Positions 1 to 51,441 of a stretch of DNA of 51,441 nt are shown here, in pieces (within the stretch, counting starts at the first letter, position 1; each line of letters starts with the position of its first letter). Below the pieces are notes generated by a model that ran no database searches, had not been told where the DNA came from, and worked only from the letters and a program-made list of their open reading frames with translations. The stretch lies in sequence record SRR31156797_10402; one strand, 5' to 3'. A program made the position numbers and the translations under genes.

Positions 1-8
1 CATTTCAA

Positions 9-25
9 AGCAATCCCCGTGCCAA
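9..25 (-). promoter_or_regulatory. sigma54 (-24/-12) promoter pointing out of the left edge of the window
   Basis: Minus strand reads TTGGCACG-GGGA-TTGCT, matching TGGCACG-N4-TTGCW; lies just downstream of a sigma54 activator gene. Confidence 0.8.
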
Positions 26-52
26 AAAAAAGATCTTGAATATATTATTATA

Positions 53-115
53 TATCAGATGGTTATGATAACTTAAAAGGAAAGGGGGATAAGTAAGGTT
101 GCACAAATCGGTGCA
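53..115. promoter_or_regulatory. candidate IHF site and upstream activator palindrome for the sigma54 promoter
   Basis: TATCAGATGGTTA (53-65) is one mismatch from WATCAANNNNTTR; palindrome TGCAC-N6-GTGCA (100-115) resembles NtrC-family sites. Confidence 0.45.
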
Positions 116-163
116 CGGTATGGTGAGGCTAAACCGATTGGTTCGCTATGGGAAAAGACCGGA

Positions 164-1618
164 TCAATGCCCCAGCTTTTTTAAGCGGCCTTCGAGAACC
201 CTTCGGGAAATACGTAGGTATTTGGCTGTTCGCGTTTTGTTTCCTTCATTTTTCCTGAATGCCTCTTGGATGATCCGCAAAGTAAACATTTCGATATCCA
301 ACCCGGATTCAGGAAGCACAATTGTTTTTTCATTGGAAATGGGGATGTTTTCTTTGTTTCGTTCATCGTCGGGCTGGTATTCGGTAATAAAGGTGATATC
401 TTCCAAATCCAAATAGACATTCGGCGTCAAGAGACTCAGCCGTTCCATTGCATTCTTCAATTGTCTCACATTACCGGGCCAGGGAAATGACAGAAGGCGC
501 TTCTCCGCCTTTTCTGAAAAAGCCTCAAACTGTTTGCCCCGTTTTGAAAAGGCCCTTTGAACAAAATGCCGGGCCAGGGGAAGAATATCATCCTGTCTTT
601 CTCTTAAAGGCGGAATCCGTATGAAGCCGATGTTGATTCTATGAAAAAGATCGAGCCTGAAAAGATCCTTCTGGACCTGTACGTGAAGATCTTTGTTGGT
701 TGCCGAAATAATTCGAACATCCACCGAAATCTCCGAGACGCCCCCCAGTCGAAAGAGTTTCTTGTCCTCCAATACCCTGAGGAGTTTGACCTGAAGATTC
801 GGCGGCATTTCTCCGATTTCGTCTAAGAAAAGGGTTCCCCCATGGGCAGCCTCAATTTTGCCCATTTGCCCTTTGGCCGTCGCCCCGGTAAAAGCGCCCG
901 GTTCATGACCGAAAAGTTCACCTTCAAAGAGTTCCTGGGAAATAGCGCCGCAATTAATGGGGACAAAAGGCCCCCTGGCCGCTGTTTGGCCATAAAAGTG
1001 GATCAGTTTGGCGACCAGCTCTTTTCCTGTTCCGCTTTCCCCTTCGATGAGGACGGGAATGGTTCTGTCGCGACTGTATTTCTCCGCCAAATCGATGACC
1101 CGACCCATGGCATCGGAACAGACCTGCATTTCCCCTAACCCCACCTCTCGCAAATAGGCTTCCCTGAAGTGCTCTGCGGTTCCTCGTAGCGCTTCTGTCT
1201 CCCTTGTAACCTGTTTATGAAAGGTCTTCTTGAGCTGAAGATATTTTTTCCTTAGCGTCGAATAGTCTATGGCTCGTTCAATGGTGATGGCCAGTTCCCT
1301 GACGTCGATGGGCTTTTGCAGATAGTCATAGGCGCCGAACTTCAGGGCCTTGATGGCATTTTCCATATCCCCGTGACCGGTGATGACAATCACCACCACC
1401 GGGGAGCGCTGAACCTGCTTGATCCGTCTCAACAGCTCAAGGCCATCCATCCCCGGCATTCGGATATCCGTTATGACCAGATCGATACGGCGCGCATGAA
1501 ATTCCTGCAAGCCCTCATTGCCGTCCTTTGCCAAATGGACCTGGTGCCCCAGTTTTTTTACGAAATTGGATAGGCTGTACCTGACGTCTTCTTCGTCGTC
1601 AATGAGCAAAATTTCCAT
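164..1618 (-). CDS. sigma54-dependent response regulator (NtrC/AtoC family: receiver, AAA+, Fis HTH)
   Basis: Receiver LIDDE...TDIRMPGMDG; Walker A GESGTGKE; GAFTGA; Walker B LFLDEIGE; WPGNVRQL; C-terminal HTH GNKTRTAKYLRISR. Confidence 0.95.
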   Translation of the reverse strand: MEILLIDDEEDVRYSLSNFVKKLGHQVHLAKDGNEGLQEFHARRIDLVITDIRMPGMDGLELLRRIKQVQRSPVVVIVITGHGDMENAIKALKFGAYDYLQKPIDVRELAITIERAIDYSTLRKKYLQLKKTFHKQVTRETEALRGTAEHFREAYLREVGLGEMQVCSDAMGRVIDLAEKYSRDRTIPVLIEGESGTGKELVAKLIHFYGQTAARGPFVPINCGAISQELFEGELFGHEPGAFTGATAKGQMGKIEAAHGGTLFLDEIGEMPPNLQVKLLRVLEDKKLFRLGGVSEISVDVRIISATNKDLHVQVQKDLFRLDLFHRINIGFIRIPPLRERQDDILPLARHFVQRAFSKRGKQFEAFSEKAEKRLLSFPWPGNVRQLKNAMERLSLLTPNVYLDLEDITFITEYQPDDERNKENIPISNEKTIVLPESGLDIEMFTLRIIQEAFRKNEGNKTRTAKYLRISRRVLEGRLKKLGH

Positions 1619-3621
1619 TATCGGGTATCCTCTGCCGGCGGAATGGTAATAAAGAAGGTGGCCCCACCCTCATCATTGTTGTATGCCTTTAGCACACCTT
1701 TGAAGTCCGAGACAATGGTCTTGCTGATGGAAAGTCCCAGGCCCGTTCCTTTTCCGGGCTCTTTCGTGGTAAAAAACGGGTCAAATATCTTGATAAACAG
1801 TTCTTCCGAAAATCCCACGGCGTTGTCTCCCACCTCAATGAAGATCTGACCGTAACGCAAACCGCTCCGAACCCAAAGTTTTTTGCTTGAAAAACGGTGC
1901 TCTTCCAAGGCCTGCCTGGCATTTACGATAAGGTTCATAATGACCTGCTCAAGATTGTTGGCATTTCCCTTGAGACATGGCAGATCGGGTTCCAGGTTCA
2001 TATGGATGTCGATCCCATGGGCCAGAAACTGCTTGCCGATCATGGCAAATACGTTTCGGATGGCGTCATTGGGATCAATATCTTCACTTTTGCCGCGGTC
2101 TTCCCTGGCAAAATCCCGTATGTTCTGAATTACATCCGACATCCGTAATACTTGACGGGAAACCATTTCCAGACCTTCAAAAAGTTCCTTATCATCCAGT
2201 TCCCATCCCTCATCTCTTCCGTAAAGGAATCCGTCCGTGATTACCCGGACGGTATTCAGCGGCTGATTCAACTCGTGGGCAATCCCGGCGGCCATTACGC
2301 CCAGTGCGGTCAAGCGGTCTTCGTGATGCATTCTCAATTCATTGATGCGGGCCTTTTCGGCCAGAGCCCTCTGTTCCGTTACATCGTCCAGGATAAAGTG
2401 GATGGCCGCCTGGTCCTCGTATCCGATGACCTTTGCATATCCCTGATAATGCCTTACACCGCCATCACCATGATGCGCTTTGAACTCAAATCGGGAGGCC
2501 TCCGTTCCTTCTTCATAGGGAGTCTTAAAAAATCGCATGACCTCTTTTTCACTGGGATCGATCCACGAAATAAAATCGTCAAAGGTTATATTTTTTTCGG
2601 TCATCCCGATGAGTTCTGCAAAATGTTCATTGTGATACAGAATGTTTTCCCCACGGAAAAGGACGATTCCTACCCCGGCAAAATCGATCAGGGTCCGGTA
2701 CATGGCCTCGGATCTTCGAAGATTCTTGGCCATTTCCCGTTCACGGGTGACATCCTGTATGAAATGGATGGAACTATTCGGCTTTCCTGTCGCATCGTGA
2801 AGGACACCGGTTTTAGAAGCAACAAATGCGCCCCCTCCCGGCAACCTCTCGCAGAGGGCAAGGGCGGATAGGGTATCTCCTTTTCTCTTAAACTCCAAAT
2901 ATTTGGATTCAAACTCGGGATTTTCTTCAAAAATAAGGTTTGATGATGTTGGGCGCCGTTCATTGTAGAAGGGGAGTGCATGTTCGTAGTTTCCTTTTCC
3001 CAGCATTCCGTCAGCTGGTCTTCCCGACATCTGTTCCATGGTTTTGTTCCAACCGGTCACCACCCCATCCGTGTCCAGCACTATTATCGGATTGGGGATC
3101 AGGTCCAGGACTTCTTTCATCTGCTTTTCCCCCTGGATTCTATCGGCCCAGAGTTCAAGGACATGGGCGGCTGCCATAGCGCAGTCCACCTGCTCTTCCA
3201 GTATTTCCCCCTTTCCCCAGTCCGAAAAAGACAAAATGCCAAACAGCTTCTTTTGGCACAAAACGGGAGCCAGAAGGAAATTTCTCGTTGCCCCCAATCC
3301 TGAGAGGGAAGCATTATGACAGACCACCGGCTTTTGGCTTTCCAAAATCCCCCACCAGGCCGAACTTAAGTGGTCCGGCGCCAATTTGTCTTTCAGAACC
3401 ACCTGGCTCTTTTGCTCAGCCTGCCAGAAGGCCATTAATATCAGATCGAACGATTCTCGGTTTAGAAATTGCTTTCTCAAAAGAGTAACGACACGGGCAT
3501 TTAATGTTTGCCCAATGATTTTCAATGCGTCATGGAGGTTGGTATCTGAAATTCCCGAATCCGTGAGACTGCGGCAAAACTCAGCAAGCTCTTTCAAATA
3601 CCCACGGGTTTGTCTTGTCAT
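1618..3621 (-). CDS. cytoplasmic sensor histidine kinase (GAF-like, two PAS, HisKA, HATPase)
   Basis: H-box AHELNQPL, N-box QVIMNLIVNA, FDPFFTTKEPGKGTGLGL; PAS-like segments; no evident TM helix; overlaps the regulator start by 1 nt. Confidence 0.92.
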   Translation of the reverse strand: MTRQTRGYLKELAEFCRSLTDSGISDTNLHDALKIIGQTLNARVVTLLRKQFLNRESFDLILMAFWQAEQKSQVVLKDKLAPDHLSSAWWGILESQKPVVCHNASLSGLGATRNFLLAPVLCQKKLFGILSFSDWGKGEILEEQVDCAMAAAHVLELWADRIQGEKQMKEVLDLIPNPIIVLDTDGVVTGWNKTMEQMSGRPADGMLGKGNYEHALPFYNERRPTSSNLIFEENPEFESKYLEFKRKGDTLSALALCERLPGGGAFVASKTGVLHDATGKPNSSIHFIQDVTREREMAKNLRRSEAMYRTLIDFAGVGIVLFRGENILYHNEHFAELIGMTEKNITFDDFISWIDPSEKEVMRFFKTPYEEGTEASRFEFKAHHGDGGVRHYQGYAKVIGYEDQAAIHFILDDVTEQRALAEKARINELRMHHEDRLTALGVMAAGIAHELNQPLNTVRVITDGFLYGRDEGWELDDKELFEGLEMVSRQVLRMSDVIQNIRDFAREDRGKSEDIDPNDAIRNVFAMIGKQFLAHGIDIHMNLEPDLPCLKGNANNLEQVIMNLIVNARQALEEHRFSSKKLWVRSGLRYGQIFIEVGDNAVGFSEELFIKIFDPFFTTKEPGKGTGLGLSISKTIVSDFKGVLKAYNNDEGGATFFITIPPAEDTR

Positions 3622-3964
3622 CGCTGTATCCTTTCAAAAAATAACGGCCAAATATCATTTTCACACAACTAAATTTCTTCTATCATCATCTAAGGATAAA
3701 CTGCTCAGGATGAGTAAGATTGGACACTCCGAATTGATCCTAAGAAATAAGCGATGTTCGGATCGATCATATCTGAGAGATGAAAACTTCAGCCTCATTT
3801 AATTCAAAATTGATGAAATCTAAAAAAAAGTCAAGACTCCTCTTGAAATCACTTACCTAACCCGGACAAGCCGGAATCGAGAAGAACTGTTCCCCACCAT
3901 ACGTTTCAGGGTCGCTCACAGCACCTGAATGGGATGTATATGTTGCGGCATGGCGCATTAAATC

Positions 3965-4552
3965 TTGAGGCAGAGGTCACAAGTGACGTCCCTTTCCAAG
4001 GGGACGGTTGGTGGAAGGGCACACCACGTGATTAAGATCGTCGATCAGACCGTAACGACCCTTGCGGAGGTTCATCTTGGAAATCGGAATGGGGTTTACC
4101 AGCCGGAAGGGGATATTCTGGCGGCCACGTTGATCAGCCGGGACGGGGCCATGAGGGGGCAGGGCTTTGTACAAGGTTTCTGTCCGGGATTATCAGGGTT
4201 GGCCTCCACCGTTGCCCATGAAACCCATGGACTTCTGGTGATGGGTCAACGAGCGGGGGATATGGCCCGGGCCGCCGAGGATGTGCTGGAAATGGGTGGT
4301 GGAATCTCAATGGTCCAAAATGGTGTCGTGCAGGCCCGGATTCCCCTTCCCGTGGGGGGCGTCTCTTCTCGGAAAAGTGTCCCGGATCTGGCACGGGAAA
4401 TCACGACCTTTCATGGCACACTGGCCAATTTGGGATGTCCCTTAACCTATCCACTCTTTACCCTCGGGTTCCTCACCTTTACATCAGCATTAAAGGTACG
4501 GCTCACTTACCGGGGAGTATATGATGTTAAGGCCGAAAAGATTATTTTCTAG
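3965..4552 (+). pseudogene. adenine deaminase C-terminal fragment (catalytic amidohydrolase part missing)
   Basis: GFVQGF...GLASTVAHETHGLLVMG...MGGG...LPVGG...LGC...PLFTLGFL matches the Ade C-terminal domain; only 195 aa, TTG start, no N-terminal metal-binding HxH. Confidence 0.7.
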
Positions 4553-4625
4553 TCGGTTAAAGGTGTTCCAAAGGACCGGGGTGGAAACCCCGACCCATAG
4601 ATGGAAAGACTATGGAAAAACCACA

Positions 4626-4649
4626 GGGGAGAGCCGAGAGGCTCTCCCC
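4626..4649 (-). terminator. stem-loop, probable terminator of the reductase operon
   Basis: Perfect 10-bp stem GGGGAGAGCC-GAGA-GGCTCTCCCC between convergent genes. Confidence 0.7.
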
Positions 4650-4662
4650 TCCCCATAGGGAA

Positions 4663-6942
4663 TTATCTTTTCTCTTCCAAGGCCTTTAGGATTTTCTCAG
4701 GGGTTACTGGAAGTGCAATGAAATCTACGCCTATGGCGTCATAGATGGCATTGACAATGGCGGGCGCCGGAGACAACTGGGTGCCCTCGCCGGCCTCTTT
4801 TGCACCGAACGGCCCAACAGGATCGTCTGTTTCCACTTCCAGGGCCTCAATTTCCGGCATTTCCAAAAAAGTGGGAAAGCCGTAGTCCAGGAATGAGGGG
4901 TTCATCACCTGCCCCTTTTCAACAATGACGTTTTCATAGAGGGCCTGTCCCATCCCGCCCACAACGGATCCCTCCAATTGGCCTTCGACGAGCATGGGGT
5001 TGATGGCCCTTCCACAATCGTGGGCCGTCGCCATCTTCAAAAGCTTTACCTTTCCCGTATGGAGATCAACTTCAACCTCTGCGGACTGGGTCATGAAAGA
5101 GTAACTGGGTGCAAAATTCCCATCCTCCTTAAAAAGGGTGGTAGGTTCGGTGGCGGGTGGAAACCAGGATGAGCGCCCCACGATGGGCATGGGGAGGTCG
5201 GCGTACTGGTATCCCTTTATGGCATCTTTCATGCTCATTTTTGTTCCGGGTGAGCCCTTGACAAATATCTCCCTGTTCCTGGCCACTAGGTCTTCAGGGC
5301 TGGCTTCCAGGCTTTTTGCCACAAATTCAAATATTTTCTTTCTTGCTTCTACGGCGGCCAATCTCGCCGCATTTCCAGCCCTGACCGTCACCCCGCTCCC
5401 GAAAGTACCGGAATCGAGGGGGGTAATGCCCGTATCGGCTGCCGTTATCCGAACATCTTCCATGAGTACGCCAAGTTCTTCCGCCACGATCTGGGAGATG
5501 ACGGTCTCCGCGCCCTGTCCGATGTCCGCCGCACCCGAAAGCACATTGACCGCACCGTCCCGTCCCAACTGTACGACCGCACCGGAACTGATATGACTCA
5601 TGTTGCTGACCCCGCTTGGAAAAGAGGCCCCTGCAAGACCTACCCCTCGGCCAAAGGGCAGTTTCCCTCTCTTTTCCTTCCATCCTATGGCGTCGGCAGC
5701 CATTTTCACGGAATCGTAAAACCCGCAGGAATTGATGATGAATTTGGCCGGATGCGGTTCTCCGGCGTGAATACTGTTCTTCATTCGAATTTCGACCGGA
5801 TCCACATTGATCCGTTCACAGATCATGTCCAACTGTCGCTCAACGGCAAATCGGGCCTGGGGAATGCCATGTCCCCTCATGGCCCCGCCAACGGGTTTGT
5901 TCGTATACACATGGTGACCTTCGTACACGAGATTGGGCACATGATAGGGTATCATGAGAAAATAACATGACAAAGCAATCATGGTAGGGGCTGTGCTGTT
6001 GTAGGCCCCGCCATCGGCATGTGCCCTGAATTTCTGGGCCAGGATGGTCCCGTCTTTCTTCACGCCCGTTTTGACGGTGAGGTACATGGGGTGTCTCTGT
6101 CTTGTTGCAATAAAGACCTCTTCCCGCTCATAGACGAACTTCACGGGTTTTCCAAGCTGCATGGCAAACCAGCAGGCGCAGAAATCCTTGGCGAACATAT
6201 CAATCTTCTGGCCGAACCCGCCGCCCACTTTGGGTTTGATAACCCGGACCTTGCTTTCGGGTATTTGAAGCGTATTGGACAAATTTCTTCGAAGATAAAA
6301 AGGGATTTGAGTGCCGGACCAGATGGTGACTTCTCCCTTTAGGGGATCGTACTGGGCAATGGCGGCATGGGGTTCCATGGGGGCGTGATTGACGGGCTGG
6401 GAGTAGAAACTGTCTTCAAATACGAAATCGCTTTCCGCAAACGCCTTATCTACGTTCCCGAATTCCTTGTTGATGGATAAGGATATATTGTTCGGGGTGT
6501 TGTCATGAACCAACGGCGCCCCTTCCTTTATGGCCTCCAGCGGATCAAATACGGCGGGGAGTGCTTCATAATCCACTTCAATGAGTTCAAGGGCCTCCTC
6601 CGCAATTTCCGGATCAATGGCGCACACGGCCGCAACTTCATCGCCCATATACCGCACCTTATCCTTGGCCAGGGCGTACTCATCTCTGGCCTTGGGCACG
6701 ATCCCGTAGAGGCGGTCCGGGATATCCAAACCGGTTACCACCCCTTTTACACCGGGAAGTTTCATGGCTTTGGAAGTATCGATATGGAGAATTTTTCCAT
6801 GGGCAAGGGGGCTCCTGAGAATCTTGCCGTGGAGCATTCCGGGGAAAGTGATATCATCGGTAAATTGTGCCGTCCCTTTTGCCTTTGCCGCCGCATCATG
6901 CATGGGCAATCTTTGGCCCACAACGTTCAATTCATTTTTCAT
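4663..6942 (-). CDS. hcrA: xanthine dehydrogenase-family molybdopterin subunit, 4-hydroxybenzoyl-CoA reductase alpha-like
   Basis: VGGGFGQK, AMRGHG, DIGQG, VEGQLEG, GAKEAGEG motifs; operonic with HcrB-type FAD subunit; substrate not proven. Confidence 0.75.
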   Translation of the reverse strand: MKNELNVVGQRLPMHDAAAKAKGTAQFTDDITFPGMLHGKILRSPLAHGKILHIDTSKAMKLPGVKGVVTGLDIPDRLYGIVPKARDEYALAKDKVRYMGDEVAAVCAIDPEIAEEALELIEVDYEALPAVFDPLEAIKEGAPLVHDNTPNNISLSINKEFGNVDKAFAESDFVFEDSFYSQPVNHAPMEPHAAIAQYDPLKGEVTIWSGTQIPFYLRRNLSNTLQIPESKVRVIKPKVGGGFGQKIDMFAKDFCACWFAMQLGKPVKFVYEREEVFIATRQRHPMYLTVKTGVKKDGTILAQKFRAHADGGAYNSTAPTMIALSCYFLMIPYHVPNLVYEGHHVYTNKPVGGAMRGHGIPQARFAVERQLDMICERINVDPVEIRMKNSIHAGEPHPAKFIINSCGFYDSVKMAADAIGWKEKRGKLPFGRGVGLAGASFPSGVSNMSHISSGAVVQLGRDGAVNVLSGAADIGQGAETVISQIVAEELGVLMEDVRITAADTGITPLDSGTFGSGVTVRAGNAARLAAVEARKKIFEFVAKSLEASPEDLVARNREIFVKGSPGTKMSMKDAIKGYQYADLPMPIVGRSSWFPPATEPTTLFKEDGNFAPSYSFMTQSAEVEVDLHTGKVKLLKMATAHDCGRAINPMLVEGQLEGSVVGGMGQALYENVIVEKGQVMNPSFLDYGFPTFLEMPEIEALEVETDDPVGPFGAKEAGEGTQLSPAPAIVNAIYDAIGVDFIALPVTPEKILKALEEKR

Positions 6943-7419
6943 CTATGCACCCTCCCCGCGCTCTTCACTCACACTCATCACCGCCTCAACGATCTTCTTG
7001 TAACCGGTGCATCGGCAGAGATTGCCGGCCATTTTTTTCTTAATAACCTCCTCTGTGGGATGATCCTCTTCTTCCAGTACGGCCTTGGCGGTCAGAATCA
7101 TGCCGGGCGTGCAAAACCCGCATTGGAGGCTGCCTTTTTCCACGAATGCCGTTTGCAAAGGGCTGAGAAGACCCGCCTCTGCCACCCCTTCTATGGTTTC
7201 AATCTCTTTGCCGACCGCATCCATGGCAAGCATTATACAAGAGAGAGATGTCTCGCCGTTTATCAGCACCGTACAGGCGCCGCAGGAGCCCAGATCGCAT
7301 CCGCGCTTCGTACCCATTAATCCCAGGTTGTCTCTCAAGACTTCAAGAAGCGTGTTATTGGGGGAAACAAGCACTTCATAGTTGTCGCCATTGATCCTCA
7401 GTTCAATACCCTGTTTCAT
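6943..7419 (-). CDS. hcrC: 2x[2Fe-2S] subunit, 4-HBCR gamma-like
   Basis: GCDLGSCGACTV, QCGFCTPG, NLCRCTGY. Confidence 0.8.
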   Translation of the reverse strand: MKQGIELRINGDNYEVLVSPNNTLLEVLRDNLGLMGTKRGCDLGSCGACTVLINGETSLSCIMLAMDAVGKEIETIEGVAEAGLLSPLQTAFVEKGSLQCGFCTPGMILTAKAVLEEEDHPTEEVIKKKMAGNLCRCTGYKKIVEAVMSVSEERGEGA

Positions 7420-8393
7420 GATTGTGCCCTCCTCACGGCTTCCTGTATTGCGCTTCCAATAAACAGCCCCATCATCCTTCTTTTATAAGACGGCGCGTAA
7501 TTTGACGTTTTGACCGGACTCGCCTCTTTGGATGCGATCTGATTTGCCTCTTCCAGGAGATCATCTCTCAGATTTTTTCCTTTCAGGAAGTCTTCAAGGT
7601 GACTGCCTCTCAAGGGCTTTCGATCCACAGCCGTGAAAGCCGCCTTGTATTCTTTTTTCTCCATGGATGCCCAAAAGGCTGTCCCTACAACAGGAAAATC
7701 GATACTTTCACGATTTGCAACTTTTTGATAGGTGGAGAACCCGTCCATGGCTTTTCCGGGAATAATAATCTCGGTCAGGATCTCTCCCTCTTTGAAATTG
7801 AGCGGAACTTTACCATTTCCATTAAAAAGATCTCCCAAGGGAATCTCCCTGGAATTATCTCTGCACTGTACAATAATCCTTGCATCCAACACCAGAAGAG
7901 CCGGCGCCACATCACCGCAGTAAGCAGCGTAACAGGTCCCTTTCTTATTTACGACGTGACAAATCTCTCCGCCCGCTTTGAAACAGGTGGGCCTGGCGCT
8001 TCGCCACCATTTGGATTGATTAAAATACTTGCATCTGTTTTGCTGGCATACATTTCCCCCTATGGTGCCCATGGTCTGATGATGGTAAGAGCCCACGGAA
8101 GCAGCAGCAGATGCAAGAACAGATAGGTTTTTTGCTATAATCGGATGTTCATATACCTTTTTTAGAGGTGTAAGGGCGCCGATCCTTATGTCGCCATTGT
8201 CCTGCAAAATGGCGTTTAGTCCAGGAATTTTCTTTATATTTACCACAATTGAGGGCAGTTCAACCCTGTGCTTCATGTTCGGCAGAATGTCAGTTCCACC
8301 AGCGAGAAATTTCGCACCGGATTCATGAAGCAAGATAGTTGAAGCCTCCTTGATGCTTTTAGGTTCCACATATCGGAATTTGGGCAATCTCAC
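7416..8393 (-). CDS. hcrB: FAD subunit with inserted [4Fe-4S] loop, 4-HBCR beta-like
   Basis: AGGTD, TIGGN, and C-X15-C-X7-C-X8-C insert (RCKYFNQSKWWRSARPTCFKAGGEICHVVNKKGTC); GTG start preceded by GGAGG. Confidence 0.8.
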   Translation of the reverse strand: MRLPKFRYVEPKSIKEASTILLHESGAKFLAGGTDILPNMKHRVELPSIVVNIKKIPGLNAILQDNGDIRIGALTPLKKVYEHPIIAKNLSVLASAAASVGSYHHQTMGTIGGNVCQQNRCKYFNQSKWWRSARPTCFKAGGEICHVVNKKGTCYAAYCGDVAPALLVLDARIIVQCRDNSREIPLGDLFNGNGKVPLNFKEGEILTEIIIPGKAMDGFSTYQKVANRESIDFPVVGTAFWASMEKKEYKAAFTAVDRKPLRGSHLEDFLKGKNLRDDLLEEANQIASKEASPVKTSNYAPSYKRRMMGLFIGSAIQEAVRRAQS

Positions 8394-8446
8394 AGCGAAC
8401 CTCCTTATTTTTCACATCTTAATCATTTTTAAAACATCAACCAACT

Positions 8447-8717
8447 TTCATAATATGCAATAGTATTTCAGTTCCAATGAATATATCATTGCCGGACACC
8501 CCTGTCAAGCCAAAACGAAACGCCACCCACGATAATTTCCGCGCGACTATCCTAGGGCGAATACCATGCGAAAAGCAGACAACAAATCAGCATAAATGCC
8601 GAAATCTGGTATTTTTTATGTCTTTACGGCGGTACATAAAGGGGCCTGTACATTTTTTTGTTGACAGAAGACCCGAACATATCATATGAAAATACAATCC
8701 ACCTTCACAATATGCAA
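8447..8717. promoter_or_regulatory. repeated quasi-palindromic operator candidates in divergent promoter region
   Basis: TTCATAATATGCAA (8447-8460) and TTCACAATATGCAA (8704-8717), 13/14 identical. Confidence 0.5.
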
Positions 8718-8804
8718 GTTTTAAGTTTGAAATACACTGAAATTTAATTCCAGTCTGGAATTTCTCCCGACTTTCGGATTGAGATATAATAAGAGGACTT
8801 CTCC

Positions 8805-10430
8805 ATGATTGATTTAGAATCTCTCCCATTGGGGCAGGTAATTCAAAAGGGGGCGGAATCCGCCCCAGCTAAAACGGCGGTTGTGTGCGAAAAGGAAAGA
8901 AAGACATATGATGAGATGAATGCCTTGTCGGATGCACTTGCCTCCGGCCTTGCAGCGCTGGGGATCCGGAAAGGCGATCGCATCGCCATTTTCATGCCCA
9001 ATTCAATAGAGTTAGTAACCGCATTTTACGCGCTTGAAAAAATGGGCGTTATTGTGGCCTGGGTAAATCCTCTGTATCGGCAGACCGAAGCTGAATTCAT
9101 ATTGAAAAACGCTGAAGCCCGCGGCGTCTTCATTTTCAGGGAATGGGAAGGGTGCGACTATCTCCAAATGATATATGGCATTAGAGACCGTCTTCCCGGC
9201 CTTGAATTCATTTTGGTGGCCGGAGAATGCGAAGATGGAAAGGTCTTTGAGTTCAACCAACTTTTGAAACAGGGAAAAGAACGTTCTTTTACGTCCCCTC
9301 CTATTAATACCAAAAACGATCTTGCCATGTTGATCTATACATCCGGCACCACAGGACGGCCCAAGGGCGCCATGATTTCCCATTATCAGGCCGTCAGGGC
9401 GGGCATGGAATACTCTTACGGCATCAATGCCCAGCCAAACGACATCTTTATCGGTTTTCTCCCAATGTGCCACTCGTACGGCTGCGGGGCTATTCTCATC
9501 CAACCGTTTCTCCTCGGGTCGACCGTGGCGATAATGGGAAAATTTGATCCGGAATCCGCTTTCAGAATCATGGAAGAGGAAAAAGTCACGATTCAATTGG
9601 GGGCGCCGGTCCACTATATTCTTGAATTGAATCAGACCATTCGAAAAAACTATAACCTCGCTTCCCTGAGGGCGGGCATGATTGCCGGCCAACCGGCGCC
9701 GGAAGGTTTGATTACAAGGGTCGAGGAAGAGATGGGAGTGTATCTGACCTCATTCTGGGGTGCATCGGAAGTAGGCCCCGGTTTGGGAATCAGATGTCCC
9801 TACCCTTCTCCACTTCATATTCGGGAGAGATATATCGGTAAACCCATCGAGGGTACGGAGGCTCGCATTGTAGACTTGGTCACGAGAGAAGAACTCCAGG
9901 ATGGGGAAATCGGAGAACTGACCCTCAAGGGCTGGCATGTCCTCAAAGGATACTGGGGAAATCCGGCTGAGACAAAAAAACAGATCGTTGACGGATGGCT
10001 GTCCATGGGAGACCTGGTCTCCCGTGAAAAAAACGGGTACCTGAAGATCTACGGAAGGAACAAAGACCTGATTAATCGCGGCGGTTATAAGATTTATCCA
10101 TACGAGCTGGAATCCTTGATCATCGATCATCCAAAAGTAGCACAGGTATGTGTCGTGGCCACCCCCAATCCGGTGCTGGGCGAAAGCATATGCGCCTGCG
10201 TGATCCCGGTGGAAGGCCAAACCATAACACTGACGGGGATCAGGGGTTTCCTGGAAGGAAAGATCGCGAAAAACAAACTTCCCAATGAGTTATGCATCAT
10301 GAAAAGCTTCCCAATGCTTTCGGGCGGCGTAAAAATCAAAAAATTCGGCGAAAACGGATTGGAAGAATTTGCAAAAAATAATCAAAACAGGGAGGGGTAT
10401 AGAAAACAAACCATTCAAGCTGCCACTTAA
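8805..10430 (+). CDS. class I adenylate-forming acyl/aryl-CoA ligase
   Basis: YTSGTTGRPKG, FWGASE, GWLSMGDL, GRNKDLINRGG, C-terminal GVKIKK lysine. Confidence 0.9.
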   Translation: MIDLESLPLGQVIQKGAESAPAKTAVVCEKERKTYDEMNALSDALASGLAALGIRKGDRIAIFMPNSIELVTAFYALEKMGVIVAWVNPLYRQTEAEFILKNAEARGVFIFREWEGCDYLQMIYGIRDRLPGLEFILVAGECEDGKVFEFNQLLKQGKERSFTSPPINTKNDLAMLIYTSGTTGRPKGAMISHYQAVRAGMEYSYGINAQPNDIFIGFLPMCHSYGCGAILIQPFLLGSTVAIMGKFDPESAFRIMEEEKVTIQLGAPVHYILELNQTIRKNYNLASLRAGMIAGQPAPEGLITRVEEEMGVYLTSFWGASEVGPGLGIRCPYPSPLHIRERYIGKPIEGTEARIVDLVTREELQDGEIGELTLKGWHVLKGYWGNPAETKKQIVDGWLSMGDLVSREKNGYLKIYGRNKDLINRGGYKIYPYELESLIIDHPKVAQVCVVATPNPVLGESICACVIPVEGQTITLTGIRGFLEGKIAKNKLPNELCIMKSFPMLSGGVKIKKFGENGLEEFAKNNQNREGYRKQTIQAAT

Positions 10431-10599
10431 AACATGAAAACATCAATCTATGGCATATTTTCATATTCCATGGAAAGGAGGTGACAATATCCGTCTCACC
10501 CAACGACCAGCGGAAATCAGGTAAAAGATATTCAAACTGGGTAGGAATAGCCGCCCATGAGAAGTGATTCTCATTACCACAAAAAAGGAGGCAATAAAA

Positions 10600-11691
10600 A
10601 TGCAACAAAAGAGAGCGTTAGTGATTGTTTTTATCCTCGGTTTGGTTTCTTGCTTTACATTTCTTTCCACGGGAACCGTTTCGGCAAAACCGGAATTTAA
10701 ACTTAAGTTCGCCAATTATTTCCCTCCCCCGGCTTTTCAATCCAAAATCTGTGAAGAATTCATAGCCGAAGTTGAAAAACGCACCGGCAGCAGGGTAAAG
10801 ATTCAATACTTTGCCGGTGGATCTTTGGTTAAAGGTCCGGGGATATACAAAGGGGTGCTTACGGGAATTACCGATATCGGCCTGGCCCATGTGGAGTACA
10901 CCCCGGGGCGTTTTCCCATTACCGGCGCCTGCGAACTGCCTCTGGGATATCCCAGCGGCTGGGTATCTACGCAAGTGGCCAATGACTTTTACAATAAATT
11001 CAGGCCGAAGGAGTTTAACAAGGTGCATGTGCTCTGGATGAGCGCCTGCGGCCCCAATGTAATCATCAGCAAGAAACCGGTGCGTAAGCTGGAAGACATG
11101 AAGGGGTTGACCATAAGAGCGCCGGGCATTGTCGGCAAGACCATCAAAGCTCTGGGGGCGACGCCTGCGCCGACACCCATTATGGAAGTATATGATGCGA
11201 TTTCTAAAGGCGTGATTGACGGCGTGACAACGCCGTTTGAGACGCTCAAGACCTTCCGGTTCGCTGAAGTTGCCAAGTACACGACGGCAAGCTGGCAGGT
11301 TGGGAATGTGTACGCCTTTTATGTTGTGATGAACAAGAACAGTTATAAGAAGTTGCCCCCCGATATAAAAGCGACTTTCGATGAACTGTGCGGGGAGTTC
11401 AAGGAAAGAACGGCATTGATGTGGAATGCAATAGATTTCCATGGGGAAAAGTTTGCCAAGAAGAAGGGTGAAGAGTTCATTGACCTATCCCCTGAAGAGG
11501 CCGCCAGGTGGAAGAAGGCTGCTGAACCCATCATTGAAGATTATGTAAAAGAGATGGTTGGCAAGGGACATTCAGAGGCAGAGGTTAGAGGCTGGGTCGG
11601 ATTCCTAAGAGAACGTATTGCTTACTGGACTGAGAAGCAGATACAGATGGGAATTAAGTCTCCCACAGGGCCTGAAGCCATGAGGCCCTGA
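10600..11691 (+). CDS. dctP: TRAP transporter substrate-binding protein
   Basis: Signal peptide; KPVRKLEDMKGLTIRAPG, EVYDAISKGVIDG; start moved to ATG 10600 after AAGGAGG. Confidence 0.9.
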   Translation: MQQKRALVIVFILGLVSCFTFLSTGTVSAKPEFKLKFANYFPPPAFQSKICEEFIAEVEKRTGSRVKIQYFAGGSLVKGPGIYKGVLTGITDIGLAHVEYTPGRFPITGACELPLGYPSGWVSTQVANDFYNKFRPKEFNKVHVLWMSACGPNVIISKKPVRKLEDMKGLTIRAPGIVGKTIKALGATPAPTPIMEVYDAISKGVIDGVTTPFETLKTFRFAEVAKYTTASWQVGNVYAFYVVMNKNSYKKLPPDIKATFDELCGEFKERTALMWNAIDFHGEKFAKKKGEEFIDLSPEEAARWKKAAEPIIEDYVKEMVGKGHSEAEVRGWVGFLRERIAYWTEKQIQMGIKSPTGPEAMRP

Positions 11692-11755
11692 ACCCTAAAG
11701 GGGATAAAGGGTACTGGGCAACCTCTCTCTAAAAACTCCAAAGCGAGGTAAATAA

Positions 11756-12253
11756 ATGGCATTCTTATCCAAATTGGATAAATTCAATTGTTTGATAAGC
11801 GGCTGGTTCGAGTGGATTGGACTTGCAGGGTTTCTTATGATGATGTTTATCACCTGCATCGATGTCATCGGGGCGAAGCTCTTAAATACACCTATCCTCG
11901 GCGCCATAGATATGGTCATGCTGTCCCAGGTGGTGGCAATATCCTTCGCCACAGCCTCCGCTTTGATTCTTGGGAGACATGTTTGCGTAGAGTTCTTCAT
12001 GGTGATGCTGCCAAAGCGTGTTCAGGCTGTTATCGACAGCATCATTTCTCTGCTTGGATTAGCCCTCTTCATTCTGATTGTCTGGCGCCTTGGCATATAC
12101 GGCTATTCATTTCAAACCGGCGGGGAGGAGAGTGCCACTGCCCGCATACCCCTTTATCCTTTTGCCTATGGCGTTGCTCTTGCCGGCGTTCCTGTTTGCC
12201 TGGTGTTTTTATCTCAGTTTTTCAGCGCCATGGAAAGGATGGTGAAAAAATGA
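11756..12253 (+). CDS. dctQ: TRAP transporter small permease
   Basis: 165 aa, four hydrophobic segments, GRHVCVEF motif, between dctP and dctM. Confidence 0.88.
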   Translation: MAFLSKLDKFNCLISGWFEWIGLAGFLMMMFITCIDVIGAKLLNTPILGAIDMVMLSQVVAISFATASALILGRHVCVEFFMVMLPKRVQAVIDSIISLLGLALFILIVWRLGIYGYSFQTGGEESATARIPLYPFAYGVALAGVPVCLVFLSQFFSAMERMVKK

Positions 12254-13554
12254 GTCCGCTTGCAACAGGAATTGTCGGCATCGCGCTTCTCCTGCTCCTC
12301 TTTCTTCTCAGGATGCCGGTCGCATTCGCCATGACCCTTGTAGGATTTCTCGGGTTTGCCTACTTGGCTGACCCTGGACCTGCCCTCAGCCTTCTCGCCC
12401 ATGATATCTTCGAGCAATTCTCTTCTTACCCCCTGAGCGTTATCCCCATGTTTATCCTCATGGGGACCTTTGCATTTGCCTCCGGAATCAGCCGGAGGCT
12501 TTTCGACACGACTTACACGTGGTTTGGGCAAGTCCGGGGTGGCCTGACCGTGGCCACTGTGATCGCCTGCGCGGGTTTTGCGGCCATATGCGGATCGACA
12601 GCGGCGACAGCGGCGACAATGGGGAAAATAGCGCTTCCGGAGATGAAAAAGCGTGAATACGACAATAAACTGGCCACCGGCACAATTGCCGCGGCCGGAA
12701 CCCTCGGCATTCTTATTCCTCCAAGCACCGTCCTTATTGTTTATGGGATATTAACCGAGGAATCCATCGGCAAATTGTTTATCGCCGGGGTATTGCCGGG
12801 GCTGCTGCTCAGCCTCTCTTATGTGGCAACGGTTGTTTTGATTTGTATGCGCAATCCTCGGCTGGGTCCCCCTGGAGATCGTACCGGTTGGGGCGTGAAA
12901 CTCCGGGCAACCGGAGGGATCATCGAGGCCTTCATTCTATTTCTCTTGACTATCGGAGGGTTGTTCCTGGGCTGGTTCAGCCCGACCCAGGCCGGTGCCA
13001 TCGGCGCGGGGGGGGCCTTGCTCATCGGCCTGGCCCGAAGACAACTTAGCTGGACAAAATTTATTGAGGCGGCAAGGGATGGCCTCCGAACAGCCTGCAT
13101 GGTCATATTTATTATTACGGGAGCTGTTATTTTCGGTCATTTCATGGCGGTATCCACCATACCCTTTGCTCTGGCTCATTGGATAGGGCAGCTTTCCCTC
13201 CCTCCCATGGCCGTTATGGGGGTCATTATCTTCATATTTTTTATGGGCGGCTTTTTTATGGATTCCATGGCCTTGATTGTGGTAACAATCCCCATCTTTT
13301 TCCCGATTGTTATGAAGCTGGGCTTTGATCCGATCTGGTTCGGGGTCATGGTTGTGTTAGTGGCTGAGATGGGGGTTATTACACCGCCTGTAGGGGTCAA
13401 TGTGTTTGTCATCAAAGGGATTGCTCCGGAGATACCGCTTCATGTCATCTTCCGGGGAATACTCCCCTTCCTAGGGGCGTTGATTATCATTACGGGAATG
13501 CTTATGGCTTTTCCGCAGATAGCCACTTTCTTACCTTCCCTAATAAGCTACTAG
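12250..13554 (+). CDS. dctM: TRAP transporter large permease
   Basis: MPVAFAM, IPMFILMG, GTLGILIPPS, ITPPVGVNVFV; true start MSPLATG at 12250 (ATGA overlap), not 11788. Confidence 0.92.
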   Translation: MSPLATGIVGIALLLLLFLLRMPVAFAMTLVGFLGFAYLADPGPALSLLAHDIFEQFSSYPLSVIPMFILMGTFAFASGISRRLFDTTYTWFGQVRGGLTVATVIACAGFAAICGSTAATAATMGKIALPEMKKREYDNKLATGTIAAAGTLGILIPPSTVLIVYGILTEESIGKLFIAGVLPGLLLSLSYVATVVLICMRNPRLGPPGDRTGWGVKLRATGGIIEAFILFLLTIGGLFLGWFSPTQAGAIGAGGALLIGLARRQLSWTKFIEAARDGLRTACMVIFIITGAVIFGHFMAVSTIPFALAHWIGQLSLPPMAVMGVIIFIFFMGGFFMDSMALIVVTIPIFFPIVMKLGFDPIWFGVMVVLVAEMGVITPPVGVNVFVIKGIAPEIPLHVIFRGILPFLGALIIITGMLMAFPQIATFLPSLISY

Positions 13555-13760
13555 GGGAATTTGACAGGAATTCAAATAGCACTTTTTGGGTGAAAAACGA
13601 GATGTTATTATGTCAGACGACCATTTGTCAGGCGGCAAGAAAATCCTATTTCCGTACTTTTAAGATGGCCGTAAGGCTCATCACTGATCGTTGACATGAT
13701 CCAATGCACCGTATAAATTGGACCATGATTCACTGACCTTGTCTTTTTCTAAATGGAAAC

Positions 13761-14552
13761 ATGAAAACAAGAAAGAAAAATGAACCGATTTACAGAGTTC
13801 AGGCCCTTGAGAGGGCACTGGACATTCTTGACTGCTTCTCCTTTCAACAGAGAGAGCTGGGATTGTCCGACATTGCTGAAATAACCGGGTTGAACATGAC
13901 CACGGCAAAGCGACTGATTTCCAATCTTGTAAATCGTGGATATCTCCAGCAAATTCCGGACACCAAACGTTATCAATTGGGCATGCGTTTATTTGAACTG
14001 GGGGGGATTGTCTTTTCGTCATTCTCGCTTCGAAAGGCCGCCGCACACCATATAACACGCCTTCAAAACAAGTTGGGGGTCACCGTACTCCTGGGCACCA
14101 TAATGGACGACCAGTTGGTTTACGTTGACAAGCGAGAGGGGAGAGGAATGATCCGCATCTCATCCGACATCGGGTGGAGGCGGCCGCTTCATTACGGCAT
14201 GCTGGGTATGGTCTTGATGGCACATCTCGATCCGGGGCATGTTAAAGAGATTCTCGAAAAAACCCCTTTACAGGCCCATACCTCCAATTCCCTTACCGAT
14301 AAGGACGCCTTCAGCATTCGACTGGAAGAGATTCGAAAAGATGGTTTTATCTTTGAAAGGGAAGAGGCTGTGGAAGGGATCATCGGAATTGCCGCGCCTG
14401 TCAGGGATTACTCCAGGCAAGTCATTGCCTCCCTTGGCGTGGCCATCCCCGTAGTCAAAAGCAATTCGGAGAAAGATCTGGAAAAAACCGTTGAACAGGT
14501 TATGACAACATGCGATGAGATATCATCGGATCTGGGATACTTGAAGATTTAA
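13761..14552 (+). CDS. IclR family transcriptional regulator
   Basis: VQALERALDIL HTH, YQLGMRLFELG, IRKDGF...EEAVEGIIGIAAPV. Confidence 0.93.
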   Translation: MKTRKKNEPIYRVQALERALDILDCFSFQQRELGLSDIAEITGLNMTTAKRLISNLVNRGYLQQIPDTKRYQLGMRLFELGGIVFSSFSLRKAAAHHITRLQNKLGVTVLLGTIMDDQLVYVDKREGRGMIRISSDIGWRRPLHYGMLGMVLMAHLDPGHVKEILEKTPLQAHTSNSLTDKDAFSIRLEEIRKDGFIFEREEAVEGIIGIAAPVRDYSRQVIASLGVAIPVVKSNSEKDLEKTVEQVMTTCDEISSDLGYLKI

Positions 14553-14833
14553 GATATCCACATGCTATTCAACCGGAATGTCCCCAACCTGTCCGGAAGC
14601 CCGCCCCCCGTACAAGAGAATTCATCCCATTCATACCCTCTTTTGCCCCATGGTTTACACATCACGCCCCCCATTCATTTAAGTCGGCGCGTTCCCAGCT
14701 GAAGACGGTTGACGCATGCCCTTATAGAGTTGCACGCTGACGGATTTTTATTTCATCATAGGCATTTTCAATATCGCACTTTTTGTGGTAATGAATACAA
14801 TTTCAGCAGGATAAAAAATTAAGGAGTCTGTTA

Positions 14834-15667
14834 ATGGAAAATCAACCGTCAAATTCGAAAAACCCGGTCACCTACCGCGCAAAGGATTTTATCGGCGTCA
14901 TAACCCTCAATAGGCCCGAGAAACGAAACGCTCTGAATACCCATGTGTGGCAAGCCCTGGACCAGGCCGTTGCAAAAGCGGAGAAGGATTCCGGGGCGAG
15001 GGTTATCGTGGTTCGGGGTAAAGGAAAATCCTTTTGTGCGGGCCTGGACCTGAGCCCGGAAAATGAAATCTTCATCTCGTTCAACAGACCACCCGATGCG
15101 GCCCAAAAGGTATGGTTTTTTAAGGAAGTATCCCGTATACAGAAGATTCACACGCGTCTGGAAAAGATTTCAAAACCCACCATTGCGTCGATACAGGGGC
15201 ATTGTCTGGGGGCGGGACTTGAGTTGGCCTTATGCTGTGACATCCGCATGTGCGAACGGAAAACAATCTTTGCCCTGCCGGAATCCAAACTGGGGATTAT
15301 CACGGATGTGGGAGGTCTTCAGCGATTGCCGAGGGTTGTGGGAAAAGGTCACGCCAGGGAAATTGCATTTCGAGGGAACAGGTTTGACGCAATTCATGCA
15401 GAACGTATCCAGCTGGTGAACCATGTTTACGATGATCCCGAGACCCTTGAAAAAAGGTCAATGGAAATGGCGGAAGAAATCGCCGGCAATCCGCCGCTGG
15501 CCGTGCAGGGTGCCAAAGAGGTTATGTGTTTTGATGAGGAGGCCGGTCTGGAAGAATCCCTTCATTACAATGCGGCCCGATCCAGCATGATTATCCCTTC
15601 GAAAGATCTCTTTGAGGCGGTTTCAGCCCATATGGAGAAGCGCAAAGGCAATTTTACGGGCGCATAA
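14834..15667 (+). CDS. enoyl-CoA hydratase/isomerase (crotonase) family protein
   Basis: TLNRPEKRNAL, FCAGLDL, CLGAGLELALCCDIR, PESKLG. Confidence 0.92.
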   Translation: MENQPSNSKNPVTYRAKDFIGVITLNRPEKRNALNTHVWQALDQAVAKAEKDSGARVIVVRGKGKSFCAGLDLSPENEIFISFNRPPDAAQKVWFFKEVSRIQKIHTRLEKISKPTIASIQGHCLGAGLELALCCDIRMCERKTIFALPESKLGIITDVGGLQRLPRVVGKGHAREIAFRGNRFDAIHAERIQLVNHVYDDPETLEKRSMEMAEEIAGNPPLAVQGAKEVMCFDEEAGLEESLHYNAARSSMIIPSKDLFEAVSAHMEKRKGNFTGA

Positions 15668-15771
15668 TGGGAATTTTCATTTTGATTTTTTTTTTGCTTT
15701 TCCTGTAAAATAAAGGTTTTCGGATCGTCTGTTCACGTCAAATTTGTGTTATTTTGTTTAGCGAGGATCAT

Positions 15772-17088
15772 ATGAAGCAGATTAATATCGGGATCATTGG
15801 ATTTGGAACCGTGGGTGCGGGGACTTATGAGGTGCTGACCACAAACCGGGATATTATTACAAACCGGGTTGGGGCCGGGGTGGTTGTTCGAAAAATTGCG
15901 GATCTGGATATCGAAAGGGATCGCGGAATTCCGGAAAAACCGGAGGCCGGTATCCTGACCACCGATGCCATGGATATCATTTCAGATCCTGAAATCCATG
16001 TGGTTGTTGAATTGATGGGAGGCCTTGAAAAAGCCAGAGAATTCATCTTAAAGGCCATGGAACACGGCAAGCATGTGGTTACGGCCAACAAGGCCCTGCT
16101 GGCGGAATTCGGATGGGAAATCTATCGTGCGGCTGAGCGTCACGGGGTCACCCTCGCCTTTGAGGCCAGCGTCGGCGGGGGTATCCCCATTATCGGCGCG
16201 TTGAAAACCGGGCTTTCCGGCAACCGGATTCAGGCCTGTATGGGCATACTGAACGGGACTTCAAATTATATCCTTACCCGAATGGCCCGGGAAAACCTGC
16301 CCTTTGAGAGGGCCGTAGAGGATGCCGTGGCCCTGGGCTTTGCGGAAGATCCCCCCACGCTGGATGTGGACGGAACCGATGCGGCTCACAAACTGGCCAT
16401 TATGATCTCCATCGCCTTTGGGAGTGCCATCGATTTTGATCATGTATTTCGAGAGGGGATTGTTGCCATAACGCCTGATGATATCCGCTTCGCCCGAGAA
16501 TTCGGATATCATATCAAGCTGCTGGCCATCGCAAAGGATCTCGGGAATCAACTGGAGGCCCGTGTTCATCCGGTCATGATCCCTAAAAATCATATTCTGG
16601 CCAATGTCCATGAGGCCTTTAATGCCATTTTTCTTGAAGGGGATTTTGTGGGCCCCACCCTCTATTACGGCCTTGGCGCCGGCCGAAAGCCCACCGGGAG
16701 TGCCGTGGTCTCCGACATCATAAGCCTGGCCAGGGATATGGTAATGGAAAAACAGGGCATGGTGCCGCCCCTGGCCCATGTGCAGCCGCCTGAAAAGGCT
16801 GTTTCCATTCAACCCATGGATGAGCTGGTGACATCCTACTATTTCAGGGTCTCGGCCCTGGATACCCCCGGCGTTTTGTCGACCATCTCCGGGATCCTTG
16901 CACAAAACGGCATCAGCATTTCATCGGTTATTCAGAAAGGGAGGGGCGAGAAAGGTTCCGTTCCCATTGTCATGCTGACCCACGAAGCCCGGGAAAGCCA
17001 GGCGCAAAAGGCAATCCGATTGATTGATCGTCTCGATGTGGTAACGGATAAGACGGTGGTGATCCGCGTGGAAGGAAACCATATATGA
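15772..17088 (+). CDS. hom: homoserine dehydrogenase with C-terminal ACT domain
   Basis: GFGTVG, VVTANKAL, FEASVGGGIP, ILNGTSNYIL, DTPGVLSTIS (ACT); start at ATG 15772. Confidence 0.95.
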   Translation: MKQINIGIIGFGTVGAGTYEVLTTNRDIITNRVGAGVVVRKIADLDIERDRGIPEKPEAGILTTDAMDIISDPEIHVVVELMGGLEKAREFILKAMEHGKHVVTANKALLAEFGWEIYRAAERHGVTLAFEASVGGGIPIIGALKTGLSGNRIQACMGILNGTSNYILTRMARENLPFERAVEDAVALGFAEDPPTLDVDGTDAAHKLAIMISIAFGSAIDFDHVFREGIVAITPDDIRFAREFGYHIKLLAIAKDLGNQLEARVHPVMIPKNHILANVHEAFNAIFLEGDFVGPTLYYGLGAGRKPTGSAVVSDIISLARDMVMEKQGMVPPLAHVQPPEKAVSIQPMDELVTSYYFRVSALDTPGVLSTISGILAQNGISISSVIQKGRGEKGSVPIVMLTHEARESQAQKAIRLIDRLDVVTDKTVVIRVEGNHI

Positions 17089-18311
17089 AAAAGGAGAAGC
17101 AAACGGAAACAAAATATATTCTTCTGGTTGGAGACGGTATGGGGGATTACCCATTGCCCCAATTGGACGGTAAAACACCCTTGGAGGCGGCCCATACCCC
17201 GAACATGGATCGCATCGCCGCCTGCGGGATCGGTCTTGCCAAAACCATTCCCGATGGTCTTGAACCGGGGAGCGATACGGCCAATCTTTCCCTCATGGGT
17301 TACGATCCCGCCATGTACCATACGGGGAGAGGCCCCTTTGAAGCGGCCAGCATGGGCATCCCCTTAGGGGAAAATGAGGTGGCCTTTCGAATGAACCTGG
17401 TCGCCCTGGATCGAAAATCAGATGACGAAATCATCATGGTGAGCAACAGTGCCGGGGGCATTACCACGGAAGAATCGGAAGTTCTGGTGAAAGACCTCGG
17501 AAAAAGAATGGTTATGCCGGGGGTCCGTCTTTACCCGGGTGTTGCCTACCGACACCTTATGGTGTGGGACGGGGGTCCTGAAAACGCCGAGACCATCCCG
17601 CCTCACGATGTTCAGGACCAGAACATGGCCAACTACCTGGATCCACATGGTGAGGATGCAATTGTGGAAATCACCCGGAGTTCGTGGCCTTTTCTGGAAA
17701 GCCATCCCGTCAATCTGTCCCGTGAAAAGAAGGGTCTTCTTCCGGCCAACTCCATATGGTTGTGGGGACAGGGGAAGCGCTTGAATGTCCCCCTTTTCAA
17801 TGAAATTTTCGGTCTCAGGGGGGGGGTCATTTCGGCGGTAGACCTGCTCAAGGGGATCGGCGTTTATGCCGGGCTTAAAATCATTGATGTGGAGGGGGCC
17901 ACCGGGTATCTGGACACCAACTATTCGGGAAAAGCATCGGAGGCCTTAAACGCTTTAAATGAACTGGATTTCATGTTCGTTCACGTGGAAGCGCCTGATG
18001 AGGCCAGTCACGAGGGAAGCATTTCCAACAAGATTCAAGCCATCGAGGCCTTTGATGAAAAAGTGGTGGGTGCGGTCCTTGAAGGGTTGCAAAAATTTGA
18101 AGACTACCGAATCCTGGTGGCCGCCGATCATTTCACCCCCATCTCTTTAAAAACCCATACCGCAGACCCCACCCTGTTTGCATGGGCCGACAAAGGGGAA
18201 ATGGCAAAAGAAAAAGGAGACATCCGGTTCACGGAGCGATTTGCAAAGGGCTCACGTGTCCATTATGAGAAAGGCCATGACCTGATGCCCGCATTTTTGG
18301 GACAATCATAA
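17085..18311 (+). CDS. apgM: archaeal-type cofactor-independent phosphoglycerate mutase family (ApgM; proposed homoserine kinase subgroup)
   Basis: GDGMGD, GKTPLEAA, PGSDTANLSLMGY, HVEAPDEASH, ADHFTP. Confidence 0.85.
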   Translation: MKKEKQTETKYILLVGDGMGDYPLPQLDGKTPLEAAHTPNMDRIAACGIGLAKTIPDGLEPGSDTANLSLMGYDPAMYHTGRGPFEAASMGIPLGENEVAFRMNLVALDRKSDDEIIMVSNSAGGITTEESEVLVKDLGKRMVMPGVRLYPGVAYRHLMVWDGGPENAETIPPHDVQDQNMANYLDPHGEDAIVEITRSSWPFLESHPVNLSREKKGLLPANSIWLWGQGKRLNVPLFNEIFGLRGGVISAVDLLKGIGVYAGLKIIDVEGATGYLDTNYSGKASEALNALNELDFMFVHVEAPDEASHEGSISNKIQAIEAFDEKVVGAVLEGLQKFEDYRILVAADHFTPISLKTHTADPTLFAWADKGEMAKEKGDIRFTERFAKGSRVHYEKGHDLMPAFLGQS

Positions 18312-18389
18312 TGATTTCGACCGAATCCCTTGACAGGTGCAATGGTTTTGACCTATTTTCGGTAAAAAATAAATCGAAGGAGAAAAGAA

Positions 18390-19073
18390 ATGAAAATACT
18401 GTTTTTCGGACCCAATGGAAGCGGCAAAGGTACCCAGGGCGCAATCGTCAAAGACAAATACGGTATCCCTCATATTGAAACGGGCGTGATCTTCAGGGAT
18501 AATATTTCCCGTGGAACCGACCTGGGCAACGAGGCCAAAGGGTATATTGATCGAGGGGAACTGGTTCCCGACAGCATTACCATCCCCATGATCCTGGACC
18601 GCCTGAAACAAGATGACTGCAAAGACGGCTGGCTCCTGGACGGCTTTCCCAGGAATCTCACCCAGGCCCAGGAGCTGGATAAAGCGCTCAAAGAAGCCGG
18701 CATCACCCTGGATATCGTCATCGATATGAAACTGGATCGCCAGATTGCCAAAGACCGCATCATGGGCCGCAGGCTTTGCGCCAATGACAACAACCATCCC
18801 AACAATATTTTTATCGATGCCATCAAACCCGATGGCGATAAATGCCGGGTTTGCGGTGGAGAACTGAAGACACGGAGCGACGACCAGGATGCGGATGCCA
18901 TTGATCAACGGCACAATATCTATTATGACACGGAAACGGGCACCACGGCCGGATTGCTGTTTTTTAAAGAGGTCTCCGTCAATAACAATGGTGTTCCCAA
19001 AATTGTTGACCTGGACGGTAAAAATGCCTTGCCGGACGTATCCGCGGAATTGATGAGTAAACTGGACGCATAA
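18390..19073 (+). CDS. adk: adenylate kinase with metal-binding LID
   Basis: GPNGSGKGTQ, GELVPD, LDGFPR; LID C-X5-H-X15-C-X2-C. Confidence 0.96.
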   Translation: MKILFFGPNGSGKGTQGAIVKDKYGIPHIETGVIFRDNISRGTDLGNEAKGYIDRGELVPDSITIPMILDRLKQDDCKDGWLLDGFPRNLTQAQELDKALKEAGITLDIVIDMKLDRQIAKDRIMGRRLCANDNNHPNNIFIDAIKPDGDKCRVCGGELKTRSDDQDADAIDQRHNIYYDTETGTTAGLLFFKEVSVNNNGVPKIVDLDGKNALPDVSAELMSKLDA

Positions 19074-19103
19074 AGAACCGGTAAACCCTGTAAAAAATAG
19101 AAC

Positions 19104-19145
19104 AAAAAAAAGAGAGGTTCACCCAAAAGGGGAGCCTCTTTTTTT
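19104..19145 (+). terminator. intrinsic terminator (possibly bidirectional)
   Basis: A-tract, AGAGGTTCACCC-AAAA-GGGGAGCCTCT stem, T-tract. Confidence 0.8.
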
Positions 19146-19214
19146 ATGGGGGTCATCCGCAAAGAGCATCCTGTTTTAAGGGTTTCTAAGTGCTGGCTTT
19201 GTTTTAAAAAATCC

Positions 19215-19244
19215 TTGACAAAAACGGGTTTATTTAAAGATAAT
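19215..19244 (+). promoter_or_regulatory. sigma70-like promoter of hydrogenase operon
   Basis: TTGACA-N18-GATAAT. Confidence 0.55.
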
Positions 19245-19315
19245 GAGCATTCATGAGGTAAAATAGAGAGATTAGGCCAAGAAAGTTTCCATTAACTCAC
19301 ATTAGGAGGCGCCGA

Positions 19316-20260
19316 ATGAAAGAGGAAAAGGAATTCTATGAAAGGTTAGAAAGGAAAGGGATCTCAAGAAGGGATTTCATGAAGTACTGTGGGGTGGTTA
19401 CTGCTACCATGGGCCTCTCTTCTTCCTTTATACCCCAGGTTGCGGAGGTCTTCGCGGCCCCCAAACAGCGGCCGCCGGTCATATGGCTCCATTTTGGGGA
19501 ATGCACCGGCTGTTCCGAGGCGACCCTCAGGTCCATGTATCCCTGGATCGACGAGTTGGTCCTTGAAATTCTGGATATTGCCTACCATGAAACCATTATG
19601 GTCGCTTCCGGATTCCAGGCTGAAGATGTGATTCATTCAGCCACCAAAAAATATAAGGGGAAATATATTTGCGTGGTGGAAGGGGCCGTCGCCACCAAGT
19701 ACAACGGCGCCTATGGAAAAATTGGCGGTCGCACTTTTCTTGAATCCGCCAGAGATATTGTGCCCAATGCCGCCGCCACCATCTGCATCGGTACCTGCTC
19801 GGCCTACGGGGGTATTCAAGCGGCCAAACCCAATCCCGGCGGATATAAAGGTGTCGGCGACGCTCTGGGCGTCAAGACCGTCAATATCCCCGGTTGCCCT
19901 CCCAATCCCATCAACCTGGTGGGCACCATCGTCAACTATCTGCTCCTGGGTAAACTGCCGGCACTGGACGACCTGGGAAGACCTCTTTTTGCCTATGGAA
20001 AAACCATTCACGATCAATGTCCCAGAAGGTCCCATTACGAAAACGATGAATTCGTGGAAACATTCGGCTCCAAAGAAGCCAGCATGGGATACTGCCTGTT
20101 CAAGGTGGGCTGTAAAGGGCCTGATACCTACAACAATTGCGCCACCGCCAAATACAATGACGGCACCAGCTGGCCCGTTGAAGCGGGACATCCCTGTATC
20201 GGCTGCAGTGAGCCCGCGTTCTGGGACAAAATGACCCCGTTCTTTGAAGAAAGCAAGTAA
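19316..20260 (+). CDS. hynB: periplasmic [NiFe] hydrogenase small subunit (group 1)
   Basis: Tat signal SRRDFMK; ECTGC, GTCSAYGG, PGCPP, HDQCPR, CLFKVGCKGP, HPCIGC. Confidence 0.93.
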   Translation: MKEEKEFYERLERKGISRRDFMKYCGVVTATMGLSSSFIPQVAEVFAAPKQRPPVIWLHFGECTGCSEATLRSMYPWIDELVLEILDIAYHETIMVASGFQAEDVIHSATKKYKGKYICVVEGAVATKYNGAYGKIGGRTFLESARDIVPNAAATICIGTCSAYGGIQAAKPNPGGYKGVGDALGVKTVNIPGCPPNPINLVGTIVNYLLLGKLPALDDLGRPLFAYGKTIHDQCPRRSHYENDEFVETFGSKEASMGYCLFKVGCKGPDTYNNCATAKYNDGTSWPVEAGHPCIGCSEPAFWDKMTPFFEESK

Positions 20261-20320
20261 CCGGAACGACCGTTAAGGTTCTGAATGAAAAAATACTCTT
20301 AAGAAAAGAGAGGAGAAAAT

Positions 20321-21967
20321 ATGGGCAAGAGAATTATCGTCGATCCGATTACCCGAATAGAAGGTCATTTGCGAATTGAGGTTGAAGTTTCAGGCGGAAA
20401 GGTGGTCAATGCCTGGAGTTCCGCACAGATGTTCCGGGGCATAGAAATCATATTGCAGGGGAGAGATCCGCGGGATGCCCCCCTCTTCGTACAACGGTCT
20501 TGCGGGGTCTGCACCTACACCCACTACCTGTCATCCATGAGGGCCGTGGAGGATGCCGTGGGTGTCACCATTCCCAAGAATGCGCGCATCATGCGAAACC
20601 TTCTTCATGGAGCACAGTTCCAGCAGGACCATATCACCCACTTCTATCAGTTACATGCCCTTGACTTTGTGGACGTGGTGGATGCCCTCAAAGCCGATCC
20701 CAAGAAAACAGCCGCCCTTTCAGATAATGTGAGCAATGATACCCACGGTGGAACCGCTTACTTCAAGCAGGTGCAGCAACGGATCAAGACCTTCGTGGAC
20801 AGCGGTCAGCTGGGCCTTTTCGCCAACGGTTACTGGGGAAGCTCCGCGTACAAGCTGCCGCCGGAGGCCAACCTGATGGCTGCGGCCCACTATATTGAAG
20901 CCCTTCGTATTCAAGCGAAGATTGTCCGTATGCATGCCATTTTCGGCGCCAAGAATCCCCATCTGCAGGCCCTGGCCGTGGGCGGTATGACCAGCGTGAG
21001 GGACTTGAGCCCCGACCGCATTGCCGAATTCCTCTATATCTGGAAACAGGCCCAGGATTTTGTGCGCAATGTCTACATTCCCGACCTGGTGACCATTGCA
21101 TCCTTCTACAAGGACTGGGGAGCCATCGGGGGGACCTCCAACTTCCTGGCCTGGGGTGATCTTCCCATGAGCGAAAAAGAGCCCGAAAGCCTTTTTCTGC
21201 CTCGCGGGGTCATCATGAAACGGGATCTCAAGGGCGTTAGAATGGCGGATCCTGATAAAGTGACCGAGCATATCGATCGATCCTGGTATGAAGGCAATAA
21301 GGCCAGGCACCCCTACAATGGGGAAACCAAGCCCTTCCAGGGCGATCCCAAGTATGACACCAACGCTGAGTATTCCTGGTCCAAAGCGCCCCGCTACGAA
21401 GGCGAGGCCTGCGAGGTGGGGCCCCTGGCGCGGGTCCTGGTGGCCTATGCATATGGCAAGAAAGATTTCCAGGGCGTTGTGGACAGCACCCTGAAGAAGC
21501 TCAATATCCCCGTTACAGCGCTCTTCTCCACCTTGGGCCGGACGGCGGCCCGGGGCCTTGAAACCCTGGTGATCGGTAACGCCATGGAAGGCTGGGTCAT
21601 GGAGTTGGTGGAGAACCTGAAAAGTGGCGACACCGCCACCTGCGCCGAATGGACCATGCCGAAAAGCGGTAAAGGGTGTGGCTTGAATGATGTGGCCAGG
21701 GGTTCTCTGGGTCACTGGATAGAAATTGAAGACAAGAAGATCAAAAATTACCAGTACGTGGTACCCTCCACCTGGAACCTGGGGCCCCGATGTGAGAAAG
21801 GCAAACTGGGACCCGTTGAGGAAGCCCTCATCGGAACTCCCGTGGCCGATCCCAAAAGGCCGCTTGAAATTCTCAGGACCGTCCACTCATTTGATCCCTG
21901 TATCGCCTGCGGGGTACACGTGATCGATCCTGACTCCAATGAGGTTTATAAAATTAAAGTAGTTTAG
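20321..21967 (+). CDS. hynA: [NiFe] hydrogenase large subunit
   Basis: DPITRIEGH, L1 RSCGVC, L2 DPCIACGVH with C-terminal cleavable extension. Confidence 0.95.
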   Translation: MGKRIIVDPITRIEGHLRIEVEVSGGKVVNAWSSAQMFRGIEIILQGRDPRDAPLFVQRSCGVCTYTHYLSSMRAVEDAVGVTIPKNARIMRNLLHGAQFQQDHITHFYQLHALDFVDVVDALKADPKKTAALSDNVSNDTHGGTAYFKQVQQRIKTFVDSGQLGLFANGYWGSSAYKLPPEANLMAAAHYIEALRIQAKIVRMHAIFGAKNPHLQALAVGGMTSVRDLSPDRIAEFLYIWKQAQDFVRNVYIPDLVTIASFYKDWGAIGGTSNFLAWGDLPMSEKEPESLFLPRGVIMKRDLKGVRMADPDKVTEHIDRSWYEGNKARHPYNGETKPFQGDPKYDTNAEYSWSKAPRYEGEACEVGPLARVLVAYAYGKKDFQGVVDSTLKKLNIPVTALFSTLGRTAARGLETLVIGNAMEGWVMELVENLKSGDTATCAEWTMPKSGKGCGLNDVARGSLGHWIEIEDKKIKNYQYVVPSTWNLGPRCEKGKLGPVEEALIGTPVADPKRPLEILRTVHSFDPCIACGVHVIDPDSNEVYKIKVV

Positions 21968-21977
21968 TAATTATCCA

Positions 21978-22013
21978 TTGGCCGCCGGCTTCACAGGGGA
22001 GTTCGGCGGCCAA
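21978..22013 (+). terminator. GC-rich stem-loop after hydrogenase structural genes
   Basis: TTGGCCGCCG...CGGCGGCCAA 10-bp arms; no immediate T-tract. Confidence 0.55.
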
Positions 22014-22127
22014 AACCTTCCTTTTTGACAGGCCGTTTCCGGTAAAAAAACTGTCAACCGAAAAACCCTCTTTTAATGAAGAAAAGCAATTTATGGCAAG
22101 ATCTCGCATAAAGTATGCCAACACCCT

Positions 22128-24866
22128 ATGCCCCTGAAACCCAAAACATCCCTGGCGGAATCATGGCTCAAATATGTGGTTCAACATCCCCGGCGGATTA
22201 TCTTATGCGTTGTCTTGTTAACCATTAGCTTTGCCTGGCAAATCCCCCGGCTTCGTTTTGAAACTTCCATTTATGATCTGACCATTGAAGATCTGCCCCG
22301 GACCCGTGAATACAAGGCATTTAAAAAGACCTTCGGATGCGAAGAGATTATCCTGGTGGTCGCCAGAACTTCGGATGTTTTTGATCCGAAAACATTTGCA
22401 AATATTGAAAGGCTTGCCGATCAATTTGAAAAAATAAAAGGTGTGCGACGGGTCATCAGTCTTCCCGGCATCAAAAAGGCCATGGACCTTACTGAAAAAT
22501 GGACCCTTTCCGATTTCAAGCGGGAAATCGCACCCGTTACCCTGCTGGAGAAGAATATCCTTTCCAGGGACGGCAAAACCACGGTCGTATCTCTCATACT
22601 GGAAGATACCAAGCGAAAAGATCCCGTTATCGCTTCCCTCCAGGATCTCATTGAAAAAGAAAAATCCAACCAACCCATGTATCAGGTGGGCATGCCGGTG
22701 GTTTCCATGGCTTTGACACATTTTACAGAGCAGGATTTCTTAAGGCTGCCCCCCATTACGTTTCTTCTCATCGCATCGATTCTTTTTTTGCTTTTTCGAA
22801 ATTTTAGGGGTGTGTTGATTCCGGCCGGTTCCGTACTCATGGCCCTGATCTGGACGTTCGGTCTCATGGCATGGACCGGCACACCCCTTTCGCTCCTTAC
22901 CATGATTGTTCCCATATTTCTCATTGCCGTGGGCACGGCCTATTGCATGTATGTTTTTCCCGAATACGCACTGGCCCAAAAAACGTGTGAAACCGCCAAA
23001 GAGGCTTCCTTTCAATGTTTTATTCAACTCGGTTTCCCCACGTTTCTGGCCGTGTTTACCACCACCATCGGACTGGGGTCCCTTTTAATCAACCGAATCA
23101 GTGAAATTCGATTCTTTGCTCTTTTCTCGTGCTTCGGCATTCTGGCCATGCTGGTCATTTTTCTCACTTTCCTTCCGGCCGTGATGGCCCTGTTGCCGTT
23201 TCCACGAAAAGCCAAAGATTCGGGATCACCGGCAGAAGAAAATCTGCTGGACCGCTTTCTTTCATTCATTATCCGGCTCAACCTTCAACACCGGAAATCG
23301 GCACTGGCGCTGATTGCATTGATTTCCCTCCTGGGAATCCTTGGTATTTCACGGATCCAGGTTGAAACAAACCCCATGGATTTTTTTAAAGAAAGCACCC
23401 CCATTGCACAAAACTTCAATGACATTTATCGGGATATGGCCGGTAGTTTTCCCATTAATGTGGTCATTGACAGCAACCAGGATGATTATTTTGAAGATCC
23501 CAAGCACCTTGAGGAGATCGTTCGCCTGCAGGAATTTTTTGCTTCACTTCAAGGGGTGGATAAAACCATCTCATTTTGCGACTATCTCAAGCTGGTCAAT
23601 TACGCCACCAACCAGTACCGGGATGAACTGTATACCTTGCCGCAAGAGGGTTTTGAGGTACGGATGCTCATCAACAGTTTCAAAACCATGCTGGGAATGG
23701 ATATGCTGGGTCGATTCATGAATGAAAATTTCTCGGGGACCAATATCGTCCTGCGGACCCATATTTCCAGTTCCAATGATTTTCTGAAAAGCCAGAAAAA
23801 AATCGAAGCCTATCTCGCGAAAAATTTACCCCCTGGATTTTCCTCACAGGTCACCGGGATCGGTGTTGTCATTTCACACAGCAGCCGATTGATCACCGAC
23901 GGACAGATAAAAAGTCTGTTTTTGACCCTGGTGCTCGTCTTTGCCATCATGTTCCTGCTGTTCATGTCCTTTAAGGTGGGCATCATCGGCATTCTTCCCA
24001 ACTGCTTCCCCATCATCGTCGGTTTCGGCCTCATGGGCTGGTTGGGAATTCCCCTGTCCATGGCCACAAGCCTCATTGCAGGCGTTGCCATAGGCCTTGC
24101 CGTGGATGATACCATTCACTATCTGGTGCACTATAACCACGAATTCAAAAAGGATCTGAACAAAGAGCGAGCTCTTGAAAATACCGTTCGACATATGGGA
24201 AAACCGATCATCTTCACCACCCTGACCATCAGCCTGGGTTTCTCGGTACTTCTGTTTTCCAGCTTCAAACCCACGGCTATTTTTGGTTTCCTGATGGTGA
24301 TCACCATGGTATCCGCCCTGGTGGCGGACCTGATCCTTTTACCCTCTCTCATGCTGCATGTGGAACTGGTCACCATCTGGGATCTGATCAGGGTTAAACT
24401 GGGAAAAGATCCCCAGGAAGGAATTCCGCTTTTTAAGGGACTTTCCCGAACCCAGGTCCATTATATCTTAATGGCCGGCAACTTGAAAACCCATGAAGCG
24501 GGTAGCGCGGTCATGACCAAAGGGGAGATCAGTGATTCCATGTATGCCGTCATTTCGGGCAAACTGGAGGTGGTGGGGGGCTCAGATCAAGATATAAACG
24601 GGGTGAGGATTATTGCAACGCTTACGGCGGGAGATGTGGTCGGTGAAATGGGTATGATCCGGTCCTGTGAAAGATCCGCAACCGTTGTGGCGGCCACCGC
24701 CACCGAACTCCTGCAAATCAATGAGCGGATGATAAAGCGTCTTCAATGGCTCTACCCCCCGACGGCCCACAGATTTTTCTTTAATCTCATGGGCATCTTG
24801 TGTGACCGGTTGCAGAAGCTTACGGAATGTTATCTGGAAGAGACCAGCCGAGATAAAGACGTATAA
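22128..24866 (+). CDS. MMPL/RND-family exporter fused to C-terminal cyclic-nucleotide-binding domain
   Basis: Two repeats of TM plus periplasmic loop plus TM bundle, GLAVDDTIH; C-terminal DSMYAVISGKLEV...GDVVGEMG...RSATV cNMP signature. Confidence 0.85.
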   Translation: MPLKPKTSLAESWLKYVVQHPRRIILCVVLLTISFAWQIPRLRFETSIYDLTIEDLPRTREYKAFKKTFGCEEIILVVARTSDVFDPKTFANIERLADQFEKIKGVRRVISLPGIKKAMDLTEKWTLSDFKREIAPVTLLEKNILSRDGKTTVVSLILEDTKRKDPVIASLQDLIEKEKSNQPMYQVGMPVVSMALTHFTEQDFLRLPPITFLLIASILFLLFRNFRGVLIPAGSVLMALIWTFGLMAWTGTPLSLLTMIVPIFLIAVGTAYCMYVFPEYALAQKTCETAKEASFQCFIQLGFPTFLAVFTTTIGLGSLLINRISEIRFFALFSCFGILAMLVIFLTFLPAVMALLPFPRKAKDSGSPAEENLLDRFLSFIIRLNLQHRKSALALIALISLLGILGISRIQVETNPMDFFKESTPIAQNFNDIYRDMAGSFPINVVIDSNQDDYFEDPKHLEEIVRLQEFFASLQGVDKTISFCDYLKLVNYATNQYRDELYTLPQEGFEVRMLINSFKTMLGMDMLGRFMNENFSGTNIVLRTHISSSNDFLKSQKKIEAYLAKNLPPGFSSQVTGIGVVISHSSRLITDGQIKSLFLTLVLVFAIMFLLFMSFKVGIIGILPNCFPIIVGFGLMGWLGIPLSMATSLIAGVAIGLAVDDTIHYLVHYNHEFKKDLNKERALENTVRHMGKPIIFTTLTISLGFSVLLFSSFKPTAIFGFLMVITMVSALVADLILLPSLMLHVELVTIWDLIRVKLGKDPQEGIPLFKGLSRTQVHYILMAGNLKTHEAGSAVMTKGEISDSMYAVISGKLEVVGGSDQDINGVRIIATLTAGDVVGEMGMIRSCERSATVVAATATELLQINERMIKRLQWLYPPTAHRFFFNLMGILCDRLQKLTECYLEETSRDKDV

Positions 24867-24971
24867 GGCACAAAATCCTTGAATGATCACCCACGGTACC
24901 GCTATACTGGAAATTGACCGTCTCTCATAAATACCTTAAAAAAGGTTTTTGTGAACATTTTGGTGATTTTA

Positions 24972-25523
24972 ATGAAAGAAAAACAGATAACCGTAATGGG
25001 TGTCGGCAATATCCTGTTCACGGATGAGGGTGTGGGAGTCCGGGTGCTTGAAACCTTGAGCGCACAATATGATTTCCCCCCCAACGTGGCATTGGTCGAT
25101 GGCGGCGTTTTGGGGATGAATCTGCTGGGGACTATTTCGGAAGCGGATCATCTGATTGTGATTGATGCGGTTCGTAACGGCCGGGAGCCCGGTACCCTCT
25201 ACCGTCTGGAAGGGGAGGATATTCCCCGGCGTGTTCTTGCCAAGAATTCCCTCCATCAGGTGGATCTTCTTGAGGCCCTTACTTTCTGTGAGGCCCTGGA
25301 TAAACATCCCGAAACCCTGATCATCGGGATTGAACCCAAGGATATCAAAACCGTTGGCCTGGATATGACGCCCACAGTGGCGGAAAAAATGGAGGCCATG
25401 GTCGAGATGGTGATTATGGAACTGAAACTTCTGGGGGTTGCGGCTTCACGTCGTCCGGTTCCAGCGAAAAACGGATCGGAAAAGCATTGCGAAGATGGCG
25501 CTTTCGGTGTTCCGAAGATATAG
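24972..25523 (+). CDS. hydrogenase maturation endopeptidase (HyaD/HupD/HynC family)
   Basis: GVGNILFTDEGVG, VDGG, IDAV, SLHQ; start may be GTG 24951. Confidence 0.92.
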   Translation: MKEKQITVMGVGNILFTDEGVGVRVLETLSAQYDFPPNVALVDGGVLGMNLLGTISEADHLIVIDAVRNGREPGTLYRLEGEDIPRRVLAKNSLHQVDLLEALTFCEALDKHPETLIIGIEPKDIKTVGLDMTPTVAEKMEAMVEMVIMELKLLGVAASRRPVPAKNGSEKHCEDGAFGVPKI

Positions 25524-25641
25524 GAACCGGTAAGCCTTGAAAAATCTCAACACATGGAAGCCGATCCATTATGCCCCATGCAAAACCGCAAAGATTTCGT
25601 ATATTTTATAACATTGATTGGGTTATTGGGAGAAAGAAATT

Positions 25642-25875
25642 ATGTGCCTTGCCATACCCGCCAAATTGATCCGTATTGATGAACACATGGGCACCGTTGA
25701 CATGGATGGGACACAGAGGGATGTCAGTCTTCTTCTGCTGCAGGACGCGCAAATCGGAGATTATCTGATCGTCCATGCGGGTTTTGCCATTCACCGCATC
25801 GACGAGACGGAAGCCCGTGCCTCATTGCAAATTCTGCGTGAAATGGCGGCCCTGCCGGAAGCCCAAAAACCTTGA
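25642..25875 (+). CDS. hypC: hydrogenase maturation chaperone HypC
   Basis: Invariant N-terminus MCLAIP, GDYLIVHAGFAI. Confidence 0.95.
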   Translation: MCLAIPAKLIRIDEHMGTVDMDGTQRDVSLLLLQDAQIGDYLIVHAGFAIHRIDETEARASLQILREMAALPEAQKP

Positions 25876-25953
25876 ATTTGTAGATCAATCCCTTTAATTT
25901 CCGCCCTCTTATCATATATGATCCCAAGACACAAAAGGCTTTCCGGTAATACC

Positions 25954-25983
25954 TTGACACCGGTTACCGGATGCCACTATAAT
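25954..25983 (+). promoter_or_regulatory. consensus sigma70 promoter for cytochrome c3
   Basis: TTGACA-N18-TATAAT. Confidence 0.7.
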
Positions 25984-26067
25984 CCCCGTGATTTGTTCGG
26001 CTTTGATCCCGGTTATCCTATGGGATCAAAGACACAAAAATTTTTCGAGGAAGGAGGTGAAACCTAA

Positions 26068-26487
26068 ATGATCAAAAGATTCTGTATTCTCTTTACGGCA
26101 GTTTTTACCGGGTTGGTTTTTTTCTCGGTGGGTACCCTTATTGCGGCCGACAAACAGGTTGTTCCCGATACCGTTACCATCGAAAATAAAGGCTACAAGA
26201 AAGATAAGAAACGTCCCGTACCCTTGAGCCACAAAAAGCATGTAGATGAATATGGTGTGAAATGTGTTGATTGCCACCATGTTTACAAGGATGGCAAGAA
26301 CGTGTGGAAAGAGGGAGAACATGTGGACAAATGCAGCAAATGTCATGACCCTAAAAAGAACACCAAGGAAGGCGGTGTTAAGGTTATGAAGCTGCAGAAT
26401 GCCTACCACAAGAACTGCAAGAATTGTCACAAGGCAGAGAAAAAAGGTCCTTTCAAGAAATGTAATGATTGCCACGTCAAGAAGTAA
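26068..26487 (+). CDS. tetraheme cytochrome c3 (class III)
   Basis: Signal peptide; SHKKH, CVDCHH, CSKCH, AYHKNCKNCH, CNDCH; Lys-rich; RBS AAGGAGG. Confidence 0.93.
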   Translation: MIKRFCILFTAVFTGLVFFSVGTLIAADKQVVPDTVTIENKGYKKDKKRPVPLSHKKHVDEYGVKCVDCHHVYKDGKNVWKEGEHVDKCSKCHDPKKNTKEGGVKVMKLQNAYHKNCKNCHKAEKKGPFKKCNDCHVKK

Positions 26488-26527
26488 ATGCGTCAGCCCT
26501 CACGCGCATAAAGCTTCAGTAAAGTGC

Positions 26528-26566
26528 AAAAGCCGTCTTCCGGTCAATTCGGAGGCCGGCTTTTTT
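26528..26566 (+). terminator. intrinsic terminator of cytochrome c3 gene
   Basis: AAAAGCCGTCTTCCG...CGGAGGCCGGCTTTTTT. Confidence 0.75.
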
Positions 26567-26607
26567 AATGGCTCATTTACCGATAATGATGATGCCGCCA
26601 CCAAACA

Positions 26608-26650
26608 AAAGCGCCGCGGTTTGACCTGAGGTCAACAGCCGCGGCGCTTT
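26608..26650 (-). terminator. terminator of dsr/ferredoxin transcript
   Basis: AAAGCGCCGCGG...CCGCGGCGCTTT 12-bp arms with inner TTGACC/GGTCAA. Confidence 0.75.
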
Positions 26651-26679
26651 GGTTATTTTTGTTCGGATGTGGAAGTCTG

Positions 26680-26868
26680 TTATATTTCGGTAATGGTAAT
26701 GGCTTCGTGCTCACACACTTCAATACAGCTTTCACAACCCAGACATTCCTCCGCGTTTACGGGATCGGATTTTTCATCCACCATCTCGTAGACATCCACG
26801 GGACAAACTTCGATACATTCTTCACAACCTTCACATTTTTCTTTATCGACAACCACTTCGTAACCCAT
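26680..26868 (-). CDS. 2x[4Fe-4S] ferredoxin
   Basis: CEGCEECIEVCP and CLGCESCIEVC; acidic 62 aa; RBS AGGAGG. Confidence 0.93.
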   Translation of the reverse strand: MGYEVVVDKEKCEGCEECIEVCPVDVYEMVDEKSDPVNAEECLGCESCIEVCEHEAITITEI

Positions 26869-26991
26869 TTAATTTATCCTCCTGATTTATGTTGAGTACC
26901 TTACATAAATAAAAAATTTAAACGCTTTTGCAATGGCGGCTTAATTAACAGAGTGGGACCCCTGTGTCAAGCCTTTTCATCTTAGCTTTGT

Positions 26992-28149
26992 TTAAGCAGC
27001 CGCTTCCTCTTTAATGGAGACGGCAATTTTGTACAGAATGGTCAGAACAAAAAATCCTACCGCCAGAACGCCGATGGTGATCAGTATCTCAAGAGTGGTA
27101 GGCCAGTAAGGTGTTACGGTGTCAAACATGTTGGGCGTAAATCCGCCCACGATCAGCCCGAGCCCCTTATCAATCCAGGTCGCGATAATCACTGAAATAC
27201 ACGCAACCGCCAACGTATCCTGGTTACGCCGTGTGGCCGGCACGATCAACAGAACCAGAGCAATCACTGCAAATCCCGTAGCGGTCCACATCCAGGGGGC
27301 CAGTTTTCCATACCCGTCCAGGCCATGGAAAAGAAATTCGATGGAATGCATATGCCCCGGGATCTGGCTGTAAAAAGCGGTAAATATCTCAAGCAGAAAG
27401 AAAAAAACATTTAAGATCATGGCATAGGCGATAATACCGCCCAGCGTCCGGAGCTGTTCCTTGCCGGGATCAAATTTGGTAACCTTCTTGACGATCAGGC
27501 ACAGCAGCACCAGCAGGGCCGGTCCCGCACAGAAGGCGGAGGAAAGGAACCGCGCCGCCATGATGGCGGTCAACCAAAAATGCCGACCGGGAATACCTGC
27601 ATACAGAAATGCCGTCACCGTATGAATGGTGAAGGCCCAAGGGATGGAAATATAAGCCAGAACCTTGATCCATTTCTGATACTTCACCCCTTTTCTTTCA
27701 GCCGCCAGCACGTTCCATCCCACGACGATATTGAGCAGCAGATAAACGTTCAGGACAATCATGTCCCAGAACAGAATGGAGTTGGGCGTAGGATAAAGAA
27801 TAACGTTCATGATCCGGACCGGATTTCCCAGATCCACGAACACAAAGAGAAGACACATGAGGATGGCGGCAATGGCCAGAAATTCACCCAGAATGGTAAT
27901 CCTGCCAAAAGCCTTATAATCATGCAGGTAATAGGGCAGAACCACCATTACACCGCCTGCGGCGATGCCCACGAAGTAGGTGAGCTGCCCGATATAGAGC
28001 CCCCATGATACGTCTCTGCTCAAACCCGTAATTCGAAGGCCTTCAAAATACTGATAGATGTAACATCCGGCACCTACCCCAATCAAAACCAACAGAAAAA
28101 CGAGCCATGACCAATACCCTGTTGTTCCTTTTAGTGCTCTGTCAAGCAT
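26992..28149 (-). CDS. dsrP: DsrP, NrfD/PsrC-family membrane subunit
   Basis: TGLSRDVSWGLYI, VDLGNP, IHTVTAFL, multiple TM; last gene of dsrMKJOP. Confidence 0.92.
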   Translation of the reverse strand: MLDRALKGTTGYWSWLVFLLVLIGVGAGCYIYQYFEGLRITGLSRDVSWGLYIGQLTYFVGIAAGGVMVVLPYYLHDYKAFGRITILGEFLAIAAILMCLLFVFVDLGNPVRIMNVILYPTPNSILFWDMIVLNVYLLLNIVVGWNVLAAERKGVKYQKWIKVLAYISIPWAFTIHTVTAFLYAGIPGRHFWLTAIMAARFLSSAFCAGPALLVLLCLIVKKVTKFDPGKEQLRTLGGIIAYAMILNVFFFLLEIFTAFYSQIPGHMHSIEFLFHGLDGYGKLAPWMWTATGFAVIALVLLIVPATRRNQDTLAVACISVIIATWIDKGLGLIVGGFTPNMFDTVTPYWPTTLEILITIGVLAVGFFVLTILYKIAVSIKEEAAA

Positions 28150-28157
28150 GACCTACC

Positions 28158-28973
28158 TCATATAATATAAAATACGTTCGGCCCGGTACCCAAAGCGGGT
28201 TTTCTTCTAATAGAATAGTGGTCCCGGAGCAGTTTTCTAACATTGGACTCTGGATTTGCAAGATCCCCAAAATTCATCGCCTTGACTTTAATTTTGTCAC
28301 ACGCCTGCACACACGCGGGAAGCTCTCCCTTGGAAACCAATTCGGTGCAGAAGTTACATTTTTCAACGACGCCCTTAGATCTTTCCGGATAAGCTTTGTT
28401 GGTGGGAAAACCGGGGTTCAGTTTTTTAGGCGCCTTCCTGGGATTTCCCCAGTTAAAGCTCCTTGAACCATAGGGGCACGCCGCCATGCAGAACCTGCAG
28501 CCGATGCAGCGGTGCATATCCATGGCGACAATACCGTCCTGTTCCCGTTTGAACGTGGCCTGGGTGGGACATACCCGGACGCAAGGGGGATTGTAACAAT
28601 GGTTGCATAAGAGGATAAACGGCTTACCCTCCACACCCTCGTCAACAAATTCGTTGGGTTGCTCCGGAAATACATGCTCATACTTGTCCTGCCAGATCCA
28701 TTTGACCGCATGCTGGGGGGTTCCCCAGTCCGGCACGTTGTGCTCCAGATGGCAGGCCACCATGCACTCTTTGCAGGCTTTCTTGTCCTGCTGGGCCAGG
28801 CATTTCCGCATATCAATGACCATTGACCACCGTTTCCCCTGGGTTAAAGGGATGCCTTCAGTAGAGGCTTCCAATTCCCCCGGGGCGAGGATATCAATGG
28901 CCGCTGTTCCCCCGAGACCGAACAAGGTGGCATAGCCGGCTATCTTCAGGAATTCTCTTCTGTCTACCCCCAT
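28158..28973 (-). CDS. dsrO: DsrO, Tat-exported Fe-S subunit
   Basis: DRREFLK Tat motif; CNHCYNPPCVRVCP, CIGCRFCMAACP, KCNFC; start at MGVDRR 28973. Confidence 0.92.
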   Translation of the reverse strand: MGVDRREFLKIAGYATLFGLGGTAAIDILAPGELEASTEGIPLTQGKRWSMVIDMRKCLAQQDKKACKECMVACHLEHNVPDWGTPQHAVKWIWQDKYEHVFPEQPNEFVDEGVEGKPFILLCNHCYNPPCVRVCPTQATFKREQDGIVAMDMHRCIGCRFCMAACPYGSRSFNWGNPRKAPKKLNPGFPTNKAYPERSKGVVEKCNFCTELVSKGELPACVQACDKIKVKAMNFGDLANPESNVRKLLRDHYSIRRKPALGTGPNVFYII

Positions 28974-29359
28974 TACTTTTTCTCCTCCGGCGCAATATGA
29001 CAATCCCAGCAGTAAGGATTAACGCTCAAATAATTGTGACATTGGTCACAGAATTTGGTTTTGTCCGAATGGCAATCCATGCAGGTCACCTGCAGGCTCT
29101 TATAATAGACCTTGCCATCAGCCGCTTTGTAATAGCGCTCACCATCCCTCACAGCCGTGTGCCGCCATTCGTCCAGCATGGAAAAGTGTGATTCCCTCAT
29201 ATAGGTCTTCGGCGCCACACACACTTTTGCTTCCTTGGCTTTTTCCGTTAACTGCGGGTCGGGCGCTTTGGCGGAAGACCCCGCGTTATAGATAAAAGGG
29301 GAAAGGAACAGACCGATACCAATAATCAGGCCAACAATAATCTTGCCTCCATCATACAT
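28973..29359 (-). CDS. dsrJ: DsrJ triheme cytochrome c
   Basis: CV...MRESH, CMDCH, CDQCH, CWDCH; start MYDGG at 29359. Confidence 0.92.
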   Translation of the reverse strand: MYDGGKIIVGLIIGIGLFLSPFIYNAGSSAKAPDPQLTEKAKEAKVCVAPKTYMRESHFSMLDEWRHTAVRDGERYYKAADGKVYYKSLQVTCMDCHSDKTKFCDQCHNYLSVNPYCWDCHIAPEEKK

Positions 29360-30983
29360 CCTCTTCATCCTCCATTCCCGGCAACGGTTCTAAACGTAAA
29401 TCAGTGGTTCGTTTCTTCTCTCCATCCAGTATCAAGGCATTGCCCACCAATTCGTGAAGTCCCGTGACGTCCATTCCCGGCACCCAATAATCCATGGATG
29501 TGGGCAAAACCGCCCGGTCGATGGCGCAGATGCAGGCCAGCATGTTGACGCCGTACTTTTCATGGACATATTTCACGGCATTGGCCCTGGGTAGCCCCCC
29601 CCGCATGCGAAGCTCCATGTCTTCGCCGGCATTTAGGCCCGAACCGCTGCCGCAGCAGAAGGTCTGCTCGCGAATGGTTTCAGGGGGCATATCATAGAAA
29701 TTGTTGCAGACACTGTTCAAAACGTATCGCGGTTCCTCAAGAAACCCCATTCCCCTTGCCGTGTTGCAAGAATCGTGAAACGTTACGGTTTTGTTATCAT
29801 TACGGCTTGGGTCAAGTTTGAGTTTATTGTTTTTGATAAGATCCGCCGTGAACTCCACCAGATGAATCATCTTTGTGGACTTGGCATTTTCGAAAACCGT
29901 CCCCGTAATGGGGGAGACCGGTGTTTCCAGGAAGTCGGCCGGTCCGTTCCAAGTGTCCATATACTGATTCAAGACCCGCCACATGTGACCGCATTCACCG
30001 CCGATGATATATTTGACCCCCAAGCGCTTGGCCTCATGGTACATTTTGGCATTCAGCTTTTTGGCCATTTCATGGGATGTGAAAAATCCGAAATTGCCCC
30101 CCTCTGAAGCGTAGGTGCTCCAGGTGATATCGAGTCCTAAGCCTTTAAGATAATGGAATAGTATAAGATATCCCATGGCCGTATAGGTTCCGGGATCGGC
30201 AAAGACGTCTCCTGATGGCGTTAAAAAGAGGATCTCGGCGCCTTTCCGGTTAAAATCCGGCTCAACCCTGACGCCGGTGACATCCTCAATTTCATCCACG
30301 AAGAAATCGATCATATCCACAAAGGCATGGGGCTGTATCCCCAGATGGTTACCGGTGCGGCTGCAGTTGGCAACCGGGCCCGCAATCCAGTCGATGTTGA
30401 GGCCCACAAGATTTGTCAACTCCCTGCCCAGGATGGTGATTTCCGCCGTATCAATGCCGTAGGGGCAAAAGAGCGAGCAGCGACGGCACTCGGTACATTG
30501 ATAGAGGTAATACCAAAGCTCTTTGAGGGTATCCTCCGTTAACTCGCGTCCCCCTGCAAATTTTCCCAAGAATTTGCCGGCGGTGGTGAATTCCCCGCGA
30601 TAAATGGACCGGAGAAGTTCCGCCCGCATGACCGGCATATTTTTGGGGTCGCCCGATCCGATGAAAAAATGGCACTTATCGGCGCAGGCACCGCATCGCA
30701 CGCAGATATCCATAAAAATCTTCAGGGAGCGATATTTGTCCAGCCGGTCCTTAAATCCTTCCAGAATAATGCTCTTCCAGTTTTCCGGGAGTTGCCAGTC
30801 ATCATCCGTGGGATTCCACTCTTTCGCAAAAGGCATCCCCACGGCGTTGGTATTCTTGGGCTTGGCGCCGTAACAATAGATGCCCGGCTTGATCTCCGAT
30901 TTCTTGTTCAGCCACCCTTGCTCAAAGAGAGGCCGATAATGATCAATTGTTGCAGTTTCTGTTGCTTTGGGGGTATCTGCCAT
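29352..30983 (-). CDS. dsrK: DsrK, HdrD-like Fe-S catalytic subunit
   Basis: CVRCGACADKC, CTECRRCSLFCP, GECGH, FHDSC, TFCCG, CAID. Confidence 0.95.
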   Translation of the reverse strand: MADTPKATETATIDHYRPLFEQGWLNKKSEIKPGIYCYGAKPKNTNAVGMPFAKEWNPTDDDWQLPENWKSIILEGFKDRLDKYRSLKIFMDICVRCGACADKCHFFIGSGDPKNMPVMRAELLRSIYRGEFTTAGKFLGKFAGGRELTEDTLKELWYYLYQCTECRRCSLFCPYGIDTAEITILGRELTNLVGLNIDWIAGPVANCSRTGNHLGIQPHAFVDMIDFFVDEIEDVTGVRVEPDFNRKGAEILFLTPSGDVFADPGTYTAMGYLILFHYLKGLGLDITWSTYASEGGNFGFFTSHEMAKKLNAKMYHEAKRLGVKYIIGGECGHMWRVLNQYMDTWNGPADFLETPVSPITGTVFENAKSTKMIHLVEFTADLIKNNKLKLDPSRNDNKTVTFHDSCNTARGMGFLEEPRYVLNSVCNNFYDMPPETIREQTFCCGSGSGLNAGEDMELRMRGGLPRANAVKYVHEKYGVNMLACICAIDRAVLPTSMDYWVPGMDVTGLHELVGNALILDGEKKRTTDLRLEPLPGMEDEEDV

Positions 30984-30985
30984 GG

Positions 30986-32056
30986 TTACTCCTTTTCTCC
31001 TTGTTCGGCTGTTTCGTCAAGCCCTTTATCCACGGGCAGACCAGCTTCTATCATAGCCTCTCTGAACTCATCTTCGTATTCCGCATAGGTGTGAAACTTA
31101 ACAGGGTAATTCCATGGATTCACATGCCTGACAAAACGGTTGTTATTGGACATATTCCTTGTGGGACTCAGGAATATTCCGCTCAGATGCATGAGTTTGC
31201 TGAACGGAAAATAGGCGATCAAAACGCACAATACAAAGAGGTGGATATAGAATAGTACACCGATCCCGTCGGGCACGGCGGGAGAAAACTTAAAAAGCCC
31301 GATGACCAGTTCCTTGACTTTGGTAATGTCAACCCGTAACCAATAACGCATGAGCATGCCGGTAAAACCAAGGGTCAGAATCAGCATCAGTGGAAAATAA
31401 TCGGCCGGAAGTGATAAATAGCGGATCTGAGAGTAAAGAATCCTCCTGAGCAATAGCCAGGTAACCGCCGCCATGAGCAGCATGTCGGTTAGATACACCC
31501 CGGGAAGGCCGAAACCGTTGAAAGGCGCCGCACCCATCTGCATGAATCCGTCAAGGCTCTCCAGAACGAAAACAAAACCCGGCACCGGCTCCATGAAAAA
31601 TCGAAAGTGTCTAAGGAAAATCACGAGGAAAGAATAATGGAAGAGGATCGCCGCCAGCCAGAGCCACTTTTCCCACTCGTAGTTGATTCTGGGTGCGCCA
31701 TCCACTTTGCTGTACTCAAGCCGCGTATTTCGAAACAGAGACCTGAAGGTGAGAACTTCGAACAACATTCTCAACACCACGCCGCCCTTCCCTTTGGGAT
31801 TGTCAATGGGGTTGCTCTTAATCCAGGGGAAGGACCACATCTGGCCGGCCGTGGTGGGAATCCGGTAAGGGACCGGCGAACGTCCCCAACCCAGAACACG
31901 CACGATGATGCCCACAATGAAAGTGGCCAGGGCCGCATAAGGAATGACAACCCCGAAGAGGGTCTTCAAATCCAGTGCCCCCACACCAATCCAAGGGACC
32001 AAAACCACGACCATCACCGCGAAGGATGAAAACAGAATACTCAATACAAAATTCAT
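30986..32056 (-). CDS. dsrM: DsrM, NarI-like cytochrome b subunit
   Basis: PVPYRIPTT, FHYSFLVIFLRHFRFF, YIHLF...FPFSKLMH, SPTRNM. Confidence 0.93.
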   Translation of the reverse strand: MNFVLSILFSSFAVMVVVLVPWIGVGALDLKTLFGVVIPYAALATFIVGIIVRVLGWGRSPVPYRIPTTAGQMWSFPWIKSNPIDNPKGKGGVVLRMLFEVLTFRSLFRNTRLEYSKVDGAPRINYEWEKWLWLAAILFHYSFLVIFLRHFRFFMEPVPGFVFVLESLDGFMQMGAAPFNGFGLPGVYLTDMLLMAAVTWLLLRRILYSQIRYLSLPADYFPLMLILTLGFTGMLMRYWLRVDITKVKELVIGLFKFSPAVPDGIGVLFYIHLFVLCVLIAYFPFSKLMHLSGIFLSPTRNMSNNNRFVRHVNPWNYPVKFHTYAEYEDEFREAMIEAGLPVDKGLDETAEQGEKE

Positions 32057-32106
32057 AGACGATTACCTCTTTTCAAAAATCAAAAAACTGCCCCAGTATT
32101 GCCGAT

Positions 32107-32619
32107 TCAGATTCCCGGCTCTTCCGCTGGAATCTCTTTAATGAGGTTTGCCCTCTCCAGTAACCGGCCATACTCATTTCTAATTTCCTTGACGCGAATG
32201 TCGAAAAGCTGCTGGCGACACTGTGAGTAGACGTCAAAAGCCAGGAGCGCGGCCGCATCGATCCTGTCTTCAAGCAAATGATGATCTGCAGTATAGCCTT
32301 CACCAAGGGTTTCCCTCAGAATACTCTTTAACTGAAGTACAAAGCCCACGGCATGGGAAGGCTTGAAATCCTGTACCGCCCTGATCCTGATGATTTTGTC
32401 AAGGGAGGAAAAAATTTTTTCCGTATCCTCCCCTTTAACCAGTTCATCGAAAAGTATCTCCACATCCTTGGTGATGATCAACCCCACGGGATTGGCGAAC
32501 TGGCTCTTTTCTCTCTTGAGAAATTTCTGGGTTTCCTTCGGGTAGGTCTGGATAATGGCTTCCTGCCATTTCTTGATGAGGGTGGATCGGTTTTCTGAAA
32601 GAATGGTGTCTAGATTCAT
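32107..32619 (-). CDS. dsrT: DsrT (RsbRD N-terminal-like domain)
   Basis: FANPVG, IIRIRAVQDFKPSHAV, AFDVYSQCR; immediately upstream of dsrM. Confidence 0.88.
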   Translation of the reverse strand: MNLDTILSENRSTLIKKWQEAIIQTYPKETQKFLKREKSQFANPVGLIITKDVEILFDELVKGEDTEKIFSSLDKIIRIRAVQDFKPSHAVGFVLQLKSILRETLGEGYTADHHLLEDRIDAAALLAFDVYSQCRQQLFDIRVKEIRNEYGRLLERANLIKEIPAEEPGI

Positions 32620-32774
32620 AACAAATGTTAGTTGCGCGAAGCCTGAAGCGACGTTTCCCCTGAAGATTTTTTGTTAGGGGAACCTATACAAAATCCTGTT
32701 TTCATGTCAAGAAAAAAATGGTTCTTTATCAATCACTACTTGCCAATGCATTGTTTTACCGTTAGGTTGTCTTC

Positions 32775-34094
32775 ATGAAACGGGACGGGAAAAAAGCAAT
32801 TTTCGGATGGGCCATGTACGACTGGGCCAATTCAGCCTTTGCCACCACTGTTATGGCCGGTTTTTTCCCCATTTTTTTCAAACAGTACTGGAGTCTTGGT
32901 GCGGATACCACCGTCAGTACGGCCCGGCTGGGCCTGGGTAATTCCATTGCCGGGGTCATCGTGGCTCTGAGCGCGCCTGTTCTGGGCGCCATTGCGGATA
33001 AGGGAAGTTCGCGAAAAAAGTTTCTTCTGTTTTTTGCGGTGATGGGCATTCTCATGACCATGGGTCTTTATCTGGTGAAGCAGGGGAACTGGCCCCTGGC
33101 CATTTTGCTTTACGTACTGGCCACGGTCGGTTTTTCAGGTGGCAATATCTTTTATGATGCATTGATCACCGGTATTACAACCGATGATAAAGTTGATATG
33201 GTGTCATCCTTGGGGTTTTCTCTCGGGTATCTGGGGGGAGGCCTCCTTTTTGCCTTGAATGTATGGATGACCCTGCGCCCTGAAACCTTTGGATTTTCCG
33301 GGGCGGAAGAAGCGGTCAAACTCTCCTTTCTGATGGTGGGTCTCTGGTGGGCTCTCTTTTCCATTCCCATATTTTTGTTTGTCCGGGAACCCGGTCAAAA
33401 ACCGGCCCGGTTACAGAAAGGCCATTTTGTCAAAGCCGGATTCCGGCAACTCATGGACACTTTTCAGGAAGTACGGCACCTGAAAACCATTTTCCTTTTT
33501 CTCCTGGCTTACTGGCTCTACATTGACGGGGTCAACACCGTTATTCGAATGGCCGTGGATTACGGTATCTCCATAGGACTTAAGACCAACGATCTTATTT
33601 CAGCCCTACTCATCACCCAGTTTGTGGGCTTTCCCGCCGCCCTCGGTTTCGGCTTTCTGGGCCGGAGGTTCGGCACAAGGCCCGCCATCTTTTTGGCCAT
33701 TACGGTTTATCTGTTTGTGTCCATCTGGGCCGCCTTCATGAAAAGCAGCACGGAGTTCTATGTGCTGGCCATCACCGTGGGATTGGTTCAGGGAGGAATT
33801 CAGGCGCTGAGCCGTTCCTATTATGCCAGGCTCATCCCCAAGAGCAAATCCGCAGAATACTTCGGCTTCTACAATATGGTGGGCAAGTTTTCCGCCATCA
33901 TCGGCCCGGTCTTGATGGGGGGGACCGGACTGTTCATAAGGTCTTTGGGCTACGGCAGCCATACGGCTTCCAGGATCAGCATTGCATCGGTCACCGTTTT
34001 CTTCATTGTCGGCGGCATTCTACTTTACTTTGTCAACGAAGAAAGAGGAAAAGAGGAATTGAAATATCTTTCAGGCAGCAAGGTCGCTTCATAG
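32775..34094 (+). CDS. MFS transporter (UMF1/ATG22-like)
   Basis: GWAMYDWANSAF, PVLGAIAD, GGIQALSRS, EYFGFY; about 12 TM. Confidence 0.88.
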   Translation: MKRDGKKAIFGWAMYDWANSAFATTVMAGFFPIFFKQYWSLGADTTVSTARLGLGNSIAGVIVALSAPVLGAIADKGSSRKKFLLFFAVMGILMTMGLYLVKQGNWPLAILLYVLATVGFSGGNIFYDALITGITTDDKVDMVSSLGFSLGYLGGGLLFALNVWMTLRPETFGFSGAEEAVKLSFLMVGLWWALFSIPIFLFVREPGQKPARLQKGHFVKAGFRQLMDTFQEVRHLKTIFLFLLAYWLYIDGVNTVIRMAVDYGISIGLKTNDLISALLITQFVGFPAALGFGFLGRRFGTRPAIFLAITVYLFVSIWAAFMKSSTEFYVLAITVGLVQGGIQALSRSYYARLIPKSKSAEYFGFYNMVGKFSAIIGPVLMGGTGLFIRSLGYGSHTASRISIASVTVFFIVGGILLYFVNEERGKEELKYLSGSKVAS

Positions 34095-34106
34095 CGTTGC
34101 AACCGT

Positions 34107-35900
34107 CTATTCTTCCAAAGCCCGTTGCATGTGCTTAATCATTTTCCCACTCTTGACATATGACTCGATCCGCAATGATTTTTCCTCTTCTCCTTTGCGG
34201 TTGATAAACAGAACCGTGGGCACGCCTCGAATATGGTATTGTTTTTGAAGGAGAGCCTGTCGGGGATGTCGTTTTGTCAAATCCACCCTGAGATTCACCA
34301 ACTGTTGGCTCAGCTTTACGACTTCGGGGTTTGTAAACACATCCTTTTCCAAAGCGCGACAGGGACTGCACCAGTCCGCATAGAAATCGAGCATCACGGG
34401 CTTTTCCGCCCGGATAGCGGCGGCCAAACGCTCCGGCGTATAAGGTTGCCACCCAACGCCCGGTCCATGGTGCCCGCCAAAGGGTGCAAACCAGAACCCG
34501 GCGGCCATTACGATCAACACAATGCCCACACCCTTCTTAATAATGGAGAAGGGGCGCTGATGGTTCCCTTCCCGATCCAGCCACCCCAGGTGAAGGCCGG
34601 CTGCCGCCATCACCAGGCCGAGGAGCATTGTCCTTGAGACGGTCCCGGGAATGACGGGCAGAAGGAGATATCCGGCCATGCCCACCAGGACCCACCCAAG
34701 GGCCTTGCGGATCCATATCATCCAGGTTCCCGACATGGGCAGTTTATCCGCCGCCCCCGAAAAAACCGCCAGAACCGCCAGGGGTAGGCCCATGCCGATG
34801 CTTAACACGAAGAAATAAAGGAACCCCAGAAACGGATCTCCTTTTTGTCCCACGTAAGTGAGAAGACCCAGGATGAAGGGACCCAGACAGGGAGCCGCCA
34901 CAATGCCCAGGGTCAACCCCATGAAAAGGGTCCCGAAATACCCGCCGAAATTTTTTGCGGCCAGGTTGGTAAGGCCCGCGGGGATGCGCAACTCCCAGAA
35001 GCCGAAAAAACTGAAGGCCAACGCAATGAGGATTGCCGCCACCACCACTAGTACAATGGGGCTTTGGAGCGCGGAACCGAGCATGCCGCCCGAAAGGGCG
35101 GCGGTCACCCCCAGGACCGAATTGGTAATGGCAAGCCCCAATATATAAAAGGCGCCGTGGATCACGGGTATTCCTCCCATTCGTCCACCCTGTCCCCCGA
35201 AATAGGAGACGGTGATGGGAATGAGGGGATAAATACAAGGGGTCAGGTTCAATGCGAGCCCGCCCAGAAAAATGCCCAGGAGGGTCAGCCAGAGGCCCGC
35301 GCCCGTTTGCCATCCCCCTGCTTTTTTCTTTGAAACGGGGGCTGGTTCAACCGGTTTAACCACCTCCGGGTTCAGGGTTTTGCCCCCATTCCCCGTTGGC
35401 GCCACGGTCACCGGAAAAGCAAACGGAACCTTTTCAGGCGGCAGGCAGGCATTGGCCGAACAGGCCTGAAAATCAAGCTGCCCCTTGATGGACGGCTTTC
35501 CCTGCGGTGTGCCGTCGCTCACCCTGAGATTTGCCCGCACCGTGATCATACCCGCGTAGACAGCTACGGATTTGTCCGTAAAGGAGAATTTTTTTTCAAT
35601 GGTCGGGGGAAACTGAACATCTCTTATGCTGATGCCGGGAGACGCTGAAAATCGAAATCGGGTGGGAAAGGGGTTTTCAGGGGATTTATGGGGACCGTGC
35701 AGGAACCACGGGAACTGAATCCGGACCTGAAACACCACCGGATAACTGTCCCCCGGGGTATAGCTTTCCCGGGACTGGATCATGTTGACGGAAGCCGTGG
35801 CCGACCAGGCATTTACAGAAAAGAAAAGCGGAAGAGAAAGCACCATAAGACACAGTACGAAAAAAGGAGCCCGTACCGTTTTTTTCACGAATCCCAACAT
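34107..35900 (-). CDS. dsbD: DsbD-type protein-disulfide reductase (cytochrome c biogenesis)
   Basis: N-domain QACSANAC, TM LTPCIYP and AAPCLGP, thioredoxin ADWCSPC. Confidence 0.9.
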   Translation of the reverse strand: MLGFVKKTVRAPFFVLCLMVLSLPLFFSVNAWSATASVNMIQSRESYTPGDSYPVVFQVRIQFPWFLHGPHKSPENPFPTRFRFSASPGISIRDVQFPPTIEKKFSFTDKSVAVYAGMITVRANLRVSDGTPQGKPSIKGQLDFQACSANACLPPEKVPFAFPVTVAPTGNGGKTLNPEVVKPVEPAPVSKKKAGGWQTGAGLWLTLLGIFLGGLALNLTPCIYPLIPITVSYFGGQGGRMGGIPVIHGAFYILGLAITNSVLGVTAALSGGMLGSALQSPIVLVVVAAILIALAFSFFGFWELRIPAGLTNLAAKNFGGYFGTLFMGLTLGIVAAPCLGPFILGLLTYVGQKGDPFLGFLYFFVLSIGMGLPLAVLAVFSGAADKLPMSGTWMIWIRKALGWVLVGMAGYLLLPVIPGTVSRTMLLGLVMAAAGLHLGWLDREGNHQRPFSIIKKGVGIVLIVMAAGFWFAPFGGHHGPGVGWQPYTPERLAAAIRAEKPVMLDFYADWCSPCRALEKDVFTNPEVVKLSQQLVNLRVDLTKRHPRQALLQKQYHIRGVPTVLFINRKGEEEKSLRIESYVKSGKMIKHMQRALEE

Positions 35901-36198
35901 CTTTTACCTCGATAGAAAGGCCCAAAAAAAGAATAGACAAAAGGCGAAAAATCTTCGATGAAGTTTTCGATGATATTGAAGATACAAAAAACTAAAAATG
36001 GTTACGCAGTATGTCAACCGTCAAGACCCATAAGGGATGCTTGAAAAGTCTTTCCCTGTTGAAAGGCTCGAAATATGGGAATGGCAGTCCAGCCCCCCGA
36101 TTTCATGTCTCCGGTCATCCAGGGGAACCAACACCCTGGCATTGCGGGCAAGAACCATGTCTTCCCCCCTGTTGGCGGGACTTATGAAAACCGATGGA

Positions 36199-37419
36199 TC
36201 ATTGAACCGGCAATGTTAACGTCGGCGCATTTCCCGAACCCAGGCCGGACAGCATTTTCGTCATCTGTGCCAGCAGAACAAAGGTCTGTTTGGAGGGGAT
36301 GTCATTTTTGGCCACGTAATACCAGTTGCCTTCATAGGGGATGGCGATGGCCGCTTCCTCGGGTTTTGAAGGGCTCCAATGGATTGTGAGAAGATCTTTG
36401 TACATTTGGTTCCAATCAAACCGTTCCCCGTCCGGCCCGGTGATCACATGAACCTCCCCGTTTTCCTCTGCTTCCGGGGGCACCTTTACGGCCCAGGAGA
36501 GGGCGTACAGGGTTTCCTGCAACGAACGGGTCTGGATCCAGACATCCCCCTTGTACCCCGGACGAATGAGGTTTTGGACGAAGACGGAATCGAAGGCCGG
36601 GTTCAGCACATTGCGGGGCTTGAAATTTTCCAGTGGAAAACCGAGCAGATCCACCAGTTCCTGAAGGTCCCGCTCGGTGGCACTCCCCTTTTTGCGGGCC
36701 GAGCGCCGGACATTCAACAACAGCGGATTATCCGTTGCCTCCCAGGTATTTTTCACCACGGTGCCGGATTTAAAATTGTCCGGGTTTTTAAAGTCCCAGC
36801 TGGTGACCGGAAAATGATGGTTGGGAACGATGGTCAAAACCATATCGCCACGGGCCACAAGCCTGTCAAACAGATTGGCCATACGGTTGAACTGCCGGTA
36901 ACGGGGGATGGCCCCAAGGGACGAGATGGACCCGTCAAAGCCGTTGGGGAGATCATTGATCCGCTGTATGGCCAACCGAAGCACCAATTCACTGGACCAG
37001 CCGGTTTCAATTAACATCCCCACGATTTCCGTGCCCACCGGCGTCATCATGCGGCGCACGAATTCCGGACCTTGCAGGGGTGTATAGGTAATGGTGGGAG
37101 ATTCGCTGTAACCTAAGGAAGGTCCCACCGAACCGATGGAGGGATTGCTTTGATAACTGCCGCTGACGCCGGCCGACCACTTCAGCTGGGTGTTGATGAC
37201 GGAAACATCCACAAACCCCGGATTGTGAATGAAACGGGTTTGCACGAGGGCCAGGAGCAGCTGTTCCTCGGTGGTAACCGTGACGGCTTCATTCAGGTTG
37301 TGGCGGCCACCCTTAATGTCCGTGGATGCAACCAAACCGCCGCATCCCGACAGCGCCATGGTCGCGGTAAGGGCCAGGACAATGGGAACAAAACGAAGGA
37401 AAGTGAACAGATCGGCCAT
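36199..37419 (-). CDS. hypothetical lipoprotein
   Basis: 406-aa ORF, hydrophobic signal with lipobox LSGC; upstream TTGACA-N17-TATACT (37472-37500); no recognised domain. Confidence 0.7.
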   Translation of the reverse strand: MADLFTFLRFVPIVLALTATMALSGCGGLVASTDIKGGRHNLNEAVTVTTEEQLLLALVQTRFIHNPGFVDVSVINTQLKWSAGVSGSYQSNPSIGSVGPSLGYSESPTITYTPLQGPEFVRRMMTPVGTEIVGMLIETGWSSELVLRLAIQRINDLPNGFDGSISSLGAIPRYRQFNRMANLFDRLVARGDMVLTIVPNHHFPVTSWDFKNPDNFKSGTVVKNTWEATDNPLLLNVRRSARKKGSATERDLQELVDLLGFPLENFKPRNVLNPAFDSVFVQNLIRPGYKGDVWIQTRSLQETLYALSWAVKVPPEAEENGEVHVITGPDGERFDWNQMYKDLLTIHWSPSKPEEAAIAIPYEGNWYYVAKNDIPSKQTFVLLAQMTKMLSGLGSGNAPTLTLPVQ

Positions 37420-37549
37420 CCGAGCCTTGTCTCCTTACACCATGGATTGAGAAATAAATTTTAAAACGAGAAGTATAAAAAAGATCAGATGATGTGTCAA
37501 ATTGAATTCAGATCTCTCTTAAATGCCGTAAATCTATTGTAAAATAGTA

Positions 37550-37578
37550 TTGACGGATACGCTTGTGCTTTGTAGGAT
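37550..37578 (+). promoter_or_regulatory. sigma70-like promoter of the ABC operon
   Basis: TTGACG-N17-TAGGAT, followed by inverted repeat TTTCGT-N11-ACGAAA. Confidence 0.55.
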
Positions 37579-37619
37579 GCATTTCGTTATAAATGAACAC
37601 GAAAAGAAAGGAAACACCT

Positions 37620-37872
37620 AAGACCGCCGAACGGCTTCTCGGGAACAATTACAAATGGTCCGTAATCGGTGCCGGCAAGGACCAGTTCAAGAGCTGCACC
37701 ATGGGCGCGCTTCTGGGCGGCAACTGCCGGGTGGGTCTGGAGGACAACCTCTTTTTGAGCAAGGGGCGTCTGGCCAAATCCGACGCGGAACAGGTTGTAA
37801 AAAATGAAAGGCATTGTGGAAACCCTGGGGTTTGAAACAGCCCTCCCCGGTGACGCCCGTGAAATTCTGTGA
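37620..37872 (+). pseudogene. 3' remnant of a beta-keto acid cleavage enzyme (BKACE/Kce) gene
   Basis: WSVIGAGKDQF...GGNCRVGLEDNLFLSKGRLAKSDAEQV; a frameshift in the A6 run at 37799-37804 continues KMKGIVETLGFETALPGDAREIL-stop; N-terminal majority absent. Confidence 0.8.
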
Positions 37873-37893
37873 ATCGGAAAAGCCTGGTAGATT

Positions 37894-38652
37894 ATGCACA
37901 TTTTAAGAACCGAAGGGTTGACCAAGGATTTTGAAGGTTTGAGAGCTGTGGATGATGTGTCTTTACGGGTGGCGGCAGGCACCATCCATTCCGTCATCGG
38001 ACCCAACGGTGCGGGAAAAACAACCCTTTTTAATTGCCTCACCGGGTTTGAAAAGCCTTCCCAAGGGAAAATCTTTTTTGAGGATAAGGATATTACCGGC
38101 CTTCCGGGATATCGGATCAGTCATCTGGGAATCACCCGGTCATTTCAGATCACCAGCCTCTTCCCCGATCTGTCCGTTCTTGAAAATGTCCGTATTGCGC
38201 TGCAAGCCCGGGAAAATGTGAATATGAATTTCTTTTCCTCACTGAAAGGTCTCAAAAGGATTGAAACGCGGGCGTGGGAAATTCTTGAAGTGATTGGGCT
38301 TTCTGATTTCGGCAAAGAAAAAGCGGCCAACCTTGACTATGGCTCCAAGCGATGCCTGGAAATCGGTATTGCGCTTGGAACCGATCCCAAACTGTTGTTG
38401 TTTGACGAACCCACAAGCGGCATGGACAGCGAAGAATCGGCCTTGATTATCCGCTTGATCCAGGATATCGCCATCAACAAAACCGTTCTTCTGGTGGAGC
38501 ACAATATCGAGGCGGTGCTCCAGATTTCACATCATATTACGGTCCTTCAGCAGGGCCGCATGATCGCCCACGGAACACCCGCCGAAATTCAAAATAATGA
38601 GACGGTTCAGGAGGCCTATCTTGGCGGATACAAACCCCATGCTGCAGGTTAA
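37894..38652 (+). CDS. livG: HAAT/branched-chain ABC ATP-binding protein (LivG-like)
   Basis: GPNGAGKTT, LLLFDEPTSG, VEH, VQEAYLG. Confidence 0.9.
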   Translation: MHILRTEGLTKDFEGLRAVDDVSLRVAAGTIHSVIGPNGAGKTTLFNCLTGFEKPSQGKIFFEDKDITGLPGYRISHLGITRSFQITSLFPDLSVLENVRIALQARENVNMNFFSSLKGLKRIETRAWEILEVIGLSDFGKEKAANLDYGSKRCLEIGIALGTDPKLLLFDEPTSGMDSEESALIIRLIQDIAINKTVLLVEHNIEAVLQISHHITVLQQGRMIAHGTPAEIQNNETVQEAYLGGYKPHAAG

Positions 38653-39334
38653 GGGGCTGAAAGCGCGATATGGTGAGGCGCAGGTTTTAAACGGCGTCTC
38701 CCTGGAGGTTTTTGAAGGGGAAGTGGTCTCCCTTTTGGGTAGAAACGGCACGGGAAAATCCACCACCATCAAATCCATAATGGGCATGGTCACCGTCAAT
38801 GGCGGCAACATCTATTTTAAAGGCCGCGAAGTGACGCGGTTTAAACCGCACAGCTTGGCGCGTTTGGGCTTGGGATATGTTCCCGAGGAGAGACGGATTT
38901 TCGGCAGTTTGAACGTACTTGAAAACCTGGAAATCGTGGCCGGCATGGGCGGCGCCGAGCCTTGGTCCGTGGAGAAAGTTTTTGATCTTTTCCCGGTTCT
39001 GAGCAATCGAAAAAAACATATGGGGAAACAGCTCTCCGGCGGTGAGCAACAGATGCTGGCCATGGCACGCGTTTTGAGGCAGGGGGGGCGGCTGTTGCTT
39101 CTGGATGAACCCACCGAAGGTCTGGCGCCCATTGTGGTGCAGATGATCGGTCAGGTGATCAAGGAGCTGAAAAATGCCAACCTGACGGTTTTACTGGTGG
39201 AGCAGAACCTGCTCTTTACCATGGATGCGGCCACGCGGCACTACATCATCAGCAAGGGGAAAACGGTGTTCAGCGGCAACACCCGTGAGCTGAAAACCGA
39301 TGATGGAATCCAAAAGCGGTATTTGACCGTTTAA
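38639..39334 (+). CDS. livF: HAAT ABC ATP-binding protein (LivF-like)
   Basis: GRNGTGKST, LSGGEQQM, LDEPTEGLAP, VEQN; start ATG 38639. Confidence 0.9.
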   Translation: MLQVKGLKARYGEAQVLNGVSLEVFEGEVVSLLGRNGTGKSTTIKSIMGMVTVNGGNIYFKGREVTRFKPHSLARLGLGYVPEERRIFGSLNVLENLEIVAGMGGAEPWSVEKVFDLFPVLSNRKKHMGKQLSGGEQQMLAMARVLRQGGRLLLLDEPTEGLAPIVVQMIGQVIKELKNANLTVLLVEQNLLFTMDAATRHYIISKGKTVFSGNTRELKTDDGIQKRYLTV

Positions 39335-39363
39335 ACCAAAAACAACTTCTAAAGGAGGATGCA

Positions 39364-40680
39364 ATGGGGAACCGGAAAAAAACCACGGAAACGGGCGCAA
39401 TGAAGGTGCAAAAGGAAGACAAGGTGATCGGGAAAGAAAAGAAACCTTCGATCATCACCCGCCGCGATTTTATCAAAACGGCTGCCATCACAGGGGCGGT
39501 AACGGCTGTGGCTCCCCATATCTGGATCAAACCGGCCTGGGCCTCCGACCCCTTGAAAATCGGTGTGATGATCGATATGAGCAAGGCCTATGCCTTTTTA
39601 AACAAGCAGGATCTGGTGGGCATCAAGCTGGCGGTGGAGGACGCCGGCGGCAAGGCCCTCGGAAAGCCGATCCAGGTCATCGCCCGGGACCATCGCCTGG
39701 ACCCGGGAATTGCCAATGAAAAGGCCAAGGAGCTTTACGAAAAGGAAAAGGTGGATGTCATCATCGACGTGCCCCAGTCGGCCTGTTCCCTGGCCGTTAA
39801 TGAGCAGTCGCGGCGATACAAGAGGCTTTTTATTTCGGTGGATTCGGGCACCACGGTTCAGACCGGAGAAAAATGCAACTATTACGGTTTTGACTGGGGA
39901 TACGACAACTACATGCTGGCCACCGCCGGCGGCCTGTGGGCCGCTGAAAACCTGGGAAAGAAGTGGTACGCCATCACCGCCGATTATGCCTGGGGTCATG
40001 ACCTGTTGAAAAATTTTCGCGCCGCCGTGGAAAAGAAGGGCGGAAAAATCATCGGTAACGATATGGTGGCCCTGGGGACGTCCGATTTTTCACCCTATAT
40101 GATCAAGGCCCTCAATTCCGGGGCCGATGTTCTGGTGCTCTTAAACGCAGGCGCGGATACGGTCAACTCCACCAAAGCCGCCAATGAATTCGGCCTTAAA
40201 AAGAAGATGGCCATCCTCCACGCCCTCATGTTTACGGCCAATATTCATGCCGCCGGTGTGAATGTATACGAAGGGGACTATGCCACCGTATCGTGGTACT
40301 GGAAGTCCCGGAATCCGGGGGTCAAGTCCTATGTGGAACGGTTCAAGAAAGCCATGAAAGCGCCGCCCCACTGGCTCACGGCCGCCAATTATTCCGCCAC
40401 CCTGCAATTCATCAAGGCCGTCCAGCGGGCAGGCTCAAAGGATCCCGACAAGATCATTGAACAGCTGGAAGGGCACGAGTTCCGGGACATGTTTGCCAAT
40501 CCCGGGTATATTTACAAGGAAAACCATCAGGCCATTAATGATGCGCTCATTGTGAAGTGCAAGAGCCGGAAGGAAATTACGGAACCCTGGGATTATTTTG
40601 AAATCGTTGGGAAAGTGCCGGCGAAAGAGGCCTACCAGACGCCTGCGCAGAGCGGCTGTAAAATGAAGAGACCTGCCTAA
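39364..40680 (+). CDS. HAAT ABC substrate-binding protein with Tat signal
   Basis: TRRDFIK twin-arginine motif, ADYAWG, GTSDFSPY; RBS GGAGG. Confidence 0.88.
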   Translation: MGNRKKTTETGAMKVQKEDKVIGKEKKPSIITRRDFIKTAAITGAVTAVAPHIWIKPAWASDPLKIGVMIDMSKAYAFLNKQDLVGIKLAVEDAGGKALGKPIQVIARDHRLDPGIANEKAKELYEKEKVDVIIDVPQSACSLAVNEQSRRYKRLFISVDSGTTVQTGEKCNYYGFDWGYDNYMLATAGGLWAAENLGKKWYAITADYAWGHDLLKNFRAAVEKKGGKIIGNDMVALGTSDFSPYMIKALNSGADVLVLLNAGADTVNSTKAANEFGLKKKMAILHALMFTANIHAAGVNVYEGDYATVSWYWKSRNPGVKSYVERFKKAMKAPPHWLTAANYSATLQFIKAVQRAGSKDPDKIIEQLEGHEFRDMFANPGYIYKENHQAINDALIVKCKSRKEITEPWDYFEIVGKVPAKEAYQTPAQSGCKMKRPA

Positions 40681-40699
40681 AGAGTTTTTGAAACCAAAA

Positions 40700-40727
40700 G
40701 GGGAGAGGCTTTTTCAGGGCTCTCCCC
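40700..40727 (+). other. intra-operon stem-loop after the binding-protein gene
   Basis: GGGGAGAG...CTCTCCCC arms; position typical of mRNA-stabilising hairpins. Confidence 0.5.
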
Positions 40728-40767
40728 GAACCGATATTTTCAGGGCTTCGGGCCGGATGAATCGCTT

Positions 40768-41643
40768 ATGAATACCACAACACTCATGATGATGCTCTTC
40801 AACGGCCTCGTGTTCGGCTCCTATCTGGTGCTCCTGAGCCTGGGGCTGTCCATTATCTTCGGCATGCTGGGGGTGGTGAATTTCGCCCAGGGCGCCCTCT
40901 ACATGCTGGGGGCCTATGCGGGCTATACATGCCTCCTTTTCGGCCTCAATTTCTGGGTGGCCCTTCTGGTGGCGCCCCTGGCGGTGGCGTTTATCGCAAT
41001 GCTGGCTGAAAGATTCCTCATCCGGTTCCTTTATAAAGAGGCGGATATTTACGTGGTGTTACTCACCTTCGGCCTCATGCTGGTGTTTGAAGAAATGATC
41101 CGGCTCATTTTCGGGGATCTGGGGAGACCCATCGGGGTGCCCGGTCTCCTGTCGGGAGCGGTGGACCTGGGATTCATGTATTATCCCAAATACCGGCTCT
41201 TCATCATCGGGGTGACCGTCCTGTGTGCGCTGGGGACCTGGTTGTTCCTGATCCGGACCAAGCTGGGAAGCATCATACGGGCCGGAACCGACGACAGTGA
41301 AATGGTCGACGCTTTGGGCATCCATATTTCCAGAATCTATACGGGTGTGTTTGCTTTTGGCGCGGGATTGGCGGGATTGGCGGGTATTCTGGCGGGACCC
41401 CTTCAGGAAGTGACCCCTTTGATGGGAAACGAAATCCTGATCCAGATTTTTGTGGTGGTGGTCATCGGTGGCTTAGGCTCAATCGCAGGTTCCATTGTGG
41501 CCGGATTGCTCATCGGGGAAATTATTACCCTTGGGGTTCTATTCTGGCCGACCGCGGCCATGACGTCCATATATGTTTTAATGGCCATCGTTTTGCTGGT
41601 CCGCCCGCGGGGGTTTTTCGGCAGGGCGGGGTTTCACGAATAG
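40768..41643 (+). CDS. livH: HAAT ABC permease (LivH-like)
   Basis: GLSIIFGMLGVVNFAQG, VVVIGGLGS, RPRGFFG. Confidence 0.9.
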   Translation: MNTTTLMMMLFNGLVFGSYLVLLSLGLSIIFGMLGVVNFAQGALYMLGAYAGYTCLLFGLNFWVALLVAPLAVAFIAMLAERFLIRFLYKEADIYVVLLTFGLMLVFEEMIRLIFGDLGRPIGVPGLLSGAVDLGFMYYPKYRLFIIGVTVLCALGTWLFLIRTKLGSIIRAGTDDSEMVDALGIHISRIYTGVFAFGAGLAGLAGILAGPLQEVTPLMGNEILIQIFVVVVIGGLGSIAGSIVAGLLIGEIITLGVLFWPTAAMTSIYVLMAIVLLVRPRGFFGRAGFHE

Positions 41644-41655
41644 AGGGTTTTTGGT

Positions 41656-42600
41656 ATGGCGGATTTTCACGAGACAAGCAGGAAAAGACGGGAAAAGATT
41701 TTCTATGGGCTTGCGGTCCTCGTTCTATTTTTCTTGCCTTTTTTTATCCCCTATAAGGCGCTGGGAAGCCAGATTCTGATCTTCATGCTCTTTGCCATGG
41801 GGTATGATATCTGTCTGGGCTATGCGGGGATGTTGTCTTTTGGCCATGCCGCTTTTTTCGGCACGGGCGCCTATGTTACGGGGCTTTTGATTTTGCACCA
41901 TAATGCCAATATCCTCCTTGCGATTTTCGCCGGAATCCTTTTCAGCGTTCTTCTGGCCTTTCCCATGGGGTATACCGCCATCCGGCGTCGGGGTATCTAT
42001 TTTGCCATGGTCACCCTTGCCTATGCGCAGATGGTTTATTTTATTGCTTTTAAATGGACAACCCTGACCGGCGGCGACGACGGATTACAGGGAATTCCCA
42101 GGCCCGATTTCTTCGGGATCAGCCTGGAGTCCGAAACGCGTGTTTACTATTTTATTTTAGGTTTTTTGCTGATTGCCATTCTATTTGCCTTCAGGGTGGT
42201 GCATTCTCCTTTCGGGCACGCCCTGGTCTCCATTCGGGAAAGTGAACAGCGGGCCCGATCCATCGGGTTCAACCCTGTCCGGTTCAAACTGATTGCCTTT
42301 GTCATTTCCGCCGGTCTGTGCGGTCTGGCCGGCAGCCTCTACTGTATCCTGCAAAATTTTGTTCCCTTAAAAACCCTTCACTGGTCCATCTCAGGCGACA
42401 TTGTCATGATGACCATTCTGGGCGGCATGGGTACCCTGGTGGGACCGCTGTTCGGCGGCATGTTCGTGGTTCTCGTAAGAGAAGTACTCAGCACCTATAC
42501 CCATTTGTGGGCCCTCATCATGGGGATCTCTTTTATTGTGATTGTGCTCGTGTTTCGGAAAGGTGTGATCGGCGAGCTTAAAAAAAGGGCTATCATCTAA
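41656..42600 (+). CDS. livM: HAAT ABC permease (LivM-like)
   Basis: GYAGMLSFGHAAFFG, TGGDDG, SPFG...IRE, LGGMGTLVGP. Confidence 0.9.
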   Translation: MADFHETSRKRREKIFYGLAVLVLFFLPFFIPYKALGSQILIFMLFAMGYDICLGYAGMLSFGHAAFFGTGAYVTGLLILHHNANILLAIFAGILFSVLLAFPMGYTAIRRRGIYFAMVTLAYAQMVYFIAFKWTTLTGGDDGLQGIPRPDFFGISLESETRVYYFILGFLLIAILFAFRVVHSPFGHALVSIRESEQRARSIGFNPVRFKLIAFVISAGLCGLAGSLYCILQNFVPLKTLHWSISGDIVMMTILGGMGTLVGPLFGGMFVVLVREVLSTYTHLWALIMGISFIVIVLVFRKGVIGELKKRAII

Positions 42601-42604
42601 ATCC

Positions 42605-43387
42605 ATGTCCATGAAACTCTTCGTTCTGGCCAAAAAAAATCGAAAAATCAAACGGCTGGTTCAGCATATCAATGAAGATGCGGAACTGTTGCAGCTGTGG
42701 AAGTGTGCCAATGTGAATGCCGTGGATCGGGGCGGTATCAGCGATCATGGAGAGATCCATATCCGTATTGTGGCCAATGCCGCCTTGAAAATGCTGCGCT
42801 TGCTCATGGCGGGCGGTGTTGAGCCCAGTGTGGTGAAACATCATGGCCTGGCGCAGGATGATGCGGAGCTCATTGTGGTCCTCGCCGCATGTCTCCATGA
42901 CATCGGTATCGCCGTTCACCGTGCCCATCACGAGCGATACTCCCTTTTTCTGGCGTACCCCAAGGCACGTGAACTGCTGAAAGGGATCTATGAAGAGCCT
43001 GATCTCACCACCATCACGTCGGAAGTGTTGCACGCCATCGTGGCACACAATGCCAAGGAGACCTGTCTCACCATTGAAGCGGGGGTTCTCAAGGTGGCGG
43101 ACGCCCTGGATATGACGGAAGGGAGGTCCCGCATCCCCTTTGAAACGGGGAGGGTGAACATACACTCCATCTCGGCCCAGGCCGTGGATTCGGTGGATAT
43201 TGAAAAGGGAGAGAAAAAACCGGTAAAACTGGTCATTACCCTGGCCAATTCAGCGGGGATCTATCAGGTGGACGAACTTCTGCGCCACAAACTTAAAAAC
43301 TCCAGCATTGCCAACCATGTTGAGATTGTTGCCAAAATCGAAGGGGAAACGGAAAAAAGACTTTTACAAATCTATGATCCCGGTTAG
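42605..43387 (+). CDS. HD-domain metal-dependent phosphohydrolase
   Basis: SDHGEIH, ACLHDIG, AIVAH, KVADALD. Confidence 0.85.
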   Translation: MSMKLFVLAKKNRKIKRLVQHINEDAELLQLWKCANVNAVDRGGISDHGEIHIRIVANAALKMLRLLMAGGVEPSVVKHHGLAQDDAELIVVLAACLHDIGIAVHRAHHERYSLFLAYPKARELLKGIYEEPDLTTITSEVLHAIVAHNAKETCLTIEAGVLKVADALDMTEGRSRIPFETGRVNIHSISAQAVDSVDIEKGEKKPVKLVITLANSAGIYQVDELLRHKLKNSSIANHVEIVAKIEGETEKRLLQIYDPG

Positions 43388-43577
43388 TCAAAGTCCCTTC
43401 TGTCCGTGGGCTCGGAACCATCGTAACATGCTTGAGGAGTGGGGATCAGTTGCTTATCCAGGTTTGCGAAGTTCCTCGGCTTACATATCAAAGGGGAGTT
43501 CATGGAAATTGCCGAGGGCATCAAAGGCAAAGGCTGATTTGCTCAGGCATCACCGGGATTATAAGTGGATTCTCACA

Positions 43578-43631
43578 AAAGAACACGACGGTTTTCGGTA
43601 TTTGGCCGATGCCTCGTGTTCTTTGTTTTTT
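43578..43631 (+). terminator. long hairpin with T-tract
   Basis: AAAGAACACGA...TCGTGTTCTTT arms followed by GTTTTTT. Confidence 0.55.
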
Positions 43632-43918
43632 GGGGTGGACGGCAGGCTGCTAATCTGAAGTTCCTTATCGAGGAGGCCGCATATGACGAAGTTTTCAAAC
43701 CTACAAAACGGCAAGTTTAGAGGGTTCTTGAAGGAATTTGTTAACAAACCGGTAATGCTCCCAATACAACAAGGCCTACGATAAGATTATGGAACTTCAT
43801 AAGCAAGCTGATAGGGAGCGAATCTATGGGAAATTTCGCTCAAATCAGAATCTATAGTCAGAAACCTCGCATGCACCCCTGGATAACAATTACCAATTTC
43901 ATCGCGATTTACGCGGCT

Positions 43919-44725
43919 TCACAAGGTTTCGGATTTACCTTGGCACGAGGAGCGCTTTGTTAGCATCTTGATAAAACGAGCAAATTTCTTTCGAGCTTCA
44001 TTGCCCATAGTTATTTCGTGGGACGTAGTTTCCGAAACCCATGATGGTATGGATATATCATTTGCTTTCATGCTTTTGATGCAATTCTTGGTTATTACTC
44101 CTCGAGAGGTGCTTTCGCCAAAAGTAGCCAAATTATTGATAGTCACAAAAATTTTATGAGACTTTGGTTTTTCTATTTGCTCCTTAAAAGAGTCCATCGT
44201 TTTGGCTGAGGGTATCTTTTTTGGAAATAGCTCAAATAGATAACGTATTACTTTGACCTTCAAATACTGATGTATCCATATTTGCTTATAATTCTTTCTT
44301 TCTAGGTAAACGTCACCTTCAGTATTGATCATTTTTGTGCCAGTTAGATTTTCATCTATCAGCATGCCTCTGCACCGGCAAAATAATAGTCCGCACATAT
44401 CTTCTATATTATCTGTAAATAACCATTGATGTATTTTTGCAATTTTTTTAGTATTAAGTTGAATTGGATACTTATCGTCTATACACCAATAAATCATCTC
44501 TTCATCATCCAAACCATCAAGTAATGTTAGAATTGTACCTCTAATGTCAGAAGGACATTGATGATACTGAACTCTATTAGTATGTATGGTTGGAGACAAT
44601 TCTTGATATGGAACTTGGAATATATATGGATGAGAAGGCCAAAGAGTTTCGTAACTAAGAATCATGTGATCCGTAAATTTTCGATATTTGTCATAAGTTA
44701 ACACAATCGCTTTAATTGGTGTCAT
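43919..44725 (-). CDS. AT-rich hypothetical protein, possibly GT-A glycosyltransferase-like
   Basis: 268-aa ORF; N-terminal AIVLTYD strand and IYWCIDD acidic motif as in GT-A folds; function uncertain. Confidence 0.5.
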   Translation of the reverse strand: MTPIKAIVLTYDKYRKFTDHMILSYETLWPSHPYIFQVPYQELSPTIHTNRVQYHQCPSDIRGTILTLLDGLDDEEMIYWCIDDKYPIQLNTKKIAKIHQWLFTDNIEDMCGLLFCRCRGMLIDENLTGTKMINTEGDVYLERKNYKQIWIHQYLKVKVIRYLFELFPKKIPSAKTMDSFKEQIEKPKSHKIFVTINNLATFGESTSRGVITKNCIKSMKANDISIPSWVSETTSHEITMGNEARKKFARFIKMLTKRSSCQGKSETL

Positions 44726-44737
44726 ATGGGGCCTTTC

Positions 44738-44816
44738 TGTTAACGCTAAAGCTCATGGACGACAATTGAGAGCATCGGAATTGACAGACGAGTACAGTGT
44801 TTGTCTAGCGTTACTG
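44738..44816 (-). repeat. attC-like imperfect inverted repeat
   Basis: TAACGCTA (44741-48)...TAGCGTTA (44806-13); minus strand ends CATGAGC-TTTAGC-GTTAACA just before RBS and ATG of next gene. Confidence 0.35.
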
Positions 44817-44836
44817 AAATATTACAAATATTTAAA

Positions 44837-45631
44837 TTAACCTAACCATTCTCTGCAATCCCAGTTTAATTCTAACTCCAAATCTTTTATCGTATTTTTA
44901 AAAATTGATATAAGGTAAACCCTCTCTTTATCATTCATGCTTAATACATATGGTATTGAATGTACATTCTTCTTTGCAATTCTATTGAATTTTGCTACAC
45001 GCAGAAACGCGCACACACGATTAAGGGTTTCTTCTGGCTTTTGTTTTAAATCTTCACTTTTTATAATTAAGATTCTATTTTTAGGGAAGTAGACCCAAAG
45101 CCTTCTTAGCTGTTTTAAATAGAATCCCCTCTCAATATAAGAATATCTTCTGTCTTGCTTTGGAAGTGTCTCACAGCACCTTTTCTTTTCCTTTTGTATA
45201 GCCTCCCAAAACGACAAATTGTCAGCATGTATTGAGCGATTCATATTCCAATGTGAATAAGCTCTTTCGATGGGGTTTCTTAAGAGAACGATTAGTTTCA
45301 TATTAGGATTGTATTCCCAAATTCTTTTTGGTGCATCTTTCCAATACATGTAAATAGGAGTTGCTTCGCCCAGAATCTTATGAGATTTTTTAGGGCTGAA
45401 CCAAGAAAGATACTTGGAATAGTCAGGTTTGTCGTTAGAAAAGAACCCTTCGTTATCAAAGAAATGGACTTCTTTTTTGTTCGCCATACAAATTTCAGGA
45501 TGCATCCTCAGGTAGGCGTCTAAGGCTGAAGTCCCTCCCTTCTGAGTGCCACAGATAATAAAATCAACTGTTCGTTTGGTTGCGAAAAGCGTTTTAGCTT
45601 TTCGCTTTATCCTCATGATTACCTGTCTCAT
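44837..45631 (-). CDS. PAPS-dependent sulfotransferase (heparan-sulfate sulfotransferase-like domain)
   Basis: 5'-PSB GTQKGGTSAL, KEVHFFD, GEATPIY, 3'-PB LRNPIERAYSHW; AT-rich. Confidence 0.88.
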   Translation of the reverse strand: MRQVIMRIKRKAKTLFATKRTVDFIICGTQKGGTSALDAYLRMHPEICMANKKEVHFFDNEGFFSNDKPDYSKYLSWFSPKKSHKILGEATPIYMYWKDAPKRIWEYNPNMKLIVLLRNPIERAYSHWNMNRSIHADNLSFWEAIQKEKKRCCETLPKQDRRYSYIERGFYLKQLRRLWVYFPKNRILIIKSEDLKQKPEETLNRVCAFLRVAKFNRIAKKNVHSIPYVLSMNDKERVYLISIFKNTIKDLELELNWDCREWLG

Positions 45632-45652
45632 AAAGTATTATCCATGTGAACG

Positions 45653-45679
45653 TGGTCTTACCCACAAAAAGTGGACACG
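45653..45679. mobile_element. isolated IS3-family terminal inverted repeat
   Basis: TGGTCTTACCCACAAAAAGTGGACACG closely resembles the IS3 end as recalled (TGATCTTACCCAGCAATAGTGGACACG); no transposase attached. Confidence 0.6.
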
Positions 45680-45714
45680 TTTAATGTCCCCTTTGGGGAA
45701 TGGGAGAAAATCCC

Positions 45715-45801
45715 GGCTCATGGCGGATTGGTGTGAAGCGCCCCGAATTCTGCCAGAATCCGTAGCTTGAAGTTGTCTAAATTTCTGTAGCCGTATGCCA
45801 T
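45715..45801 (-). mobile_element. ISL3-family 3' remnant (transposase C-terminus and right end)
   Basis: Translates AYGYRNLDNFKLRILAEFGALHTNPP-stop, typical ISL3 C-terminus, ending in GAGCC (GGCTC terminal). Confidence 0.75.
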
Positions 45802-45899
45802 GGGTAGGTCTTGACATGGGGTCCACCTCAATACCACCTCAAAGGTTTTGGGAAGATAGGAGGAGTTCTCGTTTCAGTTGTCGAATTGCGTCGTTCATT

Positions 45900-46907
45900 C
45901 TAACCGGTTACTAACTCAGTGATTTTTTTGGCTGTTGCTACGACTTCGGTCAAACCCTCAGGCCGAAATACCCTAAAAACCGGGATTTTTTGAAGCAGTG
46001 TGCCCACCTTGAAGAACTCTCTGGCGCGCATATCATCATTCAAGACGTAAGGGGCATAGGTGTGCGCAGTAACATGCACCATTGCCTCTTTGGGTTCCAA
46101 ATGTTCAATGCGAACGGTTTTCTCGCTTTCTCTTGGCGCCAACACAAAAACAGCCGCCAAGGGAACCGGTTGGCTCTGAAAATGGAACCGGCGACCATGA
46201 TAATCTTTATTCAAGTCCAGATACCGTTTTTCAAAATCGTTTAGGACTGGAGGAAAGTCTAATGAGTTCGGGATGTTGAGCGAATTAATGGTTGTTTGCC
46301 ACAAACGCAAACGAGGATATCCAGGTTGAACTATGATGTCTGATTCATTCTGATTCAGGGGCGCAATGTCGTCGCTAAGAATTGGATGTCCCTGGTAAGC
46401 CAGTTGCGCTATCAAGGTTGATTTGCCCGCGCCCTTGTCGCCAATCACTGCCACTGTCCGACCGGCAATAACCACTGCTCCGGCGTGTAATGCCAGAATG
46501 TCTTGTTGGCGCAAGGCGCAACCGATGACCGGGCCCAAAAGATAAGCGACAACATTGGTGTCGGCGACTGGTTCACGTTGGTGAATTTCAACGCACCGCC
46601 CATTTTCTTTTACCAAAAAGTCTACCCAGCCCCGAATTCCTCCGAAATGGCGAAGACACAAACCGTGTTCGTCGGCTAAGCGCCAGACTTGCAGATAAGG
46701 CGGCCCTTGCTGTGTCATTGCCGGGCTTTGGTAGAGTAAGTCAGCAATGATTGGTACATCTTTGGTCGGTTCAAAGTCAATGGAAACTTGTCCATTTGGG
46801 ATTTCTCCCCCTTGAAAACGCCATAAACCAGGGATTTCCCGATCGGCGATGATGTGGAACCCGTAAAGCTGATAAGCGTGAGGATATTCAGGGGGCGATG
46901 TGGTCAT
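45900..46907 (-). CDS. HPr kinase-like lasso peptide kinase (PadeK/ThcoK type)
   Basis: LALHAGAV catalytic His, Walker A GDKGAGKST, ILSDD, PGYPRLRLW; alternative start 46943. Confidence 0.85.
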   Translation of the reverse strand: MTTSPPEYPHAYQLYGFHIIADREIPGLWRFQGGEIPNGQVSIDFEPTKDVPIIADLLYQSPAMTQQGPPYLQVWRLADEHGLCLRHFGGIRGWVDFLVKENGRCVEIHQREPVADTNVVAYLLGPVIGCALRQQDILALHAGAVVIAGRTVAVIGDKGAGKSTLIAQLAYQGHPILSDDIAPLNQNESDIIVQPGYPRLRLWQTTINSLNIPNSLDFPPVLNDFEKRYLDLNKDYHGRRFHFQSQPVPLAAVFVLAPRESEKTVRIEHLEPKEAMVHVTAHTYAPYVLNDDMRAREFFKVGTLLQKIPVFRVFRPEGLTEVVATAKKITELVTG

Positions 46908-47943
46908 AGATACGTCCGGTTTGTACCGTTTGATGCAGATCAATCACAGCCTGGCTGGCTTTTTTCAGTTGTTGGTCAATTTCCGGCACCCCAATCACCG
47001 GGCGTGTTGGCAGCGGATTACTCTCTGCCAGCGCCGCCAATAGTCTGAAAAAGTATTGGCGGGTGGGGTTGCGCTGTTTTTGGCGTTGCCGGACAATGGC
47101 TTTGTATTCATCGGTTGAGTATTTTCGATAGGGCCGGTAAGCGCGATAATCACGGATAGTGCGGCATAGCGAAGCAGGCAGCCAGGATTTGATCATTTGC
47201 TTGAGTTTGTGCTTGAACGCAGGCGTTGACGTTGGTTGGCTGAAAGCCAGAAAACTGAAGCCGCCCAAATGGATGAGCGATGGAATATGCCGGTAGATTA
47301 CTGTTTCACCGCGGGCTTGCAGTAGCAAATTGAGCGCTTTCCCGGTGTCGTAAATGGTCTTTTCCATATTCAGGCTATGAAATTGCTGCCGGATTTCCGG
47401 CGTCAATTGCGACCAGTGTCTCTCTTCAAAGCCGGTTTTTAATTGGTTCATCACCCCCTGTAAGGCCGAGGTCCGGTAGATAGAGAAAGGGCTGCTTCCC
47501 AGGCATAATCCGTTTTCGGCGGTGGTGTGCAAACCGCTCATGATCTGAAAACCTTGAGGCAGTATTTCATCGTGGGCAGTAACCCACAGCGGTGGAGCGG
47601 CAAAGGTGGCGGCGTTATTTGCCAGATTGGATTGCGCTGTTTCCATGAATGGACCGGTCGCCAGAATGTCGGAGTCCATAAAAGCAAAATAATCGGTTTG
47701 GTGCATTTGCTGCAAAAGGTTCAGAACTCGACTATGGCGCAAACTGGTTCCCCCCGGCAGATTGCAGTAGCTCAAACGGGGATGTTGTTGGCAAAGCTTC
47801 TCTAAGAAATTCTGTTCCGGCGGGAAGCAGCCGTTGCTCACCAATCTGAAAGCGCAATCTGACCAGTGCAGCAAACTCCACACAAAAAAACTGAGATACT
47901 TTACGGTGCCGGGGGTGTAAACAATGTTAAAGGTAACCGTCAT
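46888..47943 (-). CDS. putative GT-A fold glycosyltransferase
   Basis: N-terminal beta strand, LVSNG, HSRVLN...YFAFMDSDI (DxD), late HLGG; translationally linked to neighbours. Confidence 0.6.
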   Translation of the reverse strand: MTVTFNIVYTPGTVKYLSFFVWSLLHWSDCAFRLVSNGCFPPEQNFLEKLCQQHPRLSYCNLPGGTSLRHSRVLNLLQQMHQTDYFAFMDSDILATGPFMETAQSNLANNAATFAAPPLWVTAHDEILPQGFQIMSGLHTTAENGLCLGSSPFSIYRTSALQGVMNQLKTGFEERHWSQLTPEIRQQFHSLNMEKTIYDTGKALNLLLQARGETVIYRHIPSLIHLGGFSFLAFSQPTSTPAFKHKLKQMIKSWLPASLCRTIRDYRAYRPYRKYSTDEYKAIVRQRQKQRNPTRQYFFRLLAALAESNPLPTRPVIGVPEIDQQLKKASQAVIDLHQTVQTGRIYDHIAP

Positions 47944-47949
47944 TTGCTT

Positions 47950-48663
47950 CTAAGGTCTAAATAAGGAGTTTGCGTTCATTAAATATTCGTAAATCGGACG
48001 GCAAGAGTGCGGCACTTGGTCTGGCGTAAAATGGTAATGCGCCAGTTTATGATTGACAAAACGCTGTAGTTTTCTGAGCTTGGGAGATAGACCAAGCCGA
48101 TGCGCAATTTGCGCTATGTCCTGCAAATAGCTGCTCTTATCCTGCATATCATATTCAATGAGCGGGAAAGGGCGCCGTTGGTGGCGCGCCATCAAGATCG
48201 CGTTGCAGTGGATCCACAACTCCAGAGCGTGGCTTTCCCTGAGGCTGTTGCGGTGCATTAAAGAGCGCGCTACCGCCAAGGGGTGTCTGAAGGTACCCAC
48301 CAGCACGCAAGGGGTTGGAGCCAAGTTTTCCCAGTGATCCAGCAGCAGCAGAGTTCGAGGGTCTTTAAATCCGCCCGACGATTTACTGGTGAGCGATTGA
48401 GCGATTTCCAGTAACTGCTGGCGATGAAAAGGATGCAACTGAACCGGTTCTTGCGGCGGCTGATGCCAACTTGCCCGGTTTAGTCCCAGAATTTGATCGT
48501 GAATTTTGACGACATCAGGTCTTTCAAAATAGCCTTTGGCATTAAACCGCCCGGTGCGCCGCACATCGCCCAGATACAACCCGCAACGCTCCAATGCGCC
48601 AGCCAAACAACTGGTGCCGCTACGATGCATCCCCAGAATTACTACCAATTGAGGCGTGGCCAT
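47950..48663 (-). CDS. sulfotransferase family protein
   Basis: GMHRSGTS PAPS loop, NAKGYFE, FKDPR, RHPLAVARSL; ATG abuts the cyclase stop. Confidence 0.85.
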   Translation of the reverse strand: MATPQLVVILGMHRSGTSCLAGALERCGLYLGDVRRTGRFNAKGYFERPDVVKIHDQILGLNRASWHQPPQEPVQLHPFHRQQLLEIAQSLTSKSSGGFKDPRTLLLLDHWENLAPTPCVLVGTFRHPLAVARSLMHRNSLRESHALELWIHCNAILMARHQRRPFPLIEYDMQDKSSYLQDIAQIAHRLGLSPKLRKLQRFVNHKLAHYHFTPDQVPHSCRPIYEYLMNANSLFRP

Positions 48664-50463
48664 CTACAGGGTTCCATTTTCGGCGCGCAATAAGAGCAGA
48701 CCTTGCATCATCCCTTTGAGAAGGGCAAAGGTTTGCTGCGTTACCGACCAATCCAGGGGAGTCTGTAATTGCTTCAGCGCAGTATCCATTCGCGGCACAT
48801 CCAGATATTCCTGAACCAATGGGGAACGGTCAAAAGAATCAAGAACTGCCGCCGCTTCATCGTAGTGATCCCGCACCCGGCAGGCAATATCGGCGGATTG
48901 CAGACCCCGGCAGCCCTGCCACAAAACATTGTGTGGTAATTTGCCTTTCATCGCCAGGCGAACCAGTAATCGCTCTTGTCCGTTCCGGGTAAATTGTTCC
49001 TGGGGCAGGCCCAGACAAAACTCAATGATGCGTTTATCAACGGGGGGGTCGGTAATTTGCAGGCCAAAAGCAATTCCAAAGGCAGCAGAAGCTGCCTGCG
49101 CCTTGCCGGTGCGGAAGTATTTGAACAGACCGTTGTACTCATTGCCCGGTTTCTGAACGGAGGTAAACGACGTGTCAGCTTGCAGAAGACTACGCAGCCT
49201 CTCCCGGCGCACAAACGTATGCTCCTGATGGTTTCGGGCCCGATAGCGGTCTGCCCAACTTGCCGGTAACAGGGGCTTAACCACTTGGCTCTTAATGGTT
49301 TGAAAAATGGAAGCGTGCTGTTGCCGCTGCCAGGCGATTATCTCACTGCCCCAACGCCGCCAGTCCCCGTGCTTTTGCAGCGCACGCAGATAGGCAGACC
49401 GGTCTCCGTTGAAAGAGATGGTAAAATTACCGCCCCAACCGCTCAGTAGCGTAGTTATCCCTTGAGACGCCGCCGCTTCAAAAGAAGCTAACGCCCAAGA
49501 CATATTACCCGCCCCGTGCACCGGTTCGGCAAGTATCTCCAGACTTCTGTGCAATGCTGCAATGGGGCTGACATCCGCCGTATTGATAAAGCGGATATCA
49601 ATATTGGGGTATCGTTGGCCAATGGCTTTAACCCAAGGGCTTTCATCGCCGCAGCGGGCGGGCAGAATGACAGATGCCGGATCATATTGCGGCACGGCAC
49701 TGAAGGCAATTAACCGTTTGCCTCGTTTGGTCAGCGCAGGTGCGGCCAGCGCCGCCACCGAACTGGAATCAAGCCCGCTGCTCAGTAAGATGCCGGTCTG
49801 GCCGTTCGCCGGTAAACGGTCTCCAACCGCTTGCCGGTACAGATCAGTAAAGACGTCCAGATAGTCTTCGTCGCGCGGGTAGCGCACTGCGGGCGCCTCT
49901 TGCGGATGCCAGTAACGCCAGCCTTCAATTCTGTCACGCGTTACCAACATCGCATGGGCCGGCGGAAGCCGGTGAATATTCTGGTAAAAGGTCACATCTC
50001 CGGCTAGTCCCAGCCAATTCGCCGCCAGGGCGGACAGATTGAGTTCAACCGGTACCTGCGGTTGTTGCAGCAAGCCTTTCATGGTGCTGGCGAAGGCAAA
50101 GATTTGGTCCGAATGGTAATAATAAAGCCCGCTGTTGCCAAAATGATCGCGGGCAAGGAAAAGGTGTTGTTGTTTCGAATCCCAGATGGCAAAAGCCCAG
50201 TCGCCCAGCAAATGGCTTGCAGCATCTAGCCCCCATCTTTTATAAACGTTTAAAACTAAAGCAGAATCGTCCGTACTTTGCGCCTCTGTCCTTGACAAGC
50301 CAAAAAAAGAAACCAAATCCGTACGATTATCCAGTCGTCCGTAAAACCAAGCCCCATATTCGCCAATCTGCCGATCATCATTTGGCGAAGGTGTGGTTTG
50401 ATCAAATTGAAACGAGCCCTGTAACAAAGTATTGGCTGGATGCTGCCGCGCTGTCCTGTGCAA
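48664..50463 (-). CDS. lasso peptide cyclase (asparagine synthetase-like, protein C)
   Basis: GRLDNR, LGDWAFAIWD, ARDHFG, LSSGLDSS ATP loop, SGWGGNFTIS, DKRIIEFC; no N-terminal glutaminase Cys; next to precursor and B1/B2. Confidence 0.9.
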   Translation of the reverse strand: MHRTARQHPANTLLQGSFQFDQTTPSPNDDRQIGEYGAWFYGRLDNRTDLVSFFGLSRTEAQSTDDSALVLNVYKRWGLDAASHLLGDWAFAIWDSKQQHLFLARDHFGNSGLYYYHSDQIFAFASTMKGLLQQPQVPVELNLSALAANWLGLAGDVTFYQNIHRLPPAHAMLVTRDRIEGWRYWHPQEAPAVRYPRDEDYLDVFTDLYRQAVGDRLPANGQTGILLSSGLDSSSVAALAAPALTKRGKRLIAFSAVPQYDPASVILPARCGDESPWVKAIGQRYPNIDIRFINTADVSPIAALHRSLEILAEPVHGAGNMSWALASFEAAASQGITTLLSGWGGNFTISFNGDRSAYLRALQKHGDWRRWGSEIIAWQRQQHASIFQTIKSQVVKPLLPASWADRYRARNHQEHTFVRRERLRSLLQADTSFTSVQKPGNEYNGLFKYFRTGKAQAASAAFGIAFGLQITDPPVDKRIIEFCLGLPQEQFTRNGQERLLVRLAMKGKLPHNVLWQGCRGLQSADIACRVRDHYDEAAAVLDSFDRSPLVQEYLDVPRMDTALKQLQTPLDWSVTQQTFALLKGMMQGLLLLRAENGTL

Positions 50464-50490
50464 AATGAAATCAGCCTTCGAACTACAGTT

Positions 50491-50634
50491 TTACGAAGAG
50501 CCTCCCATTACGCCGTCATTCGAGAAGCCGGAATCACCTGTTTGTGTTTGTTGTTGGGCGGTTCCGTAGTCTTCGATCTTTGGAGGAGTATATCCCTTTT
50601 TGTCGGTTTGGTTTTGGGTAGTCTCTTTATTCAC
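50491..50634 (-). CDS. lasso peptide precursor (protein A), 47 aa
   Basis: RBS GGAGG 6 nt before GTG; MNKETTQNQTDKKGYTPPKIEDYGTAQQQTQ-TGDSGFSNDGVMGGSS; leader fits YxxPx(L/I)xxxGxxxxxT; Asp at core position 9. Confidence 0.9.
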   Translation of the reverse strand: MNKETTQNQTDKKGYTPPKIEDYGTAQQQTQTGDSGFSNDGVMGGSS

Positions 50635-50657
50635 GATTGTCCTCCATAAAATAGGTT

Positions 50658-51089
50658 TTAATCCATTGATTTGCCAAAGGCGTACTCAAAGGCGGTGTAT
50701 TTTTGCCGCACCCGGGGGCCGGCATTCAGGGCTGCGCCTTGATACTCTACCCAGGCGTGGGCCTGAAAAGCGCCTTGGTGCTGGCGGACGCCAACGCGTA
50801 ACTGGGTGTGAATGTCACGTCGCTGTAACAACCACCACAACAACACCGATTGCGACAGGCAATTGCCCCGGTACAGAGCCCGTCTTTTTGCCCAGCGCAT
50901 CATTTGGCCGCAGTGTTGGGCAACGGATGCCTGTTGAACACCGTTGACTGGGCGACGCCAGTTGGGAACGTGCTGTAACAGGGACAATGTTCGTTGTAAG
51001 CCTAAAGCCCACAAACCAAACGCCATCGGCGGCAACAACAGGCTGATTTTTAGTTTTGGCCAAAGCGTATTGATTTTGTGCTTGATCAT
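50658..51089 (-). CDS. lasso leader peptidase B2 (transglutaminase-like)
   Basis: NCLSQS catalytic Cys, LRVGV, FQAHAWVE. Confidence 0.92.
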   Translation of the reverse strand: MIKHKINTLWPKLKISLLLPPMAFGLWALGLQRTLSLLQHVPNWRRPVNGVQQASVAQHCGQMMRWAKRRALYRGNCLSQSVLLWWLLQRRDIHTQLRVGVRQHQGAFQAHAWVEYQGAALNAGPRVRQKYTAFEYAFGKSMD

Positions 51090-51352
51090 ACCGCTTCAAG
51101 AATTACTAGATTTCGTTCTGCCAGACCGTTGACCAGATTTTCCACATCCCGGCGTAAGGTGTCTGTATCAATCTCGTACTCTTCCTGCATGGCGGCAACC
51201 ACGCGTTCGGTATCGCCATATTCGTTCAATAGCTGCCACATTCGGGCGCCGGCTTCATTCAGCCCGTGATATTGTTCATTGTTCAAGTTGAGGAGAATTA
51301 TCTCATCGTGCAGTTCTTGAAATAGTATGTCGGTTGGGATTGTGATTTTCAT
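51086..51352 (-). CDS. PqqD-family RiPP recognition element B1
   Basis: 88 aa; EIILLNLNNEQYHGLNEAGARMWQLL...EYEID...RDV...L; ATGA overlap with B2. Confidence 0.92.
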   Translation of the reverse strand: MKITIPTDILFQELHDEIILLNLNNEQYHGLNEAGARMWQLLNEYGDTERVVAAMQEEYEIDTDTLRRDVENLVNGLAERNLVILEAV

Positions 51353-51441
51353 GTTGTGCCTTCATTAGCGCCTGGAGATAGGTCGGAAGGTCTCTCAAGG
51401 CCCCGACTTTTTAAGATATTGCTTTTTTCAGGGAAGAGCAT

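Follow-up and report, generated by a model that had tools for sequence, protein, structure and literature searches.

A lasso-peptide operon with kinase, glycosyltransferase-like and sulfotransferase genes as a candidate route to a C-terminal phospho-glyco-sulfate

Positions 45900..48663 of sequence record SRR31156797_10402 cover the half of a lasso-peptide operon that is devoted to tailoring; the seven genes of this operon follow one another in the order B1, B2, A, C, ST237, GT351 and K. We analysed the whole stretch of 51,441 nucleotides, hereafter the window, and propose that the three tailoring genes encode a pathway in which a kinase, then a glycosyltransferase and then a sulfotransferase would build a phospho-glyco-sulfate on the C-terminus of the peptide. 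Every chemical step of this pathway, as well as the order of the steps and the site, is what we infer, and we give the proposal slightly less than an even chance.

All seven genes are on the minus strand. The first of them within the window is B1 (51086..51352), which encodes an 88-aa PqqD-like RiPP recognition element (PF05402, E 2.5e-18; lasso PqqD chaperone families NF033530, E 1e-13, and NF033536, E 1.5e-12). It is followed by B2 (50658..51089), encoding a 143-aa transglutaminase-like leader peptidase (PF13471, E 7e-19; NF033537 lasso B2, E 4.3e-20, above cut-off), and by A (50491..50634), the gene of the 47-aa precursor peptide, which was identified by sequence reading and translation and has a GTG start 5 nt after GGAGGA. 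The next gene, C (48664..50463), encodes a 599-aa lasso macrolactam cyclase (PF00733, Asn_synthase, E 3.6e-26; PF13537, E 4e-22; NF033535, E 2e-88, below the curated cut-off of 525 bits). Thus, by Pfam and NCBIfam matches, the split B1 and B2 and the Asn-synthetase-like cyclase that together define a lasso cluster are all present. No exporter gene was found within the window. The tailoring genes are packed directly behind the cyclase gene: the start of ST237 (47950..48663) abuts the cyclase stop at 48664, one base apart, the gap between ST237 and GT351 (46888..47943) is 6 nt, and GT351 and K (45900..46943) overlap.

Lasso leaders carry the motif YxxPxLxxxGxxxxxTx, and the leader of precursor A carries YTPPKIEDYG...TQ, in a register common to this precursor and to those of the related loci L003, L005, L024 and L044. 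Placed by this register, the predicted core, TGDSGFSNDGVMGGSS, would start one residue before a reading that begins at G1. The precursor reads YTPPKIEDYGTAQQQTQ, followed by TGDSGFSND..., which puts the acid at D9 and predicts a ring from T1 to D9; position 9 is within the usual range of 7-9 for this acid, and position 10, found in L005, L024 and L044, is beyond it. The C-terminus of precursor A reads ...GVMGGSS, and its 7-residue tail has no bulky plug residue. As an earlier note on this DNA had stated, translation yields a precursor that ends in Ser-Ser and a core without Tyr after the leader. The same features recur in the precursors whose genes were found in five of the loci where GT351 stands beside K: all seven end in Ser, six of them in Ser-Ser, and the cores, with Tyr in 0 of 7, contain much Ser and Thr. 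In the RaxX/RaxST 'sulfatyrotide', according to the part of PMC9484694 available to us, a PAPS-dependent sulfotransferase modifies a ribosomal peptide at Tyr, which sets the Tyr-less cores studied here outside the Tyr-sulfated RiPPs. Separately, we note that Ser-Ser termini would equally permit two separate modification sites.

K encodes an HPr-kinase-like protein of 347 aa from its TTG; the likely start is the ATG at 46907, which fits the relatives and overlaps the GT351 stop by 20 nt. Its matches to PF07475 (Hpr_kinase_C, E 1.3e-4, 22 bits, under the 33.3 cut-off) and TIGR04352 (HprK_rel_A, E 7e-9, also under the curated cut-off) are accompanied by the motifs LHAG (152-155), GDKGAGKS (168-175) and SDD (190-192), and 7 of 7 relatives keep the H, the GxxGxGKS and the DD of these unchanged. 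The profile of the K family matches PDB HPr kinase chains (E 8.8e-6), and the motifs align on the same residues of 1jb1. The catalytic set described for the lasso kinase BsfK is H148-G163-G166-G168-K169-S170-D186-D187 (PMC10368454, in part), and two reviews, in the parts available to us, describe for the HPr-kinase homologues of lasso clusters a His, Lys, Asp-Asp set and a conserved target, the C-terminal Ser of the precursor, with Sphingobium yanoikuyae as a proteobacterial example (PMC8498205, PMC9266682). K is like these enzymes in its catalytic set and in the terminal Ser offered as target, and we assign it by sequence as a lasso-peptide kinase, a putative member of the PadeK/ThcoK/SyanK/PsmK/BsfK class. 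In the same parts, these reviews mention a putative sulfotransferase, never characterised, at the start of some Firmicutes kinase clusters, and report neither glycosylation nor sulfation for the HPr-kinase-type systems of 2016. Among 80 kept loci around K relatives, B1 was present in 51 and the cyclase in 46; in a plasmid collection, kinase matches were distant only.

The 351-aa product of GT351 contains a DSD (90-92), a YDTGK (198-202) and an H225, all three invariant, and a C-terminal helical extension begins at about residue 240. D90-S91-D92 is invariant in 30 of 30 family sequences, and hhalign against a genuine GT2 alignment matched it to the DAD there (E 4.6e-5). We call the protein GT-A fold and GT2-like rather than a member of PF00535 (Glycos_transf_2), since its match to that family (E 0.018, 15.4 bits) stays below the gathering score of 23.3; 18 of 30 relatives match PF00535 at E<=0.1, the best at 3.6e-6. 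When the family was compared by hhalign with the 277-aa GT2 from related clusters, no relationship was supported (probability 1.2%), and a sequence-only PDB search with the GT351 profile had as its best match a phage baseplate protein (E 0.98). Structure prediction gave a GT-A fold, and GT351 is, by this model, a GT-A fold protein of the metal-dependent type with a DxD, for which sugar transfer itself is predicted. As a general point, a GT-A fold alone fixes neither the donor, nor the acceptor, nor glycosyl transfer. GT351 could instead be something other than a Leloir glycosyltransferase and transfer a nucleotidyl or sugar-phosphate group, with the kinase acting on that group or on another residue. 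We consider this highly improbable. Sugar-nucleotidyltransferases do share the fold (the nucleotidyltransferase RmlA is at rank 35 among the Foldseek matches), the usual first DD of GT2 enzymes (DDGS) reads NGC in GT351, and the neighbours of one GT351 relative, in locus L004, include LicD and a CDP-glycerol glycerophosphotransferase. However, all 50 entries of a second-look structural match list are glycosyltransferases, and the DxD, a later invariant Asp and the invariant His fit metal-dependent GT-A enzymes.

PAPS sulfotransferases are recognised by a loop that binds the 5'-phosphosulfate and by an Rxxxxxxx-S motif that binds the 3'-phosphate. ST237 (237 aa) has GMHRSGTS at 11-18 and FRHP...S at 125-134 (R126-H127-P128...S134), and both motifs are invariant in 12 of 12 family sequences. 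Its own match to PF13469 (Sulfotransfer_3; E 0.004) scores 17.8 bits against a gathering score of 27, and 11 of the 12 family members match this family, the best at 3.4e-10. A PDB search with the single sequence found no useful match; the family profile weakly matched (E 0.13-0.49) 2z6v and 2zq5, both deposited as uncharacterised, and 4gox, a polyketide-synthase chain, all three of which we take to be sulfotransferases. The two loops align on GMPRTGTT and RDP...S of 2z6v, with a whole-sequence E of only 0.13. On its motifs and the family's Pfam matches, ST237 is assigned as a PAPS-type sulfotransferase. All 5 genomes that hold related clusters encode an APS kinase, but so do 11 of 14 controls, and its presence therefore says little. 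The earlier note had read this part of the operon as a kinase, a glycosyltransferase and a sulfotransferase. We confirmed three closely packed minus-strand ORFs there, and each assignment was upheld: that of the kinase by the H...GxxGxGKS...DD core of lasso-peptide kinases, that of the glycosyltransferase by the predicted GT-A fold, and that of the sulfotransferase by a family that keeps both PAPS-loop motifs and matches PF13469.

The association of GT351 with K extends well beyond the window. GT351 relatives were found by an alignment-based contig scan (a single-sequence contig scan found none), and GT351 stands beside K in eight distinct loci (the window, L001, L002, L003, L005, L024, L044 and L127) from Chloroflexota, Thermodesulfobacteriota, Gammaproteobacteria and Alphaproteobacteria. 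A plasmid collection held no match for an Erythrobacter GT351. The called GT351 and K ORFs overlap by 4 nt in L001, L003, L005, L024 and L044 and by 32 nt in L002. The K-adjacent glycosyltransferases form one group (SH-aLRT 98; 7 rows, L127 being too short for the tree), the GT-adjacent kinases also form one group (support 96; 8 rows), and the sub-pairs agree between the two trees.

The closest precedent is pseudomycoidin, from the psmCAKB1B2ND cluster of Bacillus pseudomycoides, in which an HprK-like kinase acts on the Ser at the C-terminus, and the phosphate then receives a hexose (Zyubko et al, 2019, PMC6993621, as described in the part available to us). The window shares with it a lasso operon with an HprK-like kinase and a C-terminal Ser. 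By the same partial account, the pseudomycoidin sugar depends on PsmN, an NTP_transf_5-type protein without GT motifs, whereas here a GT-A protein stands beside the kinase; the account also describes no sulfotransferase for pseudomycoidin, and the window core (16 aa) is much shorter. PsmN-type proteins were found in 0 of the 8 loci with GT351 beside K and in 41 of the 74 kinase loci without GT351 (Fisher p 0.005; the loci are not independent). Four of the eight loci (the window, L001, L002 and L127) end close to the cluster, so the absence there weighs little. In agreement with the earlier note, which had seen no nucleotidyltransferase in the window, family searches of the 8 cluster ORFs (E<=0.1) and of the remaining 39 ORFs of the window (E<=1e-5) found none. 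Likewise, tblastn with seven PF14907 proteins gave no match in the window, which ends 89 bp upstream of B1, with further genes possible beyond. By gene content (PF14907 missing), the locus is not of the pseudomycoidin type; it may work alike.

In the pathway that we propose, K would phosphorylate the precursor's C-terminal Ser at its hydroxyl and, by analogy with PadeK, ThcoK and BsfK, would probably do so on the linear precursor with the help of B1. GT351, whose gene is coupled to that of K in translation and has been passed on together with it, would add a sugar at the phosphorylated C-terminus, most likely onto the phosphate, which is the role of PsmN for pseudomycoidin. ST237, a sulfotransferase with relatives that accompany those of GT351 in sulfated-glycan loci, would then sulfate that sugar. 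B2 and C would take off the leader and form the T1-D9 macrolactam, either afterwards or in parallel. A peptide of 16 residues would result, its 7-residue tail of small side chains ending in a bulky, strongly anionic phospho-glyco-sulfate group. For pseudomycoidin, the bulky C-terminal group has been proposed as a lock for a weakly plugged tail (PMC6993621, in part). In the fullest form of our proposal, tails in the group with GT351 beside K (4-7 residues) would be too short and small-sided for a hold by side chains, and therefore the bulky anionic end itself would be the plug. Joint action of the three enzymes on the peptide, as the earlier note had suggested, is backed by the packing of the operon, the co-inheritance of K and the glycosyltransferase in eight loci, the mutual exclusion of GT351 and PsmN-type proteins, and the conserved C-terminal Ser.

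The sugar might also go elsewhere on the peptide. In the davasins, according to the part of Sun et al (2025, PMC11912497) available to us, IgtG glycosylates a Ser of the mature lasso peptide directly, without a kinase and without sulfation; GT351 would resemble it as a glycosyltransferase for a lasso-peptide Ser. K could then phosphorylate the last Ser, and GT351 could attach its sugar by direct O-glycosylation to the Ser before it or to some other Ser/Thr, in the manner of IgtG, glycocin glycosyltransferases or polypeptide GalNAc transferases, with ST237 sulfating that sugar. We think such a use of two neighbouring sites unlikely, because the tail of L005 (GNGNS) has a single hydroxyl residue, which the kinase and the glycosyltransferase must share if both act on the tail, and yet this locus keeps K, GT351 and ST237. 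The exclusion of PsmN-type proteins by GT351 beside K fits a shared role on the phosphate, and the translational coupling of the two genes also speaks against separate sites.

Relatives of ST237 occur in 5 of the 5 loci with GT351 beside K that have upstream sequence, and tblastn found them in 0 of the 74 kinase loci without GT351; in a sample of 15 kinase loci (L127 and 14 that lack GT351), none of 77 neighbouring proteins matched a sulfotransferase family. This distribution bears on whether ST237 might sulfate a Ser/Thr hydroxyl of the peptide directly, independently of a sugar. The ST237 proteins of lasso loci group with L027 and separately from the ST237s found elsewhere (support 99); a change of acceptor is thus possible, and the Ser/Thr-rich cores would offer hydroxyls. 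Direct sulfation is nevertheless improbable: ST237-like genes are found in lasso loci only where GT351 is also present, the wider relatives lie in glycan loci, and the literature searched reported neither a sulfated lasso peptide nor direct Ser/Thr sulfation of a bacterial ribosomal peptide.

Outside lasso clusters, the same glycosyltransferase and sulfotransferase families stand side by side in loci for sulfated glycans or polysaccharides. Glycan-type loci without lasso genes account for 41 of the 49 loci with GT351 relatives; ST237- or ST1-like genes are present in 19 of 43 non-lasso GT351 loci, and a Pfam scan of 19 non-lasso loci found glycan-assembly genes in 12 and sulfotransferases in 12. 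In contrast to the window, the sulfated-glycan loci encode Wzm/Wzt transporters and flippases as well as several GT1, GT2 and GT4 proteins, with no lasso genes and no kinase, and the lasso-linked GT351 proteins form a clade separate from their glycan-locus relatives. This predominance of glycan-type loci, along with the rmlA, rmlC and rmlD genes that follow the L044 cluster, would suit a reading in which GT351 and ST237 are glycan-pathway genes merely travelling with the lasso cluster, without acting on the peptide. That reading is distinctly improbable, given that the cyclase and kinase genes flank the two without any intergenic space, that this arrangement is kept across Chloroflexota, Thermodesulfobacteriota, Gamma- and Alphaproteobacteria with congruent glycosyltransferase and kinase trees, and that the window contains no other glycan-assembly gene. 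Further tailoring enzymes are encoded in related clusters, among them 2-4 sulfotransferases, a 2OG-Fe oxygenase and a second GT2, and thus the three enzymes of the window may be a reduced or a different set.

Two low-GC genes downstream of K were considered as further pathway members; the first is rejected, and the second is unsupported. The first, unk268 (43919-44725), a candidate for a hidden glycosyltransferase, had no Pfam or NCBIfam match; its homologues fall into 323 clusters with identity up to 77%, and their contexts in six loci were unrelated and without lasso genes. The second, a sulfotransferase gene named ST1_264 (44837-45631), has a GC content of 0.36 against 0.46-0.54 for the operon. 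Among its 1706 homologues, the 120 best are at 57-77% identity and come from unrelated taxa where the source is named, as against 31-33% for the ST1 genes found in related lasso clusters. A weak terminator-like hairpin lies at 45689-45673, and such sites are no more frequent than in shuffled sequence. No flanking repeats of note were found around the pair, and the window has no tRNA.

Peptide engineering favours lasso peptides as a scaffold, and the C-terminal modifications known for the class comprise phosphate, phosphate-hexose, methyl ester, acetyl and epimerisation. The literature that we searched contained no phospho-Ser-glycosylating enzyme other than the unusual PsmN. Our proposal in its fullest form is that of a first sulfated lasso peptide, its C-terminal Ser carrying a phosphodiester-linked sulfated sugar. 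A GT-A enzyme would replace the PsmN type as partner of the kinase, the glycosyltransferase and sulfotransferase would have been recruited together from sulfated-glycan pathways, and the end group would serve as the plug and, probably, as the functional end of the molecule. In this fullest form we regard the proposal as possible, if on balance doubtful. The operon is self-contained, with seven genes in ~5.5 kb, and the prediction is thereby open to direct testing by heterologous expression and MS. If true, it would give the lasso class a new end group, a sulfated sugar on phosphoserine, together with a recognisable glycosyltransferase for phosphopeptides, and it would be a clear case of a glycan-tailoring pair borrowed by a ribosomal peptide pathway.

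Seven closely packed minus-strand genes occupy the right end of the window. These encode B1, a PqqD-like protein (51352–51086; PqqD 2.5e-18); B2, a transglutaminase-like leader peptidase (51089–50658; Transglut_core3 7e-19, NF033537 above cut-off); a precursor of 47 codons (50634–50491) with a GTG start behind GGAGGA; C, the macrolactam cyclase (50463–48664; Asn_synthase 3.6e-26, NF033535 2e-88); ST237, a sulfotransferase-like protein of 237 aa (48663–47950; Sulfotransfer_3 0.004); GT351, a glycosyltransferase (GT)-like protein of 351 aa (47943–46888; Glycos_transf_2 0.018); and K, an HPr-kinase-like protein (46943–45900; Hpr_kinase_C 1.3e-4), for which the start consistent with its relatives is the ATG at 46907. 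C and ST237 abut, a gap of 6 nt separates ST237 from GT351, and GT351 and K overlap. Judged by these matches, the identity of the lasso core genes is unambiguous. Taken singly, K, GT351, and ST237 gave only sub-threshold family matches, and for this reason each was tested via its relatives. The kinase, GT, and sulfotransferase genes that an earlier note had placed at 45900–48663 are present there as these three open reading frames. In line with its statement that the window holds no nucleotidyltransferase, we found no match to such a family in the rest of the window, which ends 89 bp upstream of B1. The window also encodes a NiFe hydrogenase (small and large subunits plus maturation genes) and a minus-strand set with NrfD, 4Fe-4S, and nitrate-reductase-gamma-type Pfam matches, which we read as DsrMKJOP-like (both within 19316–32056), as well as a branched-chain amino-acid ABC transporter. 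Outside the lasso operon, the gene content of the window indicates a host that reduces sulfate and resembles Desulfobacterota.

Over residues 151–212, K aligns to the catalytic core in HPr kinases of known structure, and the same chains were matched by a profile built from K plus six of its relatives (E 8.8e-6). Excerpts of PMC10368454 give a His, a Gly-rich loop with Lys-Ser, and an Asp-Asp as defining residues of lasso-peptide kinases; K carries LHAG (152–155), GDKGAGKS (168–175), and SDD (190–192), and these residues are invariant in all seven aligned sequences. Searching one genome for each species gave 155 relatives; 80 were retained, and among these 80 loci tblastn detected a B1 relative in 51 and a cyclase relative in 46. 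The K family is a lasso-associated kinase family, and the identity of K as a kinase is well supported.

For GT351, a large protein collection yielded 29 homologue clusters at 32–50% identity, and the invariant columns include D90-S91-D92, D199 within YDTGK, and H225. PF00535 was touched by 18 of 30 family members (best 3.6e-6), and hhalign of the family against a bona fide GT2 set (E 4.6e-5) placed the DSD on the GT2 DAD. An AlphaFold2 model built from a 30-sequence alignment was confident (mean pLDDT 92.4, pTM 0.89) and gave at least 500 Foldseek matches in the PDB. The top rows, all with probability 1.00, were SpsA, chondroitin polymerase K4CP, RmlT and TarP (both teichoic-acid glycosyltransferases), WbbM, GlyE, the catalytic domain of UGGT, and mannosylglycerate synthase. 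One nucleotidyltransferase, RmlA, stood at rank 35 among the matches listed. Past about residue 240, the model has a helical extension without counterpart in small GT2 enzymes. The modelled fold is GT-A, in agreement with the earlier note, which had called the DxD protein GT-A-like and had named the lack of such a fold as evidence against its proposal; the identity of GT351 as a GT is well supported.

The GMHRSGTS and FRHP...S stretches, which are of the type that forms the 5'-phosphosulfate and 3'-phosphate loops of PAPS-dependent sulfotransferases, are invariant among 12 ST237-type sequences, 11 of which match PF13469 (best 3.4e-10). Against the PDB, the ST237 profile aligned weakly (E 0.13–0.49) to chains 2z6v, 2zq5, and 4gox, which we take to be sulfotransferases; the entry titles are silent on this, naming the first two as uncharacterised proteins and 4gox as a polyketide-synthase chain. 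Both loops lie inside the stretches aligned to 2z6v and 2zq5, and the identity of ST237 as a sulfotransferase is reasonably supported. In Desulfosarcina (L003, 3002–4828), its homologue is part of a 608-aa fusion protein that has an additional sulfotransferase domain and shows two PF13469 stretches. Five lasso-linked ST237 proteins cluster together with one outsider from a Desulfarculaceae contig (L027; support 99). This contig (1–7242) encodes an MsbA-like ABC exporter, the ST237-like gene, GT2_4, a sulfotransferase, GT351, a sulfotransferase, and GT2; no lasso genes were seen on it.

The precursors share the leader motif Y..P.L...G.....T., which sets their register. In the window, cleavage is predicted after ...QQQTQ, giving the core TGDSGFSNDGVMGGSS, which would close a T1–D9 ring, leave a tail of seven residues, and be one residue longer than the core under a G1 reading. 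Related cores are TGSVGGNWDGMVSS in L003, GTNGGNTNAEGNGNS in a gammaproteobacterium (L005), GAGSGIPAADFGSS in two identical genes of Erythrobacter (L024), and SGNFTGAAGDLGSS and SRPRGGSGADFGSS in Parasphingorhabdus (L044). A C-terminal Ser is encoded by all seven precursor genes, as Ser-Ser in six, and the tails consist of 4–7 small residues. The lack of Tyr pointed out earlier for the window core extends to all seven. Only one hydroxyl residue is present in the L005 tail, and therefore K and the GT would have to use the same residue should the tail be the target of both; this tail mildly favours a putative sugar on the phosphate over two neighbouring sites. In L005 (6243–6395), L024 (3956–4087, 4302–4433), and L044 (4019–4156, 4395–4532), the sole acidic residue is at core position 10 and is followed by 4–5 residues, outside the usual 7- to 9-membered ring rule and lasso tail length; acids at positions 10–11 also occur in many other kinase-locus cores.

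An alignment-based scan of other genomes retrieved 49 loci with GT351 relatives, directly followed by a K relative in six. Four of them (L003, L005, L024, and L044) have the full series B1, B2, precursor(s), C, ST237, ..., GT351, K; the L001 and L002 sequences stop a short way upstream of GT351. A further locus, the end-clipped L127, came from the kinase scan and brings the distinct GT351 and K loci to eight, window included. A quick maximum-likelihood tree was built from 49 GT351 rows, with L127 excluded as too short; in it, the seven K-adjacent sequences formed one group (SH-aLRT 98), a grouping matched by none of 500 label shuffles. Likewise, the eight GT-adjacent kinases grouped together among 72 rows in FastTree (support 96, with a long-branch warning). 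Both trees contain the pairs (L001,(L002,L003)) and (L024,L044). These groups and recurring pairs indicate that the module moved as a unit among Chloroflexota, Thermodesulfobacteriota, Alpha- and Gammaproteobacteria. Between the ST237 fusion and GT351, L003 carries a 277-aa GT2 and another sulfotransferase; sphingomonad versions (L024, L044; L135, L136) have four sulfotransferases, two GTs, and one 2OG-Fe(II) oxygenase. In Erythrobacter, genes for a divergent ABC exporter and an HlyD-like protein precede B1, and one for a TonB-dependent receptor follows K; in Parasphingorhabdus, a serine recombinase gene lies on the upstream side and rmlA, rmlC, and rmlD on the downstream side.

Elsewhere among lasso loci with a kinase, the genes next after the kinase are usually those for a PRMT-like methyltransferase and for a PF14907 nucleotidyltransferase, of the type of PsmN from the pseudomycoidin pathway. 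By tblastn, 41 of the 74 kinase loci that lack GT351 contain PF14907, against none of the eight that have it (Fisher p 0.005, on loci related to each other and with four of the eight clipped at sequence ends). ST237 relatives among kinase loci occurred only in GT351-bearing ones. The PF14907 arrangement is seen in Acidobacteriota and cyanobacterial lasso loci (L058, L078, L084, L094, L099, L120, and others), where many precursors end in K-T-x and not Ser. Another layout, B1, GT1, kinase, GT2, B2, ABC exporter, PF14907, is found in L081 (7490–15668) and in Nostocales L082, L086, L087, L089, and L102–L105. Their two or three precursors share the core start QVGGSGGFGTTT and do not end in Ser, and tblastn over 20 kb per locus found no cyclase; these loci may encode a linear, non-lasso product.

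ST237- or ST1-like genes were also detected by tblastn in 19 of 43 GT351 loci without kinase. A Pfam scan covered 121 proteins from 19 of the 43, chosen for their long flanks. Genes for glycan assembly (GT1, GT2, GT4 or GT47, Wzm/Wzt, flippases, LicD/TagF-type, RmlD) were clearly present in 12, and sulfotransferases of Pfam types 1–4 in 12; 17 loci had one or both, and the other two had only a DegT aminotransferase near GT351. Given these neighbours, GT351 and its sulfotransferase companions look like a pair from sulfated-glycan pathways adopted by the lasso cluster. Sulfation had been proposed on either Ser or the sugar; mainly because of this putative origin, we prefer the sugar as acceptor and consider the peptide less favoured.

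Downstream of K, two minus-strand genes (43919–45631) separate the lasso operon from the operon of the amino-acid ABC transporter; their GC content is 0.35–0.36, against 0.46–0.54 in the lasso operon and about 0.5 in the surroundings. The Sulfotransfer_1 gene (44837–45631; PF00685 3.4e-21) has 1706 homologues, the best 120 at 57–77% identity and from unrelated taxa where the source is named, and shares only 31–33% identity with ST1 genes inside related lasso clusters. The 268-aa gene (43919–44725), without Pfam or NCBIfam match, has 323 homologue clusters across phyla (up to 77% identity) in unrelated contexts. Both resemble single genes of wide distribution and were set aside as pathway genes on these grounds. 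The stretch between K and the low-GC sulfotransferase contains a weak terminator-like hairpin, GGACATTAAACGTGTCC plus a T-rich run (45673–45689, minus strand); hairpins of this kind were no commoner in the region than in shuffles.

Sulfotransferase genes next to lasso kinases have been recorded, without study (PMC4289311; excerpts of PMC8498205). A "clearly recognizable glycosyltransferase" beside a homologue of the pseudomycoidin kinase PsmK in Stanieria (excerpts of PMC6993621), co-occurrence of GT2 and kinase in Butyrivibrio (PMC7533575), and a mature lasso peptide with a directly glycosylated Ser (excerpts of PMC11912497) have also been described. Literature searches on lasso peptides with sulfotransferase or sulfation found no sulfated lasso peptide, nor do the excerpts of a 2026 review mention one (PMC13352647).

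The association of K, GT351, and ST237 genes is real. The best-supported reading of it, to which we give slightly less than an even chance, is that the C-terminal Ser would be phosphorylated, then glycosylated, and then sulfated, with the sugar rather than the peptide as the sulfate acceptor. As judged from the comparative data, K, GT351, and ST237 are inherited together as the tailoring module of a lasso subtype that is rare.

Follow-up and report, generated by a model that had tools for sequence, protein, structure and literature searches.

A candidate lasso-peptide precursor gene between B2 and C in a split-B cluster with kinase-like, glycosyltransferase-like and sulfotransferase-like genes

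Gene A and its biosynthetic enzymes

The stretch of DNA analysed here (sequence record SRR31156797_10402, 51,441 nucleotides; hereafter the window) carries genes for a split-B (B1/B2) lasso-peptide pathway, and the question raised by the locus is whether the short open reading frame between B2 and C encodes the peptide on which these enzymes act. A preliminary description had reported a 47 amino acid reading frame with a GTG start and a GGAGG ribosome-binding site at positions 50491-50634. It was recovered with exactly the sequence quoted there, and lies on the minus strand, the description having named none. This frame is very probably the structural gene (A) of the cluster. The features that bear most directly on this assignment are as follows.

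50491..50634, minus strand: precursor gene A, 47 amino acids and a TAA stop, GTG start (list of open reading frames and minus-strand read)
50641..50645, minus strand: Shine-Dalgarno sequence GGAGG, with a 6-nt spacer to the GTG of gene A (minus-strand read)
50542..50634, minus strand: leader, residues 1-31, with K12K13, Y15 (-17), P18 (-14), I20 (-12), G24 (-8), T30 (-2) and Q31 (-1)
50494..50541, minus strand: predicted core, residues 32-47, TGDSGFSNDGVMGGSS, with an inferred boundary
51086..51352, minus strand: B1, PqqD-type RiPP recognition element, 88 amino acids (PF05402, 2.5e-18), overlapping the start of B2 by 4 nt
50658..51089, minus strand: B2, transglutaminase-like leader peptidase, 143 amino acids (PF13471 Transglut_core3, 7e-19; NF033537 lasso_biosyn_B2, 72.4 bits, cutoff 33)
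48664..50463, minus strand: C, asparagine-synthetase-like lasso cyclase, 599 amino acids from TTG (Asn_synthase, 3.6e-26; GATase_7, 4e-22)

Read on the minus strand, the TAA stop of B2 (50660-50658) is followed by GGAGG (50645-50641), the 47 codons that open with GTG (50634-50632), and TAA (50493-50491). The location between B2 and C was confirmed: the operon runs B1, B2, A, C, and gene A shares its strand with both neighbours at distances of 23 nt from B2 and 27 nt to C, the earliest start codon of the C reading frame being the TTG at 50463. The stop-to-stop frame of gene A covers 50494-50685. Its earliest ATG, GTG or TTG codon is the proposed GTG, and the one other Met codon in the gene specifies residue 43, within the core. 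A single promoter-like site was found (50677-50648, minus strand), no excess over the shuffle mean of 1.3, and no hairpin beyond those of shuffled sequences was detected 3' of the gene A stop (z=0.41).

The leader residues are spaced Y15-x2-P18-x-I20-x3-G24-x5-T30-Q31, and the exact YxxPxIxxxGxxxxxT spacing reported earlier is thus present on the minus-strand read, with Ile20 instead of Leu at -12. The proposed ring amine belongs to Thr32 (ACA, 50541-50539) and the proposed ring carboxylate to Asp40 (GAC, 50517-50515). The seven-residue tail after Asp40, GVMGGSS, has Val11 and Met12 as its bulkiest residues, no match to plug residues, and Ser-Ser (S46, S47) at its C-terminus. As far as structure can be read from the letters, gene A has the features of a lasso precursor except plug residues; its predicted first core residue is unusual, and it goes without a match to one curated model.

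The B1, B2 and C assignments of the preliminary description were substantiated by the matches to PqqD, lasso_biosyn_B2 and Asn_synthase/GATase_7, respectively. In addition, the B1 profile matched TbiB1 (5v1u; 2.6e-24), and C matched the NCBIfam model lass_lactam_cya (2e-88) under the model cutoff. Catalytic-looking motifs are intact: GNCLSQS and AHAWVE in B2, an SSGLDSS PP-loop in C, and GDKGAGKST in the kinase-like protein encoded further downstream.

Structure prediction of B1 together with the peptide, made without the family alignments built in this analysis, gave a complex score of 0.51, the best of three controls reaching 0.08; the runs agreed in at least 90% of contacts and the partner had a pLDDT of 56. 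In calibration, 51 of 78 solved complexes and 2 of 108 mismatched pairs attained the mark, and scores of 0.60 or lower at the mark came from only 5 of the 78 solved complexes and from all four passing mismatches (of 180). The prediction gives weak support to binding of the leader by B1, and its pass may reflect likeness only, because similar complexes have been solved (TbiB1, 5v1u/5v1v).

Tests against chance, peptide family and gene order

A 47-codon frame could in principle be a chance reading frame in the B2-C spacer, the true precursor gene lying upstream of B1 past the end of the window, which is reached 89 nt from B1. The pattern Y..P.[LIVM]...G.....T. followed by 12-30 residues and a stop was searched in six frames and occurs once in the window. 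Among 300 windows simulated with a first-order Markov model, eight had at least one match, and one of them (1/300) also had Asp or Glu at core positions 7-9, a count that leaves out two further demands, the correct strand and the 170-nt B2-C gap. A second test used an HMM of 64 related peptides, the window peptide excluded. The frame 50494-50685 (minus strand) scored 59.4 bits (E=1.6e-17) and the runner-up among 1440 stop-to-stop frames of at least 20 amino acids 3.8 bits (E=3.7), the 64 peptides having originally been gathered with a two-row profile in which the window peptide was one of the rows. The motif of gene A is beyond chance.

That two-row profile, built from the window peptide and a relative at a locus designated L001, was run against 1.84 billion representatives and returned 69 proteins at E<=1e-3, among them the syntenic L001 peptide; the homologous precursors that the preliminary description had asked for do exist. 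Peptides of at most 110 amino acids account for 66 of the 69, and the motif is present in 66/66. The HMM was made from the 69 matches less P0002 (199 amino acids), P0003 (382), P0061 (1160), P0008 (102) and the two-leader P0005. The family is large and consists of 39-72 amino acid peptides with the leader KKPYxxPxLxxYGxxxxxTQ, and Thr stands at -2 in 63 of 67 members (the 66 and the window peptide). Its nearest member, P0007, is 64% identical to the window peptide over 42 amino acids. In a 17-row alignment (A3), whose rows were picked partly for a C-terminal Ser, K13, Y15, P18, G24, T30 and D40 are invariant. Over the 67 peptides the C-terminus is Ser in 20, including 11 of the 16 in which Thr follows the 'T-x' site.

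The exact window peptide is absent from a collection of 15 billion proteins, and the NCBIfam leader models NF033521 (lasso_leader_L3) and NF033528 (lasso_cyano) did not match it even at E<=10, which is consistent with its description as unannotated. Against NF033521 (cutoff 19) the L001 peptide scored 24.3 bits and P0007 13.8 bits; part of the precursor family escapes the curated lasso-leader models. Word-index homologue searches with the peptide and with B1 gave no candidates.

When relatives of the cyclase were sought in one genome per species, 20 loci were obtained; the top match was L001, from a Gammaproteobacteria MAG, with a 38% identical cyclase. Its peptide (P0001, MCH9697825.1; L001:9376-9522) carries the NCBI name 'lasso RiPP family leader peptide-containing protein'. 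It has 48 amino acids and 37% identity with the window peptide, and shares with it K12, K13, Y15, P17, P18, G24, Q28, T30, Q31, G33, G36, D40, S46 and S47. Both peptides have the leader KKxYxPPx[IL]xxxGxxxxxTQ, Asp at core position 9 and a C-terminal Ser-Ser, and both loci have the identical order B1-B2-A-C-sulfotransferase-like, with the sulfotransferase-like gene abutting or overlapping the end of C. The L001 core begins with Gly and passes NF033521, whereas the predicted core of the window begins with Thr and the window peptide has no match to this model. The comparison extends as far as a second sulfotransferase gene, at which the L001 contig ends, before any kinase or glycosyltransferase gene.

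Among 72 loci retrieved by cyclase similarity, a family peptide (E<=0.01) was present in L001 and L016-L018 only. The B2-C interval of L044 encodes a 50 amino acid peptide with WxxPxF; it is a candidate of a different type, lacks Thr at -2 and was not counted as confirmed.

Gene order was surveyed in samples that are not exhaustive. When A3 was searched against 401 genomes of the phylum of L001, 10 had a match at E<=1e-3, with the order A-B1-B2-C in seven, C-A in two and B1-B2-A-C in one, that of L001 itself. The phylum of L004 (a Cyanobium record) was likewise sampled with 401 genomes, and matches were obtained in 17. In these C usually comes first, one to three precursor copies follow and the kinase gene comes last, and B2-A-C occurred in 0/17 within 1.5-kb flanks. 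Three Chloroflexota loci have the order B1-B2-C-A-kinase. The remark that the position of gene A is less common was well founded, with B2-A-C in 1/10 proteobacterial and 0/17 cyanobacterial genomes with a match.

The precursor gene at the head of the operon in 7 of the 10 proteobacterial genomes, the nearness of the window end and the failure of the NCBIfam leader models to find the peptide are what can be said for a chance frame. They are outweighed by the simulation control, the independent profile, the homologue that L001 encodes in the corresponding place and the ribosome-binding site at an ideal distance, and the chance reading is close to refuted. Additional precursor copies may nevertheless be present upstream of B1, past the end of the window. 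The earlier reading of the frame between B2 and C as a lasso precursor is supported by the identities of B1, B2 and C on either side, by the family profile and by the syntenic relative in L001.

Start of the core and size of the predicted ring

The known ring acceptors of lasso peptides are Asp or Glu at core positions 7-9, and core position 1 is also Ala, Ser or Cys in known lasso peptides. In PMC7533575, and in the accessible text of PMC10368454, core position 1 is Gly. The latter text gives a register with Tyr at -17, Pro at -14 and Leu at -12, which it reports as constant. Because of this register, Q31 is taken as the last leader residue, Thr32 as core residue 1 and Asp40 as position 9. 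The Q31/T32 boundary of the preliminary description agrees with it, as far as the accessible text goes. Thr32 is thus probably the first residue of the core, which would give a nine-residue Thr1-Asp9 ring and the tail GVMGGSS. No paper in the searchable literature names an N-terminal threonine together with a lasso peptide, although a Thr1 lasso peptide may nonetheless have been published.

The same gene and pathway could instead yield a core that starts at Gly33 (GDSGFSNDGVMGGSS), with an eight-residue Gly1-Asp8 ring, a 32-residue leader ending in Thr, and the conserved Thr at -3; Asp40 is position 9 counted from Thr32 and position 8 counted from Gly33. We regard this start as the less probable, though a serious one, and the composition of the family speaks on both sides. 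The residue after the 'T-x' site in the 67 family peptides is Gly in 25, Thr in 16, Ser in 8, Ala in 7 and another residue in 11. Gly comes next in 13 of the 16 Thr-first peptides. Their earliest Asp or Glu at position 7 or beyond sits at 9 in 11 peptides, at 8 in four and at 10 in one. Of the 25 Gly-first peptides, 16 have theirs at 8, six at 9, two at 10 and one at 7, a shift of one residue. Counting from Gly would place 16/16 in the known 7-9 range and remove the 10-residue outlier P0013, and Gly is the position-1 residue in PMC7533575 and in what is accessible of PMC10368454. A Gly33 start would, however, break the register with Tyr at -17, Pro at -14, Leu at -12 and Thr at -2, which is kept in 63 of the 67 family peptides and is described as constant in the available portion of PMC10368454. 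Moreover, the Thr-first peptides P0045, P0048 and P0054 have Ser or Met at position 2, and the Gly-first peptides P0032 and P0053 are also 10-residue outliers, so that a lone outlier weighs little. Finally, when the window peptide is aligned with that of L001, Thr32 falls on Gly1 of the latter and Asp40 on Asp9.

The two starts differ in their calculated masses. For the Thr32 start the monoisotopic masses, tailoring left aside, are 1455.557 Da (macrolactam), 1473.568 Da (linear core) and 3570.690 Da (leader); for the Gly33 start they are 1354.510, 1372.520 and 3671.737 Da, respectively. Without gene A the cluster would consist of enzymes lacking a substrate, and with it the product becomes predictable and searchable by mass.

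Tailoring genes, proposed maturation and host

Downstream of C the operon continues on the minus strand, packed with overlapping or abutting genes in the order B1, B2, A, C, sulfotransferase-like, GT-A-like and HPr-kinase-like. The genes past C are as follows.

47950..48663, minus strand: sulfotransferase-like protein, 237 amino acids, GMHRSGTS loop; the gene follows the C stop with no gap (Sulfotransfer_3, E=0.004, below cutoff)
46888..47943, minus strand: GT-A-fold glycosyltransferase-like protein, 351 amino acids, D90-S91-D92 (Pfam GT2 at E=0.018 only)
45900..46943, minus strand: HPr-kinase-like P-loop protein, 347 amino acids, GDKGAGKST (Hpr_kinase_C, 1.3e-4; TIGR04352, 7e-9; both below cutoff)
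44837..45631, minus strand: second sulfotransferase, 264 amino acids (PF00685 Sulfotransfer_1, 3.4e-21), in a low-GC stretch, cluster membership uncertain
43919-44725: unnamed open reading frame, 268 amino acids, in a low-GC stretch, cluster membership uncertain

The 237 amino acid sulfotransferase-like protein is 45% identical to the product of the L001 gene in the same position, and all 30 of its 30 feature matches in the Atlas were to sulfotransferase clusters (best score 0.98). A structure model from a 2-row alignment reached a pLDDT of 41.2 and was unusable. That this gene abuts or overlaps the C terminus-coding end of the cyclase gene in the window as well as in L001 is the best argument for an action of its product on the peptide, and points to a small subfamily in which the cyclase gene is followed directly by a sulfotransferase-like gene. 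In the accessible parts of PMC8498205, sulfotransferase genes in lasso clusters are described only as putative, among the searchable literature.

The 351 amino acid protein has 29 homologues with 32-50% identity, in which D90-S91-D92 is invariant. One homologue, P0078, and the family peptide P0013 both have a longest listed contig of 158,934 bases, no more than a hint of a shared context. The GT-A-like family gave no match to PDB sequences. Its AlphaFold (AF2) model had a pLDDT of 91.6, and the best Foldseek matches were SpsA, TarP, K4CP and RmlT (E ~1e-7), with a target-normalised TM of ~0.55 for SpsA; the protein is called GT-A-like because these best PDB fold matches are GT-A glycosyltransferases.

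The kinase-like protein matched HPr kinases of the PDB at 7e-4. Many loci have tblastn relatives of it next to lasso genes, with E values as low as 1e-44. In the sampled genomes the best-scoring of them are cyanobacterial (E 1e-39 to 1e-44), and the precursors adjacent to these mostly lack a terminal Ser. Lasso kinases have a conserved catalytic His-Lys-Asp-Asp, according to the available text of PMC9266682.

The steps of maturation proposed here were all read from the enzyme families. PqqD-type B1 would bind the leader through Y15, P18 and I20 (-17, -14 and -12), and the cysteine protease B2 would cleave after Q31, with T30 at -2. The ATP-dependent cyclase C would then activate Asp40 and join the new N-terminal amine to its side chain. 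The HPr-kinase-like protein would most likely phosphorylate a Ser of the linear precursor, Ser47 being the best candidate, and the sulfotransferase-like and GT-A-like enzymes probably add further decorations. In the accessible portions of PMC8498205 and PMC9266682, linear lasso precursors are phosphorylated on the C-terminal Ser by HPr-kinase homologues, and kinase action assisted by B1 is reported in that of PMC10368454. The site is uncertain here, because BsfK, in the accessible account, uses Ser3 and because the kinase relatives adjoin precursors that mostly end without Ser.

Three known systems were compared with the window, each as far as the accessible text of its sources describes it. 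In paeninodin, ThcoA and SyanA the C-terminal Ser is (poly)phosphorylated by HPr-kinase homologues (PMC8498205, PMC9266682). Like the window they have a split B1/B2, an HPr-kinase-like gene and a precursor ending in Ser, the kinase there acting on the linear precursor. The window differs from the available descriptions of these systems in its gene order, in the D exporter, of which none was seen, in the Thr at predicted position 1, in its additional sulfotransferase-like and GT-A-like genes and in a kinase that scores below the Pfam and NCBIfam cutoffs. BsfA/BsfK of Bradymonas sediminis comprises a B1 with a dual role and a kinase-tailored precursor, and resembles the window in YxxPxL at -17 to -12, a kinase in the cluster and a deltaproteobacterial-type host (PMC10368454). 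In what is accessible of that source, residue -2 of BsfA is Ile, the ring joins Gly1 to Asp8, the last residue is Asp and the phosphate is on Ser3, whereas the window peptide carries Thr at -2 and Asp at 9, lacks Ser3 and ends in Ser-Ser.

Pseudomycoidin, with a kinase, the nucleotidyltransferase-like PsmN and a phospho-hexosylated C-terminal Ser (PMC8498205, PMC9266682, as accessible), is the third. Here too genes for a kinase and for an enzyme of the sugar-transfer type accompany B1, B2 and C, and the likeness suggests, by analogy with the accessible description, a layered decoration of one Ser. In contrast to PsmN, the second enzyme of the window has a GT-A fold with DSD, nucleotidyltransferase homology appeared in none of the searches, and sulfotransferase-like genes are added.

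The tail GVMGGSS is without a bulky residue, which raises the matter of what would keep a nine-residue ring threaded; that C-terminal decorations serve as the plug is speculation. Taken to its full extent, this would make the product a lasso peptide of an uncharacterised kind, with a Thr1-Asp9 ring and a plug-less Gly/Ser tail, in which a composite modification at the C-terminus, made by the kinase-like, GT-A-like and sulfotransferase-like proteins, would hold the thread and determine the activity, for example phospho, glycosyl and sulfo groups on Ser46/Ser47. We consider this unlikely; if true, it would be the first sulfated lasso peptide, and from a sulfate-reducing bacterium.

The same tail bears on a different possibility, namely that gene A is a genuine member of the family which is no longer matured, in a relic or silent cluster, or which gives a branched-cyclic, unthreaded product. 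Besides the tail without a bulky residue, the cluster shows no exporter gene as far as it is visible, the window end cutting it 89 nt upstream of B1, and the related bsf cluster gave no mature lasso peptide in heterologous hosts, in the accessible text of PMC10368454. The enzyme reading frames are, however, all full length with their motifs kept, the peptide retains every invariant position of the family, the ribosome-binding site is strong, and the genes are packed as tightly as in a working operon. A peptide left unmatured or unthreaded is accordingly judged highly improbable.

On the favoured reading, that of gene A as the substrate gene of this cluster, the discovery as such is what genome mining ordinarily yields. 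The split-B lasso family with associated kinases has been described before, and NCBI has already annotated the sister peptide of L001. What is notable and merits an experiment is that cyclase-adjacent sulfotransferase-like, GT-A-like and kinase-like genes occur together with a predicted core that is Thr-first, Ser-ending and plug-less.

After the kinase-like gene follows a gap of 268 nt, and the GC content then drops from ~0.52 to 0.33-0.36. Past this low-GC stretch lie unrelated plus-strand genes, among them those for an HD-domain protein and a branched-chain amino-acid ABC importer. Elsewhere the window encodes DsrM, DsrK and DsrP, which exceed their cutoffs with 524.7, 729.8 and 476 bits, respectively. 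It also encodes a NiFe(Se)-hydrogenase large subunit (562.4 bits, cutoff 600) and a protein like the alpha subunit of 4-hydroxybenzoyl-CoA reductase (746.9 bits, cutoff 994.55). From these matches we infer that the host is a sulfate-reducing bacterium; it carries DsrMKJOP.

Relatives of the precursor

The cyanobacterial clusters retrieved by the precursor-family search frequently carry two or three tandem copies of the precursor (loci L088/L104, L093/L108, L101, L103, L105/L109/L110 and L111), and most of the cores at these loci lack a C-terminal Ser. At the loci whose flanks include the cyclase (L088/L104, L093/L108 and L105/L109/L110), the copies are located between the cyclase and the kinase-like gene.

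In metagenome locus L044 the gene order is kinase-B1-B2-(50-aa ORF)-C, the small ORF being:

L044:2307-2459, (+), 50-aa small ORF with a WxxPxF motif and a terminal Ser, without Thr at -2

This ORF is possibly a second kind of precursor, occupying the same position between B2 and C.

Among the proteins matched by the profile search, P0002 (199 aa), P0003 (382 aa) and P0005 (69 aa) contain the lasso-type leader motif in tandem, with four, five and two matched stretches, respectively. Elsewhere in this set of proteins, which also includes P0008 (102 aa), a longer C-terminal extension comes after the motif. All four may be variants of the precursor family that are fused or have several cores.

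Other features in or near the lasso cluster

50648-50677, (-), sigma-70-like site (TTGGCA, 18 nt, TATTTT)
46888-47943, (-), 351-aa protein, member of an unnamed family
44837-45631, Sulfotransfer_1 gene (PF00685, 3.4e-21)
43919-44725, 268-aa ORF, no family match

The sigma-70-like site falls within the 3' end of B2, directly upstream of the ribosome binding site of the precursor, and was not in excess of shuffled sequences.

The 351-aa protein has 29 homologs (32-50% identity), mostly annotated as "hypothetical", and a DSD motif is invariant in its family. It gave nothing above the cutoff against Pfam and no match to PDB sequences; despite this, a GT-A fold is predicted for it with confidence.

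The GC content is 0.33-0.36 in 43900-45650, versus about 0.52. Both the Sulfotransfer_1 gene and the 268-aa ORF, for which a family search matched nothing, lie inside this stretch, which, being located where the lasso cluster ends, may be a piece acquired separately.

Host metabolism genes

20321-21967, NiFe(Se) hydrogenase large subunit
26992-28149, DsrP, DsrMKJOP component
29352-30983, DsrK, DsrMKJOP component
30986-32056, DsrM, DsrMKJOP component
within 4663-10430, 4-hydroxybenzoyl-CoA reductase alpha subunit-like protein (746.9 bits, below cutoff)
within 4663-10430, acyl-CoA ligase

The DsrMKJOP components and the hydrogenase large subunit lie in 20321-32056. The host appears to be a sulfate reducer. 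The reductase-like protein and the acyl-CoA ligase hint at anaerobic aromatic-acid metabolism.
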